DNA from: Clostridia bacterium
GTDB lineage: Bacteria; Bacillota; Clostridia; Christensenellales; CAG-138
Length of the DNA stretch: 64,000 nucleotides
NCBI GenBank assembly: GCA_017524445.1
Contig: JAFXVP010000072.1
Coordinates: forward strand, 15,183-79,182
Reading direction: 5' to 3'
In this document: in pieces, positions 1 through 64,000 of the stretch
How positions within the stretch are numbered: position 1 is the stretch's first letter
Layout of the letters: the number at the start of each line of letters is the position of its first letter
Notes under the pieces: generated by a model
The model's input: only the letters and a program-made list of their open reading frames with translations
Databases searched by the model: none
What the model was told of the DNA's origin: nothing
Program-made: the position numbers and the translations under genes

Positions 1-455
1 ACGATCCCCGACGGCATCGTGACCGTGATCTTCTGCTTTTTGTCCTCGTCGTGCAGCGCAAGCTCGACCTTCTTCGGCGTTTTCAGGCAGTAATCCTCTG
101 CCTTGCCGTTTTCCACCTTGACCGGCGCGGGCGATTCCGACGTCCAGAAGCTGCCCAGCACGATGGGGCGGTGCGGATTGTTTTCCAGATATCCCAGCAC
201 CACGAGATCGTCCACCTGCGGGAACAGGAAAAGACCGCGCTCCTTTCCTCCCATCGGTGTCATCACGTAGCACCAGTCGGTCAGTTCCTCGTCCGGCGCT
301 CCGATCGGCAGACATTTGACCCGGTTCAGGTTCTGGTCATCCTTGATGTTCTTTACCGTTGCCAGCGTCAGGCTGAAAACGCCGCCCTGCGTGTCCGGAG
401 TGTCGCCGTAGCCGAAGAGCGTTTTCAGTTGATCGCCGATTCCCATGGGGGTCAT
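1..455 (-). CDS. Baseplate central spike, phage gpV / VgrG-like (Afp8-type); 3-prime end cut by window edge
   Basis: Hand translation from ATG at 455 (ATGA overlap with the stop of the upstream gene at 452): MTPMGIGDQLKTLFGYGDTPDTQGGVFSLTLATVKNIKDDQNLNRVKCLPIGAPDEELTDWCYVMTPMGGKERGLFLFPQVDDLVVLGYLENNPHRPIVLGSFW... The FPQVDDLVVLGYLENNPHRPIVLG stretch is the OB-fold signature of gpV/gp5-type spikes. It sits directly after a gpD-like gene. Confidence 0.7.
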   Translation of the reverse strand, partial: MTPMGIGDQLKTLFGYGDTPDTQGGVFSLTLATVKNIKDDQNLNRVKCLPIGAPDEELTDWCYVMTPMGGKERGLFLFPQVDDLVVLGYLENNPHRPIVLGSFWTSESPAPVKVENGKAEDYCLKTPKKVELALHDEDKKQKITVTMPSGI

Positions 456-1549
456 GCTTTTGCTCCTTTCACCTGGAACGAGGTCGTGTAATCGCTGGCG
501 GTAAACTTATGGACGACCTTCGTGAGAAAATACGTGCCGTTCGTAAGCTCGTCACCGCCGTCGATCTTCAGATAGCGACCGGGGATCAGCTCGGGAATTC
601 CGATGCACTCTCCCTCCCCGGAAACAAAGCCCATTGCGATGCTGTTGAGCCGATTCTGCGCCAAAAGCTCGCATTCCTTCTGGGTCCGCACGTATTCGCT
701 GCGTTCGCGAAGCATCGCATCCTTAAGACCGCTGACCCATTCCGCTGCGGTTTTTCCTTCTCCGCCCGTGGTCACTTTCGACGCCGTGCCCTGAATCGCC
801 TTTTGGTTGACGTCACGGCCGAGTATCTCCACCTTGCCGATCTGATGCGCCAGCGAAACCCGCCGTGTAAAGCTGCGAACGCTCTTGTTGATCGTCAGCG
901 TGAGGATCGGCGAGGTCCTGGTCAGCACATTGTCGAAGATCAGCTCGCCGTCGATCGCGAACAGCGACGTTCCGTAGCGTTCCGACATCATCTGCAGAAA
1001 CTTCCAGTCGTCCATCTGCTCCTTGATGATCGGCGTTTCAAAGCCCGTAAGCTGACCTACCTGCATCTTCTTTGCATACCCGGCCGCCACGCTCTTCTGC
1101 AGAATCGATTCCACGATCTGCTTCGGCTGCTTTTCCCCGGCATAGAAGGGCTGACACATATTCATCAGATATCCGAGTCCGTCCAGCCCGTTTACCTTGA
1201 TGTTCGGCGTTCCGTCCTGATCGAATACGAGCGCGTAATCATCGACGTATCCGTAAAACAACTCCGTGCGTGCCTTGCTGTATCCTCCAAGAACCGCGAG
1301 CTTTGCGCCCGGCTTGATCAACGACGACGCATTGTTCTCCCACTTTCTGTTCTTGTAGTCGTACTGCCCTTCGATCGAAAAGGTGCAGCCGCCCACAGCG
1401 CCGCCCGCGGTGATCTCGACCTCAACGCTCGGAATATGGAACTTGCCCTGCGGAAGCTCCTTTCCGTCGACCTGTATCTCAAAGCCCGGCGCGATAAAGT
1501 TATCATGCTTCTTTGCCAGCGAGTCGTAAGTGTATGATCCCTGATCCAT
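452..1549 (-). CDS. Phage late control gene D-like protein (contractile-tail baseplate hub)
   Basis: 365-aa ORF with ATG at 1549 preceded by GGAG. Length and overall pattern match the gpD family. It lies between the LysM tube-initiator and the spike, as in P2 and eCIS loci. Confidence 0.75.
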   Translation of the reverse strand: MDQGSYTYDSLAKKHDNFIAPGFEIQVDGKELPQGKFHIPSVEVEITAGGAVGGCTFSIEGQYDYKNRKWENNASSLIKPGAKLAVLGGYSKARTELFYGYVDDYALVFDQDGTPNIKVNGLDGLGYLMNMCQPFYAGEKQPKQIVESILQKSVAAGYAKKMQVGQLTGFETPIIKEQMDDWKFLQMMSERYGTSLFAIDGELIFDNVLTRTSPILTLTINKSVRSFTRRVSLAHQIGKVEILGRDVNQKAIQGTASKVTTGGEGKTAAEWVSGLKDAMLRERSEYVRTQKECELLAQNRLNSIAMGFVSGEGECIGIPELIPGRYLKIDGGDELTNGTYFLTKVVHKFTASDYTTSFQVKGAKA

Positions 1550-1567
1550 TCTGCACGCTCCGTTCCG

Positions 1568-2296
1568 TTACAGCAATGCCGGAATGACCAGCATCTCGCC
1601 GTTTCGCAGCATGCGCGGATCGGCCAGGCCGTTTGCCTCCGCGATCACGCGCCATTGCCCTGCGTCACCGTATTCCTCCGCCGCGAGCGCCCAGAGGGAG
1701 TCTCCCTGACGAACCGTGTGATACTTGGTCGTATCGGGCGAGTTCAGCGGGTTTGCGACGTACAGGTCCTTGTTGTCGCGGAACTCCACAAAGCTGCACT
1801 CCAGAAACGCGCGCACCGGCTGCCCCTTCTCGTCAAAGCGTACGAAGCGCTCCCTGCACGAGGAGAGAAAGCCCTTGAACTGCAGCGACGACCACTCCAC
1901 CTTGAGGATCGGCGGACGGTGCAGATCGGAGTCGACGTACATCAGGTTCGTGATCTTTCTCGTGTAGTCCCGAACGTCGATCCCGCCGGCGATGGTCGGC
2001 GCAAGACTGTTCAGCGCGAACTTCGCGCGGTCGGCGAAGCTCCCGCCGACCTCGGAGCCGGCGGAAACACTGTCGAAAAACAGCTCAAACGTCAGCTCCT
2101 CCGCGCCGCCGCTGTGGAACTGCACGACCGGCGCGTCGGCGCCGAGCGACGGGATCGGCCTGTATCTCACGGTCTTCTGACGGGTATAGGTCTGAGGATT
2201 GTAAAGCACGTTGAAGGACTCCCCGTTGTCGACGTCGGTAATCCGCATCTTTTCCACGGGAATCAGAATATTCGGGTTCGGTATTCCGACAAACAT
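1568..2296 (-). CDS. CIS tube-initiator-like protein with C-terminal LysM domain (Afp7 / gpX-like)
   Basis: 242 aa with RBS AGGAGGAAG before the ATG. The N-terminus (ITDVDNGESFNVLYNPQTYTRQKTVRY...ELTFELFFDS) resembles tube-fold proteins. The C-terminus YHTVRQGDSLWALAAEEYGDAGQWRVIAEANGLADPRMLRNGEMLVIP is a canonical LysM motif. Confidence 0.75.
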   Translation of the reverse strand: MFVGIPNPNILIPVEKMRITDVDNGESFNVLYNPQTYTRQKTVRYRPIPSLGADAPVVQFHSGGAEELTFELFFDSVSAGSEVGGSFADRAKFALNSLAPTIAGGIDVRDYTRKITNLMYVDSDLHRPPILKVEWSSLQFKGFLSSCRERFVRFDEKGQPVRAFLECSFVEFRDNKDLYVANPLNSPDTTKYHTVRQGDSLWALAAEEYGDAGQWRVIAEANGLADPRMLRNGEMLVIPALL

Positions 2297-2310
2297 GCCG
2301 CTTCCTCCTC

Positions 2311-5300
2311 TTATCTTCCGCTCCGACGCAGCTCGCGTCTGAGTCTTTCCTCAATAATCTTATAAACCTTGTCCGCTGTGCGCTGGATCTCGGCGTCGTC
2401 GATCTGCTGTCGGGCGGGCCCCTGCCCGGCTTCCCGCGGCTCCTTGAACGACAGCTCCGTCCTGCCGTTCGGATCGCTCTGCTGCGGCATTGCCGTCGGC
2501 GCGGTCCAGTTCACCTGTTTCGAACGCGAAGAACCGGAATTCCAGTTGAACGCAGCGGATTGCTGCTCGGCCGAGCTGACGCCGGACTTCTCCAGCAATT
2601 CCTTTGCCCACGTCGGAAGCGCGCTCGCTTTGTCGCTCTGCGAAACCTTCTCCGAAGCCGCCGCCGTCGGATCCTCGGGCGGCTGCCCGCCGACCGTCGG
2701 CGTCGCGAAGAACAGCTCCGGCTGCTTCGGTGTATTGACCGCGTCCTCGATCGGCAGTGCGATGCGGTCCGCATCCTGCGGTTTTTGCGCGTCCTGCGCC
2801 GCCTGTTCCGCGGTTTGTCTTCCGCTGCGTACGGCGTCCGGCTGCCGACGCCTCTGCTCCGACGTCAATCGGATATCGCGCACGGTTTGCCTCGCCGCCT
2901 TCTCTGCGCGCATCGTTTCTCCGCTCTGCTGCGCCGAAGGTTTGCTTTGCGTCGTCCTGACCGTTTGCCGCAATGCGCTGTGCTCCGCGTTTCTTTCCGG
3001 TTCCTCCCGATAGGTCAGTTCGGCGGGAATGCCCGTTTCCGGATCGATCGAGGGGACCGCGGCAGGTATCGTCGTTTCCGCATACGCGTCTTCTGCCGCT
3101 TCTGCCGGTTCCGCCCCGATCACGCTCTGCGGCGCGATCGTTTTTGCGTCCCTCTGTTCCGAAGTCTGAAGCGCTTGTTGTTCCGGTTCTTGCCGGTAAG
3201 TCAACTCGGCGGGGATATCCGTTTCCGGATCGACCGACGGGATCGCTTCGCGCGTCGCCGTTTCTGCCTGCGCGGCTTCTGCCGGTTCCGTCCCGACTGC
3301 GCTCTGCGGCGCGATCGTTTTTGCGTCCCGCTGTTCTGCGGTCTGATACTCTTCTTGTTTCGCTTCTTGCCGGTAGGCAAGTTCGGCGGGGATATCCGTT
3401 TCCGGATCGACCGACGGGATCGCTTCGCGCGTCGCCGCCTCCGGTTGCGCTGCCGCCTGTGTCCGAACATCTGCCGTTTGCTCTGTCGGTTCGCTCCCCG
3501 GAACAGTTGTCCCTTCCGTGCCGTGCCTCACATTTTCTCCCGAATCCGCCCGGTAAGTCAGTTCCGCGGGAATATCTGCCTCTGAATCTGCGGATGGAAT
3601 CGCGGTGTCTGCTGCCGTCTCGACGCTTGGCTGCACCTCATTTGCCGTTTCCGTCCCGACTGCGCTCTGCGGCGCGATCGTTTTTGCATCCCGCTGTTCT
3701 GCGGTTTGATACTCTTGTTGTTCCGGTTCTTCCCGATAGGTCAGTTCCGCGGGAATATCCGTTTCCGAATTGACCGACGGGATCGCTTCGCGTTTCGCCG
3801 TTTCTGCCTGCGCGGCTTTTGCCGTTTCCGTCCCGACTGCGCTCTGCGATGCAGGCTCTTTTATATTCGATATGACCTTCTGTACAGGCTCTTTTCTGTC
3901 TGTCTGCGCCGCCGTCCGGACCTTCGGTTTTTCCGAATCCTCCTTATAGGTCAGTTCTGCGGGAATATCCGTTTCCGGATCGACCGACGGGATCGCTTCG
4001 CGCGTCGCCGTCTCTGCCTGCGCGGCTTTTGCCGTTTCCGTCCCGACTGCGCTCTGCGATGCGGGCTCTTTTATATTCGATATGGCCTGCTGTACAGGCT
4101 CTTTTCTGTCTGTCTGCGCCGCCGTCCGGACCTTCGGTTTTTCCGAATCCTCCCGATAGGTCAGTTCGGCGGGAATATCCGTTTGCGCAGTTACCGAAGG
4201 GATCGCGGCGTGTGTCGTTGTTTCCGGCTGTGCGGGTTTCGTCGTTTCAATACCGACTGCAGTCTGCGGAACGGGCTGTTTTAAATCTTTCTGCTTTGCG
4301 GACGCATCCTCCGGCTGTTCCGGTTCCTCACGGTAGGTCAGCTCCGCGAACAGCTCCGATTCCGTGCCGGTCGGGACCGCGGCAATGGGCGCGATCGTTT
4401 CCCGCGCGGCTGTTTCCGTCCGAACCGCCGGCTGTCGGAAAGCCGGTTCGGACGCCGCGGCGGTTTTGCGGTCCGGCGCTTCCGACCGGATCTCAGCGTT
4501 TTCCGCTGCGGCAGTCGGCTCTGCCTTTCTCGCCGTCTCCGAAGCGGATACCGGCATTTTACTCCCTTGCGCCGGCGCGGGTTCTGTCTTTTGCGCTTCA
4601 TACGCGTGCGCACGTGCGCGCGTATGAAAATTGCTGCCGCCGCTCTGCGATTCTGCGCTTTCTTTTCGGGTCGCGGTCTTTTCACGCTCTTCGCGTCGAT
4701 CCGGCTTCCCGAACGCTTGTTCTTCGCGCAGCGCATTGCGGCGCAGCGTTTCATCCACTGCGCGGTGTACCTCGCGCAAAACGCGCTCGGTTTCCGAAAT
4801 CTGTTCCGTCCCTTCCGTACCCCATGCAAGCGCGTCCTCAAACGCGCCGTAGTCCTCCGGGACATCAACGACCGTCCTCCGGTTTTCGCTCTGCGCGATC
4901 GCCTCCTCACGGCGGCGGCGCAGCACATCCGGAAGCAGAATACTGCCGACGGAGACGTCTCCCGTCTGCTTCGTTTCCGAACGAACCGGGTAACCGGGAT
5001 GCAGCTCGCGCTGTTTCGGCGTCCAGCCGCCGGCGGCCGGCGCACCCATCATACGGCTCGCGATCGGCAACGTCCGATCCGCAAGCTTGCTCTCCGCGGA
5101 GATCCTTGCCCGGACGGGCTTTGCCGTGCCGGCTGCGGACAGCAGTTTTGACGGCGAGGCCGCGCGTCTCGACAGATCGGCTGATCCGGGATCGCCGACC
5201 TCTTTGATGTGCAGCGTCTCCCGGTCGGCTCCGACGCCGCTCCTTGCCTGTGCCGGGATCGGCTCCGACGCCTTTACGGGTGCGGTCGCGGTATATCTCT

Positions 5301-5682
5301 TTCCGCCGGTCTCGATCACAACGCGGCGGGTCTCGGCGTATGCCGTACGGAGTTCGCGCTCGCGCACGATCACGCGCTCAATGATGCGCTCCCGCGGTGT
5401 CTGGGGCTTTTTCTCGTTCTTTTCCCGCTCCTGCGTCTCCTTGCGCAGGCGGTTCAAAAACAGATCGATGTTGAAATCGACATGGATCTCCGGCGGAGAA
5501 GGCAGCGCTTCACGCTCCGATTCCTCCAAAAACGCCAGAGACACCGGTCGGTAAAAGCCGGGAGAGCGGCTGCTGCGGCCGGCAATTTCCTGCAGGAACA
5601 GCTCCGTAAGTAAACCGAACGGAGACAGGACGTCCTGTCTCGCGACCGTGATATTCGGTTTGGTTACGGCGATGGATTCCAT
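2311..5682 (-). CDS. Repeat-rich putative tail-length tape-measure protein (call by position only)
   Basis: The ORF track starts at a GTG (5691). The ATG at 5682 forms an ATGA overlap with the upstream stop, so I prefer 5682. The protein is low-complexity and rich in E/P/A/T/R, with 8 tandem ~59-70-aa repeats each carrying (D)IPAELTYR(E/Q). It lies between the tube genes and the LysM/gpD genes, the slot occupied by gpT in P2-like tails. No recognisable catalytic motif. Confidence 0.5.
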   Translation of the reverse strand: MESIAVTKPNITVARQDVLSPFGLLTELFLQEIAGRSSRSPGFYRPVSLAFLEESEREALPSPPEIHVDFNIDLFLNRLRKETQEREKNEKKPQTPRERIIERVIVRERELRTAYAETRRVVIETGGKRYTATAPVKASEPIPAQARSGVGADRETLHIKEVGDPGSADLSRRAASPSKLLSAAGTAKPVRARISAESKLADRTLPIASRMMGAPAAGGWTPKQRELHPGYPVRSETKQTGDVSVGSILLPDVLRRRREEAIAQSENRRTVVDVPEDYGAFEDALAWGTEGTEQISETERVLREVHRAVDETLRRNALREEQAFGKPDRREEREKTATRKESAESQSGGSNFHTRARAHAYEAQKTEPAPAQGSKMPVSASETARKAEPTAAAENAEIRSEAPDRKTAAASEPAFRQPAVRTETAARETIAPIAAVPTGTESELFAELTYREEPEQPEDASAKQKDLKQPVPQTAVGIETTKPAQPETTTHAAIPSVTAQTDIPAELTYREDSEKPKVRTAAQTDRKEPVQQAISNIKEPASQSAVGTETAKAAQAETATREAIPSVDPETDIPAELTYKEDSEKPKVRTAAQTDRKEPVQKVISNIKEPASQSAVGTETAKAAQAETAKREAIPSVNSETDIPAELTYREEPEQQEYQTAEQRDAKTIAPQSAVGTETANEVQPSVETAADTAIPSADSEADIPAELTYRADSGENVRHGTEGTTVPGSEPTEQTADVRTQAAAQPEAATREAIPSVDPETDIPAELAYRQEAKQEEYQTAEQRDAKTIAPQSAVGTEPAEAAQAETATREAIPSVDPETDIPAELTYRQEPEQQALQTSEQRDAKTIAPQSVIGAEPAEAAEDAYAETTIPAAVPSIDPETGIPAELTYREEPERNAEHSALRQTVRTTQSKPSAQQSGETMRAEKAARQTVRDIRLTSEQRRRQPDAVRSGRQTAEQAAQDAQKPQDADRIALPIEDAVNTPKQPELFFATPTVGGQPPEDPTAAASEKVSQSDKASALPTWAKELLEKSGVSSAEQQSAAFNWNSGSSRSKQVNWTAPTAMPQQSDPNGRTELSFKEPREAGQGPARQQIDDAEIQRTADKVYKIIEERLRRELRRSGR
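2990..4400 (-). repeat. Eight in-frame tandem repeats (177-210 nt units) inside the tape-measure candidate
   Basis: The reverse complement of the IPAELTY coding string (e.g. taggtcagttcggcgggaat) recurs at about 3011, 3197, 3374, 3553, 3737, 3947, 4157 and 4335. The two 210-nt units (about 3780-4200) are almost identical at DNA level. Confidence 0.85.
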
Positions 5683-6110
5683 CAGTAGCACCCGTTATAG
5701 ATCAATTCGATTCGGCTGACCGCAAGCGCAGGCTGGTTGCTGTTCAGATCGGGTCCGACATACTTCCGAAGATACGCGCCCACGATCGTCCAGGTTCGCT
5801 GCGGCATTCCGAAGCTGTCCATCAGGATCACGGTCCCCGCCAGAGGGATCGACATGCCCGTGGAGGACATGGCCATCAGCAGGGAAACGGAATCCAGCGT
5901 TGTGACGACGCCCTGTTCCAGGATCAGAACCTGCGGCTTGTTTTCTTTGAAGAAGAAGCGCGGGTAGTTGAGACCGCCCTCGTTGTACACCTCGTATTCG
6001 ATCTCCATATTGAGACCGCTCACGGCGGTGAACCTGCCCATGATCGCGGCGCCGGGACCGATCAGCGCAACTTCAAAAAACGAGCCGGAAAGGTAATCGC
6101 TTGAAAACAT
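5682..6110 (-). CDS. Tube-family (gp19-like) protein, third paralog
   Basis: 142 aa. GRFTAVSGLNMEIEYEVYNEGG...VSRIELIYNG echoes the F..V.G...E....Y.EGG pattern of the two clearer tube proteins upstream. Tightly packed in the same operon. Confidence 0.55.
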   Translation of the reverse strand: MFSSDYLSGSFFEVALIGPGAAIMGRFTAVSGLNMEIEYEVYNEGGLNYPRFFFKENKPQVLILEQGVVTTLDSVSLLMAMSSTGMSIPLAGTVILMDSFGMPQRTWTIVGAYLRKYVGPDLNSNQPALAVSRIELIYNGCY

Positions 6111-6116
6111 ACGGCA

Positions 6117-6626
6117 TCATTCCCCCCTCATCTTCAGCATGAGCGGACCGACGGTGCGCTCCATCCCGTGAACGGCAAAGGTCACGCTTTCGGAAAGCAC
6201 CTCGCCGCGGGTGCTGTCCATCGGCGACAGCTCGTAACGGATGGGCATGGCGTCCTTGAGCGACCAGATCACGCCGCGGTTGCCGGCGTCGTCCAGCGCG
6301 ATCACGTTGATCGTGCGGAACAGGTTCACGCCGGTCGGTCCGGTGTGGGTCGACGCGGCTGCCGCAAAGATCCAGTTGAGAAACGCGTTGTCCCCGATCA
6401 CGCCCTTGGTCAGCGTGACCGGCTCAAAGCGCGTCATCACGGGTACGATATCCTGCACGCCGCGAAGATCGCTTCCGGAGCGGGCGGTGATGGTCTGCAC
6501 CTCCATCTTGATCCCGGAAAACTGCGTGAACGCGCCGACCGCGTCGCCGTCCACCTCCACAAGGAAGCGGAAGGATTTGAGCGGTTCGACATAATTTTTT
6601 AAGGAGCCGGGCAGATTGACCTGCAT
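6117..6626 (-). CDS. Contractile-tail tube protein (T4 gp19-like family), second paralog
   Basis: 169 aa. KSFRFLVEVDGDAVGAFTQFSGIKMEVQTITARSGSD...FEPVTLTKGV is the typical tube-protein N-terminal signature. RBS AAGGGGAAG. Confidence 0.8.
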   Translation of the reverse strand: MQVNLPGSLKNYVEPLKSFRFLVEVDGDAVGAFTQFSGIKMEVQTITARSGSDLRGVQDIVPVMTRFEPVTLTKGVIGDNAFLNWIFAAAASTHTGPTGVNLFRTINVIALDDAGNRGVIWSLKDAMPIRYELSPMDSTRGEVLSESVTFAVHGMERTVGPLMLKMRGE

Positions 6627-6638
6627 AACTGCTTCCCC

Positions 6639-6881
6639 TTACCGAAATTCGAATGTTTTATTCTTATCGTTCCCGCTGAGCTTTTTGTTCACCGCGGAGA
6701 CCTCCGCGCACCAGCGGCGGCGCTCCTGATGACTCAGCGCCATGACTTCATCGCGGGACCAGTGCAGATAATAGGACAGGAACGTCATCTCCTGATAGAG
6801 CTGCTCCTGTGGATACAGCACCAGTCCTACGCTAATAAAAAATCCAGCGGTACCTCGATCTGCTGATTGCAATGCGGGCAT
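6639..6881 (-). CDS. Small ORF in the -1 frame of the upstream chaperone-like gene; candidate frameshift extension or independent small protein
   Basis: 80-aa ORF overlapping the 3-prime end of 6827..7186 by 55 nt. Conserved-looking core: YPQEQLYQEMTFLSYYLHWSRDEVMALSHQERRRWCAEV. Independent starts are possible (GTG 6821, ATG 6788) but none has a good RBS. From memory it resembles the small conserved protein seen in this slot of Gram-positive eCIS loci; unverified. Confidence 0.5.
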   Translation of the reverse strand: MPALQSADRGTAGFFISVGLVLYPQEQLYQEMTFLSYYLHWSRDEVMALSHQERRRWCAEVSAVNKKLSGNDKNKTFEFR

Positions 6882-7186
6882 ACGACCTTATAGGTCGGCA
6901 TGTCGGACATGTTGATCCGCTGATACAGATCCTGCAGATACGCAAGGTCCATTGTGAACAGCCCTTCGATGACGTGCGTGTTGATGCTGTTCAGCGTCCC
7001 CAGCCGCGTGATCACCCGCGAGAGCAGAATGATCGTGAGATATCCCGCGTTCTGCTGTACGCGCGGATCGCGCATCGGAAGGATCTCGTCCGCGGCAGTC
7101 GCAAGGCGCATGGTTCCGCGCTTGTGAACATCGCCGTTTTTATCGACATAGCCCTTCGGCAGTTCAAATTCAAATTCTGTCTCCAT
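6827..7186 (-). CDS. Tail assembly chaperone-like protein (call by position)
   Basis: The ORF-track start at 7225 is a TTG. The ATG at 7186 (METEFEFELPKGYVD...) has an AGAGAGG RBS, giving 119 aa. It lies between the tube gene and the tape-measure candidate, where the gpE/E+E' (P2) and G/GT (lambda) chaperones sit. Confidence 0.5.
   Translation of the reverse strand: METEFEFELPKGYVDKNGDVHKRGTMRLATAADEILPMRDPRVQQNAGYLTIILLSRVITRLGTLNSINTHVIEGLFTMDLAYLQDLYQRINMSDMPTYKVVCPHCNQQIEVPLDFLLA
6836..6842 (-). promoter_or_regulatory. Candidate -1 programmed ribosomal frameshift heptamer T TTT TTA
   Basis: The mRNA reads ...CTG GAT TTT TTA TTA GCG TAG in the zero frame. This is an X XXY YYZ site 6 nt before the stop. 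A -1 slip enters the 6639..6881 frame exactly (…GGA TTT TTT ATT AGC GTA…). Confidence 0.55.
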
Positions 7187-7276
7187 AGTACACAGTACCT
7201 CTCTTAATCCATAAGACCCCTCCAAACCGCCGGGTGTGCGCCACCCGGCGGCAGGAGGGTTTCGGTTATCGTATCA

Positions 7277-7756
7277 TCAGATGGGTGACGGTTCCGCCGA
7301 TGCAGAGCCCGGCGTATGCTCGAGGCCTTCGTGGCAGAGTTCCAGAGACTGGATCGCCACTTCGCCGCCCAGACCGTTGAGATCCGGCACGGTGTAGCCG
7401 ACAGGCCATGCATTGATGAGGTTCCAGGACGGGCCGGGGCTTCCGGCGTCGTCGATGAGGGTGATCGTCACGTTGTGACGCAGAATGCCGGTAGGCGGCG
7501 CGGTGTTCGTCGGCGCGACGGAGTACACCCAATCGAGGAAGTCTGCGTCGTCCGAGACGCCCCAGCGGAGCGTGACGTTGCCGAATTTTGTGAGACCCGC
7601 CAGTTTACGCGGCGTGTTGCGCAGGTCGTCGCCTTCGCGGTATTCGACTGCGTCCGTTGAGGAGCTCATGCCGGATACCTCCGAGAAGCCCGCACGGCTG
7701 ATGCCGTCGATCTCGACCTGATATCGAAATACTCTGTATGGATAATTGATAGCCAT
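7277..7756 (-). CDS. Contractile-tail tube protein (T4 gp19-like family), main tube
   Basis: 159 aa. MAINYPYRVFRYQVEIDGISRAGFSEVSGMSSSTDAVEYREGDD is the classic eCIS/phage tube N-terminus. RBS AAAGGA. Immediately downstream of the sheath gene. Confidence 0.85.
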   Translation of the reverse strand: MAINYPYRVFRYQVEIDGISRAGFSEVSGMSSSTDAVEYREGDDLRNTPRKLAGLTKFGNVTLRWGVSDDADFLDWVYSVAPTNTAPPTGILRHNVTITLIDDAGSPGPSWNLINAWPVGYTVPDLNGLGGEVAIQSLELCHEGLEHTPGSASAEPSPI

Positions 7757-7797
7757 CTATTCTGTCATCCTTTCTGTCGATATTTAAGCCGCGTGGC

Positions 7798-24301: not shown

Positions 24302-25007
24302 ATGCGCATTCTCCTCTTTGCCATGCCTCCAAAGCCTCCCGCACCGATTGAATATACGTCCTCCCCAGCGGAATGGAAACACCGCCGCGCAGCGTGACCG
24401 CGGTATAGGTCATGCCGGTCACCCAGTCGAGATGGACGATATAGCTTCGGTGGCATCGGATAAACGGCGGACCGGGCAGCAGCTTTTCCGTTTCGTCAAC
24501 GGAGAACCGCATGCGGACGCTCGTTTTTCCCTGACTGAACAGGCAGTAATGCCTCGCTGCCTCCACATAGCGGATCCGCCCCAGCGGCAGGCGAAACGGT
24601 CGTCTTTTCAGCGGCGATTCCAACCCGAGCCTTCCGCTCTGCAGATATCGCTCGCAGGCCTTCATTGCGTCTGCAAGTCTGTTCTGATCGAAGTCCGGCT
24701 TCAGAAAGGCGGAAGGATGCCACCGATAGGAACGGATCGCGCGGCCGGCGTCTCCCGAGATCAGGATCAGCCCCGTATCGGCGTGCCGCGCCGGCATCTT
24801 TTCCGCAAAATCCACGCTGTCCATATCCAGGATCAAAAGCCGATCGCCGCCGTTATCCCCGAACGAAACGGCGTCTGTCCGCTCGACAGACAGCACGACG
24901 CATTCGGCGCACGCCCAACGCCGCAGCATGCCGAAAAGACGCGCTGCCAGTTCCGCCGAAGCGGTGCAGACGCGCACGCGTATTGCGTTGTCGTATGCGA
25001 TACCCAA
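24276..25007 (-). CDS. LytTR-domain regulator with degenerate receiver-like N-terminus
   Basis: 243 aa. The annotated start is a TTG with a weak RBS, so the start is uncertain. C-terminus IRYVEAARHYCLFSQGKTSVRMRFSVDETEKLL..PPFIRCHRSYIVHL is a LytTR signature. The N-terminus lacks the DD pair. It overlaps the downstream regulator gene by 26 nt. Confidence 0.7.
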   Translation of the reverse strand: MGIAYDNAIRVRVCTASAELAARLFGMLRRWACAECVVLSVERTDAVSFGDNGGDRLLILDMDSVDFAEKMPARHADTGLILISGDAGRAIRSYRWHPSAFLKPDFDQNRLADAMKACERYLQSGRLGLESPLKRRPFRLPLGRIRYVEAARHYCLFSQGKTSVRMRFSVDETEKLLPGPPFIRCHRSYIVHLDWVTGMTYTAVTLRGGVSIPLGRTYIQSVREALEAWQRGECAYDHFNPGL

Positions 25008-25258
25008 CCCCGTTTGCCCCCACTTGCATCAAAGCATATATGCCTGTCCTTTCGGCTATACCCGCCCTCGAAAAGAACATTTCGCATCAGTGATTTTATA
25101 TTATATCAAATCAAGGTGAAAAATCAACTGTTTATGCAAAACTTCACACCGAATCTTCGGCAGTTTACCGTATTTCCTTTACGCCGCCGACGGATATGCG
25201 AAGCGTCATTCAAAGCGTCGAAATCCGGTATTTTTTCAGCGGATACGATACGATTTCT

Positions 25259-25287
25259 TTGTCATATGACGTGATCTGTGATATACT
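25259..25287 (+). promoter_or_regulatory. Sigma-A-type promoter for the L,D-transpeptidase gene
   Basis: TTGTCA (25259-25264), 17-nt spacer, TATACT (25282-25287), about 60 nt upstream of the start codon. Confidence 0.45.
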
Positions 25288-25347
25288 GTCCTTACCGCGG
25301 ATCGAAGGATCCGGCGGTCCGATCAACCGAAAGAGAGGGAAAACCGT

Positions 25348-26112
25348 ATGAAAAAGCTATGTTTGATATTGGCGGCTGTGCTGCTGTTTGCAGCGGTTTT
25401 GTCCGGATGCGCGCCCGAAAAAGCGGTCGAGGGCTATCGGGGAATCGACGTCGCTTCGCCCGAATGGGTGAGTACGCTTGACGCCGCGAAGGATGCGAAG
25501 CAGCTCTTTGTGGTCGCGGCGCTTTCCGAGGACGCGACGGACGCATGGATCTCGCTTCACGAAAAGCAAAGCGACGGAAGCTGGCATATGGTGATGACGA
25601 CGCCCGGCTTTGTCGGCAGAAACGGCGTCGGCAAGACAAAAGAGGGCGACGCCAGAACGCCGGTCGGCGTGTTTCACTTCAACCGCGCCTTCGGCATTGC
25701 CGACGATCCGGGATGCGCGATCCCCTATGTCAAGGTGGACGAGAACATCTATTGGTCGGGCGACCCGCGCGAAGGATATCATTATAACGAGCTGGTCAAT
25801 CTCAAAGACCTTCCGGGTCTCGACGTCGAAAGCGGCGATTCCGAGCATATCATCGATTACGTCTATCACTATCAATACTGCCTGAACATCAGCTACAACG
25901 AGGAAGGCACGCCCGGTCTCGGTTCCGCGATCTTTCTGCACTGCTTCGGACCGGTCAAGCCGTACACCGGCGGCTGCGTCGCCATTCCGGAGGATCATAT
26001 GCGTTTCGTCATGCAGCGCATCGACGAAAATACGGTCGTGGTGATCAATACCTACGAAGCGCTGTCCGGCGGTGCAGACTGGCCCTCCAGCTTCTGGCCG
26101 AGTGACAGATAA
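25348..26112 (+). CDS. L,D-transpeptidase (YkuD-like) family lipoprotein
   Basis: 254 aa. Lipoprotein signal MKKLCLILAAVLLFAAVLSGC (lipobox LSGC). Catalytic-type motif GSAIFLHCFGPVKPYTGGCVAIP (His ... Gly-Cys). Confidence 0.7.
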   Translation: MKKLCLILAAVLLFAAVLSGCAPEKAVEGYRGIDVASPEWVSTLDAAKDAKQLFVVAALSEDATDAWISLHEKQSDGSWHMVMTTPGFVGRNGVGKTKEGDARTPVGVFHFNRAFGIADDPGCAIPYVKVDENIYWSGDPREGYHYNELVNLKDLPGLDVESGDSEHIIDYVYHYQYCLNISYNEEGTPGLGSAIFLHCFGPVKPYTGGCVAIPEDHMRFVMQRIDENTVVVINTYEALSGGADWPSSFWPSDR

Positions 26113-26289
26113 TCCTTTGCCTGACACAGCGAGCCGAAACAGATTCACCGTTCCGGCTCATTTCCGGCAGAGGCGAAGGACTTGCTCATGTTCGCAAAGC
26201 AGCAACTGCCGTTTTTGTCCGGAACGTCGGTATCCTTCCCGCGAACGCCGCGCGTCCGGTCTCATCAGAGGATCGTCGCTATAAACAAT

Positions 26290-26317
26290 GACCTCCCGCA
26301 AGGGGAGGTCGTTTTTA
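26290..26317 (+). terminator. Rho-independent terminator
   Basis: GACCTCCC-gcaa-GGGAGGTC followed by GTTTTTAT. Confidence 0.7.
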
Positions 26318-26343
26318 TGAATTGAAACTGCCATTCTGAGGCA

Positions 26344-26374
26344 ATGCACCCCGGGCGAGATCCGGGTGCATTTT
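26344..26374. repeat. REP-like hairpin repeat, copy A (ATGCACCCCGGGCGAGATCCGGGTGCATTTT)
   Basis: Inverted arms TGCACCC(C)GG / CCGGGTGCA. The same element recurs at 47105-47166 and twice at 61514-61600. Confidence 0.8.
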
Positions 26375-26416
26375 GCATTTTTGAGTGCATTCGCGGACGG
26401 TTGCCCGGTTCGCGAA

Positions 26417-27616
26417 TCAGGGTCTGCTTTCCCTGTGCAGGCGGAAATCCACGGAACGCTTGAGGTAATCGAGATACGCCGTGTCGCGGCACATGCTCTT
26501 TTCGGGATTGTCGCTGAGCTTTGCGACGGGGCGTCCGTTGACGTACTGGAGCTTGATGATGATGTTCAGCGCTTTTTCGCAGGTATCGTTGGAGCAGAAC
26601 GTGCCGATGCCGAACGAGACCTTCGTTTTGTCCTTGAAATAGTCGTACAGCGCCTGCGCACGGTCGAAATCGAGGCTGTCGGAGAACAGCAGCAGCTTGG
26701 TTTTCGGATCGACGCCGTACTTTTCATAATGCCGGATCATTTTCTCGCCCCATGCGTACGGATCGCCGGAGTCGTGCCGCACGCCGGTATAGTTATTGAC
26801 CATGGAGCGATTGAAATCGAGCAGGAACAGGTCTGTGGTGATGGTGTCCGTCAGCGCCGTTCCGTTGTCGCCGTCGTATTCGTCGTACCAGTCGCGCATC
26901 GCGAAATGGTTCGTATACGCAAGCGGAATGCTGTCGATGCCCTGATACATCTGCACGTATTCGTGCGCATAGGTCCCGATCGGCGTCAGATGATACTTCA
27001 TGGCAAGGTACACGTTCGAGGTGCCGACCATATTGTTCGTCTCCTGCGCAAAGCGGCGCACCACCACGTCCTCCCACTCGCGCGAAAGCCGGCGGCGGCA
27101 GCCGAACTCGGCAAACCGGAACGTATAGACGCCGTCGTTCATGGCCTTGATCTTCGCGTTGAGCTTTTCTTCGGCGGACTTCTTCAGCGTTTCGTAGTCG
27201 TAGTTCATGCGGAAATAGACTTCATTGACGATCTCGAGCAGATAGATCTCGAACTGCATGGCGGAGAACAGCGGTCCGTCGACCACGATTTCCAGCTTGC
27301 CGTCGTCCGTGCGGCCGACCGTCACATAATCGCGGATGGGATGCCAAAGCCGCAAAAATTCCACGTAGTCGTTCTTGATGAAACGGATGGAGCGCAGATA
27401 ATCGAGCTCTTCCTTCTTAAAACGCAGCGTGCAGAGATGATCGACCTGCGCGTTGATCTCATCGACCATTTCCTGCGTGAAAACGACGTTGTCATTGCGG
27501 CATTTGAAATAATATTGACCGCAAAGATCGGTGTGCTTATGGAAGATGACCTGATCCATATTGAATTTATACAGGTCGGTGTCGAGCAGAGAAATGACAA
27601 TCGGTTCCAGTTTCAT
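26417..27616 (-). CDS. pncB: Nicotinate phosphoribosyltransferase
   Basis: 399 aa. The N-terminus SLLDTDLYKFNMDQVIF is the characteristic PncB signature, and the length is right. The context includes pncA and an NrtR-like gene. Confidence 0.85.
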   Translation of the reverse strand: MKLEPIVISLLDTDLYKFNMDQVIFHKHTDLCGQYYFKCRNDNVVFTQEMVDEINAQVDHLCTLRFKKEELDYLRSIRFIKNDYVEFLRLWHPIRDYVTVGRTDDGKLEIVVDGPLFSAMQFEIYLLEIVNEVYFRMNYDYETLKKSAEEKLNAKIKAMNDGVYTFRFAEFGCRRRLSREWEDVVVRRFAQETNNMVGTSNVYLAMKYHLTPIGTYAHEYVQMYQGIDSIPLAYTNHFAMRDWYDEYDGDNGTALTDTITTDLFLLDFNRSMVNNYTGVRHDSGDPYAWGEKMIRHYEKYGVDPKTKLLLFSDSLDFDRAQALYDYFKDKTKVSFGIGTFCSNDTCEKALNIIIKLQYVNGRPVAKLSDNPEKSMCRDTAYLDYLKRSVDFRLHRESRP

Positions 27617-27673
27617 TGCATTGATTCCTTTCGTTTGTATTCTGATCGCAGCAAGCGATGCGTGCAGGTATGC

Positions 27674-27976
27674 TTATTTGTTTTCTTCGAGTGCATAGAT
27701 TTCCTTCAGTAAATGATCCACATACCGATCTGCTTCGCCGTCTTCCGGATGATTCATTACAACATATTCGCAGAATTTGCATCTGGATTGGCAAAACGGA
27801 ACGTGTACATACAAGCACAGTTCTTTTTGACGTCTGATATTGTCCTGAACGACCCGGTAAATGTCGTCGGTGCTATGCACTTCATACTGTACCAGTGAAT
27901 TCGGACGAAGCGGGTAAGCGGTGTTGCAATAATGGTGGAATCTCAGACCGCGTTCAAAGATTTCTCTGCATTCCAT
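27674..27976 (-). pseudogene. N-terminal fragment of a HemN-like radical SAM enzyme
   Basis: 100-aa ORF containing LYVHVPFCQSRCKFCEY (CxxxCxxC radical-SAM cluster motif). It stops about 40 aa later, and only 57 nt remain before pncB, so there is no room for the rest of the enzyme. Locally AT-richer. Confidence 0.55.
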
Positions 27977-28003
27977 TGCGGCTCTCTCCTGATCCGAAAA
28001 GGT

Positions 28004-28528
28004 TTACAGCACCCGGATCTGGCAGCTGCGCATCGTCTCGAGCGCAGCAGCATGTTTTTTCGGTGTGACGCCGGCGCAGCAGGCGGAATCTGCAAAGACG
28101 TCCGCCTCTGGGAAATGTGCCTTCAGAAGCAGCGCGTTGGAGACCACGCAAATGTCGGTACAGAGTCCGATCAGTTCGATCGAGAACGGTTCGCCGCCCG
28201 CGGCGCGTTCCAGAATCGCAGGCAGATCGACCGAGCCGAACGTCGGCTTTTCGACCGCCGTGTATCCCTTCTTTTGCAGCGCGTCCAGAACCTTTTCGTT
28301 AAGCTCCCATCCCGGCGTGCCCTTGACGCAATGCGGGACCGGCAGAAAGCGTCCTTCGCGCGTGTCCATATAGTCCCCGTTGTGCGTGTCGAGCGTGGCG
28401 AAGATCTCGCCGTCAAAGTTCTCGATCTTTTTGACGACGGCGGGTACGATCGCGACCGCCTCCGCACTGCCGAGCGCGCCGTCCACAAAGTCCTTTTGCA
28501 TGTCGACGACGATCAAAAACCGTTTCAT
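28004..28528 (-). CDS. pncA: Nicotinamidase / isochorismatase-family hydrolase
   Basis: 174 aa. LIVVDMQKDFVDG, ...TLDTH..., and IELIGLCTDICVVSNAL carrying the catalytic Cys. The start overlaps the upstream stop (ATGA). Confidence 0.8.
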   Translation of the reverse strand: MKRFLIVVDMQKDFVDGALGSAEAVAIVPAVVKKIENFDGEIFATLDTHNGDYMDTREGRFLPVPHCVKGTPGWELNEKVLDALQKKGYTAVEKPTFGSVDLPAILERAAGGEPFSIELIGLCTDICVVSNALLLKAHFPEADVFADSACCAGVTPKKHAAALETMRSCQIRVL

Positions 28529-29373
28529 AATTTGCTCCTTTCCGTTTCGGGCCGGTGACCCGTTCCGTTCTTTCGTGTATAGAGTTTGGCAGGCCGATGT
28601 CCGGCGCCCTGCGTGAAGTTTTCGGTCTCTTCGACAAAGTCCGCAACCTTTCTGCGGAAATTTGCCGGTGCGACAGGGATCCCGGTCAGCGTTTCCTGCA
28701 CGTTCTGCAAAGCAAACAGCGTGAACTCTGCGGGAAGGAAATCAAAGATCACCTCAAACCGCGCGGCACGTTCCCTGAGTTGCTTCAGCGCCGTCGCAAG
28801 GATCGACGCATGGTCAAAGGCGAGCGGGTGGCGATCCTCCGTTGTGAACGCCGTTCCGTATGCGGTACGGCGCTCGGAAAGATGAACGTCGAACCCGATC
28901 TCATCCGATTGCAGCCGGATCAAACAGCTCCCGTCCGGATCCTCACGGAAGGAAACGTCGAACCAGCGCGCGTCCGATGCGTCGGAGCCTGCGGTCGGCG
29001 TTGCGTCGCCGTTCAGAATGCAGGTGAACGCGTTGGAGATGATCCTGCCGCGCGGATCGCGGTCGACGGCACTGAATACGCCGAGATACAGCAGCGCGTT
29101 CGGTGTGACGCCGGTTTCCTCCTGCGCTTCACGCAGCGCGCAGACCTCAACTGTTTCCGTCATCCGCACAAACCCGCCGGGCAGGGCCCATTCGTTTCGG
29201 AACGGGTGTTCGCCGCGCCGGATCAGCAGCACGGAAAGAATGCTTTTCGGATCCTTACGAAAGCTGTTGCCGACTACCGTCCGCATGCGGAAGATCACAA
29301 CGTCCGCCGTGACCGAGGGACGGTCGTAATCGCCGATGTTGTAGTTTTGCAGGAATTCCTGTTCCGTTATCAT
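28525..29373 (-). CDS. Nudix hydrolase fused to a C-terminal winged-helix-like domain (NrtR-like NAD-metabolism regulator / ADP-ribose pyrophosphatase)
   Basis: 282 aa, RBS GGAGGAG. Nudix box WALPGGFVRMTETVEVCALREAQEETGV. The C-terminal ~90 aa (ILATALKQLRERA...FTLFALQNVQETLTG...ANFRRKV) looks like the NrtR DNA-binding domain. Confidence 0.65.
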   Translation of the reverse strand: MITEQEFLQNYNIGDYDRPSVTADVVIFRMRTVVGNSFRKDPKSILSVLLIRRGEHPFRNEWALPGGFVRMTETVEVCALREAQEETGVTPNALLYLGVFSAVDRDPRGRIISNAFTCILNGDATPTAGSDASDARWFDVSFREDPDGSCLIRLQSDEIGFDVHLSERRTAYGTAFTTEDRHPLAFDHASILATALKQLRERAARFEVIFDFLPAEFTLFALQNVQETLTGIPVAPANFRRKVADFVEETENFTQGAGHRPAKLYTRKNGTGHRPETERSKL

Positions 29374-29406
29374 GACTCTCCTCCACCGGGGACGGAATCC
29401 CCTCCC

Positions 29407-30342
29407 CTATACAACCAGATTGCCGACCCGCTCGGCGACGCCGACGGTTGCGACCGCGCCGGAATTGAATTCCAGATAATCCTGCTCCATCCCGTCGCTG
29501 AAGATCACGCCGTTTTCCGGCATGCAGGACGTGATCCGGATCGGCTCTCCCTCGCGGATCGAACCGAACACGAGATTTGCGCCGGTGGAATGACTGGGAT
29601 ACGGTTCCCGCACCGTGTAGTACAGGCTGCGGGATTCCCACGTGAAACTTCCGGACACCTGCAGGTTCTGCCGGATCCCGAAGGAACGGTCGATCCCGGA
29701 TGCGCCGGCGAGAATGCTTTTCAGCCATCCCGTCGCGCCGAGCCCCGTCGATACAATGATCCCGCTGGAGCTTTGCCGTTCCGTGATGCCGGATGCCTGC
29801 AGCTCGTAGCGCGCGGAAACGTGCGTACGCTGACCGATGAAAATGTCGTTGACGCCGCAGAGCGATTGTCCGTCGTTCAGCTTAGCCTCCGCCAGCGTGA
29901 TCCTGCGAACCTTGCGGCGTCCAAGCGCCGTTTCGGGAACGATCGCGGGAAGATCCTTCGCGGAAAACGGAAGCAGTACGCCGTCCCAGCGGGCAGGATC
30001 GGGGTTCACGCCGATCAGCTTCTGCACGGTCAGGTATTTCAGCGTGTTTGCCACAAGACCGTCTCTGCCGATCGCGATCACAAGATCCCCATCGCCGAAC
30101 AGATAGTCGGGAAGCAGGGATCTGTCCAACACCTGCAGCCGTCCGTACTGCTCGAGGAAACCGACGGCCTGCTCCACGGCACTTTGGTACGCGCGATCCT
30201 CCGCGAGATAGTCGCCGAAATCTCCGCCGTGGTGTTCCACGTAGAACTGCGCCTGTCCGACGGTGTTGTATCTGCGGATCAGCTCCTGAAGCCGCGTCTT
30301 CTGGGTCACAAGAACCACCTTGCGATCGGTCATTTTATTCAT
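29407..30342 (-). CDS. Atypical NAD kinase-family protein
   Basis: 311 aa. DLVIAIGRDGLVAN (a variant of the GGDG motif) and SSGIIVSTGLGATGW (compare the STPTGSTAY motif). It has an extra ~90-aa N-terminal region. The start is 5 nt after the SPFH stop. Confidence 0.6.
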   Translation of the reverse strand: MNKMTDRKVVLVTQKTRLQELIRRYNTVGQAQFYVEHHGGDFGDYLAEDRAYQSAVEQAVGFLEQYGRLQVLDRSLLPDYLFGDGDLVIAIGRDGLVANTLKYLTVQKLIGVNPDPARWDGVLLPFSAKDLPAIVPETALGRRKVRRITLAEAKLNDGQSLCGVNDIFIGQRTHVSARYELQASGITERQSSSGIIVSTGLGATGWLKSILAGASGIDRSFGIRQNLQVSGSFTWESRSLYYTVREPYPSHSTGANLVFGSIREGEPIRITSCMPENGVIFSDGMEQDYLEFNSGAVATVGVAERVGNLVV

Positions 30343-30346
30343 TATA

Positions 30347-31411
30347 TCACACCTTCTTCAAACTTTCCAGCAGATCGGGCGTAATATTGAGTGTTCCGAT
30401 CTTTTCGCTTCCGGCAGCCAGCTTCTCGAACGCGCTTGCGATCATCTTGGAAGGATCCATATTCATGGCGGCGAGCGCAATGATCACGTCGGACCCGAGG
30501 CTTCTGTATGCGTCCATGATGACGCGTACACGGTATGCGTCAGCGTCCGCGTCCTTCTTTGCGTTTTCCAGCATCAGGTCCATGAGCTCTTTTTTCTTCT
30601 TTTCCAGTTCGATTTTCGCGTCGGTCATCCGTCTCTGAAGCTCGATATCCGACTCGACCTTGATCCTTTCGCGTTCCGCCTCGCTCTGCGTTTTGATCCG
30701 GGCGAGCTCATTCTCCTTTTCCAGCAGCATCCGCTTGGTTGCGACCTCGGTCTCGCGGATCTTCTTTTTCTTCTCTTCGACGGAGATTTCGGTCGAAAGC
30801 TCATTTTCCTTGACCTTGCGCTCCTGCTCGATCGATGCGTTTCTGCGCTCGTACAGCGCGTCGTCGCTGCCCTTCAGGATCTCCTCGCGGGTGTGGGCTT
30901 CCAGCGCGCGCTGCGTTTCGCTGTTCGCGCCGATCTTCAGGATCGACAGCCCCAGGATCTCGATGCCCATCGTCGTAACTTCTCCGTCCTGTCTGAGCTC
31001 CTCGAAAACCTGCACTGCGAGATTTCTGTCCGCACGGACCGCTTTTGTAAGCTCCATCGCGCCGACCTGCCTGCGAATCAGAACGTCGACAAGATTGAGG
31101 AGACGCTTTGCGATCTTGGTTGAGGGATTGTCAAAATACGCTTTTGTGTGCAGATTGACCGAAAAGTTCATCAGCGAGGCGATGCGTTTGTAGTCCGTGA
31201 TGCGATAGGTAAGCTGACCCTGCACGCTGACGCTCTGATAGTCTGCGGTCTTTTCTTCAAAGATGAAGTCCGCGTCCATCGCAGAGACCGGAATGAGCGC
31301 GACCGAAGTGTTTCGGTCGAAGCAGTGGAAAGAGAGCCCCGCGCCGGATTCGATCAGTTTTCCGTTGCGGTAGCGCAGAACGAAATCGTTCGGAAGAAAT
31401 TTGACGTACAT
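30347..31411 (-). CDS. SPFH / band-7 domain protein with long E/K-rich coiled-coil tail
   Basis: The ATG at 31411 (MYVKFLPNDFVLRYRNGK) is preceded by AGGAGG; the ORF-track start at 31480 is unlikely. SPFH-like N-terminal half followed by charged heptad-like repeats. Confidence 0.65.
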   Translation of the reverse strand: MYVKFLPNDFVLRYRNGKLIESGAGLSFHCFDRNTSVALIPVSAMDADFIFEEKTADYQSVSVQGQLTYRITDYKRIASLMNFSVNLHTKAYFDNPSTKIAKRLLNLVDVLIRRQVGAMELTKAVRADRNLAVQVFEELRQDGEVTTMGIEILGLSILKIGANSETQRALEAHTREEILKGSDDALYERRNASIEQERKVKENELSTEISVEEKKKKIRETEVATKRMLLEKENELARIKTQSEAERERIKVESDIELQRRMTDAKIELEKKKKELMDLMLENAKKDADADAYRVRVIMDAYRSLGSDVIIALAAMNMDPSKMIASAFEKLAAGSEKIGTLNITPDLLESLKKV

Positions 31412-31463
31412 GGTTGTTACCTCCTGTTTTGATTTGCAGGAACGCGGTCTCCTTTGTTCCTTG

Positions 31464-31499
31464 CAATATGATATTATCATATTGATACTATCATGTCAA
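31464..31499 (-). promoter_or_regulatory. Promoter of the NAD-salvage operon overlapped by a perfect 21-bp palindrome and a second half-related palindrome (candidate NrtR operators)
   Basis: Minus strand: TTGACA (31499-31494), 17-nt spacer, TAATAT (31476-31471). CAATATGATAaTATCATATTG (31464-31484) covers the -10. TGATAgTATCA (31483-31493) lies in the spacer. Confidence 0.6.
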
Positions 31500-31536
31500 C
31501 AAGATGAACAGCTTTTTGCAAAATATATTTTCACAC

Positions 31537-31567
31537 AAAAAAAGCGGACCCGACAGGGGACCGCTTT
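31537..31567 (-). terminator. Rho-independent terminator downstream of gap (bidirectional shape)
   Basis: Plus strand reads AAAAAAA-GCGGaCCC-gacag-GGGaCCGC-TTTGAG. On the minus strand the hairpin is followed by TTTTTTTGTGTG, 15 nt after the gap stop. Confidence 0.65.
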
Positions 31568-31581
31568 GAGAGTGTACGGAA

Positions 31582-32595
31582 TCAAAGAGCCGCAAAATAC
31601 TTGATAGTACGGACCATCTGGCTCGTGTAGCTGTTCTCGTTGTCGTACCAGGACACGACCTGCACCTGGTAGAGACCGTCCGCGATCTTGCCGACCATGG
31701 TCTGCGTGGCGTCGAACAGAGAACCGTAGCGGATGCCGATAATGTCGCTCGAAACGATCGGATCCTCGGTATAGCCGAAGGATTCATTGGACGCGGCCTT
31801 CATGGCGGCGTTGACGCTTTCAACGGTGATGTCCTCGCCTTCCACGACAGCGACAAGGATGGTGGTGGATCCGTCCGGAACGGGAACGCGTTGTGCGGAG
31901 CCGATCAGCTTGCCGTTCAGCTCCGGGACGACAAGACCGATGGCCTTTGCCGCTCCGGTGGAGTTCGGAACGATATTGATCGCTGCTGCTCTCGCGCGGC
32001 GCAGATCGCCCTTGCGGTGCGGACCGTCGAGAACCATCTGATCGCCGGTATAGGCATGAACAGTCGTCATGATGCCGTGGCGGATGGGCGCAAACGCGTT
32101 CAGCGCTTTTGCCATCGGCGCGAGGCAGTTGGTGGTGCAGGAGGCGGCGGAAATTACGGTGTCCTCCGGGGTCAGCGTTTCATGATTGACGTTATAGACG
32201 ATCGTCGGGATCTTATCCTTTGCGGGCGCGGAAAGAACGACCTTTTTTGCGCCTGCCTTGATGTGCTTCTCAAGGTCTGCCTTCTTTACAAAGAAGCCGG
32301 TGCATTCGAGCACGACGTCTACGCCGAGCTCTTTCCACGGGAGCTGTTCGGGATCCGGGTTTTTAAAGATACGGATCTCGGTCCCGTCGACGATGATGCC
32401 GTTTTCCGTCGCGCGGATCGTGTCGGCGAGCTCGTACCATTTCTGTGTGGAATCGTATTTCAGCAGATGCGCGAGCATGGCGGGGTCGGTCAGATCGTTG
32501 ATCGCAACGATCTCATAACCCTCTGCCCGAAACATTTGCCGAAACGCAAGACGTCCGATTCTTCCGAATCCATTGATTGCAACTTTGACTGCCAT
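31582..32595 (-). CDS. gap: Type I glyceraldehyde-3-phosphate dehydrogenase
   Basis: ATG at 32595 ([19 protein letters not shown]), 337 aa. Catalytic [10 protein letters not shown]-terminal WYDNENSY. Confidence 0.95.
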
Positions 32596-32611
32596 AGTTA
32601 TTTCCTTTCTT

Positions 32612-33187
32612 TCAGCTTTCGCTGTGATTTCTTTGTTGATTTGCAAGCCATTCTTCGCGCAGGATCGCGAGCCCGAACTGATCGAAATACGGCTCTGCTG
32701 CTTCGGGACGTGCTTTGCCGCGTTTGACCATACGCCCTTCGTTGCGCATGCCGACCCGTTCGAAAACATGGAGCATCGCGATGTTGTCCACGTCACAGAC
32801 GGCGTGGATGCGATGCAGCTTCAACTGCGAGAAAGCGATCTCCATTACGCCGCGCAATCCCTCCGTCATATAGCCCTTGCCCGCGAAATTGCGGTTCATG
32901 ATCCCGCCGAGGATCGCGTCGTCCCGCCGCCAGTTCATGTGAAATGAAATGCCGCCGATGACCGTTCCGCTTGATTTCTCTTCCAACGCGATATTATAGT
33001 GCATCCGCGGTTCTGCAAGCATTTCCTCCACGCATTGCCGCTCCAGATAGTCGTGTGTCTGTTCGGGCGTATTCGGGCCGAACATCATATGCTTGACATT
33101 TTCATAATCCGACGCATATGCATGGACATCTTCAAAGTCGCTTGCGCAAAACTCGCGCAGGATCAGTCTTTCAGTCTGTAAAAACAA
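32612..33187 (-). CDS. GNAT N-acetyltransferase (RimJ/RimL-like)
   Basis: 191 aa. TTG start with a GGGGGGAA RBS. N-terminus TERLILREF...; [22 protein letters not shown] is motif A. Confidence 0.75.
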
Positions 33188-33216
33188 ATGTATTCCCCCC
33201 GTTTTGAACCGGTGTT

Positions 33217-33245
33217 ATTATATCAGGTACCGGTATTGTTTGCAA
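33217..33245 (-). promoter_or_regulatory. Promoter for the GNAT-gap transcription unit
   Basis: Minus strand: TTGCAA (33245-33240), 17-nt spacer, extended -10 TGATATAAT (33225-33217). Confidence 0.45.
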
Positions 33246-33416
33246 CAAGTTGCCGACAGGCATCTCGCACGCGATTTCCCCATCTTTCAAACGATTACGC
33301 TCATCTCACACAAGATTTCTTTTTGCAAAAATCGGGATCAACACCAGATACAGCCTTGCTTTCCAGCTTCGGGATCGTCATAAACAGGGCCTTCATCGCC
33401 GCAGACCGGACTGTTT

Positions 33417-33713
33417 TTATTCGATCGTCAGAATGTCGGAGAATCCGGTCACTTCGAAGATCTCCATGATGATCTCGTTTACGTGAACGACCTTCATGCT
33501 GCCCTGCCGGTTCATCGTCTTCTGCGCCGAAAGCAGTACGCGAAGGCCTGCGGACGAAATGTAATCCAGCTTTTCAAAATCGAAGGTCAGTTCCTCGACG
33601 CCGTTCAAAGTGTCTTTGAGCGCCGCTTCCAGTTCCGGCGTGTTCATGGTGTCCAGTCTGCCTTCGAGCGCGATCGTCAGCGCGTTTTCGTTTCTCGTTT
33701 GTTGAATGGTCAT
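33417..33713 (-). CDS. STAS-domain anti-sigma-factor antagonist (SpoIIAA/RsbV-like)
   Basis: 98 aa, RBS GGGAGGAG. LDYISSAGLRVLL carries the phosphorylatable Ser motif (DxISSAGL). Confidence 0.85.
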   Translation of the reverse strand: MTIQQTRNENALTIALEGRLDTMNTPELEAALKDTLNGVEELTFDFEKLDYISSAGLRVLLSAQKTMNRQGSMKVVHVNEIIMEIFEVTGFSDILTIE

Positions 33714-33925
33714 ATTGTTTCTCCTCCCGGATTGTTTCTTCTGTTGCTATTTCCGCGTTGTTTCAGTCGGTGATGCACTTTTGATGCAGTCCCGATTCAT
33801 ACAGTAATGACAGTATACCATGTGTATCCCTTGCAGCACAAGTCAAACAGCGGCGTTTTTATGCGTTTCTGCCAAAGGACGAAGAGATTTTCATGATCCG
33901 GCTGCAATCCCGTTCGTTCTGCGTA

Positions 33926-33954
33926 TTGACCTCATTTCACGAAACTGATAAAAT
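33926..33954 (+). promoter_or_regulatory. Sigma-A-type promoter for the SpoIIE-like phosphatase gene
   Basis: TTGACC (33926-33931), 17-nt spacer, TAAAAT (33949-33954). RBS ACGGAGGA before the ATG at 33985. Confidence 0.5.
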
Positions 33955-33984
33955 ATCATTATCCTGATACATACGGAGGATCAC

Positions 33985-35388
33985 ATGGACGGAAGCATTA
34001 CCGCCACGTCGTCGGGCAATTTGACAGCGTTTTTCACAAATATGATCGGCACGCTTGCCGTAATCCTCGTGCTTGCCGCATTCATCAGCGGCAGCGAACT
34101 CACCTCCAGATTTTTCGGTTCCAAAAACAGTTGGAAATATTCGCTCTTCGTCGGTGTGCTCGGAGGTGTTTTCGGCATTTACGGCACGATGACCGGTCTC
34201 GAATTGAACGGCGCGATCATTTCGGTCCGCGACATCGGACCGATGCTTGCCGGCTTCACGGGCGGTCCGCTCGGCGGATTGATCGCCGGCGTCATTGCGG
34301 GCGTTCACCGGTACTTTGTCGGATCAAAGGACTCGTCGACCGCACAGCTCGTCACGTATGCCTGCATCATCGCGACGGTCTGCATCGGCGTCATGTGCGG
34401 CATTCTCTCCCGGAAGTTCCGCGAGAGGCTGAAAAAGCCGTGGTGGGCGTTTCTCATCGGCGTTCTGATGGAGATCTTCCATCTATCGCTCTTTCTTCTC
34501 ATCGTCAAGCCGTTCGACACGGCGCTCGGTGTTGTGAAAGCGATCTTTCTGCCTTTCATTCTGGTCAATGCCACGGGCTTTACGCTGATGATCACGATGA
34601 TCGTTTATCTGGAAAAGCAGCGTGCGATCGCCCTCGAACGCTCGCGTCTCAAAACGGAGCTCGAGGTCGCGACCGTCATTCAACGCTCGCTGCTGCCGCC
34701 CATTACAAAGGATTATCCGAACAGGTCCGAAATCGGGATCGCCGCTTCCATGGATCCGGCGAAGGAGGTCGGCGGCGATTTTTACGACGTCTTCTTCGTG
34801 GATCCGAATCGGCTCGCTTTTGTCGTTGCGGACGTTTCCGGCAAGGGGATCCCCGCTGCGCTGTTTATGGCAACGTCAAAGACCTCCATTCAAAACTGCG
34901 TGCGCGACTATCCCTCCCTGTCCGAAGCCGTCGGGATCGCAAACGACAGCCTCTGCCGCAACAATACGGCACAGATGTTTGTGACCGCATGGATCGGCGT
35001 TCTGCACCTTCAGACCGGTGAACTGACATTTGTCTGCGCCGGGCACAATCCGCCTGTGTTGATCTCAAACGGAACAACGGAATTCATCAAGCGCAGAAGC
35101 GGCTTCGTGCTTGCCGGAATGGAGGGTATGAAATACCGTGAACAAACCCTGACGCTGAAAAAAGGCGATTGTCTGTTCCTCTATACCGACGGCGTAACGG
35201 AAGCCGAAAACGGCTTGCACGCGCTTTTCGGAGAGGAACGCCTTGCCGTCAGTCTTGCACATGCAAGCACAAAAACGCCGGATGAGATCCTATCCGACGT
35301 CAAGACCGCCATCAGCGCACACGTCGGCGGCGCCGAGCAGTTTGACGATATCACAATGCTGTGCATCAACTATCGGGGCGCGGAATAA
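33985..35388 (+). CDS. Membrane-anchored PP2C-type (SpoIIE-family) serine phosphatase with 5TM LytS/YhcK-type sensor domain
   Basis: 467 aa. The N-terminal ~200 aa are multi-pass hydrophobic. The C-terminus has GGDFYDV...FVVADVSGKGIPAALFM...LYTDGVTEA...DDITMLCI, the SpoIIE/PP2C motifs. Confidence 0.85.
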   Translation: MDGSITATSSGNLTAFFTNMIGTLAVILVLAAFISGSELTSRFFGSKNSWKYSLFVGVLGGVFGIYGTMTGLELNGAIISVRDIGPMLAGFTGGPLGGLIAGVIAGVHRYFVGSKDSSTAQLVTYACIIATVCIGVMCGILSRKFRERLKKPWWAFLIGVLMEIFHLSLFLLIVKPFDTALGVVKAIFLPFILVNATGFTLMITMIVYLEKQRAIALERSRLKTELEVATVIQRSLLPPITKDYPNRSEIGIAASMDPAKEVGGDFYDVFFVDPNRLAFVVADVSGKGIPAALFMATSKTSIQNCVRDYPSLSEAVGIANDSLCRNNTAQMFVTAWIGVLHLQTGELTFVCAGHNPPVLISNGTTEFIKRRSGFVLAGMEGMKYREQTLTLKKGDCLFLYTDGVTEAENGLHALFGEERLAVSLAHASTKTPDEILSDVKTAISAHVGGAEQFDDITMLCINYRGAE

Positions 35389-35495
35389 TGCCGCTTTACG
35401 GCAAATGCAATCAGAGATAAAGCAGGGCGAAGCTGAATGGCTTCGCCCCGATGTTTTGTGCTGCATGATCCGTTGTTGATCGTTTCGGGATCGTA
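35372..35495. repeat. Direct repeat, left copy (SpoIIE 3-prime end + terminator hairpin + degenerate remnant of the small-peptide gene 3-prime end)
   Basis: Aligns with 47193-47322. atc(g/a)gggc(g/c)cggaataatgccgcttt(a/t)cggcaaatgcaatcagagataaagcagggcgaagc... continues to ...gttgatcgt(t/g)tcgggatcgta. The minus-strand remnant encodes ..PYDPETINNG with no start codon. Confidence 0.85.
35425..35448. terminator. Hairpin terminator shared by the convergent SpoIIE and MATE-kinase genes
   Basis: GGGCGAAGC-tgaatg-GCTTCGCCC. T-rich flanks are weak on both sides. Confidence 0.5.
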
Positions 35496-35520
35496 CGGAC
35501 GTTTCGCGTGCCCGATGCTT

Positions 35521-37251
35521 CTAAAGCCGGATATACGTTTTGTTCAGTCCGATCAGGCGTTTATAGTCCACGCTCGCCGCGACGGAGCGGATCATGCCGA
35601 TGTGATCCGTCGCATACGGCTCGGGCTGCTCGCAATGGTAAACGAGCGGATCAAACGGACTGCCGTCGTCGGTTACCGACAGCAGCAGATCATTTCCGGA
35701 AGCGCGGACGATCACATCAAAACGTACCGTCTTTCCGGCGGAATGTTCGATCGAATTCACCATAATCTCTTCTGCGGCGATCGCGACAAACATGGCTTTC
35801 TTTTCGTCAGCGCCGCCGCCGAGCAGCGATTTATGGATCTGCTCAACGGCCTGCGATACGGTGCTGCGGTCTGCGGAAAGCTGCAGCAGTTCCTTCGGAA
35901 GCTCCTTCGACGGTTCCTGTTTCCGGCGCACGTTTTCGATGCGGAACAGCCGTCCCTTCTCCAGGATCAGCACAGCAAGGAGCGTAAAGAGCTCCGCCGC
36001 GGAAAACGCCGTCCATACGCCGTCGATCCCCCAAATCATGCTCAAAAGCAATGCGCAAGGCACGATTGCCGCAAGCCCGTTCACCACTGAGATCACCGTT
36101 GACAGCCAACGTTTTTCCACTGCCATATAGAAATACAGCAGCAGGAAGTTCAGTGCCGTTCCCGCAAGACTGAACGCGAAAATCCGCACCGCGCGGATGA
36201 CCAGCGCACGCACGGCTTCGTCGTGCATGCCGAACAGGGATGCGATCAGATTCGACGCCGCTTCCAGCAGGATCAGCCCGACCGCCACACAGATCGCAAG
36301 CACGATCCTCGCGCGGCGAACCGCGATCCGCGCGCCGGTAAAGTCCCGTTCGCCGTAGTACACGCCGAGGATCGGGACCATGGTCTGCGCCGAGCCGGAA
36401 ATGAACATGGACATGAACATCAGGCAGTTCGTGCAGACCGAGAATGCCGCAACGCCCGTCGCGCCCTGCAGCCGCGAAACAAGGTTGTTGATGAACATGA
36501 TCTTGATCGCGACCAGTCCGACGCCGAGCGCGGTCGATACGCCGGTCTTCAGGATCATCGGGATCTCGCGAACCGCGCCTTTCAGCCGGAATTTGACGGT
36601 GCGCCGTTTGGTCAGCAGATAGAACATCGACAGTCCGAGACCGATGATGTTGGCAAGCACCGTCGCGAGCGACGCCCCTCCGATGCCCATATTGAAGAAG
36701 TGAATGAAGATCACATCAAACACAAGGTTCAGAAGATTCGCGGAAATGACCGCGATCGACGTGATCTTTACACATCCCTCGGCACGCATCAGATGGCAGA
36801 GTGCGGTCAGAAACAGCATGATCGGCGTACCCCAGACGAGGTTGCGATAGTACGCGGTGACATATTCCGTTGCCGAGGCGTCGCTGATCAGAACGCGGGC
36901 GATGCTGTTCATAAAGATCGCCTGCAGCACGGCAAACAGTACGCCCGTACCGATCACGAGCATCAGCATCGCCGTATACAGGCGGTTTGCCCGCTCGGTC
37001 TCTCTTCGTCCGAGTGCGACCGAAATGCAGCTTGCGGCGCCGAGTCCGAACAGCGCTCCGAACGTGGAGATCAGCTGCGAGATCGGAACACAGGCATGCA
37101 CCGCTGCAAGGCACGTTGTCCCGAGCAGCGAACTGACAATGATCTCATCGACAATGAACGACAGCGACGCCGACATCATGTTGAGGACCGTCGGGAAAAA
37201 GAATTCCCGGAATTTTCGGTCGATCAGTTTTCGATTGCGAATCAGTTCCAC
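35521..37251 (-). CDS. MATE-family efflux transporter fused to a C-terminal RsbW/SpoIIAB-like anti-sigma serine kinase (HATPase_c) domain
   Basis: 576 aa. GTG start with an AGGAAGGA RBS, 22 nt after the NRPS stop. The N-terminal ~440 aa form 12 hydrophobic segments typical of MATE. The C-terminus has AAEEIMVNSIEHS (N-box), VTDDGSPFDP (G1-like) and MIRSVAASVDYKRLIGLNKTYIRL. Confidence 0.7.
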   Translation of the reverse strand: MELIRNRKLIDRKFREFFFPTVLNMMSASLSFIVDEIIVSSLLGTTCLAAVHACVPISQLISTFGALFGLGAASCISVALGRRETERANRLYTAMLMLVIGTGVLFAVLQAIFMNSIARVLISDASATEYVTAYYRNLVWGTPIMLFLTALCHLMRAEGCVKITSIAVISANLLNLVFDVIFIHFFNMGIGGASLATVLANIIGLGLSMFYLLTKRRTVKFRLKGAVREIPMILKTGVSTALGVGLVAIKIMFINNLVSRLQGATGVAAFSVCTNCLMFMSMFISGSAQTMVPILGVYYGERDFTGARIAVRRARIVLAICVAVGLILLEAASNLIASLFGMHDEAVRALVIRAVRIFAFSLAGTALNFLLLYFYMAVEKRWLSTVISVVNGLAAIVPCALLLSMIWGIDGVWTAFSAAELFTLLAVLILEKGRLFRIENVRRKQEPSKELPKELLQLSADRSTVSQAVEQIHKSLLGGGADEKKAMFVAIAAEEIMVNSIEHSAGKTVRFDVIVRASGNDLLLSVTDDGSPFDPLVYHCEQPEPYATDHIGMIRSVAASVDYKRLIGLNKTYIRL

Positions 37252-37273
37252 TGTATCCTTCCTTTCTGTTCCG

Positions 37274-40200
37274 TCAGCTGAAGTATCCGAGTCCTTTCAG
37301 CGCGCGGATAAATCGGTCGATATAGTCCCATGTGGTGACCGGCCAGTTGAATCCGAGCCGGTACAGTACCTGCATGGTATATTCGTTGTGCCGCGGCATC
37401 ATGACCGTCTCCCGGCTGCCCGGCGCGTTGCGATACGCCATGATGCTCGTCAGTTCCTGCGCTTTTTTCGGATCGCTTTCCGCCTCGGCGAACGCTTTTG
37501 CAAACACGTCGCTTTCCACGGCACGGACCGGCATTCCGAGCTTGCCCATCTCGCTGAAGATCGCGTTGAACAGAACCTGCTGATGGTTGAACGCATGGAA
37601 GACGCGGCTCTCCTCCGGCGTGCGCGAAAGCGCAACGACAGCTTCGGCGACCGCATCGATCGGCGAAAACTCCATCGTCAGGTCCGCCTGTTCGTAGGAA
37701 TAGCAGCCGAGCATCTGGAATGCGTGCAGTCTGCCCATAGCGGAATTTGTCTGGAAATTGGCCTGGAATTCACCGTCCGAATAGCGCGCCGCAAGGTTGC
37801 CGAGACGGATGATCTTTGTGTGCAGCCCGTCTCTTGCGGCGGCTTCGAGCACCGCGCGCTCGGCAAGGAATTTCGAACGGACGTACTTGTTGTCCAGCAG
37901 CTGCCCGAAGTACAGCATCTGTTCGCGCACGACAAGCCCGTCTGGGATCTTGTCCTTATAGATCGACGTTACCGTGCTCATGGTGGACGTCTGTACCAGC
38001 GCCGCGCCTGTACGCTTGCAGAAGGAGATCAGGTTCCTTACGCCGCCGAGATTGACGTCCTCGAGCAGCGTACCGCTTGAGAAATGCTTGACCACGGCGG
38101 CGCAGTTGATCACCGTCTGCACCTCGCCGGGTCCGATCGGATCCAGCACATGCGCGTCGGTCACATCGCCGTCGATCGGCAGGATGCGGGTGCCGAACAG
38201 TTCTTCATAGCTGTTGTCGAAGTAGTAGAACAGCATGCCCTTGAGCCGCTTGACGGCGTCTATTCCCCGACGGCCGCGCAGCAGACAATAGATCCTGCCG
38301 GTTTCCTTTTCGATCAGTTCGTGTACCACGTGGATCCCGAGGTATCCGGTCGCGCCGGTGACCAGCACGTTTCCGAGTTCTCTGCGCGTACCCGCACGGA
38401 AGCGTTCGAGCGTATTCTCGTCAAGCAGCTTCCGGATCTCCGTATAGTCATATCCGGTGATTTCGGGATCGTCCTCCTCGACCGTCTTGACTGTGTCCGT
38501 ATCGCCGAGATGCTGTGCAAGCTCGCGCGCGGTCGGATGCGCGAACACGTCCGCGAACGAAACGGCAAGCCCCTGTTTCTGCGCGGCTATGATGACGTTT
38601 GTAACGAGCAGCGACGTACCGCCGAGCTCGAAGAAGTTCTCCTCAGCGCCGACGTCCTCGACGTGCAGCAGTTCGGAGAAGATGCGGCAGATCGCTTTTT
38701 CCGTCTCGCTTGCGGCTTTCGCGCCGTTGTCCGCACGGTAAAGCTGCGGCGCCGGCAGATTCTTGAGATCCAGTTTGCCGTTCGGCGTGATCGGCATCGC
38801 GTCGAGCTGCATATATGCGGTGGGGACCATGTAATTGGTCAGCGTTCTGCCGAGCTCCTTTTTCAGCGCGCCGATATCCACCGCGTGATCCGCCGTGAAC
38901 CATGCGCACAGATGCTCGATGCCGTTGATCTTGTCGATCTTGACCGCGCACCGCGTGATGCCCGGCACCGCGGAAAGCACCGATTCCACTTCCCCAAGCT
39001 CGATGCGCAGACCGCGCAGCTTGATCTGATTGTCCTTTCTGCCGAGGATCTCGACGTTGCCGTCCTCGGTCCACCGCGCGAAGTCGCCCGAGCAGTAAAT
39101 GCGGATCCCCTGATACGTGCGGAACCGTTCCGCCGTCATTTCGGGCAGGTTGTGATAGCCCTTTGCAACGCCCGGTCCGCCGATGTACAGCTCGCCGACG
39201 ACGCCGACGGGCACCTCGTTGCCGTCCGAATCCACAATGAACTCGGTCACGTTCAAAAGCGGCCTGCCGACCGATACGCTTGCGTCGTGCGTCAGCTCAC
39301 GGATGTTGCACGAAACCGTGATCTCCGTCGGTCCGTATGTGTTGAAGATGCGCGCGGAAAACGCCGTCTGCAGACGTTTCAGGAGACTGTCCGGATATTT
39401 TTCGCCCGCGCACACGATGATGCGGCAGCGGGACAGCGCTTCCCGGAACGCTTTCGACTCCAGCAGCGTCATCAGGCGCGACGGCGTTGCCTGGAACAGA
39501 TCGGTATTCGTCTCGGTCATGCGGACGGCGAGCGCGTTCGCGTCGTTGCATTCGTTATCGCTTGCGAGCACAAAGGTCAGGCCGTTGAACAGCGTGACGG
39601 CAAACTCCTTGACCGACATATCGAACGACAGCGTCGTGACGCCCGTGATGGTGTGCCCTTCCTCGCAATAGGCGTGCACCAGGATATTTGCCGGCGCGTC
39701 GGTCATGTAATTTACGATGCCCCGGTGCGTGAGCATAACGCCCTTCGGCTTGCCCGTAGAACCGGAGGTATAGATCAGATACGCAAGATCGTCCGGCGCG
39801 ATCGCGACGTCCGGTCTTGTTTCGTTCGGCTCCTCCAGCAGCGTTTCCGCGTCGACCGCGGGCATATCGGTGAAACGGGCGAGCCGCTCGCGGTCGGTGA
39901 TGACCAGCGACGCGCCGGAATCCTCAAGGATGTGCCGCACACGTTCGACGGGATACTTCGGATCGCACGGAATGTACGCGCAGCCCGACTTCAGCACCCC
40001 GAACAGGGAGATGATCACGCGCGAAGTCCTCGGCAGCAGCAGCACGATCTTTCCGCCCGGCCGCACGCCGCGCGCGATCAGCGCGTTGGCAACGCGGTTT
40101 GCCGCCGCGTCAAGCGCCGCATAGGTATAGCTTGCGTCGCAGGCGATCAGCGCAGGATGATCCGGCGTCTGCTTTGCAAAGCGTTCGAGCCCCGACTGAT

Positions 40201-43200
40201 ACCGTGTCTCCGGAGCGATGACGGTCGGATCGTCCACCCTGCGGAAAGCATCGATCTGTGCCTGCCGCGATTCATCGAGCAGGGAAATGCTGCGGAGCTT
40301 TCTTCTGCCGAACGCCGCGAGTTTTTCGACCGTGATCGCGTAGGAACGAACGAATTCGCGCATCAGACCTGCCGAATACAGCGCGTCGTTGTATTCAACG
40401 GCGATCTGCGGTCCTTCCTTGCCGTCCTCAATGCGTACGGTCATCTTGAATTTCGCGCGGTCGGGTTCCAGTCCCTCTGCTTTCAGTATGCCCGGGATCG
40501 CAGGTTTTTCGAGGATCCCGCGCTGGTATTCATACATGACCTGCGGGGTGAAGCCCCAGTCGGCGGCGACCTGTGCGAACGGATGGTTCTCGTGCGCGAT
40601 CGCCTGCTCGAGGCCGTCCGAAACGGTTTTGATGAATTCATCCACGGTCCCGTCGTCCAGCTTTGCGGCAAGCGGCAGCGTATTGACGAACATACCGAAC
40701 GTATCGGAGAAGCGGATATCGCTTCGTCCGCTGCTGATCGTGGCGATGTATACGTGATCGGAGGCGGTCAGCCGCGCAAGCGTATAGTCGAGCGCCGCAA
40801 GCAGGAAGCCCGCCTCGGTGACCCGGCAGCGCGTACAAGCACTTTGCAGGTCTTTTTCACGCAGCGGATGCACTGCATACGCCTTTTTGCTGCCCATGCC
40901 CTTGCCGGGGATGTCGCCGGTAAGTTCGGTTGCGGATTCATAGTCCGCAAACAGATCATTGAGATACGCCTTTGTTTCCTCCGCCTGCGTGCCTTCGAGC
41001 AGCGCTTTCTGCTCGCGGGCAAAGAACGCATACGACGCGCTTTCCCTCTCCACGGCAGCGCCGTTCAGCGCTTCTCCGAGATCCTTCAGGAAGATGTTGA
41101 ATGAGAATCCGTCGAACACAAGATGATGGAAATCGGAGAACAGCCGCACCGCGGCGGGCGTTCTGACAACCGTGAAACGGAACAGCGGACCCTGTCCGAG
41201 GCGGAACGGCATCACAAACGTTTTGCGCAGCGCCTCGCATTCCTCCTCCGTCATCTCGCGGACCGGGATCTTGTACGGTTCGGTATTTCGCACCGACGTG
41301 ACGCGATCGTTGCGGATCTCGAAGTGAACGTCAACGGACCGGTGCGCGTCGATGACGCTGCGCACGGCTGCAGCGAGCGCGTCCGGATCGGTCGACGGAT
41401 CAAAGGTCAGCACCGACGGGATATTATACGCCGTGCTGTCCGGCTCCTTCATGCAGTCCACATAGATGCCCTGCTGCGCGGCGGAAAGCTCCGCTTCGGT
41501 GATCTCCTCGGTCTGCGCGTTCTGCGCGGAAGACCCGTTCATCCATTGATCCAAAATCCGGTCTTCGATCTCGCGGATCGTGATCGTGCCGAGCTCCTTT
41601 GCGTCGAACTTGACGTCGAACCGCTTGAACAGCCACGCGGACAGCCGGATCGTGCCGAGACTTGTGAGTCCCAGCCACGCAAGCTGCGTGCCGAGCGGCG
41701 GATGCGGGGCGTTGATCGCCTGTCCAACGATCTCCCGCAGGGCTGCTTCCAGCGCGTTGTCCTCATGCGTATCGTCCTCCGCACCGACTGCGGGCAGTTC
41801 GGGCTTCGGCAGTGCGCGGCGGTTGACCTTGCCGTTCGGCGTCAGCGGAATCTTGTCAAGCTGTACGAAAGCGGCGGGGATCATATACGGCGGCTTGCGC
41901 TCTCCGATATATTGCTTCAGCGCTTCCGTGTCGATCGGCGCGTCTCCGACCACATATGCCGCAATGGATTTGCCGTCCGCGCCGAGATCGATCGCGTTGA
42001 CCGTTACGTCGCGCACTGACGGGAATTCGCGAATGACGGCTTCGATCTCGGTCAGTTCGATACGGAACCCGTGAATTTTCACCTGTCCGTCACGACGTCC
42101 GATAAACTCGATCTCGCCGTCCGAACGGTAGCGCACGATGTCGCCGGTGCGATAGGCGCGCGCCCAGATACCGCCGTCAAACGGATTGTCGATAAAGACC
42201 TCCGCCGTCTTTTCCGGACGGTTCAGGTATCCGTCGCCGACGTTCGGTCCCGCGATCAGCAGCTCGCCGATCGCGCCTGCAGGCAGCTGATGCCCGAAGG
42301 CGTCGACGACATAGCATTTGACGTTTTCAAGCGGTCTGCCGATCGGGATGTTCTCTTCCGATCTTGTCACCGGGTAGATCGTCGAAAAGATCGTGCACTC
42401 GGTCGGTCCGTAAGCGTTATAGAACGCGTACGTCTTCGGCGGCTCCATGGAAGCAAGCTTTTCGCCGCCCACCGAAAGCGCCCTCAGATACGGATTTTCC
42501 ATCTCTGCGGCGAACTGCCGTCCGACCTGCGTGGTCAAAAATGCGAGCGAAACGCGGCGCTCCGCAAAGAAGCGGTTCATCGTCTCCAGATCATAGCGCA
42601 TCTCCTCGGGAACGATGCATACCGCCGCGCCGGAACACAGCGCCGGATACATATCCATCATGCACGCGTCGAATCCGTAGGACGCATACTGTCCGACGCG
42701 GTCGAGCGGCGTCAGCGCATAGAAGCGGCGGTACCATTCGATGAACGAAACAAGGTTCGCGTGAGTCAGCCGCACCCCCTTCGGCACGCCGGTACTGCCG
42801 GACGTATAGAGCAGAATAAAGAGATCCTCCGGCTTGCAAACAGCTTTCGGCGTACCGTCCGGAAGCGCTTCGATCTCCCGAATCGTCAGCCGCCGGCCGT
42901 CGTATTCCGTGATGTGTTCGCCAAGCTCTTCTGTCGTGATCAGAAGCTTTGCCGCGGCGTCACGCACCATAAAGTTCAGGCGCTCCGCCGGATACGTGCC
43001 GTCAAGCGGCTGATAGGCGCAGCCGGCCTTGAGCGCGCCGAGGAACGTGATCGCCTGATACCGTCCGCGCGGGATCAGCACGGATACGACGTCGCCTCTG
43101 CCCAGACCGAACTGCTGCAAATGCGCGGCAAGCGCGTCCGTTCTGCGGTCAAGCTCCGAATAGGTCATCTCGCCGTCCTCGTCGATCACCGCGACGGACG

Positions 43201-46180
43201 AGCCGAACTGTTCGGCTGCCCGGTTGAACATGGAAACAACGGTCGCGCCCGTATCATAGTCAAAGGTGCGGTCGTTCCACGACGCAAGCAGCTTCCGCTG
43301 CGCTTCGCTTGCCGGCGAGATCTCGCCGACCGTCTCGCAGCGCAGCATCCGCACGAGCACGTTCTCGTAACTTTCGAGGATCGTACGGATCATTTCTTCG
43401 GAATAGAGATCGCTGCGGTATTCGGCGCGGATGTTGTAAACGCCGCCCTGCTTGTACATCTGGATCGTGATCTTCTCACCGGTCGCGTTGTCCATCAGCG
43501 GGATCCGCTCGATCGGCGTACCGGAAAATCCGCCGACGTTCAGCACGTCACCCTGATACACAAACAGCAGATCGCTGGTCACGCCGGTCTCCGCGGCCAG
43601 ATCGGCGAACGGATACGCGTCGTGCGCCATGCAGCCGAGCATCTGTGCCTTCGCGTTTTCGAGGTATGTGACGATCGGCATCTGTGCGTCGAACGAGGAC
43701 CACACCGGCAGCGTCCGCACCAGCATAGCCACCGTCCGCGCGGTGCGCAGGGAATCACGCCCGTTATAGATCGTTGCGAACAGGGCTTCTTTCGCGCCGG
43801 AGAACAGCCCCGCGCAAAGGCCGAACGCGGCTGTTGCGTAGATGTTTTCGGTAACGCCCGCCTCCCGGCAGAACGCCTCGGCTTCCACCGCTTCCAGCGC
43901 AAGCGCACGCTCAACCGTTCCGAACGACGGCGTCGGCTCGTAACGGTCACGGATCGGCAGACTGTCGAGATCAAGCGCGCCGAAGATGTTCAGATACCAG
44001 TCTTTTGATTCGTCATAGCTCTTTGCGCGCTTTTCCGCCTCGTCCTCCGCCACCTCGAAACCGCCGTAGCGCTCCGTCTCCGGCGTTTCGCCGTTGTATG
44101 CGCGTTCCAGATCGTTGAGCAGCACCAGCATGGAGGAGCCGTCGAAAATGATGTGATGGAAATCCATGAACAGATAGGTCGTCCGTTCCGTCCGGATGAC
44201 GCGAATGCGGAACAGGCGGTCCTTCAGAAGTCGGAACGGCTGCATCAGCTTCGGCTGCAGCGCCGCAAACTGCGCCTCCGTCATTTGTTCGACCGCCTGT
44301 GTATACGGTTCTTCGTCGTTGCGGTTCTGCCACGGGTTGCCCTCCGTGTCCACCGTAATACGCATCTTGATGAACGGATGCGCCGTCACCGCCGCTTCGA
44401 CCGCACGGCACAGACGTCCCGGTTCGATCGTCGGATCGAGCTTCAGCAAAATCGGATTGTTGTAAACCGCTTCCCCGTCATGCTGCATCGACGCGACATA
44501 GATGCCGATCTGTGCGTCGGACAGCGGATAACGGTCCTTCTTTTCGCGCAGCTTTGCCTTGCCGCTGCCGATGAGAAGCGCGGCGATCGCACGCGGCGTT
44601 CTTGCCGCATAGATCTGTTTGGTCGTAAGATCCAGTTCCGGGCATGCCGTTGCAAGCTTCATGACACGGATGCTGTCGCCGCCCAGCCGGAAGAAATCAT
44701 CGTCGATCCCGATCGGACGGACGCCGAGACTCTCCTCAAACGCACGGCACAGCAGCGCTTCCGTTTCGTTTTCAGGCGCGGCATAGTCCGCGCGCTGCTC
44801 CGCAAAGTCGGGATCCGGCAGAGACTTGCGATCCTCCTTGCCGTTACTGTTCAGCGGCAGTGTGTCAAGATGCACATAAACAGACGGAACCATGTAGGCG
44901 GCAAGCCGCTTTTCGAGCGCGGCGCGGATCACCTCTTCGGTCTGCGTCCCGGTAAACCATGCGCACAGGAGCGTCTGCCCGTCCGGTGAACGAACGCCCT
45001 TGACGACCGCGGTGTCGACGCCGTCGACCTCGCGCATTGCCATTTCGATCTCGCCCGGTTCTACGCGCTGCCCGTTGATCTTCAGCATCCAGTCCTTGCG
45101 GTTGATGTACACCAGATTCCCGTCCGGCAATTCTTTCAGAATGTCGCCCGTATGCAGCCAGCCGTCGCGATAGAGCTTTGCGGTTGCGTCCGGATCCTTG
45201 AAATATCCCTTTGTAAAGACGCCGCGGACGCACATTTCCCCTTCCTCGCCCTTCGGAACGGGGTTGCCGTCTTCGCCGAGGATGCACCACTCGATGTGCT
45301 CCTTCGGAATGCCGACCGGCGTCGTTTCGAACGGCTGTTCCACAAGATAGGCGCACAGCGTGCCGAGCGTTTCGCTCATACCGTAGTTGTTCCAGAGCTT
45401 ATAACCGTCCTTGCCGTACTGCCCGGTCAACCGCTCGCTGCCGGTAAACACGAGTCCGAGCGTAGTCGAACGGTTGTGGAAATTCCGAAGTACGGCGGGA
45501 CTGATAAACGCTACCGTGATGCCGTGCCGCTCGATATAATCCTCCAGAAGGCGCACGTCGCGGTTCGTTTCATGGCTGATCAGATGCACCGTACCGCCGC
45601 CCATCAGTACCTTAAAGACCGACATGCCTGCGACAAAATAGAACGGCGCCCCCATTGCCCATACCGCGGACGGTCCGTACGAGCCCGTGAACGCCTTCGG
45701 GAGCGTGAACTTTAGCCCCGCAAACGAATGCAGGATGCCCTTCGGCGCGCCTGTGGAGCCGGACGTATATAAAAGGATCGCCGTATCATCGTCGGTCGAT
45801 TCCGGGCAGAGCGCCGGATCGACCGGTTCGCACGCAAGGATCTCTTCGAGCGCGGTTTCGTCGATGATGAACGGCGCGTCGCAATGCAGCGAGATATACC
45901 GCACACGCTCCTGCGGAAAGGTATCCCCCATCGGCACGGCGATGTGTCCGGCAAGCAGGACGCCAACTTCCACAGCGGCATATTCCATCGATGCAGGCAA
46001 ACGGATCGGAATGAACGCGCGTTCCGAAAGCCCTTTTTCGAGCAGCCATGCCGCGGTCTTCCGAACAAGCGTGCCGAAGGTGCGATAATCGGTGCGGCGC
46101 GTTCCGTTTCTGTCGCAGATCGCAACCGAATCCGCAAAGGTCTCGGTCGCGGTCAGAATCTTTTCGAGATACAGGTGCAT
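37274..46180 (-). CDS. Trimodular non-ribosomal peptide synthetase, A-T-C-A-T-C-A-T-R (terminal thioester reductase)
   Basis: 2968 aa, RBS AGGAGG. Three A-domain cores (LLYTSGSTGAPKG, LLYTSGSTGVPKG, LIYTSGSTGKPKG). Carrier motifs FFRLGGDSI, GLTSLGT, FFELGGTSL. Two condensation motifs (HHIIFDGSS, HHLVFDGFS). C-terminal SDR-type reductase VLVTGATGYLGIHV (encoded near 38330-38375) continuing to the stop. Confidence 0.9.
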   Translation of the reverse strand: MHLYLEKILTATETFADSVAICDRNGTRRTDYRTFGTLVRKTAAWLLEKGLSERAFIPIRLPASMEYAAVEVGVLLAGHIAVPMGDTFPQERVRYISLHCDAPFIIDETALEEILACEPVDPALCPESTDDDTAILLYTSGSTGAPKGILHSFAGLKFTLPKAFTGSYGPSAVWAMGAPFYFVAGMSVFKVLMGGGTVHLISHETNRDVRLLEDYIERHGITVAFISPAVLRNFHNRSTTLGLVFTGSERLTGQYGKDGYKLWNNYGMSETLGTLCAYLVEQPFETTPVGIPKEHIEWCILGEDGNPVPKGEEGEMCVRGVFTKGYFKDPDATAKLYRDGWLHTGDILKELPDGNLVYINRKDWMLKINGQRVEPGEIEMAMREVDGVDTAVVKGVRSPDGQTLLCAWFTGTQTEEVIRAALEKRLAAYMVPSVYVHLDTLPLNSNGKEDRKSLPDPDFAEQRADYAAPENETEALLCRAFEESLGVRPIGIDDDFFRLGGDSIRVMKLATACPELDLTTKQIYAARTPRAIAALLIGSGKAKLREKKDRYPLSDAQIGIYVASMQHDGEAVYNNPILLKLDPTIEPGRLCRAVEAAVTAHPFIKMRITVDTEGNPWQNRNDEEPYTQAVEQMTEAQFAALQPKLMQPFRLLKDRLFRIRVIRTERTTYLFMDFHHIIFDGSSMLVLLNDLERAYNGETPETERYGGFEVAEDEAEKRAKSYDESKDWYLNIFGALDLDSLPIRDRYEPTPSFGTVERALALEAVEAEAFCREAGVTENIYATAAFGLCAGLFSGAKEALFATIYNGRDSLRTARTVAMLVRTLPVWSSFDAQMPIVTYLENAKAQMLGCMAHDAYPFADLAAETGVTSDLLFVYQGDVLNVGGFSGTPIERIPLMDNATGEKITIQMYKQGGVYNIRAEYRSDLYSEEMIRTILESYENVLVRMLRCETVGEISPASEAQRKLLASWNDRTFDYDTGATVVSMFNRAAEQFGSSVAVIDEDGEMTYSELDRRTDALAAHLQQFGLGRGDVVSVLIPRGRYQAITFLGALKAGCAYQPLDGTYPAERLNFMVRDAAAKLLITTEELGEHITEYDGRRLTIREIEALPDGTPKAVCKPEDLFILLYTSGSTGVPKGVRLTHANLVSFIEWYRRFYALTPLDRVGQYASYGFDACMMDMYPALCSGAAVCIVPEEMRYDLETMNRFFAERRVSLAFLTTQVGRQFAAEMENPYLRALSVGGEKLASMEPPKTYAFYNAYGPTECTIFSTIYPVTRSEENIPIGRPLENVKCYVVDAFGHQLPAGAIGELLIAGPNVGDGYLNRPEKTAEVFIDNPFDGGIWARAYRTGDIVRYRSDGEIEFIGRRDGQVKIHGFRIELTEIEAVIREFPSVRDVTVNAIDLGADGKSIAAYVVGDAPIDTEALKQYIGERKPPYMIPAAFVQLDKIPLTPNGKVNRRALPKPELPAVGAEDDTHEDNALEAALREIVGQAINAPHPPLGTQLAWLGLTSLGTIRLSAWLFKRFDVKFDAKELGTITIREIEDRILDQWMNGSSAQNAQTEEITEAELSAAQQGIYVDCMKEPDSTAYNIPSVLTFDPSTDPDALAAAVRSVIDAHRSVDVHFEIRNDRVTSVRNTEPYKIPVREMTEEECEALRKTFVMPFRLGQGPLFRFTVVRTPAAVRLFSDFHHLVFDGFSFNIFLKDLGEALNGAAVERESASYAFFAREQKALLEGTQAEETKAYLNDLFADYESATELTGDIPGKGMGSKKAYAVHPLREKDLQSACTRCRVTEAGFLLAALDYTLARLTASDHVYIATISSGRSDIRFSDTFGMFVNTLPLAAKLDDGTVDEFIKTVSDGLEQAIAHENHPFAQVAADWGFTPQVMYEYQRGILEKPAIPGILKAEGLEPDRAKFKMTVRIEDGKEGPQIAVEYNDALYSAGLMREFVRSYAITVEKLAAFGRRKLRSISLLDESRQAQIDAFRRVDDPTVIAPETRYQSGLERFAKQTPDHPALIACDASYTYAALDAAANRVANALIARGVRPGGKIVLLLPRTSRVIISLFGVLKSGCAYIPCDPKYPVERVRHILEDSGASLVITDRERLARFTDMPAVDAETLLEEPNETRPDVAIAPDDLAYLIYTSGSTGKPKGVMLTHRGIVNYMTDAPANILVHAYCEEGHTITGVTTLSFDMSVKEFAVTLFNGLTFVLASDNECNDANALAVRMTETNTDLFQATPSRLMTLLESKAFREALSRCRIIVCAGEKYPDSLLKRLQTAFSARIFNTYGPTEITVSCNIRELTHDASVSVGRPLLNVTEFIVDSDGNEVPVGVVGELYIGGPGVAKGYHNLPEMTAERFRTYQGIRIYCSGDFARWTEDGNVEILGRKDNQIKLRGLRIELGEVESVLSAVPGITRCAVKIDKINGIEHLCAWFTADHAVDIGALKKELGRTLTNYMVPTAYMQLDAMPITPNGKLDLKNLPAPQLYRADNGAKAASETEKAICRIFSELLHVEDVGAEENFFELGGTSLLVTNVIIAAQKQGLAVSFADVFAHPTARELAQHLGDTDTVKTVEEDDPEITGYDYTEIRKLLDENTLERFRAGTRRELGNVLVTGATGYLGIHVVHELIEKETGRIYCLLRGRRGIDAVKRLKGMLFYYFDNSYEELFGTRILPIDGDVTDAHVLDPIGPGEVQTVINCAAVVKHFSSGTLLEDVNLGGVRNLISFCKRTGAALVQTSTMSTVTSIYKDKIPDGLVVREQMLYFGQLLDNKYVRSKFLAERAVLEAAARDGLHTKIIRLGNLAARYSDGEFQANFQTNSAMGRLHAFQMLGCYSYEQADLTMEFSPIDAVAEAVVALSRTPEESRVFHAFNHQQVLFNAIFSEMGKLGMPVRAVESDVFAKAFAEAESDPKKAQELTSIMAYRNAPGSRETVMMPRHNEYTMQVLYRLGFNWPVTTWDYIDRFIRALKGLGYFS

Positions 46181-46207
46181 GATGGGAACCTCCTGAATAA
46201 GTATCTT

Positions 46208-46849
46208 TTACGGTTCATATTGTTCCGTTCGTCCCGGAAAGGGATCATAAGGCGAACAAACAGTCAGTACATGATCGTCAATCGATCGGGTGAAAAAGCG
46301 AAGCGACACGCAGTCATAGCGCGCACACCGGGCGACGACACGCGTTCCGAATGAAACACGGATCTCCTTAGGATCGAGCGAAAGTCCCGTCCCGAACAGC
46401 TTCATCAGACTCTCTTTCACGGTCCACAGCGCCGTATAAAAGCGCTCCCGATCGCCGTCCGGCGCAGCGGCAAGCTCTTCCGGCAGAAACACGCGGCGCA
46501 GCACGTCCTCTTCGAACGGACGGATCGGCTCCACGTCAATGCCGACCGGCTTATCGGACACCGCGATCGCCGCAATGCGTCCGCCGTGCGACAGGTTGAA
46601 CCAGATATCGTCACGATCGCGAAGGTACGGCTTTCCGTACGGCCCATACGCGATCTCCGCGTTTGGAACGCCTGCCCGTTTCAATCCCTCGCAAAGCAGA
46701 AGTCCCGCGCAGAGCGACAGCCGCCGGTCCCGTTCAAACCGGAACGACCGGATTTTTTGCTGACGTTCGGAAGGCATGCTGTCAAACGCGCGGCTGAACG
46801 TTCCCGGATCGGAAACCGCGTCCGCATACATCCACAGCACCACGTTCAT
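46208..46849 (-). CDS. Sfp-type 4'-phosphopantetheinyl transferase
   Basis: 213 aa, RBS AAGGAGG. GKPYLRD...FNLSHGG...VGIDVEPI...WTVKESLMKLFGTG are the PPTase motifs. 27 nt upstream of the NRPS. Confidence 0.85.
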   Translation of the reverse strand: MNVVLWMYADAVSDPGTFSRAFDSMPSERQQKIRSFRFERDRRLSLCAGLLLCEGLKRAGVPNAEIAYGPYGKPYLRDRDDIWFNLSHGGRIAAIAVSDKPVGIDVEPIRPFEEDVLRRVFLPEELAAAPDGDRERFYTALWTVKESLMKLFGTGLSLDPKEIRVSFGTRVVARCARYDCVSLRFFTRSIDDHVLTVCSPYDPFPGRTEQYEP

Positions 46850-46899
46850 GCCGACCTCCTTCGTCCGGGCGGATCGCCAAAATATATTCTTTCGAGTAT

Positions 46900-46928
46900 A
46901 TTATACAATCTAAAACGAACGGCGACAA
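46900..46928 (-). promoter_or_regulatory. Promoter of the PPTase-NRPS-MATE operon
   Basis: Minus strand: TTGTCG (46928-46923), 17-nt spacer, TATAAT (46905-46900), about 50 nt upstream of the PPTase start. Confidence 0.5.
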
Positions 46929-47026
46929 GAACTATTCTTCTTTTTCTTTCACATGATTATTTTATGGCACGATGTGGCGTTTTTTCCGGCGCGGCGAATA
47001 GCGGATAACGGTTATGAACAGCATTT

Positions 47027-47062
47027 AACCTCTTTTGACCAATCAGTCAAAAGAGGTTAATA
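47027..47062. promoter_or_regulatory. Perfect 15-bp inverted repeat (TTAACCTCTTTTGAC-caatca-GTCAAAAGAGGTTAA), operator-like
   Basis: Read directly from the sequence. No flanking T-run on either strand, so it is unlikely to be a terminator. It lies ~100 nt upstream of the NRPS-operon promoter. Confidence 0.5.
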
Positions 47063-47104
47063 TCTATGTATCAAAATAAGCGTCCCAATACGGAAAATCA
47101 CAGT

Positions 47105-47166
47105 GATTTTGATACAAATGCACCCACGACAAAATCCGGGTGCATCTTTGGATTATGGGTGCATCC
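47105..47166. repeat. REP-like hairpin repeat, copy B
   Basis: attttgatacaaATGCACCCacgacaaaatCCGGGTGCATctttggattatgggtgcatcc parallels 61514-61575. Confidence 0.75.
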
Positions 47167-47192
47167 TAAGCGAAATCTCATCTGATTATGTG

Positions 47193-47322
47193 ATCAGGGC
47201 CCGGAATAATGCCGCTTTTCGGCAAATGCAATCAGAGATAAAGCAGGGCGAAGCCAAATGGCTTCGCCCTGCTGCTTTGTGCGCTTTAACGCTTATCCTT
47301 TGTTGATCGTGTCGGGATCGTA
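47193..47322. repeat. Direct repeat, right copy (degenerate remnant of SpoIIE 3-prime end + terminator hairpin + intact 3-prime end of the small-peptide gene)
   Basis: See 35372-35495. Here gatcagggcccggaataa mimics the SpoIIE terminal codons ..tatcggggcgcggaataa, while the peptide-gene end is intact. Confidence 0.85.
47242..47273 (-). terminator. Strong hairpin terminator ending the ABC / giant-protein / peptide operon
   Basis: AGCAGGGCGAAGCC-aaat-GGCTTCGCCCTGCT, a 14-bp perfect stem. It starts 20 nt after the peptide stop and is followed on the minus strand by TTATCTCTGATT. Confidence 0.7.
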
Positions 47323-47466
47323 GTCATGCTCGTCAACGGGCGGGACCTCGTCCCATTCGCCAGCGCCGGTGATCTTCTTGAGATCCTCGAACGCGACTTC
47401 TTCCGGTTCGATCTTCATTTCTTCGGCGACCGCTTCCGGTGCCTTCTTTTCCTTCTTGCGTTCCAT
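47293..47466 (-). CDS. 57-aa precursor peptide with double-glycine-type leader (absent from the ORF track)
   Basis: Hand translation: MERKKEKKAPEAVAEEMKIEPEEVAFEDLKKITGA|GEWDEVPPVDEHDYDPDTINKG. RBS AAAGGAG 8 nt before the ATG at 47466. It lies 46 nt downstream of the giant gene and is followed by a strong terminator. V-xxx-DL-xx-I-x-GA matches the leader consensus recognised by C39 peptidase ABC exporters. Confidence 0.6.
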   Translation of the reverse strand: MERKKEKKAPEAVAEEMKIEPEEVAFEDLKKITGAGEWDEVPPVDEHDYDPDTINKG

Positions 47467-47512
47467 TTTGTATGCTCCTTTCTTTTCGGATTGCTTATTT
47501 CAGTTCAACCGT

Positions 47513-50500
47513 TTACGGCTGCTGTACGGGGAACACGTTAATCAGACCGACCACGTAGCGCAGGATCGCCGCCGCGTCCGCCGCGGTAACGCTGCCGTCG
47601 CCGTCGACTTCCGCATTCAGTGCGCCGCGCTTTGTGATCGTCGACAGTCCGACGATTGAGCGCAGGACGATTGCCGCGTCTGCTGCCGTGATATATCCGT
47701 CGACATTCGCGTCGCCGTACAGGATCGCTTCGAAGGTGATGCTGCCGTCCGTTGTCGCTGCTGTCAGTTCAACGACCGTTCCCTCTGTTGCAAATCCCAT
47801 TGCGCTGCCGTTTCCGAGCGTGTTTTCGGTGAACGTGATGTCCGTCTTCTCCGCTTCGCCGATCTTGGCGAACCAGAGCGTCAGCACTTCGTCGCCGTTC
47901 TCAACAAGCTGTTCGGTTTCGGACGCCCAGACTGCGGAGAGCTTGCCGTTCTGATCGTTGACCGTCCAGTCAAATGCACCTTCCGTCTTGCGTAGCACGA
48001 GGACCGCGGGATCATACTCGAGGAAGATCTGCGCGCTGCTCACATAGGAGCCGCCCTCCGGCAGATCCTCAACGTGTACGTCGTAGCGATACAGGATCTC
48101 GCCGTCGATGATCTCGTATTCGTCGTTGCCGACGACGTCTTCGCCGGCGAACGTCACGGCAGTCGGCGCTTCGGGCTGCGGCTTGGGCGTGACGGTGATC
48201 GTTGCCTGTACCGTCGTACCGGTTGCTACATGCGTCGCGTAGAGCGTCGTTGTGCCTCCGCCGATACCGAGCACCTTGCCGTCGCTGATCTGCGCGATTT
48301 CGAGGTCCTCGACCGTATATGCTACTTCGGCGCTGTTGCCGAACTTGCTGCCGAGATCCATTGCAAAGACGATATCCGCGGTTTCATCTTCCTTGACCAT
48401 GACGTCCTCGAGCGTCATGTTCATCGGCTGCGTCTGCACAAAGCAGTCATATGCAATGTCGCCGATGAATTGACGACCGGTGTAGTCGATATCATCATAG
48501 GTCTCGACGTATTCTCTCGTGACGGCGAACGAAGCGTCGATGAAGCCGTAGCGCTGCACCATTTCGATCGTGACCGGGACTGCGACGTCGATCTCGCGGG
48601 TCTCGCCCGGCTGGATCGGCGTCTCGAACGGCACGTGTACCAGCGTAAGCGCATCTTCGTCGACATCCATGATCAGGTTCTCGGGGCCCTTCCAATCGAT
48701 CGTCAGCATGTCGCCCGCATCGGACGGCGCGTTGCCGACGTTGGTGATCTCGAACGAGGCACGGAAGCCGTCGTTGGTCTGATAGGTCACGATGTTCTCA
48801 ATGCGGTAATCCGGATCGGAAAGCAGGGGCTCGGAGACGTACTCCGCCGTGTTGGTAAAGTAGACGCCCTCCTCCTTGAGCTCCTTCGTGACCGCCTTGA
48901 ACGTCAGTCCTTCAACGTTGTCGGGCATCGTATACGCGAATTCGTGGATCCTTGCGTTGTTCGGACGCAGCGCATCGGTCGATTCGATCGTGCCGATCTG
49001 CGTTTCGGTTCCGTTCTTATCCACCGCATACAGCGTCAGCATATAGCCCGGCGCCGTGGTCAGACCGTTGTTGGACGCCTTGACTGTGATGACGGTATCC
49101 TCGCCGCCGATCGGATGATCGAGCGTCAGAGCGGATGCCTCGCCGTCCTCGTTGGGCTGCCGGATTTCGATCTCCTCGGGTTCGACTGCGCCGCAGGGCT
49201 CCATCACGGTCGCAGCCAGCGTCATTTCGGTGATCACAAGCGGGTCAAAGTCGACTTCGCCGTTGTAGTTGATGCCGTCCTCGGCAGGGGTATCCGTCTC
49301 CGGAATGACCAGCTCCTGCCTGAAGCGGTTGTGGACCACCATGAGGTTCTCGCCCGTCATGGTGACGGCGAGCTCGTCGTTGAAGTATCCGTCTCTGGTG
49401 AGCTGATACGGCTTCGACCAGCCGGTGCTGCCGAGATCTGCGTCGGGCGCGTCGGCCTCCTCGTCGGTCAACACCCTGCCGCTGGAGATCAGGCTCGTTG
49501 CAAAGATCTCCTGCGAAACGGCCGCGTTCTCATCCGCCGGATCGCCGTCGACAACGGTGTCGGTCCAAAGAATGAACAAGCTGCCGTTGGCGTCCTCGAC
49601 CACGCGGTAGTCTGCGGACTGTCTGGATTCGTTGCCGTCCTTGGGTCTCAAACCGGTCTCGATGGGATCCGCGTAGGTCGAATCGCCGCCGTCGCCCTTG
49701 ATCTTCAGCGTGCCGTCCGGATTGATGCCCTGCTGCATAAGCTGCGTGACGTCGATGTAGACGACGCCTTTGTTGTCGCGGTACCAGAACAGCTTGGTGT
49801 GCGTCGCTTCCTCCTCCGTGCTGAGCTGCGCGTCCCTGGAGCGGAAGAACTGCGGCAGCGTGTCCGCCACGTTGTCGTCGGTGATGCGGATACGGTACTT
49901 CGTCTCATGCTGCTCGAAGTTGTAGACCTGCAGATACAGCTCCTTGTCTTCGTAGGTGTCGTTGCTGCCGTCCATATCCACGGTGTAGGCATAGACCGCA
50001 AGACCGTTGTAGCCGATCGCCGTGAAGTCCGGGATCGCATATGCGACCGTGCTGCCGTTCTCATCCGTGTACGTCGGACCTGCCAGCGAGCGCTGACCGC
50101 CGAAGTTTTCGATCATGTACTGTTCGTTTTCAAGATTGCCGTGGAACTCGGCAAAGTAGAAGTTGTTGAAGAGCCACCCTTCGGGAACCACTCTGCCGTC
50201 CGTATCGACGTCCTCTTCCGCGTTGTAGATCATGTAGAACACGCGGCAGTCATTGACGTACGGGTTCGCGAGCGTCGCGCCGTCCATGGTGGTGTTGCCG
50301 CTCTTGACGTAGTAGACGATCGCGTCGCCGCTGATCTTGTCGCAGACTACGGTCGGCATGCAGTCGTAATAGCCCTTCTCGACGCCGTCCTTGATGCGAT
50401 GGTCGTTGGTGATCTTGACCGGCTCGTCCATCGTGATCGAACCGTCCTCGCCGATTGTCGCAAGCGCCGCATAGACTTCCATGCTGTTCAGGTAGTCCGT

Positions 50501-53500
50501 AACCTCTGTATTCTCGTCGATATCGTTGCTGCCGGTGGAGACCCACGCGACCAGCACGTTGCCGTCCTTCGTTTCCGCGATGGAGGGCTGGAAGTCCGCC
50601 GTATCGTCCACGGAGACCGGGACCGGGTTGCTCCAGACGCCGTTCTTGTAGGTCGCGAGCTTCAGCGTGGTGCGCTGATATTCGCCCTTCGCGTTGTCGC
50701 TGTCGATGAACGCAAGTACGACGGTGCCGTCATCCAGGGTAATGAGCTGCGAATCCGCGCGTTCATACGCGTTCTCCGCAAGGATCTGCGTGGAGCCCGG
50801 CGCGAACGCGTAGCGCGTCGCGTTCTTTCCGCCGACCCAGGTGGAATCCGTTCCGCTTCCCTGACGGAGGCGGAAGCCCTGCGACGAGGTCGACTTCCTC
50901 ATGCCCGGCTCCTGATTGCCGGCCACATCGTCCGGATTATTCACATAGTGCTTGAAGAATCCGAACGGCTTGCCGGCAAGCTCTACCACGACCGGAACCG
51001 AGAACAGGAACAGGTCGACGATGATGCCCGCCGAGACGCTGAGGTACAGACCGAACGCACCATGCTTGTTGTTCGGTTCCCAGGCGCCTAAGACGTTGCC
51101 TCTTGCCACCCCGCGGATGCCGATGATGTCGCAAAGTCCTATGCCGAGGCAGAACTGGACATAACCCTGCACGCGGAGGCCGCCGTCGAAGCGGGTCCCC
51201 GAATTTGCATAGTCGACCTGTGACTGCTGCGCCTCGTCCATCGAAACGGACGTCTCCAGATCGCAGGCGCCGCCGATGAACGCCATGAGGTAGGCGTTGA
51301 TCTCGATGCCGAAATACCCCGGCACGAATATGACCGGGATCATGGTGTAAAACGCCACCTTGAACCCGCCGTTCACGCAGAAATATGCGCCCAGACCGGC
51401 GAATTTCAGCACCGTCTTTTCGATGCCGTTCGCGTAGATCGTGAAGTAATGGAAGTTGAAGTACGCGCCGATCATGACGTCAAATCTCCACTGCGGACTG
51501 CCGAAGCTCGCAAGGGACGTCTTTTGATTCCAGATATTCTTCATTATTGAGGCAGTTTTATGCAGCTCGCCGACCTGGTTCCAGGATTGCTTGAGACCTG
51601 CCCAGAACGTGCCGAACGGATTGTCCATGGAGAAGGTGCTCTTCCAGTAAACTTCCGATCCGTCTTCGCCCGGCACGTCCGAGTGGAAGGAACTGATATG
51701 CGTTCCCTTGACCGCGTCATAGATCTGCATAGCCGACACGCCGATATACAGGCGGTAGCCCTGCGGGATGCGCATGCAGCCGACCGTTACGAACGGGAAC
51801 GGAAGCGCCATGCCCGTGCTGCCGATCAGCGGCAGCTCCGGATAGGATATCGTCACCGGGCTCGTGAAGGTCTGCTTCGGCGGGATCTCCATGGCGAGCG
51901 GGTTGTAGAAGTTGATGCCGGTATAGACGTCGGAATACTGGTAGCTGTCCGCGAAGTTTCCGATGACCGGGTCGATCTCGCCGATCGCCGTGATCTTGTT
52001 CGTGACGCTGCCGGCGTTGACGTCCGCCTGCGTGACGTAATACCAGTACTTGACCGTGACGGATTCGTCGAGATCCAGAACCGACAGATCGGGCGAGGTG
52101 ACCTGCTCCAGATCGGTCAGCGACTGGTTGATCCTGATGTTGCCGAGACGAACGCCGCCGGTATTCGTGATCCTGATCGTATAGGTGATCACGTCTCCAA
52201 CCGAAAGGCCCTCTGTCGGATCCGCCGTCGCTTCGACCGTCAGCTCGGGTTTCGGTTCTTCCGCTTCGCGCGTATTCGGATCGACGACGGAACCGTTTGC
52301 GCCCGTTGTGACGATGACTGTCGCTTCGTTGGAGGTGACCGTCTCGGGCTCCGGCAGCAGTTCGACCGCTTCCTGCAGATCGGTCAGAAGCGCGTCCGCC
52401 GCGGACATACGGTTGGTGACGACTCGGATATACAGCTTGTCGCCGGGGTCGACCGAGAATCCGCCCTCCGTTTCGGGCTCGGGCTCGTCCGGATCAGGTT
52501 CAGGCGCGTCCGGATCGATCTCGATCGGAGCGGCGATTTCGAATTCGACCGTGGACCGGAAGATGTATACGCCTCTCGACTCATCGTATTCATCGGGTTT
52601 GACAAGCTCGTATTCACCCTTGTAGACGTCGTTCGCGTCGTAAACCACGAGCTGGATCCCGAGAGGCGCCTCGACCTTTCTCGTTTCGAGAACGCCCCTC
52701 GGCGTGGTCAGGGAGACTGCATACGGACGCGGACTGATCTCGATCGTCATCTGCGCATTCTTGCCCATCGGAAGGATCGGAATGAACTTTCCGTCGGCAA
52801 TCTCGTACGCCGGATCGCTCATCACGCCGGTGATCTGGATCCCCTTGAAGATGTTTGCCGTGACCGGGCTGACGCCGTTCGGGAAATTCGCCGAGATGTC
52901 GATCGCGGCGTCATTTTCTCCCGTCGGCATGGGGACCTCGTAGAGCATGGCGGTGCCGTTGACGGAAACGAGGTAGCGCAGATATTTGTTCTCCCCGCCC
53001 GTGCCCGGGACCGGTCCCGCGGTCACTTTACCGTTCTGGTCCGCCGTGCCGCCCGCGGAGCCCGCGGTGATCACCGCGCCGACCGCCGGACGGTTCGACA
53101 TGCTGCCCGCGCCTCTGTCCTTCAGGTTGTAATCCATGTACCGGAAGGTACCCGTCAGCGTAACGGAGCCGTGCTGCGGCGCCGCCGTCAGGTCGATGAT
53201 GTTCCGGTCGGGCAGCGTGCCGGGCTTGAAGTACAGCGTGTTCTGCGTGTACGTGCGGGCGACGTTGCGGTCCGTCCAGACCGCGACCCAGCCCTTTTGC
53301 GGATTCACGGTGATCGGATAAAGCTTGCCCGCGACCGTCTTGTCCTCGCTGGCAAAGGTGTAGTAGGTGTAGCCCGCTTCAACGGTCGTATCGCCCGCCC
53401 GCTTGAGCAGACCGGCGGAAAGGCTGGTCGTATCGAATTTTGCAAGATCGGAGGTCTTGACGCGGACCGTGATCTTGTTGTCCTTTTTCTGGATATTCGG

Positions 53501-56338
53501 CTCAACCACGACCTCCACCGCGCAGAGCCGCTTCGTATTCGGTTCGCCTGCGATGTAGATCGGCTGGTCGTCCCAGAACACCCGCGGATCGGCTTCGTAA
53601 TCCGCTTCGGCGCCGCTGACCTTATAATACTGGTTAGCGCCGACGACCTTATTGAAATTGTTCGCGTCGGGATCCAGGATCTCGATGGAAGTCAGCGCAA
53701 GCTTGTCGCCCTTATGGAAGCTGACGTCTCCCGCCTTGATCTCAACGGTCTGTCCCGCCGGAACCGTATATTCCATCGTGCTGATGGTGAACTTCACGTC
53801 GTAGCTGTACGGATTCCGCAGAGTGATCTTTGAATCGATGTAGTCGAACGCCGGCTTGATGTACAGCTTGCTGTAGTTTGCATAGCCGATCGTATTTGCA
53901 AGCCCTGTGTTTTCGACGATCGAATCTCTGAAATACCGATCGCGCCATCCGCCGAACATCTCATTCATCATCTCGTTCGAAAGCGTGAACGTAATGGAAT
54001 GGTTGGATGCGCTTTGGTTGCTGCCGAGCTGATAGATCGTCGTGCCGTTTTCCCGGACCCAGTTCAACTCCTTCATGTAAGCGAACTGCGTGACGTTGGA
54101 GTCGGAGACGTCCTGCACGGTGATGCTGTCGTCCGCAATGAGCAGCACGTCCTTTCCGCCGTCGACAATGGACGATTTCGTCGCCACGCCGGCATCGCCG
54201 TTCCGGGCGCCGTTCTCCTGCAGGAACAGAAGCCCGTCCGCCTGCTTCAGGTTAAACTGGAACATGCGCTTGATCGGCTGAACTCTGTAGATATACAGAT
54301 GGTTGCAGTCGTCGCAATGACCGTGGTTGTAGAAGCCGATCCACTGCGGTCTGACGCCGTCAGGTGCGAGGTCAATGATGTATTTGCTCGGGAACATGTT
54401 CAGGGTCTTCTCGCCGAAGCTCGCTTTGGAATCATAAGAAAGCTCCTTTGCACCGTCCTTCGAACTCCTGGTCATTGTTTTCATCCAATCGGTAGGCTCG
54501 TCTCCGCCCTCAAACGCGACCTTCATGTATGCGTGATCGCCCGTGCGGGCCCACGTAACCTGCGCGCCCGCGATCGCGTACGGAGAGTTCTTGCTGCCGA
54601 TCTGATAGATAACGCCTACAAGGCCCTTGCGGTCATACCAGAACGAGTTGTCGGTCCACATCAGGTCCCATGCCTGTTTCTTGCTGTCGTACTTATCGTT
54701 GCCACCGAACTTGTTATTTTCGTGGCCGTGATAATACGGCGCGTCAATTAGGACTTCGTCCATCAGCTCGGGTCTGCTGAGTTCACGCCGCACCGGCTCC
54801 GTGCCGTCCTTCGTGTCGCTGACAGTTCTCTTGTCGGAAACGCTGCCGGGGTCCGTGGTGAAAGCGTCTTCCGCTTTCTTTTCCGAATAGGTGCCCTTCA
54901 TCGTGACCGTCGCGTGATCGACGCCGATCGTGCAGCCCGCGTCCGCCTCAAGGGAAAGACCGAACGAAGCGTCGCCCTTGAAGTACTCCGTGCGAACGGG
55001 AATAGTGACCGTGAGCGTCGGAATGCCGAACGGGAAGATGAGGGTCTGATCGACCTCGGAATAGTCCCTGCCCATGACCGCATTGCCTTCGCCGGTGGTC
55101 TTTACGGTGCCGCCGACGACGGAATTGATCGCGCCGGTACGCTCGACCGTGACCACGACGCTTTCCTCGCCGGGCGTATGGACGTATTCGACCTGACTGA
55201 AGGAAAGCACGCACTCCTCGGGTTCTTCGTCGTCGAGGATCGTGAACGCGCATGCGCTTGCCGCGCTGTTCGTGGTCGTGCCGCTCGGCGCGCCGAGCAT
55301 CAGGTAGAACATCCTGTTGCCGTCGCTCCTATCGTTGTCCAGCGGAATGATCTCGATATACTTGGAGGTTTCGCCTGGCGCAAAGGTGATCTCGACGTAT
55401 GCGCCGACAACGGCGTCGGTCAGGACGTTCGCGATCTTCTGCAGATCCTGGAACAGATCCGTGCTCGCGGTCAGCCGCTGCGAAATCGCGTCCTCGCCGG
55501 TAAACAGGTTCGACGCCCGCTGCACGGGATCGAGACCGTCATCCGGTTCGCCGATCGTCACGGTTTCGGATCCGTCGGTGACGACCACGTTGGGATCGGG
55601 CTCGATCGCCGGTTCCTCTGCGGGTTCCTCCGCCGGTTCTTCTGCGGGTTCCTCCACCGGTTCCGCTGCGGGCTCTTCCGCCGGTTCCGCTGCGGGCTCT
55701 TCCGCCGGTTCTTCTGCGAGCTCTTCCGCGGGTTCCTCCGCGGGCTTCTCCGCATCCTCGCCGTACAGTTCCTCTACCGCTTCGGCATAGGGGTTTTCGT
55801 CGCCGTACTTTTCGGAAAGGCCGCTCTGTTCCTCCAGGAACTCCAGCGCTTCTTCAGTGCTCTCCTGAAGAGCCGCCAGCGCTTCGGGATCGTTCATGAT
55901 CTCCTCGATCGCCGCTTCGTAATCCTCTAGCGGCATCTGGCCGTACTCGGAATCCTCCATCATCTCCGCCAGGGACATGTTGTAATCCGGGTTTACGACC
56001 TCCTCCTCGGTGCCGCGTACACGAACGATATAGTCCTCGCCGTATTTCGCCGTCATGTCGGAGATCCTGACGAGCGCAGTGGATTCGCTTTCCGCACTTC
56101 CGCCGCGTCCGATGCGCAGCAGATAGATCGCGTTGGCGTTTTCTTCGATCTCAACCGCCGGTGCGGTCAGATAGAAGACGTCGTGCATAAGGACGTCTTC
56201 CCCGAGCTCGATCTCGGGGATGAAAACATCCTGCCGCTCGTCCTTCACGGCGTCCGCGATCGCTTTCATCGGCAAAATGCCGATCAGCATCAGCAGTGCG
56301 ATCGCCACGCTCAGGACTTTGGTCCATTTGTGTGTCAT
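47513..56338 (-). CDS. Giant secreted multidomain surface protein (Calx-beta-like repeats, acidic PEEPA linker, Ig-like/CARDB-like modules, hydrophobic Gly/aromatic module, Big_2, cohesin-like and C-terminal dockerin)
   Basis: 2941 aa, RBS AAGGAGGA. Signal peptide MTHKWTKVLSVAIALLMLIGILPMKAIADA. Calx-beta-like ..GEDYIV.. and ..GRDYSEVDQTLIFPFG... Big_2-like IAQISDGKVLGIGGGTTTLYATHVATGTTVQATITV. Dockerin duplicated Ca-binding loops: GDANVDGYITAADAAIVLRSIVGL and AEVDGDGSVTAADAAAILRYVVGL. Confidence 0.8.
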   Translation of the reverse strand: MTHKWTKVLSVAIALLMLIGILPMKAIADAVKDERQDVFIPEIELGEDVLMHDVFYLTAPAVEIEENANAIYLLRIGRGGSAESESTALVRISDMTAKYGEDYIVRVRGTEEEVVNPDYNMSLAEMMEDSEYGQMPLEDYEAAIEEIMNDPEALAALQESTEEALEFLEEQSGLSEKYGDENPYAEAVEELYGEDAEKPAEEPAEELAEEPAEEPAAEPAEEPAAEPVEEPAEEPAEEPAEEPAIEPDPNVVVTDGSETVTIGEPDDGLDPVQRASNLFTGEDAISQRLTASTDLFQDLQKIANVLTDAVVGAYVEITFAPGETSKYIEIIPLDNDRSDGNRMFYLMLGAPSGTTTNSAASACAFTILDDEEPEECVLSFSQVEYVHTPGEESVVVTVERTGAINSVVGGTVKTTGEGNAVMGRDYSEVDQTLIFPFGIPTLTVTIPVRTEYFKGDASFGLSLEADAGCTIGVDHATVTMKGTYSEKKAEDAFTTDPGSVSDKRTVSDTKDGTEPVRRELSRPELMDEVLIDAPYYHGHENNKFGGNDKYDSKKQAWDLMWTDNSFWYDRKGLVGVIYQIGSKNSPYAIAGAQVTWARTGDHAYMKVAFEGGDEPTDWMKTMTRSSKDGAKELSYDSKASFGEKTLNMFPSKYIIDLAPDGVRPQWIGFYNHGHCDDCNHLYIYRVQPIKRMFQFNLKQADGLLFLQENGARNGDAGVATKSSIVDGGKDVLLIADDSITVQDVSDSNVTQFAYMKELNWVRENGTTIYQLGSNQSASNHSITFTLSNEMMNEMFGGWRDRYFRDSIVENTGLANTIGYANYSKLYIKPAFDYIDSKITLRNPYSYDVKFTISTMEYTVPAGQTVEIKAGDVSFHKGDKLALTSIEILDPDANNFNKVVGANQYYKVSGAEADYEADPRVFWDDQPIYIAGEPNTKRLCAVEVVVEPNIQKKDNKITVRVKTSDLAKFDTTSLSAGLLKRAGDTTVEAGYTYYTFASEDKTVAGKLYPITVNPQKGWVAVWTDRNVARTYTQNTLYFKPGTLPDRNIIDLTAAPQHGSVTLTGTFRYMDYNLKDRGAGSMSNRPAVGAVITAGSAGGTADQNGKVTAGPVPGTGGENKYLRYLVSVNGTAMLYEVPMPTGENDAAIDISANFPNGVSPVTANIFKGIQITGVMSDPAYEIADGKFIPILPMGKNAQMTIEISPRPYAVSLTTPRGVLETRKVEAPLGIQLVVYDANDVYKGEYELVKPDEYDESRGVYIFRSTVEFEIAAPIEIDPDAPEPDPDEPEPETEGGFSVDPGDKLYIRVVTNRMSAADALLTDLQEAVELLPEPETVTSNEATVIVTTGANGSVVDPNTREAEEPKPELTVEATADPTEGLSVGDVITYTIRITNTGGVRLGNIRINQSLTDLEQVTSPDLSVLDLDESVTVKYWYYVTQADVNAGSVTNKITAIGEIDPVIGNFADSYQYSDVYTGINFYNPLAMEIPPKQTFTSPVTISYPELPLIGSTGMALPFPFVTVGCMRIPQGYRLYIGVSAMQIYDAVKGTHISSFHSDVPGEDGSEVYWKSTFSMDNPFGTFWAGLKQSWNQVGELHKTASIMKNIWNQKTSLASFGSPQWRFDVMIGAYFNFHYFTIYANGIEKTVLKFAGLGAYFCVNGGFKVAFYTMIPVIFVPGYFGIEINAYLMAFIGGACDLETSVSMDEAQQSQVDYANSGTRFDGGLRVQGYVQFCLGIGLCDIIGIRGVARGNVLGAWEPNNKHGAFGLYLSVSAGIIVDLFLFSVPVVVELAGKPFGFFKHYVNNPDDVAGNQEPGMRKSTSSQGFRLRQGSGTDSTWVGGKNATRYAFAPGSTQILAENAYERADSQLITLDDGTVVLAFIDSDNAKGEYQRTTLKLATYKNGVWSNPVPVSVDDTADFQPSIAETKDGNVLVAWVSTGSNDIDENTEVTDYLNSMEVYAALATIGEDGSITMDEPVKITNDHRIKDGVEKGYYDCMPTVVCDKISGDAIVYYVKSGNTTMDGATLANPYVNDCRVFYMIYNAEEDVDTDGRVVPEGWLFNNFYFAEFHGNLENEQYMIENFGGQRSLAGPTYTDENGSTVAYAIPDFTAIGYNGLAVYAYTVDMDGSNDTYEDKELYLQVYNFEQHETKYRIRITDDNVADTLPQFFRSRDAQLSTEEEATHTKLFWYRDNKGVVYIDVTQLMQQGINPDGTLKIKGDGGDSTYADPIETGLRPKDGNESRQSADYRVVEDANGSLFILWTDTVVDGDPADENAAVSQEIFATSLISSGRVLTDEEADAPDADLGSTGWSKPYQLTRDGYFNDELAVTMTGENLMVVHNRFRQELVIPETDTPAEDGINYNGEVDFDPLVITEMTLAATVMEPCGAVEPEEIEIRQPNEDGEASALTLDHPIGGEDTVITVKASNNGLTTAPGYMLTLYAVDKNGTETQIGTIESTDALRPNNARIHEFAYTMPDNVEGLTFKAVTKELKEEGVYFTNTAEYVSEPLLSDPDYRIENIVTYQTNDGFRASFEITNVGNAPSDAGDMLTIDWKGPENLIMDVDEDALTLVHVPFETPIQPGETREIDVAVPVTIEMVQRYGFIDASFAVTREYVETYDDIDYTGRQFIGDIAYDCFVQTQPMNMTLEDVMVKEDETADIVFAMDLGSKFGNSAEVAYTVEDLEIAQISDGKVLGIGGGTTTLYATHVATGTTVQATITVTPKPQPEAPTAVTFAGEDVVGNDEYEIIDGEILYRYDVHVEDLPEGGSYVSSAQIFLEYDPAVLVLRKTEGAFDWTVNDQNGKLSAVWASETEQLVENGDEVLTLWFAKIGEAEKTDITFTENTLGNGSAMGFATEGTVVELTAATTDGSITFEAILYGDANVDGYITAADAAIVLRSIVGLSTITKRGALNAEVDGDGSVTAADAAAILRYVVGLINVFPVQQP

Positions 56339-56415
56339 TTTATTCCTCCTTATCCTTTATTGCCTCTTTTTCTCTATGAAAAACCCGCGTAACGGTGTTT
56401 TCCCCCATTTGATTA

Positions 56416-58593
56416 TCAGGTCAGCTGCCGACCGACCATGCCCGCGAAAAAGCCGTTCCTGTTCAGCAGCTCCTCATACGTCCCCTCTTCGACGATATTG
56501 CCGCCGTCGATCACAATGATCCGGCTGCAGTTTCTGATCGTCGAGACCCGGTGCGCGATCACGATGCGCGTGCAGTTCAAGGCGTCGAGCGCGTCGGTCA
56601 CCTTCTTCTGCGTGATGTTGTCCAGCGCGGAAGTCGCTTCGTCGAGCAGCAGCAGCTTCGGCTTTGCCGCGATCGCCCGCGCAAGCAGGATGCGCTGTTT
56701 CTGCCCGCCGGAAAGCGTGCCGGATCCTTCCGAAACGAACGTCCGCATGCCCATCGGCATCTCGCGGATGTCGTCGGCGACGCCCGCCTTCTCCGCTGCG
56801 TCCCACGCGTCTTCCATCGAAAGCCCCGGCGTCATCACGGCGATGTTGGTGTAGATATCCCCCGGGAACAGTTCGCTTTGCTGCAGCACCGTTCCGATCT
56901 TCTTATGCAGGGAGGAAAGATTCAGCTTGCTCAGGTTCTTTCCGTCGTAGAAGATCGTGCCGGTCTCCGGCTGCTCGAAGCCGAGCAGCAGCCGCATCAG
57001 CGTGGATTTTCCGCAGCCGCTCTTTCCGACGATCGCGACGTATTCTTTCGGCTTGATTTTAAGCGACAGATCCCGGAAGATGTACGGCGATTCCTTGTCA
57101 TAGCGGAAGGAAACGTGATTCAGTTCGATGCCGCCGTTAAGCTTTGTGACGATCTCCTGTTCCTGCGTCTCCTCCGGGACCGTTCTCAGGATCGGCTCGG
57201 CGATCTTCAGAAGCGGACGGGTCTCATGCGCCGAAAACGTAACGCCGTATGCGGAGGACGTCATGCCGATGATCGCGCCGAACGCCGCCGAAAACGCGAA
57301 ATAAGACGACGCATCAATGTGATTTTTGAGCGCCAGCCAATACGTCAGGATCGTGGAAAGCAGCCCGATCCCCATGACGATCGCGCTGTTGATCCGTACC
57401 AGGATCGGCGGGCGGTAGGTAAGCCCCGCCTTTTCCGCGTACAGCTTCATCCACCGCGCAAACATGCGCTTCTCCGCACCGACCAGACGGATCTTCCGGA
57501 CGCCGGTGATCGCGGAATAGCTGAAACCGGATTCCTCCGCGTCGACTTCCAGACTCTTCTCATAGAATTTCCGTCTCGTGCGCACCGTGATCAGCGATAC
57601 GACCAGCATGAGCAAAAGATAGATGATCGCAACCGGCAGCAGACCGGGCGCGTAACGCCAGATCTCGTACAGGTACAGGACCGACGTCGCCAGCGTCAGC
57701 GCAGTCATTGCGGCGAAGCTGACATACTCCTTGCTGAACCGGACGATGGCGTCCATACGCACTTTCAGTTCGCCTGCGCCGAACCGTCCGAAAAACCGGG
57801 TCGGCAGCGAAAGGAGCCGCATCATGACCGCCGCGCGCACCGCGTTTTCCGTCTTCAGCTCCTTCTTCTTGGAAAAGAGCCCTTTCGCGACGCCGAACAG
57901 GTGCGAAGCGATCAGAATGCAGAGCATCGAAACGGAGACGCCGATCAAAAGATCGGGACGTCCCGTGGAAAGCACCGCGCCCGTCATGACCTTTGTGATA
58001 TAGGGCAGCATCAGCCCGATCACCAGAATGTTGCCCTGCAGAAGGATGTTCACGATCCACTCGCTCAGCGGAATGACGCTGCGGATATAGCGGATCAGAT
58101 CCATCGGCTCGAGCGCCTTCTGCGGGAACGGTCGGAAAAAGCTCAGCGCCTTTGCCTCGAACCGCGCGGCGTTCTTCCGGTTGACCTTCACGCGCCGCTT
58201 CGTCTCCGGATCGGTAAACACGTATCCGCCGAGCTTGCCCGGAAGCAGCGCAACGGGAACGCCGCCTTCTTCGGTAAACGCAAGCATCGGTCCGAACGCG
58301 TCGCGATACCAGCTTTCCTTCAGCTCGACATCGCGGAACATAAGACTGTACGCCTGCTGACAGTACTCCGCCATCTCTTCCGTGCTGACGAAGTTCTCCG
58401 GGATATCGAGCGGTTTCATTTCAAAATGCAGCAGGATCTCGTCGATCGCGTTTTTCGCGACCGTCCGCTCGTCTTCCTGCTTGAAAACCCTGCGCGTGCC
58501 GAGCACAACGCCGGCGATCTCATCGAAAGAGTTTTCGAGGATCCGCTGGTCTGCGCTTTTCCGTTCTTTGATCTGTTCTTCAAACAAACTCAT
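56416..58593 (-). CDS. ABC transporter permease/ATPase with N-terminal regulatory-like domain (NHLM-bacteriocin-system type, non-peptidase partner)
   Basis: 725 aa. Walker A GKSGCGKST, signature LSGGQKQR, Walker B LLLLDEATSALD. The N-terminal ~150 aa precede six TM segments. Confidence 0.8.
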   Translation of the reverse strand: MSLFEEQIKERKSADQRILENSFDEIAGVVLGTRRVFKQEDERTVAKNAIDEILLHFEMKPLDIPENFVSTEEMAEYCQQAYSLMFRDVELKESWYRDAFGPMLAFTEEGGVPVALLPGKLGGYVFTDPETKRRVKVNRKNAARFEAKALSFFRPFPQKALEPMDLIRYIRSVIPLSEWIVNILLQGNILVIGLMLPYITKVMTGAVLSTGRPDLLIGVSVSMLCILIASHLFGVAKGLFSKKKELKTENAVRAAVMMRLLSLPTRFFGRFGAGELKVRMDAIVRFSKEYVSFAAMTALTLATSVLYLYEIWRYAPGLLPVAIIYLLLMLVVSLITVRTRRKFYEKSLEVDAEESGFSYSAITGVRKIRLVGAEKRMFARWMKLYAEKAGLTYRPPILVRINSAIVMGIGLLSTILTYWLALKNHIDASSYFAFSAAFGAIIGMTSSAYGVTFSAHETRPLLKIAEPILRTVPEETQEQEIVTKLNGGIELNHVSFRYDKESPYIFRDLSLKIKPKEYVAIVGKSGCGKSTLMRLLLGFEQPETGTIFYDGKNLSKLNLSSLHKKIGTVLQQSELFPGDIYTNIAVMTPGLSMEDAWDAAEKAGVADDIREMPMGMRTFVSEGSGTLSGGQKQRILLARAIAAKPKLLLLDEATSALDNITQKKVTDALDALNCTRIVIAHRVSTIRNCSRIIVIDGGNIVEEGTYEELLNRNGFFAGMVGRQLT

Positions 58594-58602
58594 AACGGCA
58601 CC

Positions 58603-64000: not shown

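Follow-up and report, generated by a model that had tools for sequence, protein, structure and literature searches.

Phage lambda gpH and T4 gp29 are length rulers. Whether a protein of this kind also measures the particle of a lineage-II-type eCIS is the question raised by a locus of a Clostridia bacterium, analysed here in a window of 64,000 nucleotides (the whole stretch of DNA under study). Lineage II CIS lack an Afp14 homologue (PMC6899500), and no typical or recognisable tape measure has been described in Streptomyces and haloarchaeal CIS (PMC10066040, PMC11566945). The Streptomyces CIS has no typical tape measure, yet its engineered non-contractile particles (CIS-Sc) come out uniform in vitro, measuring ~230 nm (PMC10066040); particle lengths of ~230-300 nm are known for Streptomyces coelicolor and S. 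lividans. With uniform particles in a system that has no reported tape measure, a ruler is apparently missing.

The largest ORF of the structural operon in the window occupies the position of a tape-measure gene. With a probability of about 0.55, we read it as the tape-measure equivalent of a lineage-II-type eCIS of uncultured Oscillospirales/Clostridia from rumen and gut, working as a disordered ruler.

The tape-measure-position gene and its operon

The locus is a chromosomal eCIS cluster with the gene order sheath, tube, a chaperone-like ORF, DUF6760, two tube paralogues, the candidate gene, a CIS_tube and LysM initiator, hub, spike, gp25 and baseplate J. The features that lie in the window are as follows.

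12919..22984, plus strand: five consecutive eCIS_core (DUF4157) cargo/effector genes, divergent (PF13699 in 5/5, 5e-20 to 6e-17)
7798..9549, minus strand: tail sheath, 583 aa (PF04984, PF17482; phrog_23 4e-78)
7277..7756, minus strand: main tube protein, 159 aa (PF06841 1.5e-39)
6827..7186, minus strand: tail-assembly-chaperone-like ORF, 119 aa (phrog_508 6.3e-07), ending just past the slippery heptamer T_TTT_TTA (6836-6842)
6639..6881, minus strand: DUF6760 ORF, set in the -1 frame with respect to the chaperone-like ORF that precedes it (PF20546 1.9e-16)
6117..6626, minus strand: tube paralogue, 169 aa (PF06841 5.7e-25)
5682..6110, minus strand: tube paralogue, gp19-like, 142 aa, translationally coupled to the candidate gene (PF06841 1.8e-16)
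2311..5682, minus strand: tape-measure-position gene, its ATG sharing 1 nt with the stop codon of the tube paralogue before it
1568..2296, minus strand: tube initiator (CIS_tube and LysM; Afp7/Cis7-like; PF19266 1.6e-30, LysM 8e-07)
452..1549, minus strand: hub, a gpD/YQBQ-like tail protein (phrog_52 1.1e-13; Phage_GPD matches in orthologues)

The slippery string, GGATTTTTTATT, is kept in L001-L004, and adjoining synonymous sites vary. Left of the window the locus was read from the near-identical strain L002, where the view ends at a downstream ORF of at least 593 aa. From the sheath gene to the end of L002, no second low-complexity protein of comparable length is present among the ORFs seen, the largest of which (967 and 689 aa) are Baseplate_J-like. 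A prophage tail was considered and rejected, given the five DUF4157 cargo genes, scanned window ORFs that contain no capsid or terminase, and chromosomal neighbours that comprise an NRPS, a dockerin protein and ABC exporters.

The candidate gene lies within a minus-strand ORF at 2311..5691. Its true start is the ATG at 5682, giving a product of 1123 aa plus stop, and all homologues begin with MESIAV. The product is 100% identical to the NCBI entry 'MAG: Clostridia bacterium IKP38_10760'. The gene ends 15 nt upstream of the tube initiator. Every relative examined keeps the same gene order (tube, 119-aa ORF, DUF6760, tube, tube, candidate, CIS_tube/LysM, gpD-like, gpV, gp25, baseplate J). It is very improbable that the product is a low-complexity surface or matrix protein that merely sits inside the operon, or that the repeat polymorphism described below is an assembly artefact: synteny and translational coupling within the structural operon are strict across species at 24-98% identity, and hydropathy reveals no transmembrane or hydrophobic segment, the N-terminus included (maximum KD19 0.91).

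Family members are conserved at both ends and variable in the middle, and in the family library search the match sits at the extreme C-terminus every time. The conserved parts are these.

4708..5682, minus strand: N-terminal conserved region, aa 1-325, with invariant residues and an AF2 model
2314..2730, minus strand: C-terminal conserved region, aa 985-1123, with the motifs LPxWAKELLE, QxxWTAP and ELxF+E, followed by the terminal helix
2320..2397, minus strand: terminal amphipathic basic helix, aa 1096-1121, DAEIQRTADKVYKIIEERLRRELRRS (AF2 pLDDT > 90; near-invariant in the family)

Invariant residues of the N-terminal region include L19, S20, F22 and G23 and extend to G246-SILLPD-x2-R-x-RR. 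Two AF2 models were obtained, both of low confidence (mean pLDDT 44 and 57; pTM 0.29 and 0.17). Residues 1-325 are modelled as six isolated helices and one beta-hairpin joined by low-confidence linkers, with no compact fold (helix pLDDT 50-83; model pTM 0.17). The terminal helix, as modelled, is a candidate docking element for the hub or the tube initiator. Between the two ends, residues 326-1017 have a pLDDT below 50 and essentially no secondary structure, with no helix from about 325 to 1023; overall, 900/1123 residues fall below 50. AF2 predicts no long helical or coiled-coil body for the protein, and for the repeat region the prediction is disorder, not helix.

The repeat array and its variation between strains

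Eight anchors of the pattern [IL][PF]AEL[TA]Y[RK] punctuate the middle of the protein, the first of them degenerate (LFAELTYR); the anchor peptide reads DIPAELTYREEPE.

4330-4353, 4153-4176, 3943-3966 and 3733-3756, minus strand: anchors 1-4
3550-3573, 3370-3393, 3193-3216 and 3007-3030, minus strand: anchors 5-8
3031..4353, minus strand: seven complete tandem units, aa 444-884, of 59, 70, 70, 61, 60, 59 and 62 aa
3967..4176, minus strand: 210-nt unit 2, aa 503-572, 95% identical to unit 3
3757..3966, minus strand: 210-nt unit 3, aa 573-642, orthologous to unit 3 of strain L002 at 99% identity
3007..3030, minus strand: eighth anchor, IPAELTYR, which opens the non-repeat C-terminal segment

The preliminary description reported IPAELTYR anchors 177-210 nt apart, which the exact spacings (177, 210, 210, 183, 180, 177 and 186 nt) bear out, together with the independent TRF arrays of period 177 (3098-3848) and period 210 (3717-4283, 87% matches). 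It named no strand; the gene is on the minus strand. It also counted eight tandem repeats of 59-70 aa. The eight anchors and their spacing of 59-70 aa stand, but the complete units number seven, bounded by the eight anchors, because the sequence after anchor 8 is only 27-35% identical to the units. Its statement that the two 210-nt units are almost identical is also correct, with 199/210 nt shared between units 2 and 3 (11 differences) against 57-77% DNA identity for the remaining pairs. The recent duplication drawn from this near-identity, as a simple fresh copy, fits less well. Strain L002 carries a 59-aa unit in the unit-2 slot (82% identical), and from that comparison unit 2 is better explained by gene conversion from the older unit 3, or by replacement with a copy of it.

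The 80% consensus of the units is ETDIPAEL.YR...Q.D...Q...G...Q.ET....AIPS, and the region is rich in A, E, T, P and Q and acidic, with a net charge of -42. The core motif [ED]-hydrophobic-x-[YF]-[RK] is found 218 times in the middles of 118 family members, where shuffles predict 2.6, although common ancestry inflates the count; an enrichment of this size excludes chance as the source of the repeats.

Three near-identical strains, whose flanks agree at 97.5-99.7% of nucleotides, carry 7, 8 and 9 units in proteins of 1123, 1161 and 1232 aa. Repeat number, which had been suggested as a check on the tape-measure proposal, is therefore not invariant. Comparison of these alleles shows that whole units of 59-70 aa are added, removed and homogenised by unequal recombination and gene conversion, which is why close strains differ in having 7, 8 or 9 of them. 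The sequences are all short-read metagenome assemblies, with several genes stopping at contig edges within the array, and such breaks are what an assembly artefact would lean on. Against that very improbable explanation, unit sequences and the 59-70-70 order agree in four independent assemblies. One separate JGI contig (L012, 98% identical) breaks off within the array but up to that point keeps the 59-70-70-aa order, which shows that the two adjacent 70-aa units did not arise as an artefact of one assembly.

Related species have tandem arrays with periods of their own (49-136 aa). In-frame long-period arrays are present in 10/17 species-level loci, every period being a multiple of 3, and these arrays are shown to have been built independently. 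pN/pS is 0.69-1.05 in the repeats against 0.17-0.32 in the termini, ratios by which the repeat region as a whole evolves near-neutrally. Full-length family members range from 640 to 1947 aa in a search of 50%-identity representatives, so total length is not tightly held; among species-level genomes the protein measures 921-1585 aa. A tight length constraint, suggested by the first match list (median 1211 aa, IQR 1190-1251), was dropped in view of these two ranges.

Homology searches and known systems

Profile searches do not connect the protein to described families. Pfam returns no match for the window protein at E<=0.01, CIS_TMP included, in a copy of the library searched without PF28347.1, and none for four relatives at E<=1; the same library places Afp14 from pADAP in CIS_TMP (PF19268) at 1.9e-49 as a positive control. 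PF28347.1 is precomputed for two relatives of the candidate protein. In hhalign, the full-length and C-terminal family profiles reach a probability of 0.1% and E 0.49-0.56 against an alignment of 28 Afp14 relatives, and a weak N-terminal alignment to Afp14 (E=0.15) is gone in the profile-profile comparison and was rejected. Scans of the protein and its relatives against PHROGs and NCBIfam give no match, nor do the phage tape-measure families in Pfam and PHROGs match the candidate protein. PDB sequences, searched with the protein itself and with profiles of its full length, N-terminus and C-terminus, yield chance matches or none, and in 50,697 phage records tblastn finds no match to the C-terminal 189 aa. 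The preliminary proposal of a tape measure thus holds for the slot, for the largest gene and for conserved ends around a variable middle, but not for homology to tape-measure families.

The closest parallels are the eCIS tape measures Afp14, Pvc14 and Alg14 (PF19268, CIS_TMP), which share with the candidate an eCIS setting, conserved ends and a middle of variable length. [quoted passage not shown] In Afp and AlgoCIS a middle of altered length gives particles of altered length; for the candidate the same role is proposed. The proteins differ in size and place, Afp14 having 535 aa and lying after a fibre gene and before an AAA ATPase, whereas the candidate, at 1123 aa, is encoded between the tube paralogues on one side and the LysM initiator on the other. 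Unlike the helical middle of the Afp14 type, that of the candidate is predicted to be disordered and is built from units of 59-70 aa, with no detectable homology between the two.

Phage tape-measure genes are also the largest tail genes and, like the candidate, lie downstream of a chaperone with a -1 slippery site (gpG/gpGT) and upstream of hub and baseplate. The candidate departs from them in having two tube paralogues between chaperone and gene, and in a product that is not predicted to be helical or coiled-coil and in which hydrophobic segments, transmembrane segments and a lytic domain are all absent. According to Belcaid et al. 2011, as cited in PMC13585406, phage tape measures can contain internal tandem repeats that contribute to length variation. 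A parallel further afield is YscP, the secreted ruler of the type III secretion needle: strains of a single species differ in how many internal repeat motifs (14, 25 and 46 aa) it contains, and needle length shows a linear correlation with the length of the protein (PMC3469391). The likeness is one of principle only, as machine and sequence family are both unrelated.

Tme, from another lineage-II-type CIS, is the largest ORF of its cluster, lies directly upstream of tube initiator and spike, and is mostly disordered (PMC11126660). The host of Tme is Streptomyces davawensis and that of Sle1 is S. lividans. The resemblance raises the alternative that the candidate is a cargo or effector derived from a tape measure, loaded in the tube and ejected into the target as Tme or Sle1 would be, its repeats serving loading or a role in the target. 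Tme shares the candidate's position, is ~70% disordered and binds spike and tube initiator (PMC11126660); Sle1 is a tape-measure-like cargo that itself lacks DUF4157 (PMC13277306); and AlgoCIS cargo is steered to the lumen by disordered N-terminal regions (10.64898/2026.05.27.728243). Even so, we consider a cargo role improbable. Unlike Tme (PMC11126660), the candidate lacks DUF4157, transmembrane helices, a nuclease and a long coiled coil. No enzymatic, nuclease, toxin or lytic domain is detected in it, and no DUF4157 (PF13699), although the same library finds that domain in five neighbouring genes. Those five cargo genes already form a separate operon of the locus, and conservation in the candidate lies at the two ends, not in a payload domain.

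A disordered chain as a possible ruler

We read the protein most readily as a ruler or scaffold that lies in the tube lumen, is largely disordered and is specific to its lineage. Gene position, size, conserved ends around a variable middle, the invariant C-terminal helix and the polymorphism in unit number speak in favour of a ruler. The lack of a tape-measure family match, the AF2-disordered middle, the near-neutral repeats and the loosely held total length speak against one.

As a ruler, the protein would dock in the initiator/hub complex through its C-terminal amphipathic helix and the LPxWAKELLE and WTAP motifs. The chain would then run up the lumen while tube and sheath polymerise around it, and the helical N-terminal region would mark the distal end, where capping would halt growth. 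Its middle of ~690 residues would be an acidic, proline-rich, intrinsically disordered chain and not a helical rod, with a periodic motif, hydrophobic-P-x-E-L-x-Y-R-E. Because this motif is retained in the family although the spacers drift, it probably provides repeated contacts, either with the tube lumen or with the upstream chaperone (the 119-aa protein/DUF6760). If the published eCIS coefficient of 0.216-0.229 nm per residue holds, proteins of 1123, 1161 and 1232 aa would extrapolate to particles of ~242-282 nm, with ~13-16 nm added per repeat unit.

The preliminary description had offered an alternative of its own, in which the region is a disordered spacer and only the terminal parts measure; its structural half agrees with the AF2 disorder. 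A related explanation makes the protein a lumen scaffold or plug, whose C-terminus docks at the hub and starts or fills the tube, the repeats being filler and length being set elsewhere or by the N- and C-terminal parts only. The predicted disorder of the middle fits this, as do a repeat pN/pS near neutrality and a length that varies ~three-fold in the family and by 10% between close strains with no compensation seen. However, distant members with unrelated spacers still share the anchor motif, an argument that the middle does more than fill space. Of the 45 full-length representatives, all but a single outlier of 264 aa have a long middle, of hundreds of residues, and array periods are all in frame. 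Engineering the middle of the AlgoCIS tape measure alters particle length, although that middle is helical. On balance, a scaffold or plug is rather unlikely.

The disordered-ruler reading suggests a broader generalisation, which we advance only tentatively: lineage-II CIS may measure length with an unrelated, largely disordered ruler of which only the ends and a periodic short linear motif are conserved, and whole units gained or lost by recombination may tune particle length from strain to strain, and with it cargo capacity. A candidate ruler with natural alleles of 7, 8 and 9 units makes the lineage-II length gap directly testable. Should length prove to be set by a disordered chain with periodic contact motifs, the tape-measure principle would reach beyond helical rods, and engineers of eCIS delivery vehicles could adjust length and cargo load in modular steps of one unit (~60 aa). 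Even if it is no ruler, the protein exemplifies length polymorphism driven by repeats in a structural gene of Clostridia from gut and rumen.

Cross-phylum kinship through the C-terminal helix is a lead only. With hhalign, the last 28 aa align to a syntenic, P/A-rich ORF of 1235 aa on a Streptomyces plasmid, but at E=0.04 and a probability of 1.3%. A 34-aa C-terminal HMM misses that ORF and ranks a syntenic Paenibacillus ORF first of 1118, but at E=0.15. In Paenibacillus the syntenic position is held by a pair of 352 and 532 aa, which, like the Streptomyces ORF, ends in a similar basic helix.

Repeat gene and operon context

The repeat gene occupies the tape-measure position of an extracellular contractile injection system (eCIS) operon. 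It is a single long minus-strand ORF, spanning 2311-5691 when counted from a GTG; because every homologue starts MESIAV, the true start is placed at the ATG at 5682, which shares one base with the stop codon of the upstream gene. The 1123-aa product is 100% identical to hypothetical protein IKP38_10760 ('MAG: Clostridia bacterium'). Eight anchors of the form [LI][FP]AEL[TA]Y[RK] are spaced 177, 210, 210, 183, 180, 177 and 186 nt apart, and Tandem Repeats Finder independently returns arrays with periods of 177 and 210, bearing out the eight-anchor array of the preliminary description and its placement. Its near-identical 210-nt pair, units 2 and 3, is likewise present and differs at 11 of 210 positions, while DNA identity among the remaining unit pairs is 57-77%. 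Since repeat likeness stops past the eighth anchor, the strict count is seven full units between eight anchors. When 24 units taken from three strains are aligned, the 80% consensus reads ETDIPAEL.YR...Q.D...Q...G...Q.ET....AIPS.

Genes of the eCIS locus (window positions)
7798-9549, minus strand: sheath (domain and PHROG searches)
7277-7756, minus strand: gp19-like tube protein (domain and PHROG searches)
6827-7186, minus strand: 119-aa ORF matching a PHROG tail-assembly-chaperone family, phrog_508
6639-6881, minus strand: DUF6760 ORF
6117-6626, minus strand: tube paralogue
5682-6110, minus strand: tube paralogue, followed by the repeat gene
1568-2296, minus strand: CIS_tube and LysM protein
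452-1549, minus strand: gpD/YQBQ-like protein, the last structural gene before the window edge
12919-22984, plus strand: five consecutive eCIS_core/DUF4157 genes (930, 775, 332, 378 and 868 aa)

Beyond the window edge, the locus of a near-identical strain (L002) encodes Phage_base_V, gp25, two Baseplate_J-like proteins (967 and 689 aa) and two unassigned proteins. The sheath is most similar to those of lineage-II-type CIS from Streptomyces, haloarchaea, Deinococcus and Paenibacillus. Each of the five plus-strand genes encodes at its N-terminus (about aa 47-130) the eCIS_core/DUF4157 domain that is characteristic of eCIS cargo, and from their sequences the five appear to form a large cargo battery divergent from the structural operon.

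The remainder of the window codes for a 2968-aa NRPS with three AMP-binding matches, two condensation matches, carrier domains and a terminal reductase (37274-46180, minus strand), a 2941-aa protein with Calx-beta, DUF7507 and a C-terminal dockerin (47513-56338, minus strand), and two ABC exporters, one with a C39 peptidase domain (56416-60795, minus strand). These genes are unrelated to the repeat gene but show that the window is chromosomal DNA of a Clostridia bacterium with a cellulosome. The locus is therefore a chromosomal eCIS of a fibre-degrading Clostridia bacterium and not a prophage.

Upstream, a T_TTT_TTA heptamer (6836-6842) lies four codons before the end of the 119-aa chaperone-like ORF, and the DUF6760 ORF continues past it in the -1 frame. 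The string GGATTTTTTATT is kept in the four loci L001-L004 while synonymous sites nearby vary, even where the tape-measure-position protein is only 24-26% identical overall to that of the window. The same -1 frame relation is found in the plasmid CIS locus of Streptomyces sp. NBC_01426. The arrangement looks like a phage gpG/gpGT-type programmed frameshift within an eCIS operon. In the searchable literature, no paper that treats contractile injection systems together with frameshifting and tail assembly chaperones appears, judged by title and abstract, to be about an eCIS chaperone frameshift, and no mention of DUF6760 was found.

Repeat variation between strains

The preliminary description proposed comparing repeat number across strains, and that number is not invariant: the same gene has 9 and 10 anchors on two ENA contigs (proteins of 1161 and 1232 aa) versus 8 in the window, all alleles coming from short-read assemblies, a caveat on copy number. 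The DNA of the gene flanks is 97.5-99.7% identical between these contigs and the window. Unit-by-unit matching gives L002 two whole units more than the window. Window unit 3 is orthologous to L002 unit 3 (99% identical), whereas the slot of window unit 2 holds in L002 a 59-aa unit with only 82% identity. These matches indicate that unit 2 was converted or replaced by a copy of unit 3, rather than arising by the simple recent duplication first proposed for the 210-nt pair. A fourth independent assembly, a 98% identical JGI contig (L012), has the same 59-70-70 order before stopping within the array.

Across 3757-4176 (minus strand), all 11 differences between the two units are G or C in unit 2 and A or T in unit 3, and at nine of these sites the unit-3 state is shared with the orthologous unit of L002. 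This one-directional pattern possibly reflects GC-biased conversion or a mutational bias in one copy.

Contigs of 8 of the 17 species-level loci (L019, L021-L023 and L029-L032), as well as L012, end within the repeat gene. This suggests that internal arrays routinely break short-read assemblies and that the family is consequently under-represented as full-length sequences.

Protein family and predicted structure

The repeat protein belongs to a small family: in a search of 1.84 billion representatives, a profile of its C-terminal 150 aa matches only 266 clusters, in every case at the very end of the protein. All genome matches come from rumen or gut MAGs (Oscillospiraceae, Christensenellaceae, Butyricicoccus, Agathobaculum and Faecalibacterium). 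Gene order around the repeat gene is identical in all loci inspected. A protein collection records a PF28347.1 match for two relatives (P0005 and P0007), so this recent Pfam entry may already cover part of the family.

Conserved N-terminal (about aa 1-325) and C-terminal (about aa 985-1123) regions flank a middle that is not alignable across the family, and the final 28 residues (AE.QRTADKVYRIIEERLRRELRRSGR) are nearly invariant. Ten of the 17 species-level loci carry long-period tandem arrays of their own, with periods of 147-408 nt, all multiples of three; these include 53-aa units with TELLYRE anchors, 106-aa units with PELVYRT, and alternating EPMVHRT/EAIVHRE. The anchor core occurs 218 times in the family against 2.6 expected. 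Between strains, pN/pS is 0.69 and 1.05 in the repeat region (almost neutral) compared with 0.17-0.32 in the constrained termini. Together, these patterns indicate conservation of the motif and of a long middle as such, but not of the spacer sequence. Nor is overall length tightly constrained, with full-length members of 640-1947 aa in a 50%-identity representative search and complete genes of 921-1585 aa in species genomes.

In an AlphaFold2 model built on a 60-sequence alignment, pLDDT averages 44. Nearly all of residues 326-1017 score below 50, and this stretch is essentially without secondary structure. Confident elements lie on either side of it: the N-terminal 325 residues contain six separate helices plus a hairpin, and the C-terminal part contains a short helix (1024-1032) and a terminal helix (1096-1121, pLDDT >90). 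The N-terminal 335 aa modeled separately yield the same elements with a pTM of only 0.17, suggesting no compact domain. Hydrophobic residues make up 12-16% of the middle versus 22-30% of the N-terminus; proline accounts for 5-12% of each 100-aa block of the middle, whose net charge is -42. The middle is predicted to be disordered, not helical. The protein has no membrane-spanning segment.

The tape-measure reading

Function as a tape measure or lumen scaffold is the best explanation for the repeat protein, at a probability of roughly 0.55. Gene position, size, translational coupling and the upstream chaperone-like gene favor it, as do a variable middle between conserved ends, an arrangement described for eCIS tape measures, and a predicted terminal helix that would suit docking. 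The predicted disordered rather than helical middle counts against it, and so does the failure to place the protein in any known family. Pfam CIS_TMP does not detect the protein (positive control Afp14, 1.9e-49), profile-profile comparison with an Afp14 alignment gives a probability of 0.1%, and there are no matches in PHROGs, NCBIfam, PDB sequences or phage genomes. The tape-measure interpretation of the preliminary description is partly supported, by position, size and the contrast between ends and middle, but because these family tests fail and the middle is predicted to be disordered, the protein is not assigned to any known tape-measure family. It stands as a candidate for the tape-measure position that is largely disordered, specific to its lineage, and variable in repeat copy number from strain to strain.

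Duplicating or deleting the middle of Alg14 shifts AlgoCIS length by 0.229 nm per residue (preprint 10.64898/2026.05.27.728243). Extrapolating from the published 0.216-0.229 nm per residue, the three alleles would correspond to lengths of about 242-257, 250-266 and 266-282 nm, with about 13-16 nm for each unit. The coefficient was determined for helical rulers, and a disordered chain may not follow it. An influence of repeat copy number on particle length is a candidate effect that is directly testable.

Lineage II eCIS generally have no Afp14 homologue (Chen et al., PMC6899500), and no cis14 was found in haloarchaeal CIS (PMC11566945). Streptomyces CIS lack a typical tape measure, yet in vitro their engineered non-contractile particles share a uniform length of about 230 nm (Casu et al., PMC10066040). 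Tme of S. davawensis, which holds the corresponding gene position, is roughly 70% disordered, binds the spike and tube initiator, and carries DUF4157, transmembrane helices and a nuclease (PMC11126660); the repeat protein shares its position and disorder but none of these three features. Tandem repeats contribute to length variation in phage tape measures (Belcaid et al., as cited in PMC13585406), and in the type III ruler YscP, repeats that vary between strains correlate with the length of the needle (PMC3469391), so repeat-tuned rulers are already known as a principle. The novelty lies in a disordered version with a periodic motif, in an eCIS lineage without a recognized ruler, and in the natural copy-number alleles.

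Long low-complexity ORFs also lie after DUF6760 and before the tube and LysM genes elsewhere. In the Streptomyces plasmid locus (L007, 14793-18500, plus strand), a 1235-aa P/A-rich ORF ending in DELVHRIIDRVTRLVRTELRMDRERIGR is mostly unannotated, with only its last 255 aa listed as a gene in the incomplete PLSDB gene table. A syntenic low-complexity ORF in Paenibacillus cellulosilyticus (L010, 15591-18133, plus strand) ends in LSDADMKKLTEQVYGMLERKLKIAKERRGLQR. The Streptomyces ORF aligns weakly to the repeat protein (hhalign E 0.04) and has no match to the C-terminal HMM, for which the Paenibacillus ORF ranks first of 1118 ORFs, also weakly (E 0.15). Judged by sequence, both ends seem to resemble the basic amphipathic terminal helix of the repeat protein, a lead rather than a result.

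Follow-up and report, generated by a model that had tools for sequence, protein, structure and literature searches.

How does a biosynthetic operon come to occupy one chromosomal site in some strains of a rumen bacterium and leave it empty in others, when no mobility gene travels with it? The question is raised by a 64-kb stretch of DNA (the window) from an uncultured rumen Clostridia bacterium, in which an antibiotic-type non-ribosomal peptide synthetase (NRPS) operon lies between two direct repeats that each contain the junction of the same two genes. The locus reads as follows, in window coordinates.

33417–33713, minus strand: STAS-domain protein, 98 aa (Pfam STAS, E=5e-14; a called gene in contig L011)
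33985–35388, plus strand: intact phosphatase gene with 5TM-5TMR_LYT and SpoIIE (PP2C) domains, 467 aa (Pfam 5TM-5TMR_LYT 7e-39, SpoIIE 9e-50)
35372–35502, no strand: left repeat copy, with SpoIIE end, hairpin and start-less tail of the 57-aa gene
35384–35397, no strand: putative crossover interval GAATAATGCCGCTTT, from column-by-column allele comparison; includes the SpoIIE stop codon
35421–35448, no strand: G+C-rich hairpin of the left copy (inverted-repeat arm)
35468–35502, minus strand: tail remnant of the 57-aa gene, from translation
35521–37251, minus strand: MATE efflux protein with C-terminal HATPase_c_2, 576 aa, last gene of the island operon
37274–46180, minus strand: NRPS, 2968 aa (Pfam; domain order from the gene table of contig L001)
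46208–46849, minus strand: Sfp-type 4′-phosphopantetheinyl transferase (PPTase), 213 aa, first gene of the island operon (Pfam ACPS 3e-16, AASDHPPT_N 3e-9)
46900–46928, minus strand: promoter-like site of the island operon, TTGTCG-17-TATAAT, inside the conserved island core
46937–47192, no strand: spacer, 256 nt, missing from the divergent island copy L110
47193–47322, no strand: right repeat copy, with 17-nt SpoIIE-end remnant, hairpin and intact 57-aa gene end
47242–47273, no strand: right-copy hairpin, 14 bp with 10 G-C pairs, terminator-like for the 57-aa gene
47293–47466, minus strand: intact gene for a 57-aa acidic peptide
47513–56338, minus strand: surface protein with dockerin, Calx-beta and DUF7507 domains, 2941 aa, right-flank context

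A repeat search of the window placed the direct repeats at 35372–35495 (extending to 35502) and 47193–47322. They match in two blocks, 35372–35461 against 47193–47282 (90 nt, 91% identity) and 35468–35495 against 47295–47322 (28 nt, 93% identity), between which the offset moves from 11821 to 11827, a 6-nt indel; blastn merges both blocks into a single 131-column match at 85.5% identity (E~7e-31). A preliminary description of this DNA had proposed repeats of ~125–130 bp around an 11.7-kb NRPS island, with their identity judged by eye. The repeats are real, their identity is now measured, and the reading of reciprocal gene ends given there agrees with the translations. The left copy contains the last 17 nt of the intact SpoIIE gene, the hairpin and a remnant of the 57-aa gene (...RPYDPETINNG) that has no start codon and has lost its stop through the 6-nt deletion. 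The right copy begins with ATCAGGGCCCGGAATAA, a remnant identical to the SpoIIE end at 15 of 17 positions, and continues through the same hairpin to the intact peptide-gene end (...HDYDPDTINKG, then stop). The SpoIIE remnant there is only about 17 nt long because the neighbouring sequence at about 47106–47192, considered as further decayed SpoIIE DNA and rejected, is a degenerate dispersed hairpin repeat with further copies at 26.3 kb and 61.5 kb of the window. This repeat lies in the 256-nt spacer, which also holds a palindrome at 47025–47060. The left-copy hairpin (folding energy −34 kcal/mol; z about −4 for either strand) is terminator-like and predicted to act bidirectionally, now serving SpoIIE on the plus strand and, on the minus strand, the island operon, which otherwise lacks a terminator. 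No tRNA, tmRNA or structured RNA was found at the repeat site, where only sub-threshold ar35 matches appeared.

The preliminary description had also allowed that the repeat might be dispersed through the genome. A search with its 52-nt core pattern gave exactly two hits in the window and none in 100 shuffles, and in 1.47 Mb of loci the segment is restricted to orthologous sites; neither IMG/VR viral contigs nor JGI metagenome contigs contain the site pattern, and the repeat junction has no match in GenBank phages. An assembly artefact is ruled out as the source of the pair, as three independent assemblies (L001/L011, L002 and L003) span both copies; further contigs (L008–L010, L012 and L013) each span one junction.

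Between the copies lie 11,697 bp with only three genes by Pfam. The NRPS is trimodular: it has three AMP-binding, two condensation and three PP-binding domains, and the protein ends in a reductase (NAD_binding_4). The gene content given earlier, PPTase-NRPS-MATE, stands with one refinement: the 576-aa MATE protein (Pfam MatE 6e-37) also has HATPase_c_2 at its C-terminus (4e-6; 27.2 bits, the cut-off being 27.4). The fusion length is kept in homologues of 570–587 aa, which have an NRPS neighbour in every case where the context is visible. The divergently transcribed STAS and SpoIIE genes on the left flank suggested a native partner for this protein, and STAS, MATE-HATPase_c_2 and SpoIIE genes are syntenic in L043, L048 and L049. 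We rejected that partnership: the fusion accompanies the NRPS in L115 and L116, where the flanks are different, and the empty-site strain L102 has no STAS gene beside SpoIIE. A functional link between MATE-HATPase_c_2 and STAS/SpoIIE is possible.

As the preliminary description had stated, the island has no integrase or transposase: Pfam found no recombinase among its three genes. There was no tyrosine or serine recombinase in the other window ORFs scanned (all except a few short ones), and no terminal inverted repeat among the inverted pairs found. The ~130-bp duplication exceeds the length of under about 15 bp that marks IS and transposon insertions. Island G+C is 0.57–0.62, like the flanks, and the MATE protein's matches on plasmids are all below 28% identity.

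Eight related contigs (L101–L104, L105, L106, L107 and L109), from independent samples, carry the empty site. In each, a SpoIIE-type gene converges directly on the 57-aa gene across one 84–88-nt terminator region, which is the ancestral arrangement that the preliminary description had deduced. These contigs carry the segment once, and both repeat copies of the window align to that single-copy sequence. The empty sites represent three or more diverged allele classes, a distant L101 group (about 80–84% nucleotide identity) among them, and each class is internally consistent with its own flanks. All were recovered via diverged homologues of the peptide; exact-protein look-ups of the window's peptide and SpoIIE led solely to contigs that carry the island or break off at the repeat. 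The nearest SpoIIE homologues among species-representative genomes (L015–L017, 70–81% amino acid identity) lie in unrelated contexts and were unusable as empty sites. Across strains, the chromosomal site is empty, holds the island or has the configuration of L095.

Comparison with these alleles indicated where each copy of the junction came from. The right copy is identical to the L105 empty site at 136 of 137 positions, and at 111 of 111 in its main part. Both flanks are L105-like as well: the 3′ 197 nt of SpoIIE (35175–35371) are 97–100% identical and positions 47523–48022 are 98–100% identical, the latter covering the C-terminal 500 nt of the 2941-aa surface protein gene, the remainder of which is hypervariable. 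The main part of the left copy matches L106 at 95 of 105 positions, against 87 of 105 for L105 and the right copy. Within the roughly 105 nt compared, some 11 sites are informative and carry the allele assignment: nine are L106-type in the left copy and two are L105-type. It is L105-type to the left of 35384–35397 and L106-type to the right, and from 35398 on belongs to the L106/L107/L109 allele class. Its peptide tail tells the same story: the 57-aa peptide has an invariant core (EDLKKITGAGEWDxVPPVDEH) and a variable tail, and the left-copy ending PYDPxTINNG resembles natural alleles ending HPYDPDTINNG (P0004, P0007 and P0009), unlike the resident HDYDPDTINKG. By these sequence comparisons the two repeat copies are different natural alleles, the right copy being the resident, L105-type one, and the left copy from 35398 on was probably imported together with the island. 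Changes private to the left copy, 10 mismatches and the 6-nt deletion, set it apart from L106 as well, and the donor allele itself is therefore unsampled.

We propose, with a probability of roughly 60%, that the island is a strain-variable insertion at the SpoIIE/57-aa gene junction, made by one reciprocal, Campbell-type crossover of a circle that carried its own copy of the site. The donor circle would have held the island plus a ~130-bp junction copy from another lineage with an L106-like allele, and would have recombined with the resident L105-like site within 35384–35397, at the SpoIIE stop codon. The left product would then consist of the resident SpoIIE end followed by imported terminator and peptide-tail remnant, and the right product of the imported 17-nt SpoIIE remnant followed by resident terminator and peptide gene. 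Such an insertion would leave both host genes intact and a bidirectional terminator on each side, with the imported one also ending the island operon. A single reciprocal exchange predicts that both allele switches fall at the same homologous position, and the single-crossover-type event suggested in the preliminary description is supported by the pattern found: right copy and both flanks L105-type, left main part L106-type, and one homologous switch position. Import of a long linear donor fragment by double crossover is disfavoured because two independent crossovers would not predict switches at one homologous position, and the flanks are resident-type right up to the repeat. We infer the circular intermediate, together with some earlier founding event that first made the duplication; for the enzyme, we would favour host RecA-mediated homologous recombination, followed by a site-specific recombinase supplied in trans.

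RecA would be expected to favour the 35-nt block of identity at 35399–35433, yet the mapped crossover falls in a shorter block of 17 nt (35381–35397). That the switch has a definite position, on the left margin of the homology and in a short identity block, would fit a trans-acting recombinase; the ~130-bp segment would then be an attL/attR pair, the crossover would be fixed at the SpoIIE stop and the element would carry the target gene ends. Precise site-specific excision would also explain why the L105 site is wholly right-copy-like, and prophage terminase and portal genes in L016 adjoin a truncated version of this peptide gene and its terminator, which hints that the site attracts integrating elements. 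We consider this reading rather unlikely, given that integrase and recombinase genes are missing from the island and the scanned window ORFs, that the viral contigs and phages searched gave no matches, and that the site contains no tRNA or tmRNA. Moreover, the small hairpin at the crossover is not kept in alleles L101 and L107, and homology continues on both sides of the crossover. The mapped position, 35384–35397, comes from a single event. Xer-dependent integrative elements (IMEX) are flanked by dif-like 28-bp sites, and GAATAATGCCGCTTT looks by eye unlike the Firmicutes dif consensus.

The allelic difference might instead have arisen after insertion, because the left copy decayed, one side was replaced by recombination, or both happened. 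The underlying event class is known for restriction-modification genes (PMC2853133), the private mutations and 6-nt deletion of the left copy are consistent with decay, and the peptide/giant-gene region is visibly mosaic and recombining. Decay alone, however, fails to explain nine sites and two tail residues converging on a natural allele class, the 0 changes in 111 positions between right copy and L105 imply that little time has passed, and replacement needs a crossover within the leftmost 26 nt of the right copy; we regard later divergence as unlikely. Far less probable still is an island ancestral at the site, with the empty sites produced by recombination between the copies. Direct repeats of 130 bp can mediate deletion, and because sequence alone cannot tell the two apart, L105 could in principle be an excision product instead of a never-occupied site. 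Yet the empty sites span at least three allele classes matched to their own flanks, and random recombination between copies would mostly leave hybrid left/right alleles, of which none was seen among them. The near-identity of the carriers' island copies, the presence of the core in other flanks and the present data, which suggest that carriers are nested within empty-site lineages, also speak against an ancestral island.

The preliminary description had taken the whole inter-repeat segment as the inserted unit; an inserted unit is retained here, with a conserved core (35522–46936) smaller than that segment. This core recurs at 84–88% nucleotide identity in unrelated flanks in L110 and L115, with homology to L110 extending to 46936, and the cassette therefore does relocate. 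The flanks of L110 and L115 are short and possibly not from one genome; no long duplication can be detected in them. The island copies of the occupied strains are 99.86–99.99% identical, which points to recent spread among the carriers.

Campbell integration, as in prophage attL/attR formation or single-crossover insertion of a suicide plasmid, likewise brackets the insert with two hybrid copies that switch at one shared position. Unlike such circular elements, the island has no integrase, replication or transfer genes, its homology amounts to just about 130 bp at about 90% identity, and the circle is a proposed one. As in tRNA- and tmRNA-targeting islands, the element-borne target copy would restore the gene ends while the originals are displaced to the far side as remnants; here, by contrast, the target is a convergent junction of protein genes, no integrase is adjacent and the crossover has homology to its left and right. 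Minimal mobile elements, reportedly described by Saunders and Snyder in 2002 as cassettes that naturally transformable bacteria swap between conserved flanking genes, resemble the island in being integrase-free and homology-driven, with one chromosomal site holding alternative contents by strain. Their exchanges are double crossovers in the flanking genes that leave no duplication, unlike the 130-bp duplication and the flanks that are not donor-type here.

The closest parallel is insertion with long target duplication (Nobusato et al. 2000, Gene 259:99; Furuta, Abe & Kobayashi 2010, NAR, PMC2853133), found for restriction-modification genes with duplications of 46–423 bp, no mobility genes and repeats often across stop codons. 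The island shares a segment of <20 kb without integrase or transposase, direct repeats (about 124–131 bp, above the >30 bp used to define the class) much longer than transposon target duplications, alignment of both repeats to one empty-site copy in a related genome, and a repeat that crosses a stop codon while the target genes survive. Repeats of that class do not recur elsewhere in the genome; here, the window has two copies and the 1.47 Mb of loci match only at orthologous sites. It differs in its cargo, an NRPS operon instead of the restriction-modification system that was the screening criterion of that study, and in its rumen Clostridia host. That work hypothesized duplication of a resident target at a double-strand break (PMC2853133), whereas the copies here can be assigned to two natural alleles, which suggests an imported site copy and reciprocal crossover.

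The locus provides a natural example of a secondary-metabolite operon that is a presence/absence polymorphism in a rumen species without integrase or transposase, and metagenomes yielded its empty and occupied forms as well as the allele from which each junction derives. It extends long target duplication, documented so far for restriction-modification genes, to a biosynthetic gene cluster, and its junctions provide evidence, at the level of sequence, that an imported target copy took part in a single reciprocal crossover. Island finders based on integrases, tRNA targets or G+C deviation would overlook such cassettes, and 125-bp repeats break short-read assemblies precisely at the junctions; Logan contigs stop 68 nt past the peptide gene. 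It is possible, though we hold the idea tentatively, that the cassette is a self-perpetuating, recombinase-free mobile island, in which a ~130-bp 'homing' junction with a bidirectional terminator would support RecA excision to a circle, transfer and reciprocal re-integration. If so, gut and rumen Clostridia would have a general route for trading NRPS clusters without any mobility gene.

Two direct repeats of about 130 bp bracket the PPTase–NRPS–MATE island, and the two genes flanking it end within them. The features are as follows, in window coordinates.

33985–35388: 5TM-LYT/SpoIIE phosphatase gene (467 aa), true 3′ end inside the left copy
35372–35495 (to about 35502 against the closest allele): left copy, by repeat comparison
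35521–37251, minus strand: MATE exporter with a C-terminal HATPase_c_2 domain
Between the copies, minus strand: NRPS (2,968 aa) that ends in a reductase and has three adenylation, two condensation and three carrier domains
Between the copies, minus strand: Sfp-type PPTase
46928–46900: promoter-like site of the island operon
47193–47322: right copy, by repeat comparison
47293–47466, minus strand: 57-aa peptide gene
47513–56338, minus strand: dockerin/Calx-beta/DUF7507 protein (2,941 aa)
58603–60795 and 56416–58593, minus strand: two ABC exporters in the same gene string as the peptide

The copies align without gaps over 90 nt (91% identity) and, past a 6-nt indel, over a further 28 nt (93%); blastn joins them in a single 131-column match (85.5%, E~7e-31). 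A search of the window for a 52-nt core gave exactly two hits, against none in shuffled sequence. The left copy runs from the SpoIIE 3′ end through a strong hairpin to a start-less reading, ...RPYDPETINNG. The right copy holds ATCAGGGCCCGGAATAA, identical to the SpoIIE end at 15 of 17 positions; after it come the same hairpin and then the 57-aa gene's intact end (...HDYDPDTINKG*). This bears out the preliminary description, which placed the SpoIIE end and a peptide remnant on the left and the reverse on the right. The hairpin has a strong fold on either strand (z −4 to −5.4) and is scored as a terminator. The arrangement recurs in three independent assemblies that cover both copies, and several more run across one junction, which excludes an assembly artefact. 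Carrier samples are ERZ28653651, ERZ27256873, ERZ28654293 and SRR31077518. Logan (k=31) contigs L004–L007 and L014 stop inside the repeat, 68 nt past the peptide gene or 40 nt past SpoIIE; short-k assemblies break at each of the two island junctions owing to the 35-nt block in which the copies are identical.

The 57-aa peptide family is narrow (15 clusters, 77–98% identity), and looking up its diverged members recovered related contigs with the predicted empty site, in which SpoIIE and peptide genes converge on a single copy of the segment. The order is the giant dockerin gene, the peptide gene, 84–88 nt and then the convergent SpoIIE gene, with MATE, NRPS and PPTase all absent (L101–L103 and L104, a distant allele group; L105; L106; L107; L109). 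In every such contig, the left and right window flanks align by blastn with an overlap that exactly equals the repeated segment. Across 1.47 Mb of fetched DNA the segment was found only at orthologous sites, and it did not occur in IMG/VR or in JGI metagenome contigs. Since empty sites were recovered and the segment is confined to orthologous sites in the DNA compared, both objections raised in the preliminary description itself, a dispersed repeat or the lack of any empty site, fall away.

A third configuration was seen in contigs L095–L100, where SpoIIE is absent and the peptide gene is followed by unrelated genes: the peptide tail is ..PYDPDTTKKA, the terminator differs, a 46-aa ORF and pyrG/glnA genes come next, and the giant gene is still 94% identical to that of the window. 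In L016 (RUG13494, 9700–10010), a peptide gene 5′-truncated to codon 27 onwards and its terminator immediately precede the SpoIIE start codon and adjoin prophage terminase and portal genes, with a second tail-like remnant, VYDHERINV, about 110 nt farther. Either the region is a rearrangement hotspot or the MAG contig is chimeric.

The two copies differ in allelic origin. The right copy matches the L105 empty site at 136 of 137 positions, and at 111 of 111 from the equivalent of 35398 onwards. The immediate flanks on both sides of the island are of the same type: SpoIIE 35175–35371 is 97–100% identical to L105 (88–96% to L106, L107 and L109), and 47523–48022 is 98–100% identical to L105. From 35398 on, by contrast, the left copy is closest to L106 (95/105, versus 87/105 to both L105 and the right copy), with nine L106-type and two L105-type diagnostic positions. 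Its peptide tail, PYDPxTINNG, is that of a natural allele class (peptide clusters P0004, P0007, P0009 and P0010), whereas the resident tail is DYDPDTINKG. Because the left copy is L105-type before 35384 (GCGCGG) and differs from 35398, the allele switch lies in GAATAATGCCGCTTT (35384–35397), across the SpoIIE stop codon. These alleles indicate that the chromosome is resident and L105-like, and that the insert in it starts with the site's terminator and peptide tail in a foreign version; the insert closes with the 17-nt SpoIIE remnant, and resident sequence restarts at the homologous position on the far side.

The single-crossover-type event suggested in the preliminary description is supported by the L105-type right copy and flanks, the L106-type main part of the left copy and the one homologous switch position. 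It would have been one reciprocal, Campbell-type crossover between the chromosomal site and its homologue on a circle. Because copy–copy recombination in the previous carrier would release exactly such a circle, the arrangement would be able to propagate itself. The predicted circle junction, ...TCATCTGATTATGTG|ATCAGGGCCCGGAATAATGCCGCTTTACGGCAAATGC...GGGATCGTACGGACGTTTCGCG, would link the 47192 side with the 35503 side by way of a single hybrid site copy. A long linear donor that recombined at two points could have drawn on kilobases of flanking homology, with no reason to switch twice at the same 26-nt edge; a linear fragment should also have left partly donor-type flanks, and those observed are not donor-type.

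No recombinase was found in the island or among the window ORFs scanned, so host RecA would be the simplest candidate enzyme for the reciprocal exchange. A recombinase acting in trans stays a less likely candidate, since the crossover fell in a 17-nt identity block and not in the 35-nt block. The lack of a recombinase in the island and in the ORFs scanned led us to reject an integrase island and, together with the lack of terminal inverted repeats, a transposon; the tRNA-targeting class was rejected because there is no tRNA at the site.

The 11,697 bp between the copies comprise exactly three genes, all on the minus strand, with the same G+C as the flanks. Diverged copies of the island core (35522–46936) stand in different flanks in contigs L115 (MATE-HATPase_c_2, 83% amino acid and 84% nucleotide identity) and L110 (PPTase, 87% and 88%). 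The boundaries of homology to the window fall precisely on the MATE stop codon (35522) and, at the other end, on 46936, eight nucleotides upstream of the promoter-like −35 element. SpoIIE, the peptide gene and the repeat are all absent at these two copies, and the convergent neighbour in L115 is a HAD hydrolase. In the more distant L116 (54% amino acid and 70% nucleotide identity over 10 kb), NRPS and MATE-HATPase_c_2 stay together. We infer that the island moves. Its operon has no terminator of its own, and the MATE stop codon is followed, after about 75 nt, by the imported bidirectional hairpin; the imported site copy is predicted to have a function, its hairpin serving as the operon's terminator.

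Between core and right copy, 256 nt (46937–47192) are peculiar to this lineage's version. Upstream of the island promoter this spacer contains a perfect palindrome, TTAACCTCTTTTGAC-N6-GTCAAAAGAGGTTAA (47025–47060), which could be an operator or insulator hairpin. It also holds a degenerate copy (about 47106–47192, abutting the right copy) of a short dispersed hairpin repeat (ATTTTGATACAATGCACCCCGGGTGAAATCCGGGGTGCAT...) found at 26330–26375 and, in tandem, at 61510–61601, with no Rfam or tRNA match. Related strain L095 carries 186 nt 100% identical to window 61499–61684 in this hairpin-repeat region.

Gut Clostridia NRPSs with a terminal reductase reportedly make peptide aldehydes. The MATE-HATPase_c_2 fusion keeps a length of 570–587 aa; its HATPase_c_2 domain, of borderline Pfam score (27.2 bits, cut-off 27.4), is anti-sigma-factor-kinase-like. 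In the window the fusion adjoins a STAS protein and the SpoIIE phosphatase, and in contigs L043, L048 and L049 STAS and SpoIIE genes lie in synteny with a fusion of this kind, which suggests a partner-switching module joined to an efflux pump.

The 57-aa peptide, whose gene is convergent to that of the membrane 5TM-LYT sensor phosphatase, has a core that does not vary and an acidic tail that is hypervariable. Its EDLKKITGA|G motif resembles a double-glycine leader (D/E −8, L −7, I −4, G −2, A −1), and one ABC exporter has an N-terminal Peptidase_C39 domain (E=2e-31); the product may be a secreted, processed peptide. The 2,941-aa protein is strongly mosaic among strains: against L105 its last ~500 nt are 98–100% identical and the rest 70–86%, and against L095 the pattern is reversed. 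Farther away, window 1–23000 holds an extracellular contractile injection system cluster. It comprises a sheath, a LysM-bearing tube and four large proteins, all with eCIS_core at the N-terminus, that are likely payloads.

The closest described phenomenon appears to be insertion with long target duplication, which comparisons of genomes revealed for restriction-modification systems in Helicobacter, Haemophilus, Neisseria, Campylobacter and others (PMC2853133). There, genome-unique repeats of 46–423 bp without mobility genes often span stop codons, so that target genes survive, and the authors suggest double-strand breakage as the common cause (PMC2853133). The other structural features fit here; as to uniqueness, the window has two copies of the repeat, and 1.47 Mb of loci showed it only at orthologous sites. 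However, the cargo is an NRPS operon rather than a restriction-modification system, and the alleles argue for an imported site copy and reciprocal exchange, not double-strand breakage. The original observation is confirmed and its interpretation supported and sharpened; the main value of the locus is as a well-resolved natural case of integrase-free biosynthetic-cluster acquisition.

What the first reader, a model, noticed from the sequence alone, without database searches (positions are those of the whole stretch)
37274..46180. Trimodular NRPS ending in a thioester reductase: predicted tripeptide aldehyde (or derived cyclic imine/pyrazinone-type) product
The domain order A-T-C-A-T-C-A-T-R was read from core motifs. 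There is no starter C domain, epimerase or TE. Reductive release gives a C-terminal aldehyde. Gut Clostridia NRPSs with terminal R domains are known to make protease-inhibiting peptide aldehydes and pyrazinones (Guo et al. 2017), though the ones I recall are dimodular. The operon is compact (PPTase, NRPS, MATE fusion) with its own promoter.
Basis: partly seen in the sequence, partly recalled or inferred. Interest (0 to 1): 0.6.

Follow-up and report, generated by a model that had tools for sequence, protein, structure and literature searches.

The report
Capped dipeptide-aldehyde synthetase from rumen bacterium
This is a real, intact three-module peptide-making enzyme that ends in a reductase, but its first module almost certainly loads a non-amino acid (probably a 2-oxo acid), so the likely product is a capped dipeptide aldehyde (a protease-inhibitor type molecule) made by a gene family that is widespread in ruminant gut microbes and has no known product.

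Summary
ORF 37274..46180 (minus strand, 2968 aa) is an intact NRPS with domain order A-T-C-A-T-C-A-T-R, and all catalytic motifs and the three carrier serines are present. A PPTase gene lies upstream and a MATE exporter gene downstream.

- **Module 1 is not an amino-acid module.** A1 has Val in place of the amino-binding Asp235. It has Met in place of the A5 proline (NNYGMSET). It also scores below the curated cut-off for amino-acid adenylation domains. Both substitutions recur in about 100 homologues.
- **These are the published hallmarks of 2-oxo-acid activation.** They also fit other carboxylic acids that lack an alpha-amino group.
- **C1 corresponds to a starter condensation domain.** It is the counterpart of the N-terminal C domain in dimodular C-A-T-C-A-T-R relatives.
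- **Predicted product:** an N-(2-oxo)acyl-Xaa-Yaa aldehyde, not a tripeptide or pyrazinone. Xaa is hydrophobic and Leu-like. Yaa sits in a Lys239 pocket and is probably Glu-like, as in ruminopeptin.

The source is a ruminant-gut Clostridia MAG. Relatives occur in 425 species-level genomes across several phyla. The closest solved structure is the PCP-R didomain of Methanobrevibacter ruminantium Mru_0351, whose product is unknown. A partner-switching set (STAS, PP2C, and a kinase fused to the MATE exporter) is conserved next to the NRPS. I rate this a new variant of a known kind, of moderate interest.

The parts
46900..46928 (-). Promoter-like site (TTGTCG-17-TATAAT) upstream of the PPTase gene
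   Evidence: 10 of 12 matches. The site count for the region equals the shuffle expectation, so this is only plausible. The RBS GAAGGAGG is seen.
46208..46849 (-). Sfp-type 4'-phosphopantetheinyl transferase (213 aa)
   Evidence: Pfam ACPS 3.1e-16 and AASDHPPT_N 3.3e-9. It ends 27 nt before the NRPS start.
37274..46180 (-). NRPS, 2968 aa, A*-T-C-A-T-C-A-T-R
44801..46180 (-). A1 (aa 1-460): adenylation domain for an acid without an alpha-amino group. Code V-A-(S)-F-F-G-N-G-T-K; A4 motif FYFVAGMS; A5 motif NNYGMSET
44561..44773 (-). T1 carrier domain, Ser503 (GGDS)
43256..44539 (-). C1 (aa 548-975), HHIIFDG. Counterpart of the starter C of dimodular relatives
41771..43228 (-). A2 (aa 985-1470), code DAMFSGAIFK (hydrophobic, Leu-like)
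41537..41749 (-). T2 carrier domain, Ser1507 (GLTS)
40253..41500 (-). C2 (aa 1561-1976), HHLVFDG
38741..40189 (-). A3 (aa 1998-2480), code DMKQVATVSK (Lys239 pocket; predicted acidic, Glu-like substrate)
38507..38695 (-). T3 carrier domain, Ser2523 (GGTS)
37277..38371 (-). R (aa 2604-2968): SDR-type thioester reductase, TGATGYLG and Y2766-x3-K2770
   Evidence: Pfam NAD_binding_4 1.2e-30. The T3-R region matches PDB 6VTJ (Mru_0351 PCP-R) at E 5e-102 and AusA R at 7e-43.
35521..37251 (-). MATE efflux pump fused to a C-terminal HATPase_c_2 (RsbW/SpoIIAB-like kinase) domain, 576 aa
   Evidence: The C-terminal 150 aa alone score 30.7 bits (cut-off 27.4), and 10 of 10 fusion homologues match the family. 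The ATP-binding N-box and DxG residues are invariant.
35423..35450 (.). Bidirectional hairpin terminator between the MATE fusion and the convergent PP2C gene
33985..35388 (+). Membrane sensor (5TMR-LYT) fused to a SpoIIE/PP2C phosphatase, 467 aa. Probable regulator; its family is conserved next to this NRPS family
33417..33713 (-). STAS-domain anti-sigma-factor antagonist, 98 aa. Probable regulator; its family is conserved next to this NRPS family
47193..47323 (-). Upstream copy of the ~130-bp direct repeat that brackets the cassette
35372..35500 (-). Downstream copy of the ~130-bp direct repeat

Best explanation
The operon makes and exports an N-capped dipeptide aldehyde. The steps below are inferred from domain order, motifs and homology; none was tested biochemically.

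1. The PPTase converts the three carrier domains to their holo form.
2. A1 adenylates a carboxylic acid that has no alpha-amino group and loads it on T1. A 2-oxo acid is the best single candidate. There is no ketoreductase, so a keto group would be kept.
3. C1, the counterpart of a starter-type condensation domain, joins this acyl group to the amino group of a hydrophobic, Leu-like residue loaded by A2 on T2.
4. C2 extends the chain with the residue loaded by A3 on T3. The A3 pocket carries Lys239, which points to an acidic, Glu-like side chain.
5. The R domain uses NAD(P)H to reduce the thioester and release R-CO-Xaa-Yaa-H, an electrophilic protease-inhibitor type molecule in the ruminopeptin, nostosin and spumigin class.
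6. The MATE pump exports the product.
7. The kinase domain fused to the pump, the STAS protein and the sensor-PP2C phosphatase probably form a partner-switching circuit that controls production or export.
For: Architecture and intact motifs.

A1 is atypical. TIGR01733 gives 199 bits, below the 317 cut-off, and this is about equal to its 188 bits against a fatty-acid-CoA ligase model. A2 and A3 give 404 and 392 bits. Aligned to GrsA, whose sequence I checked against PDB 1AMU, A1 reads V-A-(S)-F-F-G-N-G-T-K, A2 reads DAMFSGAIFK and A3 reads DMKQVATVSK.

The A1 substitutions are conserved. Across 106 trimodular homologues at 45-68% identity, A1 keeps [V/I]-A at positions 235/236 in 103 and most often has YGM[ST]E in A5, with intact A3, A7 and A10 motifs. 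A2 and A3 keep FD.. and YGPTE.

Published criteria match. 2-oxo-acid A domains replace Asp235 with a hydrophobic residue and the A5 Pro with Met (StsA I306 and G414-M415; the M415P mutant is inactive). [quoted passage not shown]

Module correspondence. C1 matches the N-terminal C of a 2416-aa C-A-T-C-A-T-R relative better than it matches that protein's internal C. A2, A3 and R align colinearly at 57%, 53% and 48%.

No KR or dehydrogenase is conserved in 80 related loci.

Release chemistry. [quoted passage not shown] A family member, ruminopeptin, is described as an N-acylated Leu-Glu aldehyde.

Accessory genes. MATE, PP2C and STAS are found in 59, 54 and 61 of 80 related loci. The kinase is fused either to MATE or to PP2C. 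The same set of genes was noted beside the M. ruminantium NRPSs.
Against: No biochemical data exist for any trimodular member. The substrate of A1 is inferred from two residues.

The YGM[ST]E motif is also the ordinary A5 motif of acyl- and aryl-CoA ligases (my own knowledge). It therefore argues for 'no alpha-amino group' rather than for a keto group specifically.

Known 2-oxo-acid modules normally carry a KR domain, and this one does not.

A1 is not especially close in sequence to any solved keto-acid A domain. Its best PDB matches are LgrA and TycA.

McyG, which has Val at position 235, can adenylate L-Phe in vitro.

The Glu assignment for A3 rests on Lys239 and on the ruminopeptin analogy. 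I could not obtain the rup sequence to compare codes.

Sequence cannot tell whether R stops at the aldehyde or continues to the alcohol.

The R domain scores 146.5 bits against TIGR01746, below its 213 cut-off.
Confidence: 0.6

Rival explanations
1. The cap is a carboxylic acid other than a 2-oxo acid. Candidates include a branched or short-chain fatty acid, phenylacetate, 3-phenylpropionate or a 2-hydroxy acid, all of which I know to be abundant in rumen fluid. The product would then be a plain N-acyl dipeptide aldehyde like ruminopeptin, with the acyl group chosen by A1 instead of a starter C domain drawing on acyl-CoA or acyl-ACP.
For: A1 scores as well against a long-chain-fatty-acid-CoA ligase model (188 bits) as against the amino-acid adenylation model (199 bits). 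YGM[ST]E is the usual A5 motif of CoA ligases (my own knowledge). McyG, a loading domain that the review describes as selecting hydrophobic substrates, also has Val at position 235. No KR domain is present. Dimodular relatives carry a starter C that presumably uses acyl thioesters.
Against: Val/Ile235 together with Met325 is exactly the pair described for 2-oxo-acid selection. A1 at about 460 aa has no extra length that could hold the insertion typical of fatty-acyl-AMP ligases; I did not test this directly.
Confidence: 0.3
2. All three modules load amino acids and the product is a tripeptide aldehyde, which may cyclise to an imine or pyrazinone-type compound.
For: The domain order A-T-C-A-T-C-A-T-R is formally a three-module assembly line. 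One A domain with Val at position 235 (McyG) adenylates L-Phe in vitro. Three relatives of about 3010-3060 aa (P0113, P0119, P0120) do carry three Asp235-type A domains.
Against: Asp235 is missing in A1 here and in 103 of 106 trimodular homologues. The A5 proline is missing in A1 here, and YGM[ST]E is by far the commonest A5 motif in those domains. A1 fails the curated amino-acid adenylation cut-off. C1 corresponds to a starter C domain.
Confidence: 0.07
3. The assembly is the same, but R carries out a four-electron reduction, so the released product is an N-capped dipeptide alcohol rather than an aldehyde.
For: R domains of this fold can give either outcome, and sequence rules that separate them are not established. 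The product of the closest solved homologue, Mru_0351, is unknown.
Against: Apart from Mru_0351, whose product is unknown, the closest solved R domain is that of AusA, which forms an aldehyde. Gut relatives are reported to release dipeptide aldehydes.
Confidence: 0.1

Closest known systems
Gut-microbiota NRPS family with a terminal R domain (Guo et al. 2017, Cell 168:517), including the Ruminococcus bromii rup pathway and ruminopeptin (Schneider & Balskus 2018)
   Same: The terminal A-T-R and the small cluster with a PPTase and an exporter are shared. Both are restricted to gut habitats. The released products are dipeptide aldehydes that inhibit proteases, and ruminopeptin is an N-acylated Leu-Glu aldehyde. 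Modules 2-3 and R here align colinearly at 45-61% identity with dimodular C-A-T-C-A-T-R relatives.
   Different: This gene has an extra N-terminal A*-T didomain that loads a non-amino acid in cis, instead of relying on a starter C alone. The source is a ruminant-gut MAG. I could not read either paper or obtain their sequences, so direct orthology to the published clusters is untested.
Methanobrevibacter ruminantium M1 NRPS Mru_0351 (PCP-R structure, PDB 6VTJ)
   Same: It is the best solved match to T3-R (E 5e-102, aligned over 475 residues). It comes from the rumen. A MatE gene is adjacent, and genes for phosphatase, anti-sigma antagonist and kinase accompany the NRPS genes in that genome. Four-module relatives in my hit list, which may or may not be close to Mru_0351, also start with an A domain that lacks Asp235.
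   Different: Mru_0351 has four modules and about 4187 aa, and is archaeal. Its product is unknown.
Spumigin, aeruginosin and nostosin assembly lines of cyanobacteria
   Same: The logic is the same. A loading module activates an aryl 2-oxo acid, amino-acid modules follow, and a terminal R gives a C-terminal aldehyde. Nostosin A is 2-hydroxyacyl-Ile-argininal, that is, a cap plus two residues.
   Different: Their loading module is A-KR-T, so the cap is reduced to a 2-hydroxy acid, whereas no KR is present here. Their P1 residue is argininal. I did not compare sequences, so no specific relationship is established.
2-oxo-acid-activating A domains (StsA, CesA, PksJ)
   Same: Asp235 is replaced by Val or Ile, and the A5 Pro by Met. 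As I recall, PksJ also begins A(keto acid)-T-C-A-T.
   Different: The pocket code differs: VGMWNG.S.K in those domains against V-A-x-F-F-G-N-G-T-K here. None of them appears among the best PDB matches of A1. The resemblance is limited to the diagnostic residues and may be convergent.
AusA (aureusimine/phevalin synthetase of Staphylococcus aureus)
   Same: It has an A-T-C-A-T-R core, and its R domain is the second-best solved homologue (E 7e-43).
   Different: The NCBIfam AusA equivalog scores (87-341 bits per domain) are far below its 2500-bit cut-off. AusA has two amino-acid modules, a free N-terminus, and a pyrazinone product.

Membership tests
Nonribosomal peptide synthetase ending in a thioester reductase | Ordered A, T and C domains with intact core motifs and carrier serines | tested here: met
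   Pfam finds 3 A, 3 T and 2 C. Motifs and Ser503, Ser1507 and Ser2523 are read.
Nonribosomal peptide synthetase ending in a thioester reductase | C-terminal SDR-type R domain with a Rossmann GxxGxxG motif and catalytic Tyr/Lys | tested here: met
   NAD_binding_4 at 1.2e-30. TGATGYLG and YVRSK are present. PDB 6VTJ matches at 5e-102. TIGR01746 scores 146.5, below its 213 cut-off.
Gut NRPS family that releases dipeptide aldehydes (Guo 2017; rup/ruminopeptin) | Two amino-acid modules followed by R, colinear with family members | tested here: met
   C1-A2-T2-C2-A3-T3-R aligns colinearly with 2416-aa C-A-T-C-A-T-R relatives. An extra A*-T didomain precedes it.
Gut NRPS family that releases dipeptide aldehydes (Guo 2017; rup/ruminopeptin) | Sequence orthology to the published clusters | not tested
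   Neither paper nor its sequences were available.
Gut NRPS family that releases dipeptide aldehydes (Guo 2017; rup/ruminopeptin) | The product is a peptide aldehyde | not testable with these tools
   Needs expression and mass spectrometry.
2-oxo-acid-activating adenylation domains | Asp235 replaced by a hydrophobic residue | tested here: met
   Val here, and Val or Ile in 103 of 106 trimodular homologues.
2-oxo-acid-activating adenylation domains | The A5 proline (GrsA P325) replaced by Met | tested here: met
   NNYGMSET here, and YGM[ST]E as by far the commonest A1 motif in the family. This feature is not specific, because CoA ligases share the motif.
2-oxo-acid-activating adenylation domains | An associated ketoreductase domain (A-KR-T) | tested here: not met
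   A1 is about 460 aa with no insertion. No conserved KR is found in 80 loci.
2-oxo-acid-activating adenylation domains | Adenylation of a 2-oxo acid in vitro | not testable with these tools
   Needs an ATP-PPi exchange or loading assay.
Amino-acid adenylation domain (TIGR01733), applied to A1 | Score above the curated cut-off and an Asp235/Lys517 pair | tested here: not met
   199 bits against a 317 cut-off. Asp235 is absent and Lys517 is present.
AusA aureusimine synthetase (NF047350) | Equivalog score of at least 2500 | tested here: not met
   The best per-domain scores are 87-341 bits.
Partner-switching module (RsbW/RsbV/RsbU type) | A HATPase_c_2 kinase, a STAS antagonist and a PP2C phosphatase encoded together | tested here: met
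   The set is conserved in related loci. No sigma factor gene was seen beside it, so its output is unknown.

The most novel reading that the evidence does not exclude
The trimodular form is a distinct subfamily, undescribed in anything I could search, that is spread through ruminant-gut microbes. A dedicated KR-less A*-T didomain would install an unreduced 2-oxoacyl cap. The product would then carry two electrophilic warheads, an N-terminal alpha-ketoamide and a C-terminal aldehyde. Its output would be controlled after translation by a partner-switching circuit whose kinase is physically fused to the exporter, a form of NRPS/export control I have not seen described.
Probability: 0.15. Interest if true: 0.7.

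Novelty: new variant of a known kind. Interest (0 to 1): 0.45.

Why it matters
NRPSs that end in a reductase are among the most common biosynthetic genes in gut anaerobes. Their peptide-aldehyde products inhibit proteases. This family occurs in hundreds of ruminant-gut species across bacterial phyla and has relatives in a rumen methanogen, whose NRPS products have been unknown since 2010.

The analysis gives a concrete prediction that can be synthesised and tested: a cap lacking an alpha-amino group, then a Leu-like residue, then an acidic-residue aldehyde. That makes it possible to ask whether these molecules target Glu-specific or other microbial proteases. Such targeting would bear on rumen protein breakdown and nitrogen efficiency.

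It also corrects a likely automated mis-prediction. A pipeline that counts three A domains and does not inspect the specificity code could call this a tripeptide.

The exporter-kinase fusion with STAS and PP2C partners is a tractable case for studying how export of a reactive metabolite is regulated.

Tried and rejected
- **Second NRPS.** I suspected that the neighbouring 2941-aa ORF (47513..56338) was a second trimodular NRPS. It is not: Pfam finds DUF7507, Calx-beta and dockerin.
- **Solved keto-acid A domain.** I looked for a specific relationship between A1 and a solved keto-acid A domain. The PDB searches returned LgrA and TycA as best matches, and StsA was not in the top 60. The engineered phenyllactate-selective TycA variant scored only marginally above wild type, which is not meaningful.
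- **Aromatic 2-oxo-acid code.** I recalled a V-A-E-F-S-G-G-A-C-K code from Wackler et al. 2012, which would resemble V-A-x-F-x-G here. I could not find it in the accessible papers. It remains a lead from memory only.
- **Key papers.** Guo 2017 and Schneider & Balskus 2018 are not held in the library. A literature search for the A-T-C-A-T-C-A-T-R architecture in gut or rumen bacteria found nothing relevant, and no product is reported for Mru_0351.
- **Trans-acting KR.** I searched 80 related loci for a conserved trans-acting KR or dehydrogenase, and dimodular loci for a stand-alone A*-T. Neither was found.
- **Leader RNA.** No Rfam family matches in 33000..47600.
- **Organism names.** The cluster-member look-up for cultured hosts returned no names.
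- **Cross-phylum transfer.** The identity matrix on the shared region groups mostly by phylum. Transfer between phyla is therefore not demonstrated by these data. What the matrix shows is gain or loss of the A*-T didomain within phyla.
Full report

Yes. A single ORF on the minus strand, 37274..46180, encodes 2968 aa. Pfam finds three AMP-binding, three PP-binding and two Condensation stretches. It also finds a C-terminal NAD_binding_4/Epimerase region at aa 2605-2865. There is no thioesterase and no further C/E-type stretch.

The sequence shows the following motifs:
- carrier serines at 503 (GGDS), 1507 (GLTS) and 2523 (GGTS);
- HHIIFDG at 675 and HHLVFDG at 1685 in the two C domains;
- TGATGYLG at 2609 and YVRSK at 2766 in the R domain.

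Repeats with about 3-kb spacing at the A3 and A10 core motifs show the three modules at DNA level.

A PPTase gene (46208..46849) ends 27 nt before the NRPS. A 576-aa MATE fusion (35521..37251) starts 22 nt after it. A promoter-like site and an RBS precede the PPTase, and hairpin terminators bracket the operon. The region holds no more promoter-like sites than shuffled sequence does, so the promoter is only plausible.

The identical protein is on record from a MAG annotated 'Clostridia bacterium'. It lies on a ruminant gastro-intestinal metagenome scaffold with the same gene calls. The window has about 60% G+C.

**2. The first module is not an amino-acid module.**

NCBIfam's amino-acid adenylation model TIGR01733 has a cut-off of 317 bits. 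It gives 404 bits for A2 and 392 for A3, but only 199 for A1. A1 scores about the same (188 bits) against a long-chain-fatty-acid-CoA ligase model.

I aligned the three A domains to GrsA-PheA. I had recalled that sequence from memory and confirmed it as essentially identical (one mismatch, at residue 2, over residues 1-556) to PDB 1AMU. The specificity positions are:
- A1: V-A-(S)-F-F-G-N-G-T-K
- A2: DAMFSGAIFK
- A3: DMKQVATVSK

In A1 the Asp235 that binds the substrate's alpha-amino group is Val (FYFVAGMS). The A5 motif NxYGPTE reads NNYGMSET.

These are not decay. Of 106 trimodular homologues at 45-68% identity, 103 have A1 with [V/I]-A at positions 235/236. YGM[ST]E is by far the commonest A5 motif in those domains, and the A3, A7 and A10 catalytic motifs are intact. 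A2 and A3 keep FD.. and YGPTE.

Published work names exactly these two changes as the marks of 2-oxo-acid selection:
- In StsA the Asp is replaced by Ile306 and the conserved Pro by Met415, and the M415P mutant is inactive (review PMC11253843).

One caveat comes from my own knowledge. YGM[ST]E is also the normal A5 motif of acyl- and aryl-CoA ligases. McyG, a loading domain that the review describes as selecting hydrophobic substrates, also has Val at position 235. The safe conclusion is therefore that A1 loads a carboxylic acid without an alpha-amino group. A 2-oxo acid is the best single candidate.

No KR domain is present. A1 is about 460 aa. No KR or dehydrogenase is conserved in 80 related loci. 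A keto group, if present, would be retained.

**3. What the relatives show.**

The protein search found over 100 clusters of proteins of about 2975 aa with the same architecture, and 14 four-module relatives. A scan of one genome per species found 425 loci. Of the 80 fetched, nearly all are ruminant-gut or rumen MAGs. They come from Lachnospiraceae, Ruminococcus, Oscillospiraceae, Prevotella and other Bacteroidales, Muribaculaceae, Eggerthellaceae/Coriobacteriaceae and Synergistales.

Many of the Bacteroidales genes are shorter. One example of 2416 aa is C-A-T-C-A-T-R. Compared with it:

| Domain here | Best counterpart in the dimodular gene | Identity |
|---|---|---|
| C1 | N-terminal C (271 bits; 154 bits to its internal C) | 34% (27% to internal C) |
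| A2 | first A | 57% |
| C2 | second C | 36% |
| A3 | second A | 53% |
| R | R | 48% |

So the trimodular enzyme equals the dimodular one plus an N-terminal A*-T loading didomain. C1 is the counterpart of a starter C domain. On the shared region the sequences group roughly by phylum, and both architectures occur within each group. This implies repeated gain or loss of the A*-T didomain. No stand-alone A*-T is encoded beside the dimodular genes.

**4. The two amino acids and the release step.**

The penultimate A domain is nearly constant in the family (DAMFSGx[IV]xK). This is a hydrophobic pocket.

The terminal A domain falls into classes:
- Lys239 class: DMKN[ML]GTVSK, DFKGIGTVSK, and DMKQ[VI]ATVSK as here
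- Arg299 class: DAQSRGCVAK, DAHSRGTVSK
- acidic pockets: DAEGTGVDDK, DAEQEGSVEK
- hydrophobic: DAMFSGGIFK

This is the pattern expected if the aldehyde residue (P1) is varied to aim at different proteases. A cationic residue in the pocket points to an acidic substrate. The classic Glu code DAKDLGVVDK, which I recall from memory, also has Lys239. Ruminopeptin of R. bromii is described as an N-acylated Leu-Glu aldehyde (PMC8518294; PMC12327764). I therefore predict Leu-like then Glu-like, with moderate confidence.

T3-R is most similar to the solved PCP-R didomain of Methanobrevibacter ruminantium Mru_0351 (PDB 6VTJ, E 5e-102), and next to the aldehyde-forming AusA R (E 7e-43). The product of Mru_0351 is unknown. 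Whether R stops at the aldehyde cannot be read from sequence.

**5. Mechanism proposed.**

The PPTase primes T1-T3. A1 loads the acid cap. C1 forms the amide to the A2 residue. C2 adds the A3 residue. R releases R-CO-Xaa-Yaa-H with NAD(P)H. The MATE pump exports it.

Shown here: the architecture, the motifs, the conservation, and the correspondence to dimodular relatives. Inferred: the substrates, aldehyde release, and export.

With no free N-terminal amine, cyclisation to a pyrazinone or imine is unlikely.

The closest chemical analogues are cyanobacterial. Nostosin A is 2-hydroxyacyl-Ile-argininal. The spumigins and aeruginosins have a loading module, AerA (A-KR-T), that activates (hydroxy)phenylpyruvate, and their last module ends in R.

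**6. Accessory genes.**

The MATE protein carries a C-terminal HATPase_c_2 domain (RsbW/SpoIIAB-type kinase). The C-terminal 150 aa alone score 30.7 bits against a 27.4 cut-off. All 10 fusion homologues tested match the family. The ATP-binding N-box and DxG residues are invariant.

A STAS protein (33417..33713) and a 5TMR-LYT-SpoIIE/PP2C phosphatase (33985..35388) lie next to it.

In 80 related loci, MATE, PP2C and STAS are present in 59, 54 and 61. Many of those loci are truncated. The kinase is fused either to MATE (16 loci, all outside the Prevotella-type group) or to a Cache-SpoIIE protein (the two Bacteroidales examples I examined). Leahy et al. 2010 listed the same kinds of genes beside the M. 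ruminantium NRPSs.

I saw no sigma factor gene beside the set. I think the circuit controls export or production, but its output is unknown.

**7. Comparison and novelty.**

The general kind is known: a gut NRPS that ends in R and makes a capped dipeptide aldehyde. The A*-T loading didomain without a KR, conserved across about 100 protein clusters, is not described in anything I could search. I could not read the two key papers. I therefore rate this a new variant of a known kind.

Interest is moderate. A specialist would not be astonished. But the prediction is specific and cheap to test. It concerns a very widespread rumen gene family and the long-unknown methanogen NRPS products.

**8. Confidence.**

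| Claim | Confidence |
|---|---|
| Capped dipeptide aldehyde, any non-amino acid cap | about 0.6 |
| The cap is a 2-oxo acid | about 0.4 |
| True tripeptide | about 0.07 |
| Alcohol release instead of aldehyde | about 0.1 |

Noticed in passing
window 47193..47323 and 35372..35500 (both read on the minus strand): A direct repeat of about 130 bp at about 90% identity brackets the PPTase-NRPS-MATE cassette, with 11,821 bp between copies. Each copy holds the last ~27 nt of a small-peptide coding sequence, a strong hairpin terminator and about 60 nt more. The upstream copy follows the intact peptide gene. The downstream copy follows the MATE stop and keeps only the peptide tail. This looks like a Campbell-type insertion or a duplication of the terminator region. 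The STAS and PP2C genes lie outside the repeats.
   Followed up: partly
window 47293..47466 (-): A 57-aa ORF, also called as a gene in the public record: MERKKEKKAPEAVAEEMKIEPEEVAFEDLKKITGAG-EWDEVPPVDEHDYDPDTINKG. It has a leader resembling the double-glycine type and a very acidic tail. It lies downstream of two ABC exporters, one with a C39 peptidase domain (56416..60795). It may be an exported peptide unrelated to the NRPS.
   Followed up: no
window 47513..56338 (-): A 2941-aa protein with Calx-beta, DUF7507 and a C-terminal dockerin. It is a giant surface or cellulosome-associated protein, not an NRPS, despite having nearly the same length as its neighbour.
   Followed up: partly
window 35521..37251 (-); loci L002, L003, L006, L007, L008, L011, L012, L018, L019, L028, L034, L036, L043, L058, L080, L082: A MATE exporter fused to an RsbW-like HATPase_c_2 kinase domain is conserved at 587-626 aa (longer stop-to-stop ORFs in L058 and L033). 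It usually lies within a few nucleotides of the NRPS gene. In the two Bacteroidales loci I examined (L067, L019) a kinase domain is fused to a Cache-SpoIIE phosphatase (738 and 753 aa). In the dimodular loci MATE is a plain protein of about 445 aa. L019 also keeps the MATE-kinase fusion. I am not aware of a described exporter-kinase fusion of this kind.
   Followed up: partly
loci L013-L079 and proteins P0001-P0120: The terminal A-domain codes fall into discrete classes: Lys239, Arg299, acidic pocket and hydrophobic. The penultimate A domain is nearly constant. This suggests a family of inhibitors with a variable P1 residue.
   Followed up: partly
proteins P0035, P0046, P0047, P0087, P0088, P0091, P0099, P0101, P0102, P0104, P0109, P0111, P0118: Relatives of about 3900-4035 aa with four A domains, one from a Selenomonas sp. 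record (KH1T6, not labelled a MAG), also start with an A domain that lacks Asp235 and the A5 proline. The acid-loading start is therefore shared by the three- and four-module forms. I did not test whether Mru_0351 does the same.
   Followed up: no
L067 8600..9958 (+), and 30 dimodular loci: A protein of about 455 aa with a weak Alginate_exp (outer-membrane channel) match is conserved between the STAS gene and the dimodular NRPS, only in the dimodular loci. It may be an outer-membrane exit for the product. L019 has instead a 451-aa ORF with a weak AMP-binding match downstream of its trimodular NRPS.
   Followed up: no
L082 12990..14485 (-): The locus of the closest relative (68% identity) carries a stand-alone 329-aa Condensation-domain protein and a carboxylesterase beside its PPTase. 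Both are absent from this window.
   Followed up: no

Follow-up and report, generated by a model that had tools for sequence, protein, structure and literature searches.

Peptides with double-glycine (GG) leaders are usually filed as bacteriocins, RiPPs or pheromones, and GG pheromones normally diversify into pherotypes. Giant adhesins of the LapA/RTX type in Gram-negative bacteria are handled by type I secretion through dedicated ABC/MFP exporters. The leader requirements of one C39 peptidase, LahT150, are described: mutagenesis and a co-crystal structure showed that leader positions -4, -7 and -12 and the residues at the cleavage site matter, and that GA and GS sites are cleaved as well (PMC6363468). 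The locus described here lies in a 64,000-nucleotide stretch of DNA from a Clostridia bacterium, the whole of which is called the window, and combines a short GG-leader peptide gene with a C39-type exporter and a giant surface protein. The peptide gene and its signals are as follows.

47293 to 47466, minus strand: peptide ORF with ATG start, 57 codons and 57 aa, MERKKEKKAPEAVAEEMKIEPEEVAFEDLKKITGAGEWDEVPPVDEHDYDPDTINKG
47475 to 47481, minus strand: Shine-Dalgarno sequence AAAGGAG of the peptide gene, 8 nt 5' of the ATG
47242 to 47273, minus strand: terminator-like hairpin 3' of the peptide gene, 14-bp stem with 10 GC pairs, 19 nt past the stop

The strong ribosome binding site, the tight spacing to the giant gene and the terminator with a 14-bp stem that the initial annotation had reported were all found, with a gap of 46 nt between the stop of the giant gene (47513) and the peptide gene and with the hairpin reading from 47273 to 47242. 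This hairpin was the sole strong minus-strand terminator within 47.2-61.3 kb. In 10 of 11 related loci a GGAG-type Shine-Dalgarno sequence lies 6-9 nt 5' of the annotated peptide start, the exception being L022, where the annotated start overlaps the giant ORF. The dN/dS of the peptide gene against its counterpart in the related locus L001 was 0.10, and across residues 23-47 this comparison showed 11 synonymous changes and 1 non-synonymous change. The peptide ORF is thus a real, conserved coding gene under purifying selection. An Rfam search of the whole 64-kb window returned no match, which indicated that there is no riboswitch upstream of the peptide operon.

The peptide is divided by the predicted cleavage site into a leader and a core.

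47362 to 47466, minus strand: leader, residues 1-35, ending in EEVAFEDLKKITGA, with predicted cleavage after Gly34-Ala35
47296 to 47361, minus strand: core, residues 36-57, GEWDEVPPVDEHDYDPDTINKG, 22 aa, monoisotopic mass 2526.08 Da

If the peptide is cut after G34-A35, then I32, L29, D28 and V24 occupy positions -4, -7, -8 and -12, and the leader follows the LahT150 rules with Gly at -2, Ala at -1 and hydrophobic residues at -4, -7 and -12 (PMC6363468). The earlier view that the leader fits the conserved positions of C39-cleaved leaders was borne out by V24, D28, L29, I32, G34 and A35, all of which are in place. The window contains 588 ORFs with a length of 25-150 aa, of which the peptide ORF alone fits a strict GG-leader pattern. 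The same signature runs through the peptide family, with Gly at -2 in all 86 distinct members, V, I or L at -4 likewise in 86/86, Leu at -7 in 85/86 and L, V or I at -12 in 84/86, while position -1 is taken by G (61 members), A (21), S (3) or T (1).

The predicted exporter is encoded on the same strand.

58603 to 60795, minus strand: ABC1, peptidase-C39, permease and ATPase subunit (NHLM_micro_ABC1; TIGR03796, 876 bits, cut-off 853)
56416 to 58593, minus strand: ABC2, permease and ATPase subunit without peptidase domain (NHLM_micro_ABC2-like; TIGR03797, 658 bits)
60792 to 61214, minus strand: small accessory protein resembling HlyD (mini-HlyD), 140 aa with the start ATG at 61214, N-terminal TM anchor and short beta-rich domain
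61443 to 61471, minus strand: candidate promoter of the cassette, TTGATT, 17 nt, TATAAT and a TG extension, by consensus match only

ABC1 showed the Pfam domains Peptidase_C39, ABC_membrane and ABC_tran, and its C39 domain was 61% identical to LahT147 (PDB 6MPZ, E 5.5e-60). Residues Q25, C31, H105 and D121 of ABC1 align with Q21, C27, H101 and D117 of LahT, and the same Q, C, H and D residues are kept in ABC1 of the related loci L024, L026 and L027. The C39 domain of ABC1 is therefore catalytically intact as judged by its residues, and to the catalytic Cys and His already noted for this exporter (C31 and H105) Q25 and D121 can be added. Together with the conservation of the ORF (dN/dS 0.10), these residues uphold the initial annotation, by which a double-glycine-leader precursor had gone unannotated at the 3' end of a C39-exporter operon. 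ABC2 lies just below the TIGR03797 cut-off (658 vs 709 bits), and an ABC2 homologue adjoins the giant gene in 13 related loci. The mini-HlyD matched the NHLM HlyD model TIGR03794 only over profile residues 1-54 (E 2.2e-10). Genes of 127-160 aa occupy its position in L024, L027 and L030, with sequence similarity seen for those of L024 and L027, and a 297-aa gene takes this place in L026. A further terminator-like hairpin (61664 to 61642) upstream of the candidate promoter would end the preceding gene. With short gaps between the genes, no internal strong terminator and a promoter-like site at the 5' end, the genes from mini-HlyD to the peptide are predicted to form one transcription unit.

Where the gene for a small acidic protein directly follows that of a large secreted protein, its product is often a chaperone or an immunity factor. 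The peptide might accordingly stay in the cytoplasm and serve the giant protein, e.g. as chaperone or regulator, its GG-like motif being incidental. We regard this as very improbable, given that the best conserved part of the family is precisely the C39 recognition signature and that a C39 exporter with intact catalytic residues is always linked. By analogy with established knowledge of PCAT exporters, export and leader cleavage of the peptide appear well supported. Leader residues -12 to -4 would form a short helix, as in the co-crystal structure of LahT147 with a leader, and through this helix V24, L29 and I32 would fit into the hydrophobic groove on the C39 domain of ABC1. Cys31 would then cut after Gly34-Ala35, and the ABC1/ABC2 pair together with the membrane-anchored mini-HlyD would export the 22-residue acidic core, probably unmodified.

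The core contains 8 acidic residues, 1 basic residue and no Cys, which gives a net charge of -7 (His not counted), a pI of about 4.05 and a GRAVY of -1.55, in agreement with the earlier description of a very acidic, Cys-free core of 22 aa. The window peptide had no match in Pfam and NCBIfam, GG-leader HMMs included, even at E up to 10; this holds also for TIGR01847 (bacteriocin_sig) at E up to 10, and TIGR03793 and TIGR03798 (NHLP/Nif11-type) gave no match either. When 26 relatives were compared with the same models, TIGR03793 and TIGR03798 again gave no match and TIGR01847 gave 6 weak matches, 2 of them above the 15.7-bit cut-off. We found 15 close homologues of the peptide; an HMM search run exhaustively over 1.84 billion representative proteins yielded 23 matches and a profile search for relatives yielded 81 clusters. 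A search of metagenome contigs with a narrow family alignment recovered one true locus (L016), a second candidate (L017) being discarded as a false positive on a high-GC antisense strand, and tblastn of the peptide against plasmids gave no match. The carriers of the family are gut and rumen Clostridia.

The family core follows the motif G[AE][FW]D[DN]VP[TPR]V[DP][EQ]Hx[YI]D, of which the part [FW]D[DN]VPxV..H is shared by members from Lachnospiraceae, Oscillospiraceae and Ruminococcus. Full-text literature searches returned nothing relevant on this motif, and nothing relevant linking PCAT exporters to Calx-beta, SLH or giant proteins. The peptide family is thus undescribed, its core being without match in Pfam, NCBIfam or the literature. 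Weak model matches by family members fell into 24 families, 20 of which are bacteriocin, lantibiotic, pheromone or RiPP precursors, including ComC, TIGR01847, BlpC, lactococcin G-beta and RaxX; the other 4 of the 24 are unrelated to precursors, all weaker than E 0.01. About a quarter of the members carry Ile or Val where the others have the Tyr of the HDYD motif, an observation that speaks against conserved modification of this residue. Tyrosine sulfation as in RaxX was rejected because the Tyr is not conserved and a sulfotransferase is absent from the cassette.

These data bear on an antimicrobial function, either as an unusual class II bacteriocin of anionic type or as the precursor to a RiPP of a new kind whose modifying enzyme, perhaps residing in the giant protein, has escaped recognition. 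A GG leader and an NHLM-type exporter are the classic export route of bacteriocins and RiPPs (PMC2887384), one relative was named 'bacteriocin-like protein' by JGI, one relative showed a sub-threshold RaxX_RiPP match (19.7 bits vs a cut-off of 40), and large stretches of the giant protein are without assigned function. However, the core is anionic (family median -5) and hydrophilic, Cys is present in only 3/86 family cores, every locus has a single peptide copy, and the conserved cassette holds neither an immunity gene nor a known modification enzyme. Bacteriocin cores vary, whereas this one is conserved; the HDYD Tyr is not constant, and the adjacent NRPS was inserted later. We therefore consider an antimicrobial role improbable. 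The initial annotation had already set the peptide apart from lanthipeptides, sactipeptides and cationic bacteriocins, and the anionic, Cys-free core and the lack of a known modification enzyme in the conserved cassette support this distinction. The predicted mature product is probably an unmodified acidic 22-mer, and the evidence suggests that it is not an antibiotic.

The strongest clue to its function, which the initial annotation had missed, is the invariant pairing of the peptide with a giant surface protein.

47513 to 56338, minus strand: giant surface protein, 2941 aa, with a Sec signal peptide and a C-terminal type I dockerin

A homologue of the giant protein is encoded directly 5' of the peptide gene in 16/16 distinct loci examined, which include three found from the giant protein and not from the peptide as well as one permuted locus with the order giant, peptide, 160-aa gene, ABC1, ABC2. 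Homologues of the peptide beside NHLM-type transporters, proposed earlier as a check on the annotation, were found in these related loci. With the closest relative, homology spans exactly mini-HlyD to peptide (61215 to 47299) and both flanks are unrelated, and relatives whose giants are 92% identical still differ in their flanking genes. The conserved cassette comprises only mini-HlyD, ABC1, ABC2, the giant protein and the peptide; the three exporter genes remain linked to the pair even in the permuted locus, and downstream genes vary by locus.

The giant protein comprises Calx-beta, DUF7507, a long-beta-hairpin region (about residues 1616-1793), a beta-propeller (about residues 1850-2360) and Ig-like domains. 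An AF2 model gave Foldseek matches to sialidase and integrin-alpha propellers, and in a phmmer search against PDB the dockerin alone was matched. About 47 giant homologues of 2501-3600 aa were found, with SLH, dockerin, LPXTG or no recognised anchor, and Sec signal peptides were present in all giant proteins inspected. Carriers include relatives of Ruminococcus flavefaciens with dockerin or SLH anchoring. A toxin-immunity pair similar to WapA/WapI was rejected on the grounds that the C-terminus of the giant is an anchor and that its small neighbour starts with an export leader.

Given the conserved linkage and the Sec-exported, wall-anchored giants, the giant protein is the only conserved extracytoplasmic partner available for a secreted core. 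We propose that the exporter of this operon, a PCAT, has the peptide as its dedicated cargo and that the peptide, once outside, serves the giant protein as ligand or cofactor, a reading to which we give about an even chance. The target or companion of the extracellular core would be the wall-anchored giant whose gene directly precedes that of the peptide; through its [FW]D[DN]VPxV..H motif the core would be a ligand, a cofactor or a regulatory partner of the giant, and other cells would not be killed. We infer this partnership from the logic of synteny. As a tentative and rather less likely extension, peptide and giant might form a two-part extracellular apparatus of fibre-degrading gut Clostridia, in which a PCAT-secreted anionic ligand docks via [FW]D[DN]VPxV on the giant, e.g. 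on its sialidase/integrin-like beta-propeller, and switches adhesion, assembly or the state of the long beta-hairpins. In the L024 cassette four further GG-leader proteins accompany this exporter, and true Nif11-like GG proteins are encoded there. The exporter may accordingly serve secretion in general, and the giant need not be what the peptide acts on. The synteny of peptide and giant could also reflect co-regulation and not physical partnership.

The neighbourhood of the cassette in the window has been altered by an insertion, which left two copies of a short segment.

35372 to 35495: left copy, with an intact SpoIIE 3' end, the terminator and a degenerate peptide 3' fragment (about 35460-35495)
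47193 to 47322: right copy, about 130 bp, with a SpoIIE 3' remnant, the terminator and the intact peptide 3' end

The two copies are 88% identical, and a single segment in L007, L009 and L012 matches both, which indicates that an 11.7-kb island (35496-47192) was inserted here. The degenerate second copy of the peptide 3' end reported at 35460-35495 is thus real; judged by sequence, it is part of the target duplication left by insertion of this NRPS island, i.e. a scar and not a paralogue arisen by gene duplication. A link between the NRPS and the peptide was rejected, the NRPS being a later insertion. In the uninterrupted arrangement the hairpin at 47242 to 47273 is common to the peptide gene and a convergent SpoIIE gene. 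A link to the eCIS (about 2.3-23 kb), which the initial annotation had raised, was likewise dismissed, since none of the related loci has an eCIS and the one in the window is 24 kb or more distant. The LytTR regulon proposed alongside it found no counterpart, as no LytTR regulator was present among the window ORFs scanned, a 5TMR-LYT/SpoIIE phosphatase being there instead.

These neighbours are relevant to the possibility that the 22-mer is a diffusible quorum or autocrine pheromone that controls expression of the giant, with a receptor outside the cassette, e.g. the 5TMR-LYT/SpoIIE and STAS proteins or LytTR systems. STAS and 5TMR-LYT SpoIIE phosphatase genes adjoin the cassette in the ancestral arrangement of the window and in L007-L009 and L012, and L024 has a STAS gene directly 5' of mini-HlyD and STAS and SpoIIE genes downstream; LytTR proteins occur near the cassette in L020 and L026 only. 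A GG leader with a PCAT is also the route of ComC and BlpC, both weakly matched by family members. Yet the cassette has no sensor or regulator as a constant companion, its flanks vary even where the giants are nearly the same, several loci lack any regulator within 10 kb, and neither the window cassette nor most related loci have a histidine kinase and LytTR pair. The core, moreover, is strongly anionic and hydrophilic and stays constant from Lachnospiraceae to Oscillospiraceae and Ruminococcus, and we therefore view a pheromone as unlikely. Of the earlier suggestion of a signalling peptide or a new RiPP/bacteriocin class, the GG-leader/PCAT route stands and is used by both; a conserved modification enzyme, immunity gene or sensor kinase is missing and the core is conserved across families, so that the bacteriocin, RiPP and pheromone readings are weaker than that of a partner of the giant protein.

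The peptide family fits none of the bacteriocin, RiPP or pheromone categories, being anionic, apparently unmodified, conserved across bacterial families and genetically locked to a surface protein of about 2,500-3,600 residues in rumen and gut Clostridia. If the peptide is indeed a ligand or cofactor of the giant, this 22-mer, which can be synthesised, would give experimental access to one of the many giant surface proteins that are still uncharacterised in gut bacteria that degrade fibre. PCAT exporters would likewise gain a role beyond those known, with the GG export route newly used to supply a subunit or ligand to a Sec-exported giant in place of a toxin or pheromone. As the family is absent from Pfam and NCBIfam and usually unannotated, a family model would improve the annotation of carrier genomes.

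Among known systems, LahA/LahT (AMS/PCAT) of Lachnospiraceae bacterium C6A11 shares with the window the C39 domain (61% identical, same Gln, Cys, His and Asp) and the leader recognition rules (hydrophobic residues at -4, -7 and -12; GG, GA or GS). However, in the LahA peptides a long leader of the Nif11 type precedes a core that is rich in Cys, Ser and Thr and is modified by a lanthipeptide synthetase, whereas the window peptide has a 35-aa leader without Nif11/NHLP match and an acidic Cys-free core, and its cassette lacks a synthetase and always co-encodes a giant surface protein. The NHLP/Nif11-type systems with the TIGR03794/03796/03797 trio (Haft et al. 2010, PMC2887384) resemble the window in ABC1, ABC2 (near cut-off) and the HlyD-like N-terminus, but the window peptide falls outside TIGR03793 and TIGR03798, the HlyD homologue is cut to 140 aa, and TOMM or lanthionine enzymes are absent from the window cassette. 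The streptococcal ComC/ComAB and BlpC/BlpAB systems likewise combine a short GG leader, a C39 ABC transporter with an accessory protein and a short unmodified linear product, the last being predicted here; unlike them, the window cassette has no conserved histidine kinase or LytTR regulator, and the family core is anionic and constant where theirs are cationic or hydrophobic and pherotype-variable. RaxX/RaxB of Xanthomonas offers a parallel in a GG-leader peptide exported via a PCAT, an Asp-Tyr motif of acidic character and an extracellular role other than that of an antibiotic, which we infer for the window peptide, but differs in phylum and genomic context, and here no sulfotransferase is found in the cassette, the Tyr is not family-wide and the match reached 19.7 vs 40 bits. 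LapA/RTX adhesins offer a possible parallel in the genetic coupling of a giant surface protein, rich in Calx-beta and Ig domains, to an ABC transporter and an HlyD-type protein. In contrast to those adhesins, the window giant carries a Sec signal peptide and a wall anchor, the transporter has a C39 protease that is intact by its residues, and the apparent cargo is the small GG peptide and not the giant.

The peptide gene (47293..47466, minus strand) comprises 57 codons and starts with ATG, 8 nt after the end of an AAAGGAG Shine-Dalgarno sequence. It is separated by 46 nt from the stop codon of the upstream gene for a 2941-aa giant surface protein, and 19 nt past its own stop lies a hairpin with a 14-bp stem containing 10 GC pairs, which agrees with the strong ribosome binding site, tight spacing and terminator described in the initial annotation. 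Of 11 related loci checked, 10 likewise have a GGAG-type Shine-Dalgarno sequence ahead of the annotated start of the peptide gene. A word-indexed search returned 15 proteins with 77-98% identity to the peptide, 12 of them 57 aa long; among these close homologues residues 27-47 (EDLKKITGAGEWD.VPPVDEH) were nearly invariant and the N-terminal leader and C-terminal tail were variable. Comparison with the homologue of the related locus L001 gave a dS of 1.25 and a dN of 0.13 (ratio 0.10), with 11 synonymous changes and one non-synonymous change in residues 23-47. These comparisons show a translated frame that evolves under purifying selection. When 1.84 billion representative proteins were searched exhaustively by profile, 23 matched; a profile word search gave 81 clusters.

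If cleaved as predicted after Gly34-Ala35, the peptide has I, L, D and V at -4, -7, -8 and -12, respectively, and a screen of the window's 588 small ORFs picked out the peptide ORF alone as fitting a strict double-glycine (GG) leader pattern. The 86 distinct family members all carried Gly at -2 and V/I/L at -4, with Leu at -7 in 85 and L/V/I at -12 in 84; position -1 was G in 61, A in 21, S in three and T in one, and -8 and -9 were acidic in most. The leader of a divergent member in L015 (...LFALKPEDLEKVTGG/TLDDVPPVDEH...) is also canonical. The proposed match to C39-type leader positions was borne out across the family. The conserved positions are the measured leader determinants of the characterised C39 protease domain LahT150, for which the last 13 leader residues are enough, a charged residue put at -4 or -7 abolishes cleavage, and which accepts GA and GS sites as well (PMC6363468). 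The window peptide itself had no match to curated models at E values up to 10. Of 24 families matched weakly by its relatives, 20 comprise GG-leader or related precursors, including ComC, TIGR01847, BlpC, lactococcin G-beta, plantaricin C and RaxX; two relatives exceeded the TIGR01847 cut-off, and the four unrelated families were all matched more weakly than E 0.01.

Upstream of the giant gene, ABC1 (58603..60795) carries Pfam domain Peptidase_C39 and scored 876 bits on TIGR03796 (NHLP-family peptidase/permease/ATPase; cut-off 853), and ABC2 (56416..58593) scored 658 bits on TIGR03797 (cut-off 709). Of the NHLM HlyD model, only the first 54 positions were matched by the 140-aa protein at 60792..61214 (mini-HlyD). 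The C39 domain of ABC1 aligned with LahT147 without gaps over 144 residues, at 61% identity (E 5.5e-60). Besides the catalytic Cys and His already noted in this exporter (C31 and H105), Q25 and D121 are aligned as well (LahT Q21, C27, H101 and D117), and the quartet is kept in ABC1 of L024, L026 and L027. Strong indirect evidence makes recognition and cleavage of the precursor by the C39 domain, and export, probable.

Adjacency of giant and peptide genes was scored in loci with upstream sequence available, and in every one of them a giant homologue directly precedes the peptide gene: the window, L001, L007, L012, L013, L015, L016, L018, L020, L022 and L028. For the converse test the search started from the giant protein (about 47 homologues, 28-92% identity, 2501-3600 aa) and the peptide was then sought downstream. 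On the long contigs L024, L025 and L026 the giants are 45%, 34% and 32% identical to that of the window, each with a 48-49-aa family peptide immediately 3' of it. An HlyD-like gene, ABC1 with C39 and ABC2 lie upstream of the giant gene in L024 and L026; in L025 a gene truncated by the contig end precedes ABC2. Homologues thus occur beside NHLM-type transporters, as the initial annotation had suggested checking. All five genes are present in L027, the closest relative, whose DNA homology with the window spans exactly 61215 to 47299, with unrelated flanks on both sides. L030 (152-13429) has the permuted but contiguous order giant, peptide, 160-aa gene, ABC1, ABC2, which preserves the giant-to-peptide adjacency. 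Four further peptide/giant pairs can be deduced from contigs of identical length among the peptide and giant search matches. Genes downstream vary by locus (CTP synthase, SpoIIE, nitroreductase, another giant gene, MerR, HipA and others), so the unit is a self-contained cassette of about 14 kb.

On L024, a contig from a metagenome (NCBI names its giant protein Ruminococcus flavefaciens), a further four GG-leader genes separate ABC2 from the giant gene (7060-9987). They encode 151-aa and 499-aa proteins with Nif11-like leaders, and 70-aa and 77-aa peptides. This predicted set suggests that cargo longer than 400 residues can leave through peptidase-containing ABC transporters, and with four such proteins beside one exporter these transporters may be a general route for accessory extracellular proteins.

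Gaps between the five cassette genes are -4, 9, 77 and 46 nt. Between 47.2 and 61.3 kb the minus strand has no strong terminator-like site other than the hairpin behind the peptide gene, and weak matches there do not exceed the level of shuffled sequence (14 observed versus 12.3 expected). At the other end lies the following site:

61471..61443, promoter-like site TTGATT-17 nt-TATAAT, upstream of the operon's first gene and downstream of a terminator-like hairpin

Short gaps, one strong terminator and this upstream site make it plausible that the cassette forms one putative transcription unit.

A degenerate second copy of the peptide gene's 3' end had been reported at 35460-35495. A duplicate does exist, with 35372-35495 being 88% identical to 47193-47322, but it belongs to a target duplication. 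A single segment of about 130 bp in L007, L009 and L012, comprising the convergent 5TMR-LYT/SpoIIE 3' end, the shared terminator and the peptide-gene 3' end, matches both window copies, and the site is uninterrupted there. In the window the copies enclose these features:

35496-47192, island of 11.7 kb separating the SpoIIE gene from the peptide gene
35521-37251, minus strand, MATE efflux transporter with an unusual fusion to a C-terminal RsbW-like anti-sigma kinase domain (HATPase_c_2), inside the island
37274-46180, NRPS of 2968 aa with three modules (three A domains, two C domains, terminal reductase)
46208-46849, PPTase, inside the island

One segment in relatives matching both copies indicates, at the sequence level, that the island is an insertion flanked by a target duplication of about 130 bp, with the intact peptide gene at the right-hand copy.

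MAG RUG13494 carries an intact cassette (L013) and, on a different contig, a start-less peptide-gene fragment (L014:5937-6023) beside a SpoIIE paralogue's 5' end; this fragment is a second sign of a recombination-prone peptide/SpoIIE junction. A dispersed REP-like element of tandem hairpins (TGCACCCGG..CCGGGTGCA), without a match in Rfam, occurs on both sides of the cassette (47106-47166 and 61514-61610). The 186 bp at 61499-61684 recur with 100% identity elsewhere in L001, at an unrelated position (L001:19754-19939), although the surrounding genomes are only 84-94% identical. The window further encodes an extracellular contractile injection system (eCIS) cluster at about 2300-23000, which no related locus was seen to carry near the cassette:

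7277-7756, eCIS tube
7798-9549, eCIS sheath
12919-22984, five consecutive proteins with eCIS_core domain

All giants inspected start with a typical Sec signal peptide, and their C-termini carry a dockerin (window), SLH (most), LPXTG (one) or no recognised wall anchor (some). Pfam recognised only Calx-beta, DUF7507 and dockerin in the window giant. Three parts can be told apart in an AF2 model covering residues 1460-2600 (mean pLDDT 72.9): very long beta-strands forming a sheet, a beta-propeller like those of sialidases (Foldseek E 5.6e-12) and integrin-alpha ectodomains, and Ig-like domains. Modelled alone (pLDDT 71.5), the long-hairpin domain had no significant PDB neighbour. The giant's hydrophobic, Gly-rich region around residues 1616-1793 (window 50900-51500), modelled as seven beta-strands of 15-29 residues, weakly resembles pore-forming hairpins and outer-membrane barrels, which is odd in a monoderm surface protein. 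Near the N-terminus a 12-nt tandem repeat in 13 overlapping copies (55573-55788) encodes a PAEE/PVEE low-complexity tract, whose length likely varies between strains.

The predicted core, GEWDEVPPVDEHDYDPDTINKG, has 22 residues, eight acidic and one basic, and no Cys (computed pI about 4.05, GRAVY -1.55, monoisotopic mass 2526.08 Da), as acidic as initially described. Across the family the median core length is 22 aa and the median net charge -5; three of 86 cores contain Cys, and the consensus G[AE][FW]D[DN]VP[TPR]V[DP][EQ]Hx[YI]D is followed by a short, partly basic tail. No family in Pfam or NCBIfam covers the core, and a full-text literature search found no occurrence of its motif; one JGI record names a relative 'bacteriocin-like protein'. 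A bacteriocin is unlikely given an anionic, hydrophilic peptide with a conserved core, present once per locus in a cassette without an immunity gene. A RiPP of known type is likewise unlikely, since the cassette has no modification enzyme, Cys is almost absent from the cores and the neighbouring NRPS is a later insertion. A pheromone is possible, as STAS and SpoIIE genes recur beside some cassettes and LytTR proteins lie close to two, but no sensor is conserved with the cassette. All three readings are weaker than a partnership with the giant. The secreted core is conserved in Lachnospiraceae, Oscillospiraceae and Ruminococcus alike, which implies that its target is conserved too, and the giant is the only extracytoplasmic protein inherited together with the peptide; we therefore tentatively favour the mature peptide as a ligand, cofactor or regulatory partner of the giant.

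In the ancestral arrangement a STAS anti-sigma antagonist (33417-33713, minus strand) and a 5TMR-LYT/SpoIIE PP2C phosphatase (33985-35388, plus strand) adjoin the cassette. L024 has a STAS gene directly upstream of mini-HlyD and STAS and SpoIIE genes downstream (1916-2215, 23379-25578). These genes may represent a recurrent, not universal, regulatory neighbourhood.

The window exporter equals the three-gene export set of Haft et al. (PMC2887384), except that HlyD is truncated here. Export itself follows a known type of mechanism; what is new is the conserved anionic core and its obligatory pairing with a giant surface protein.
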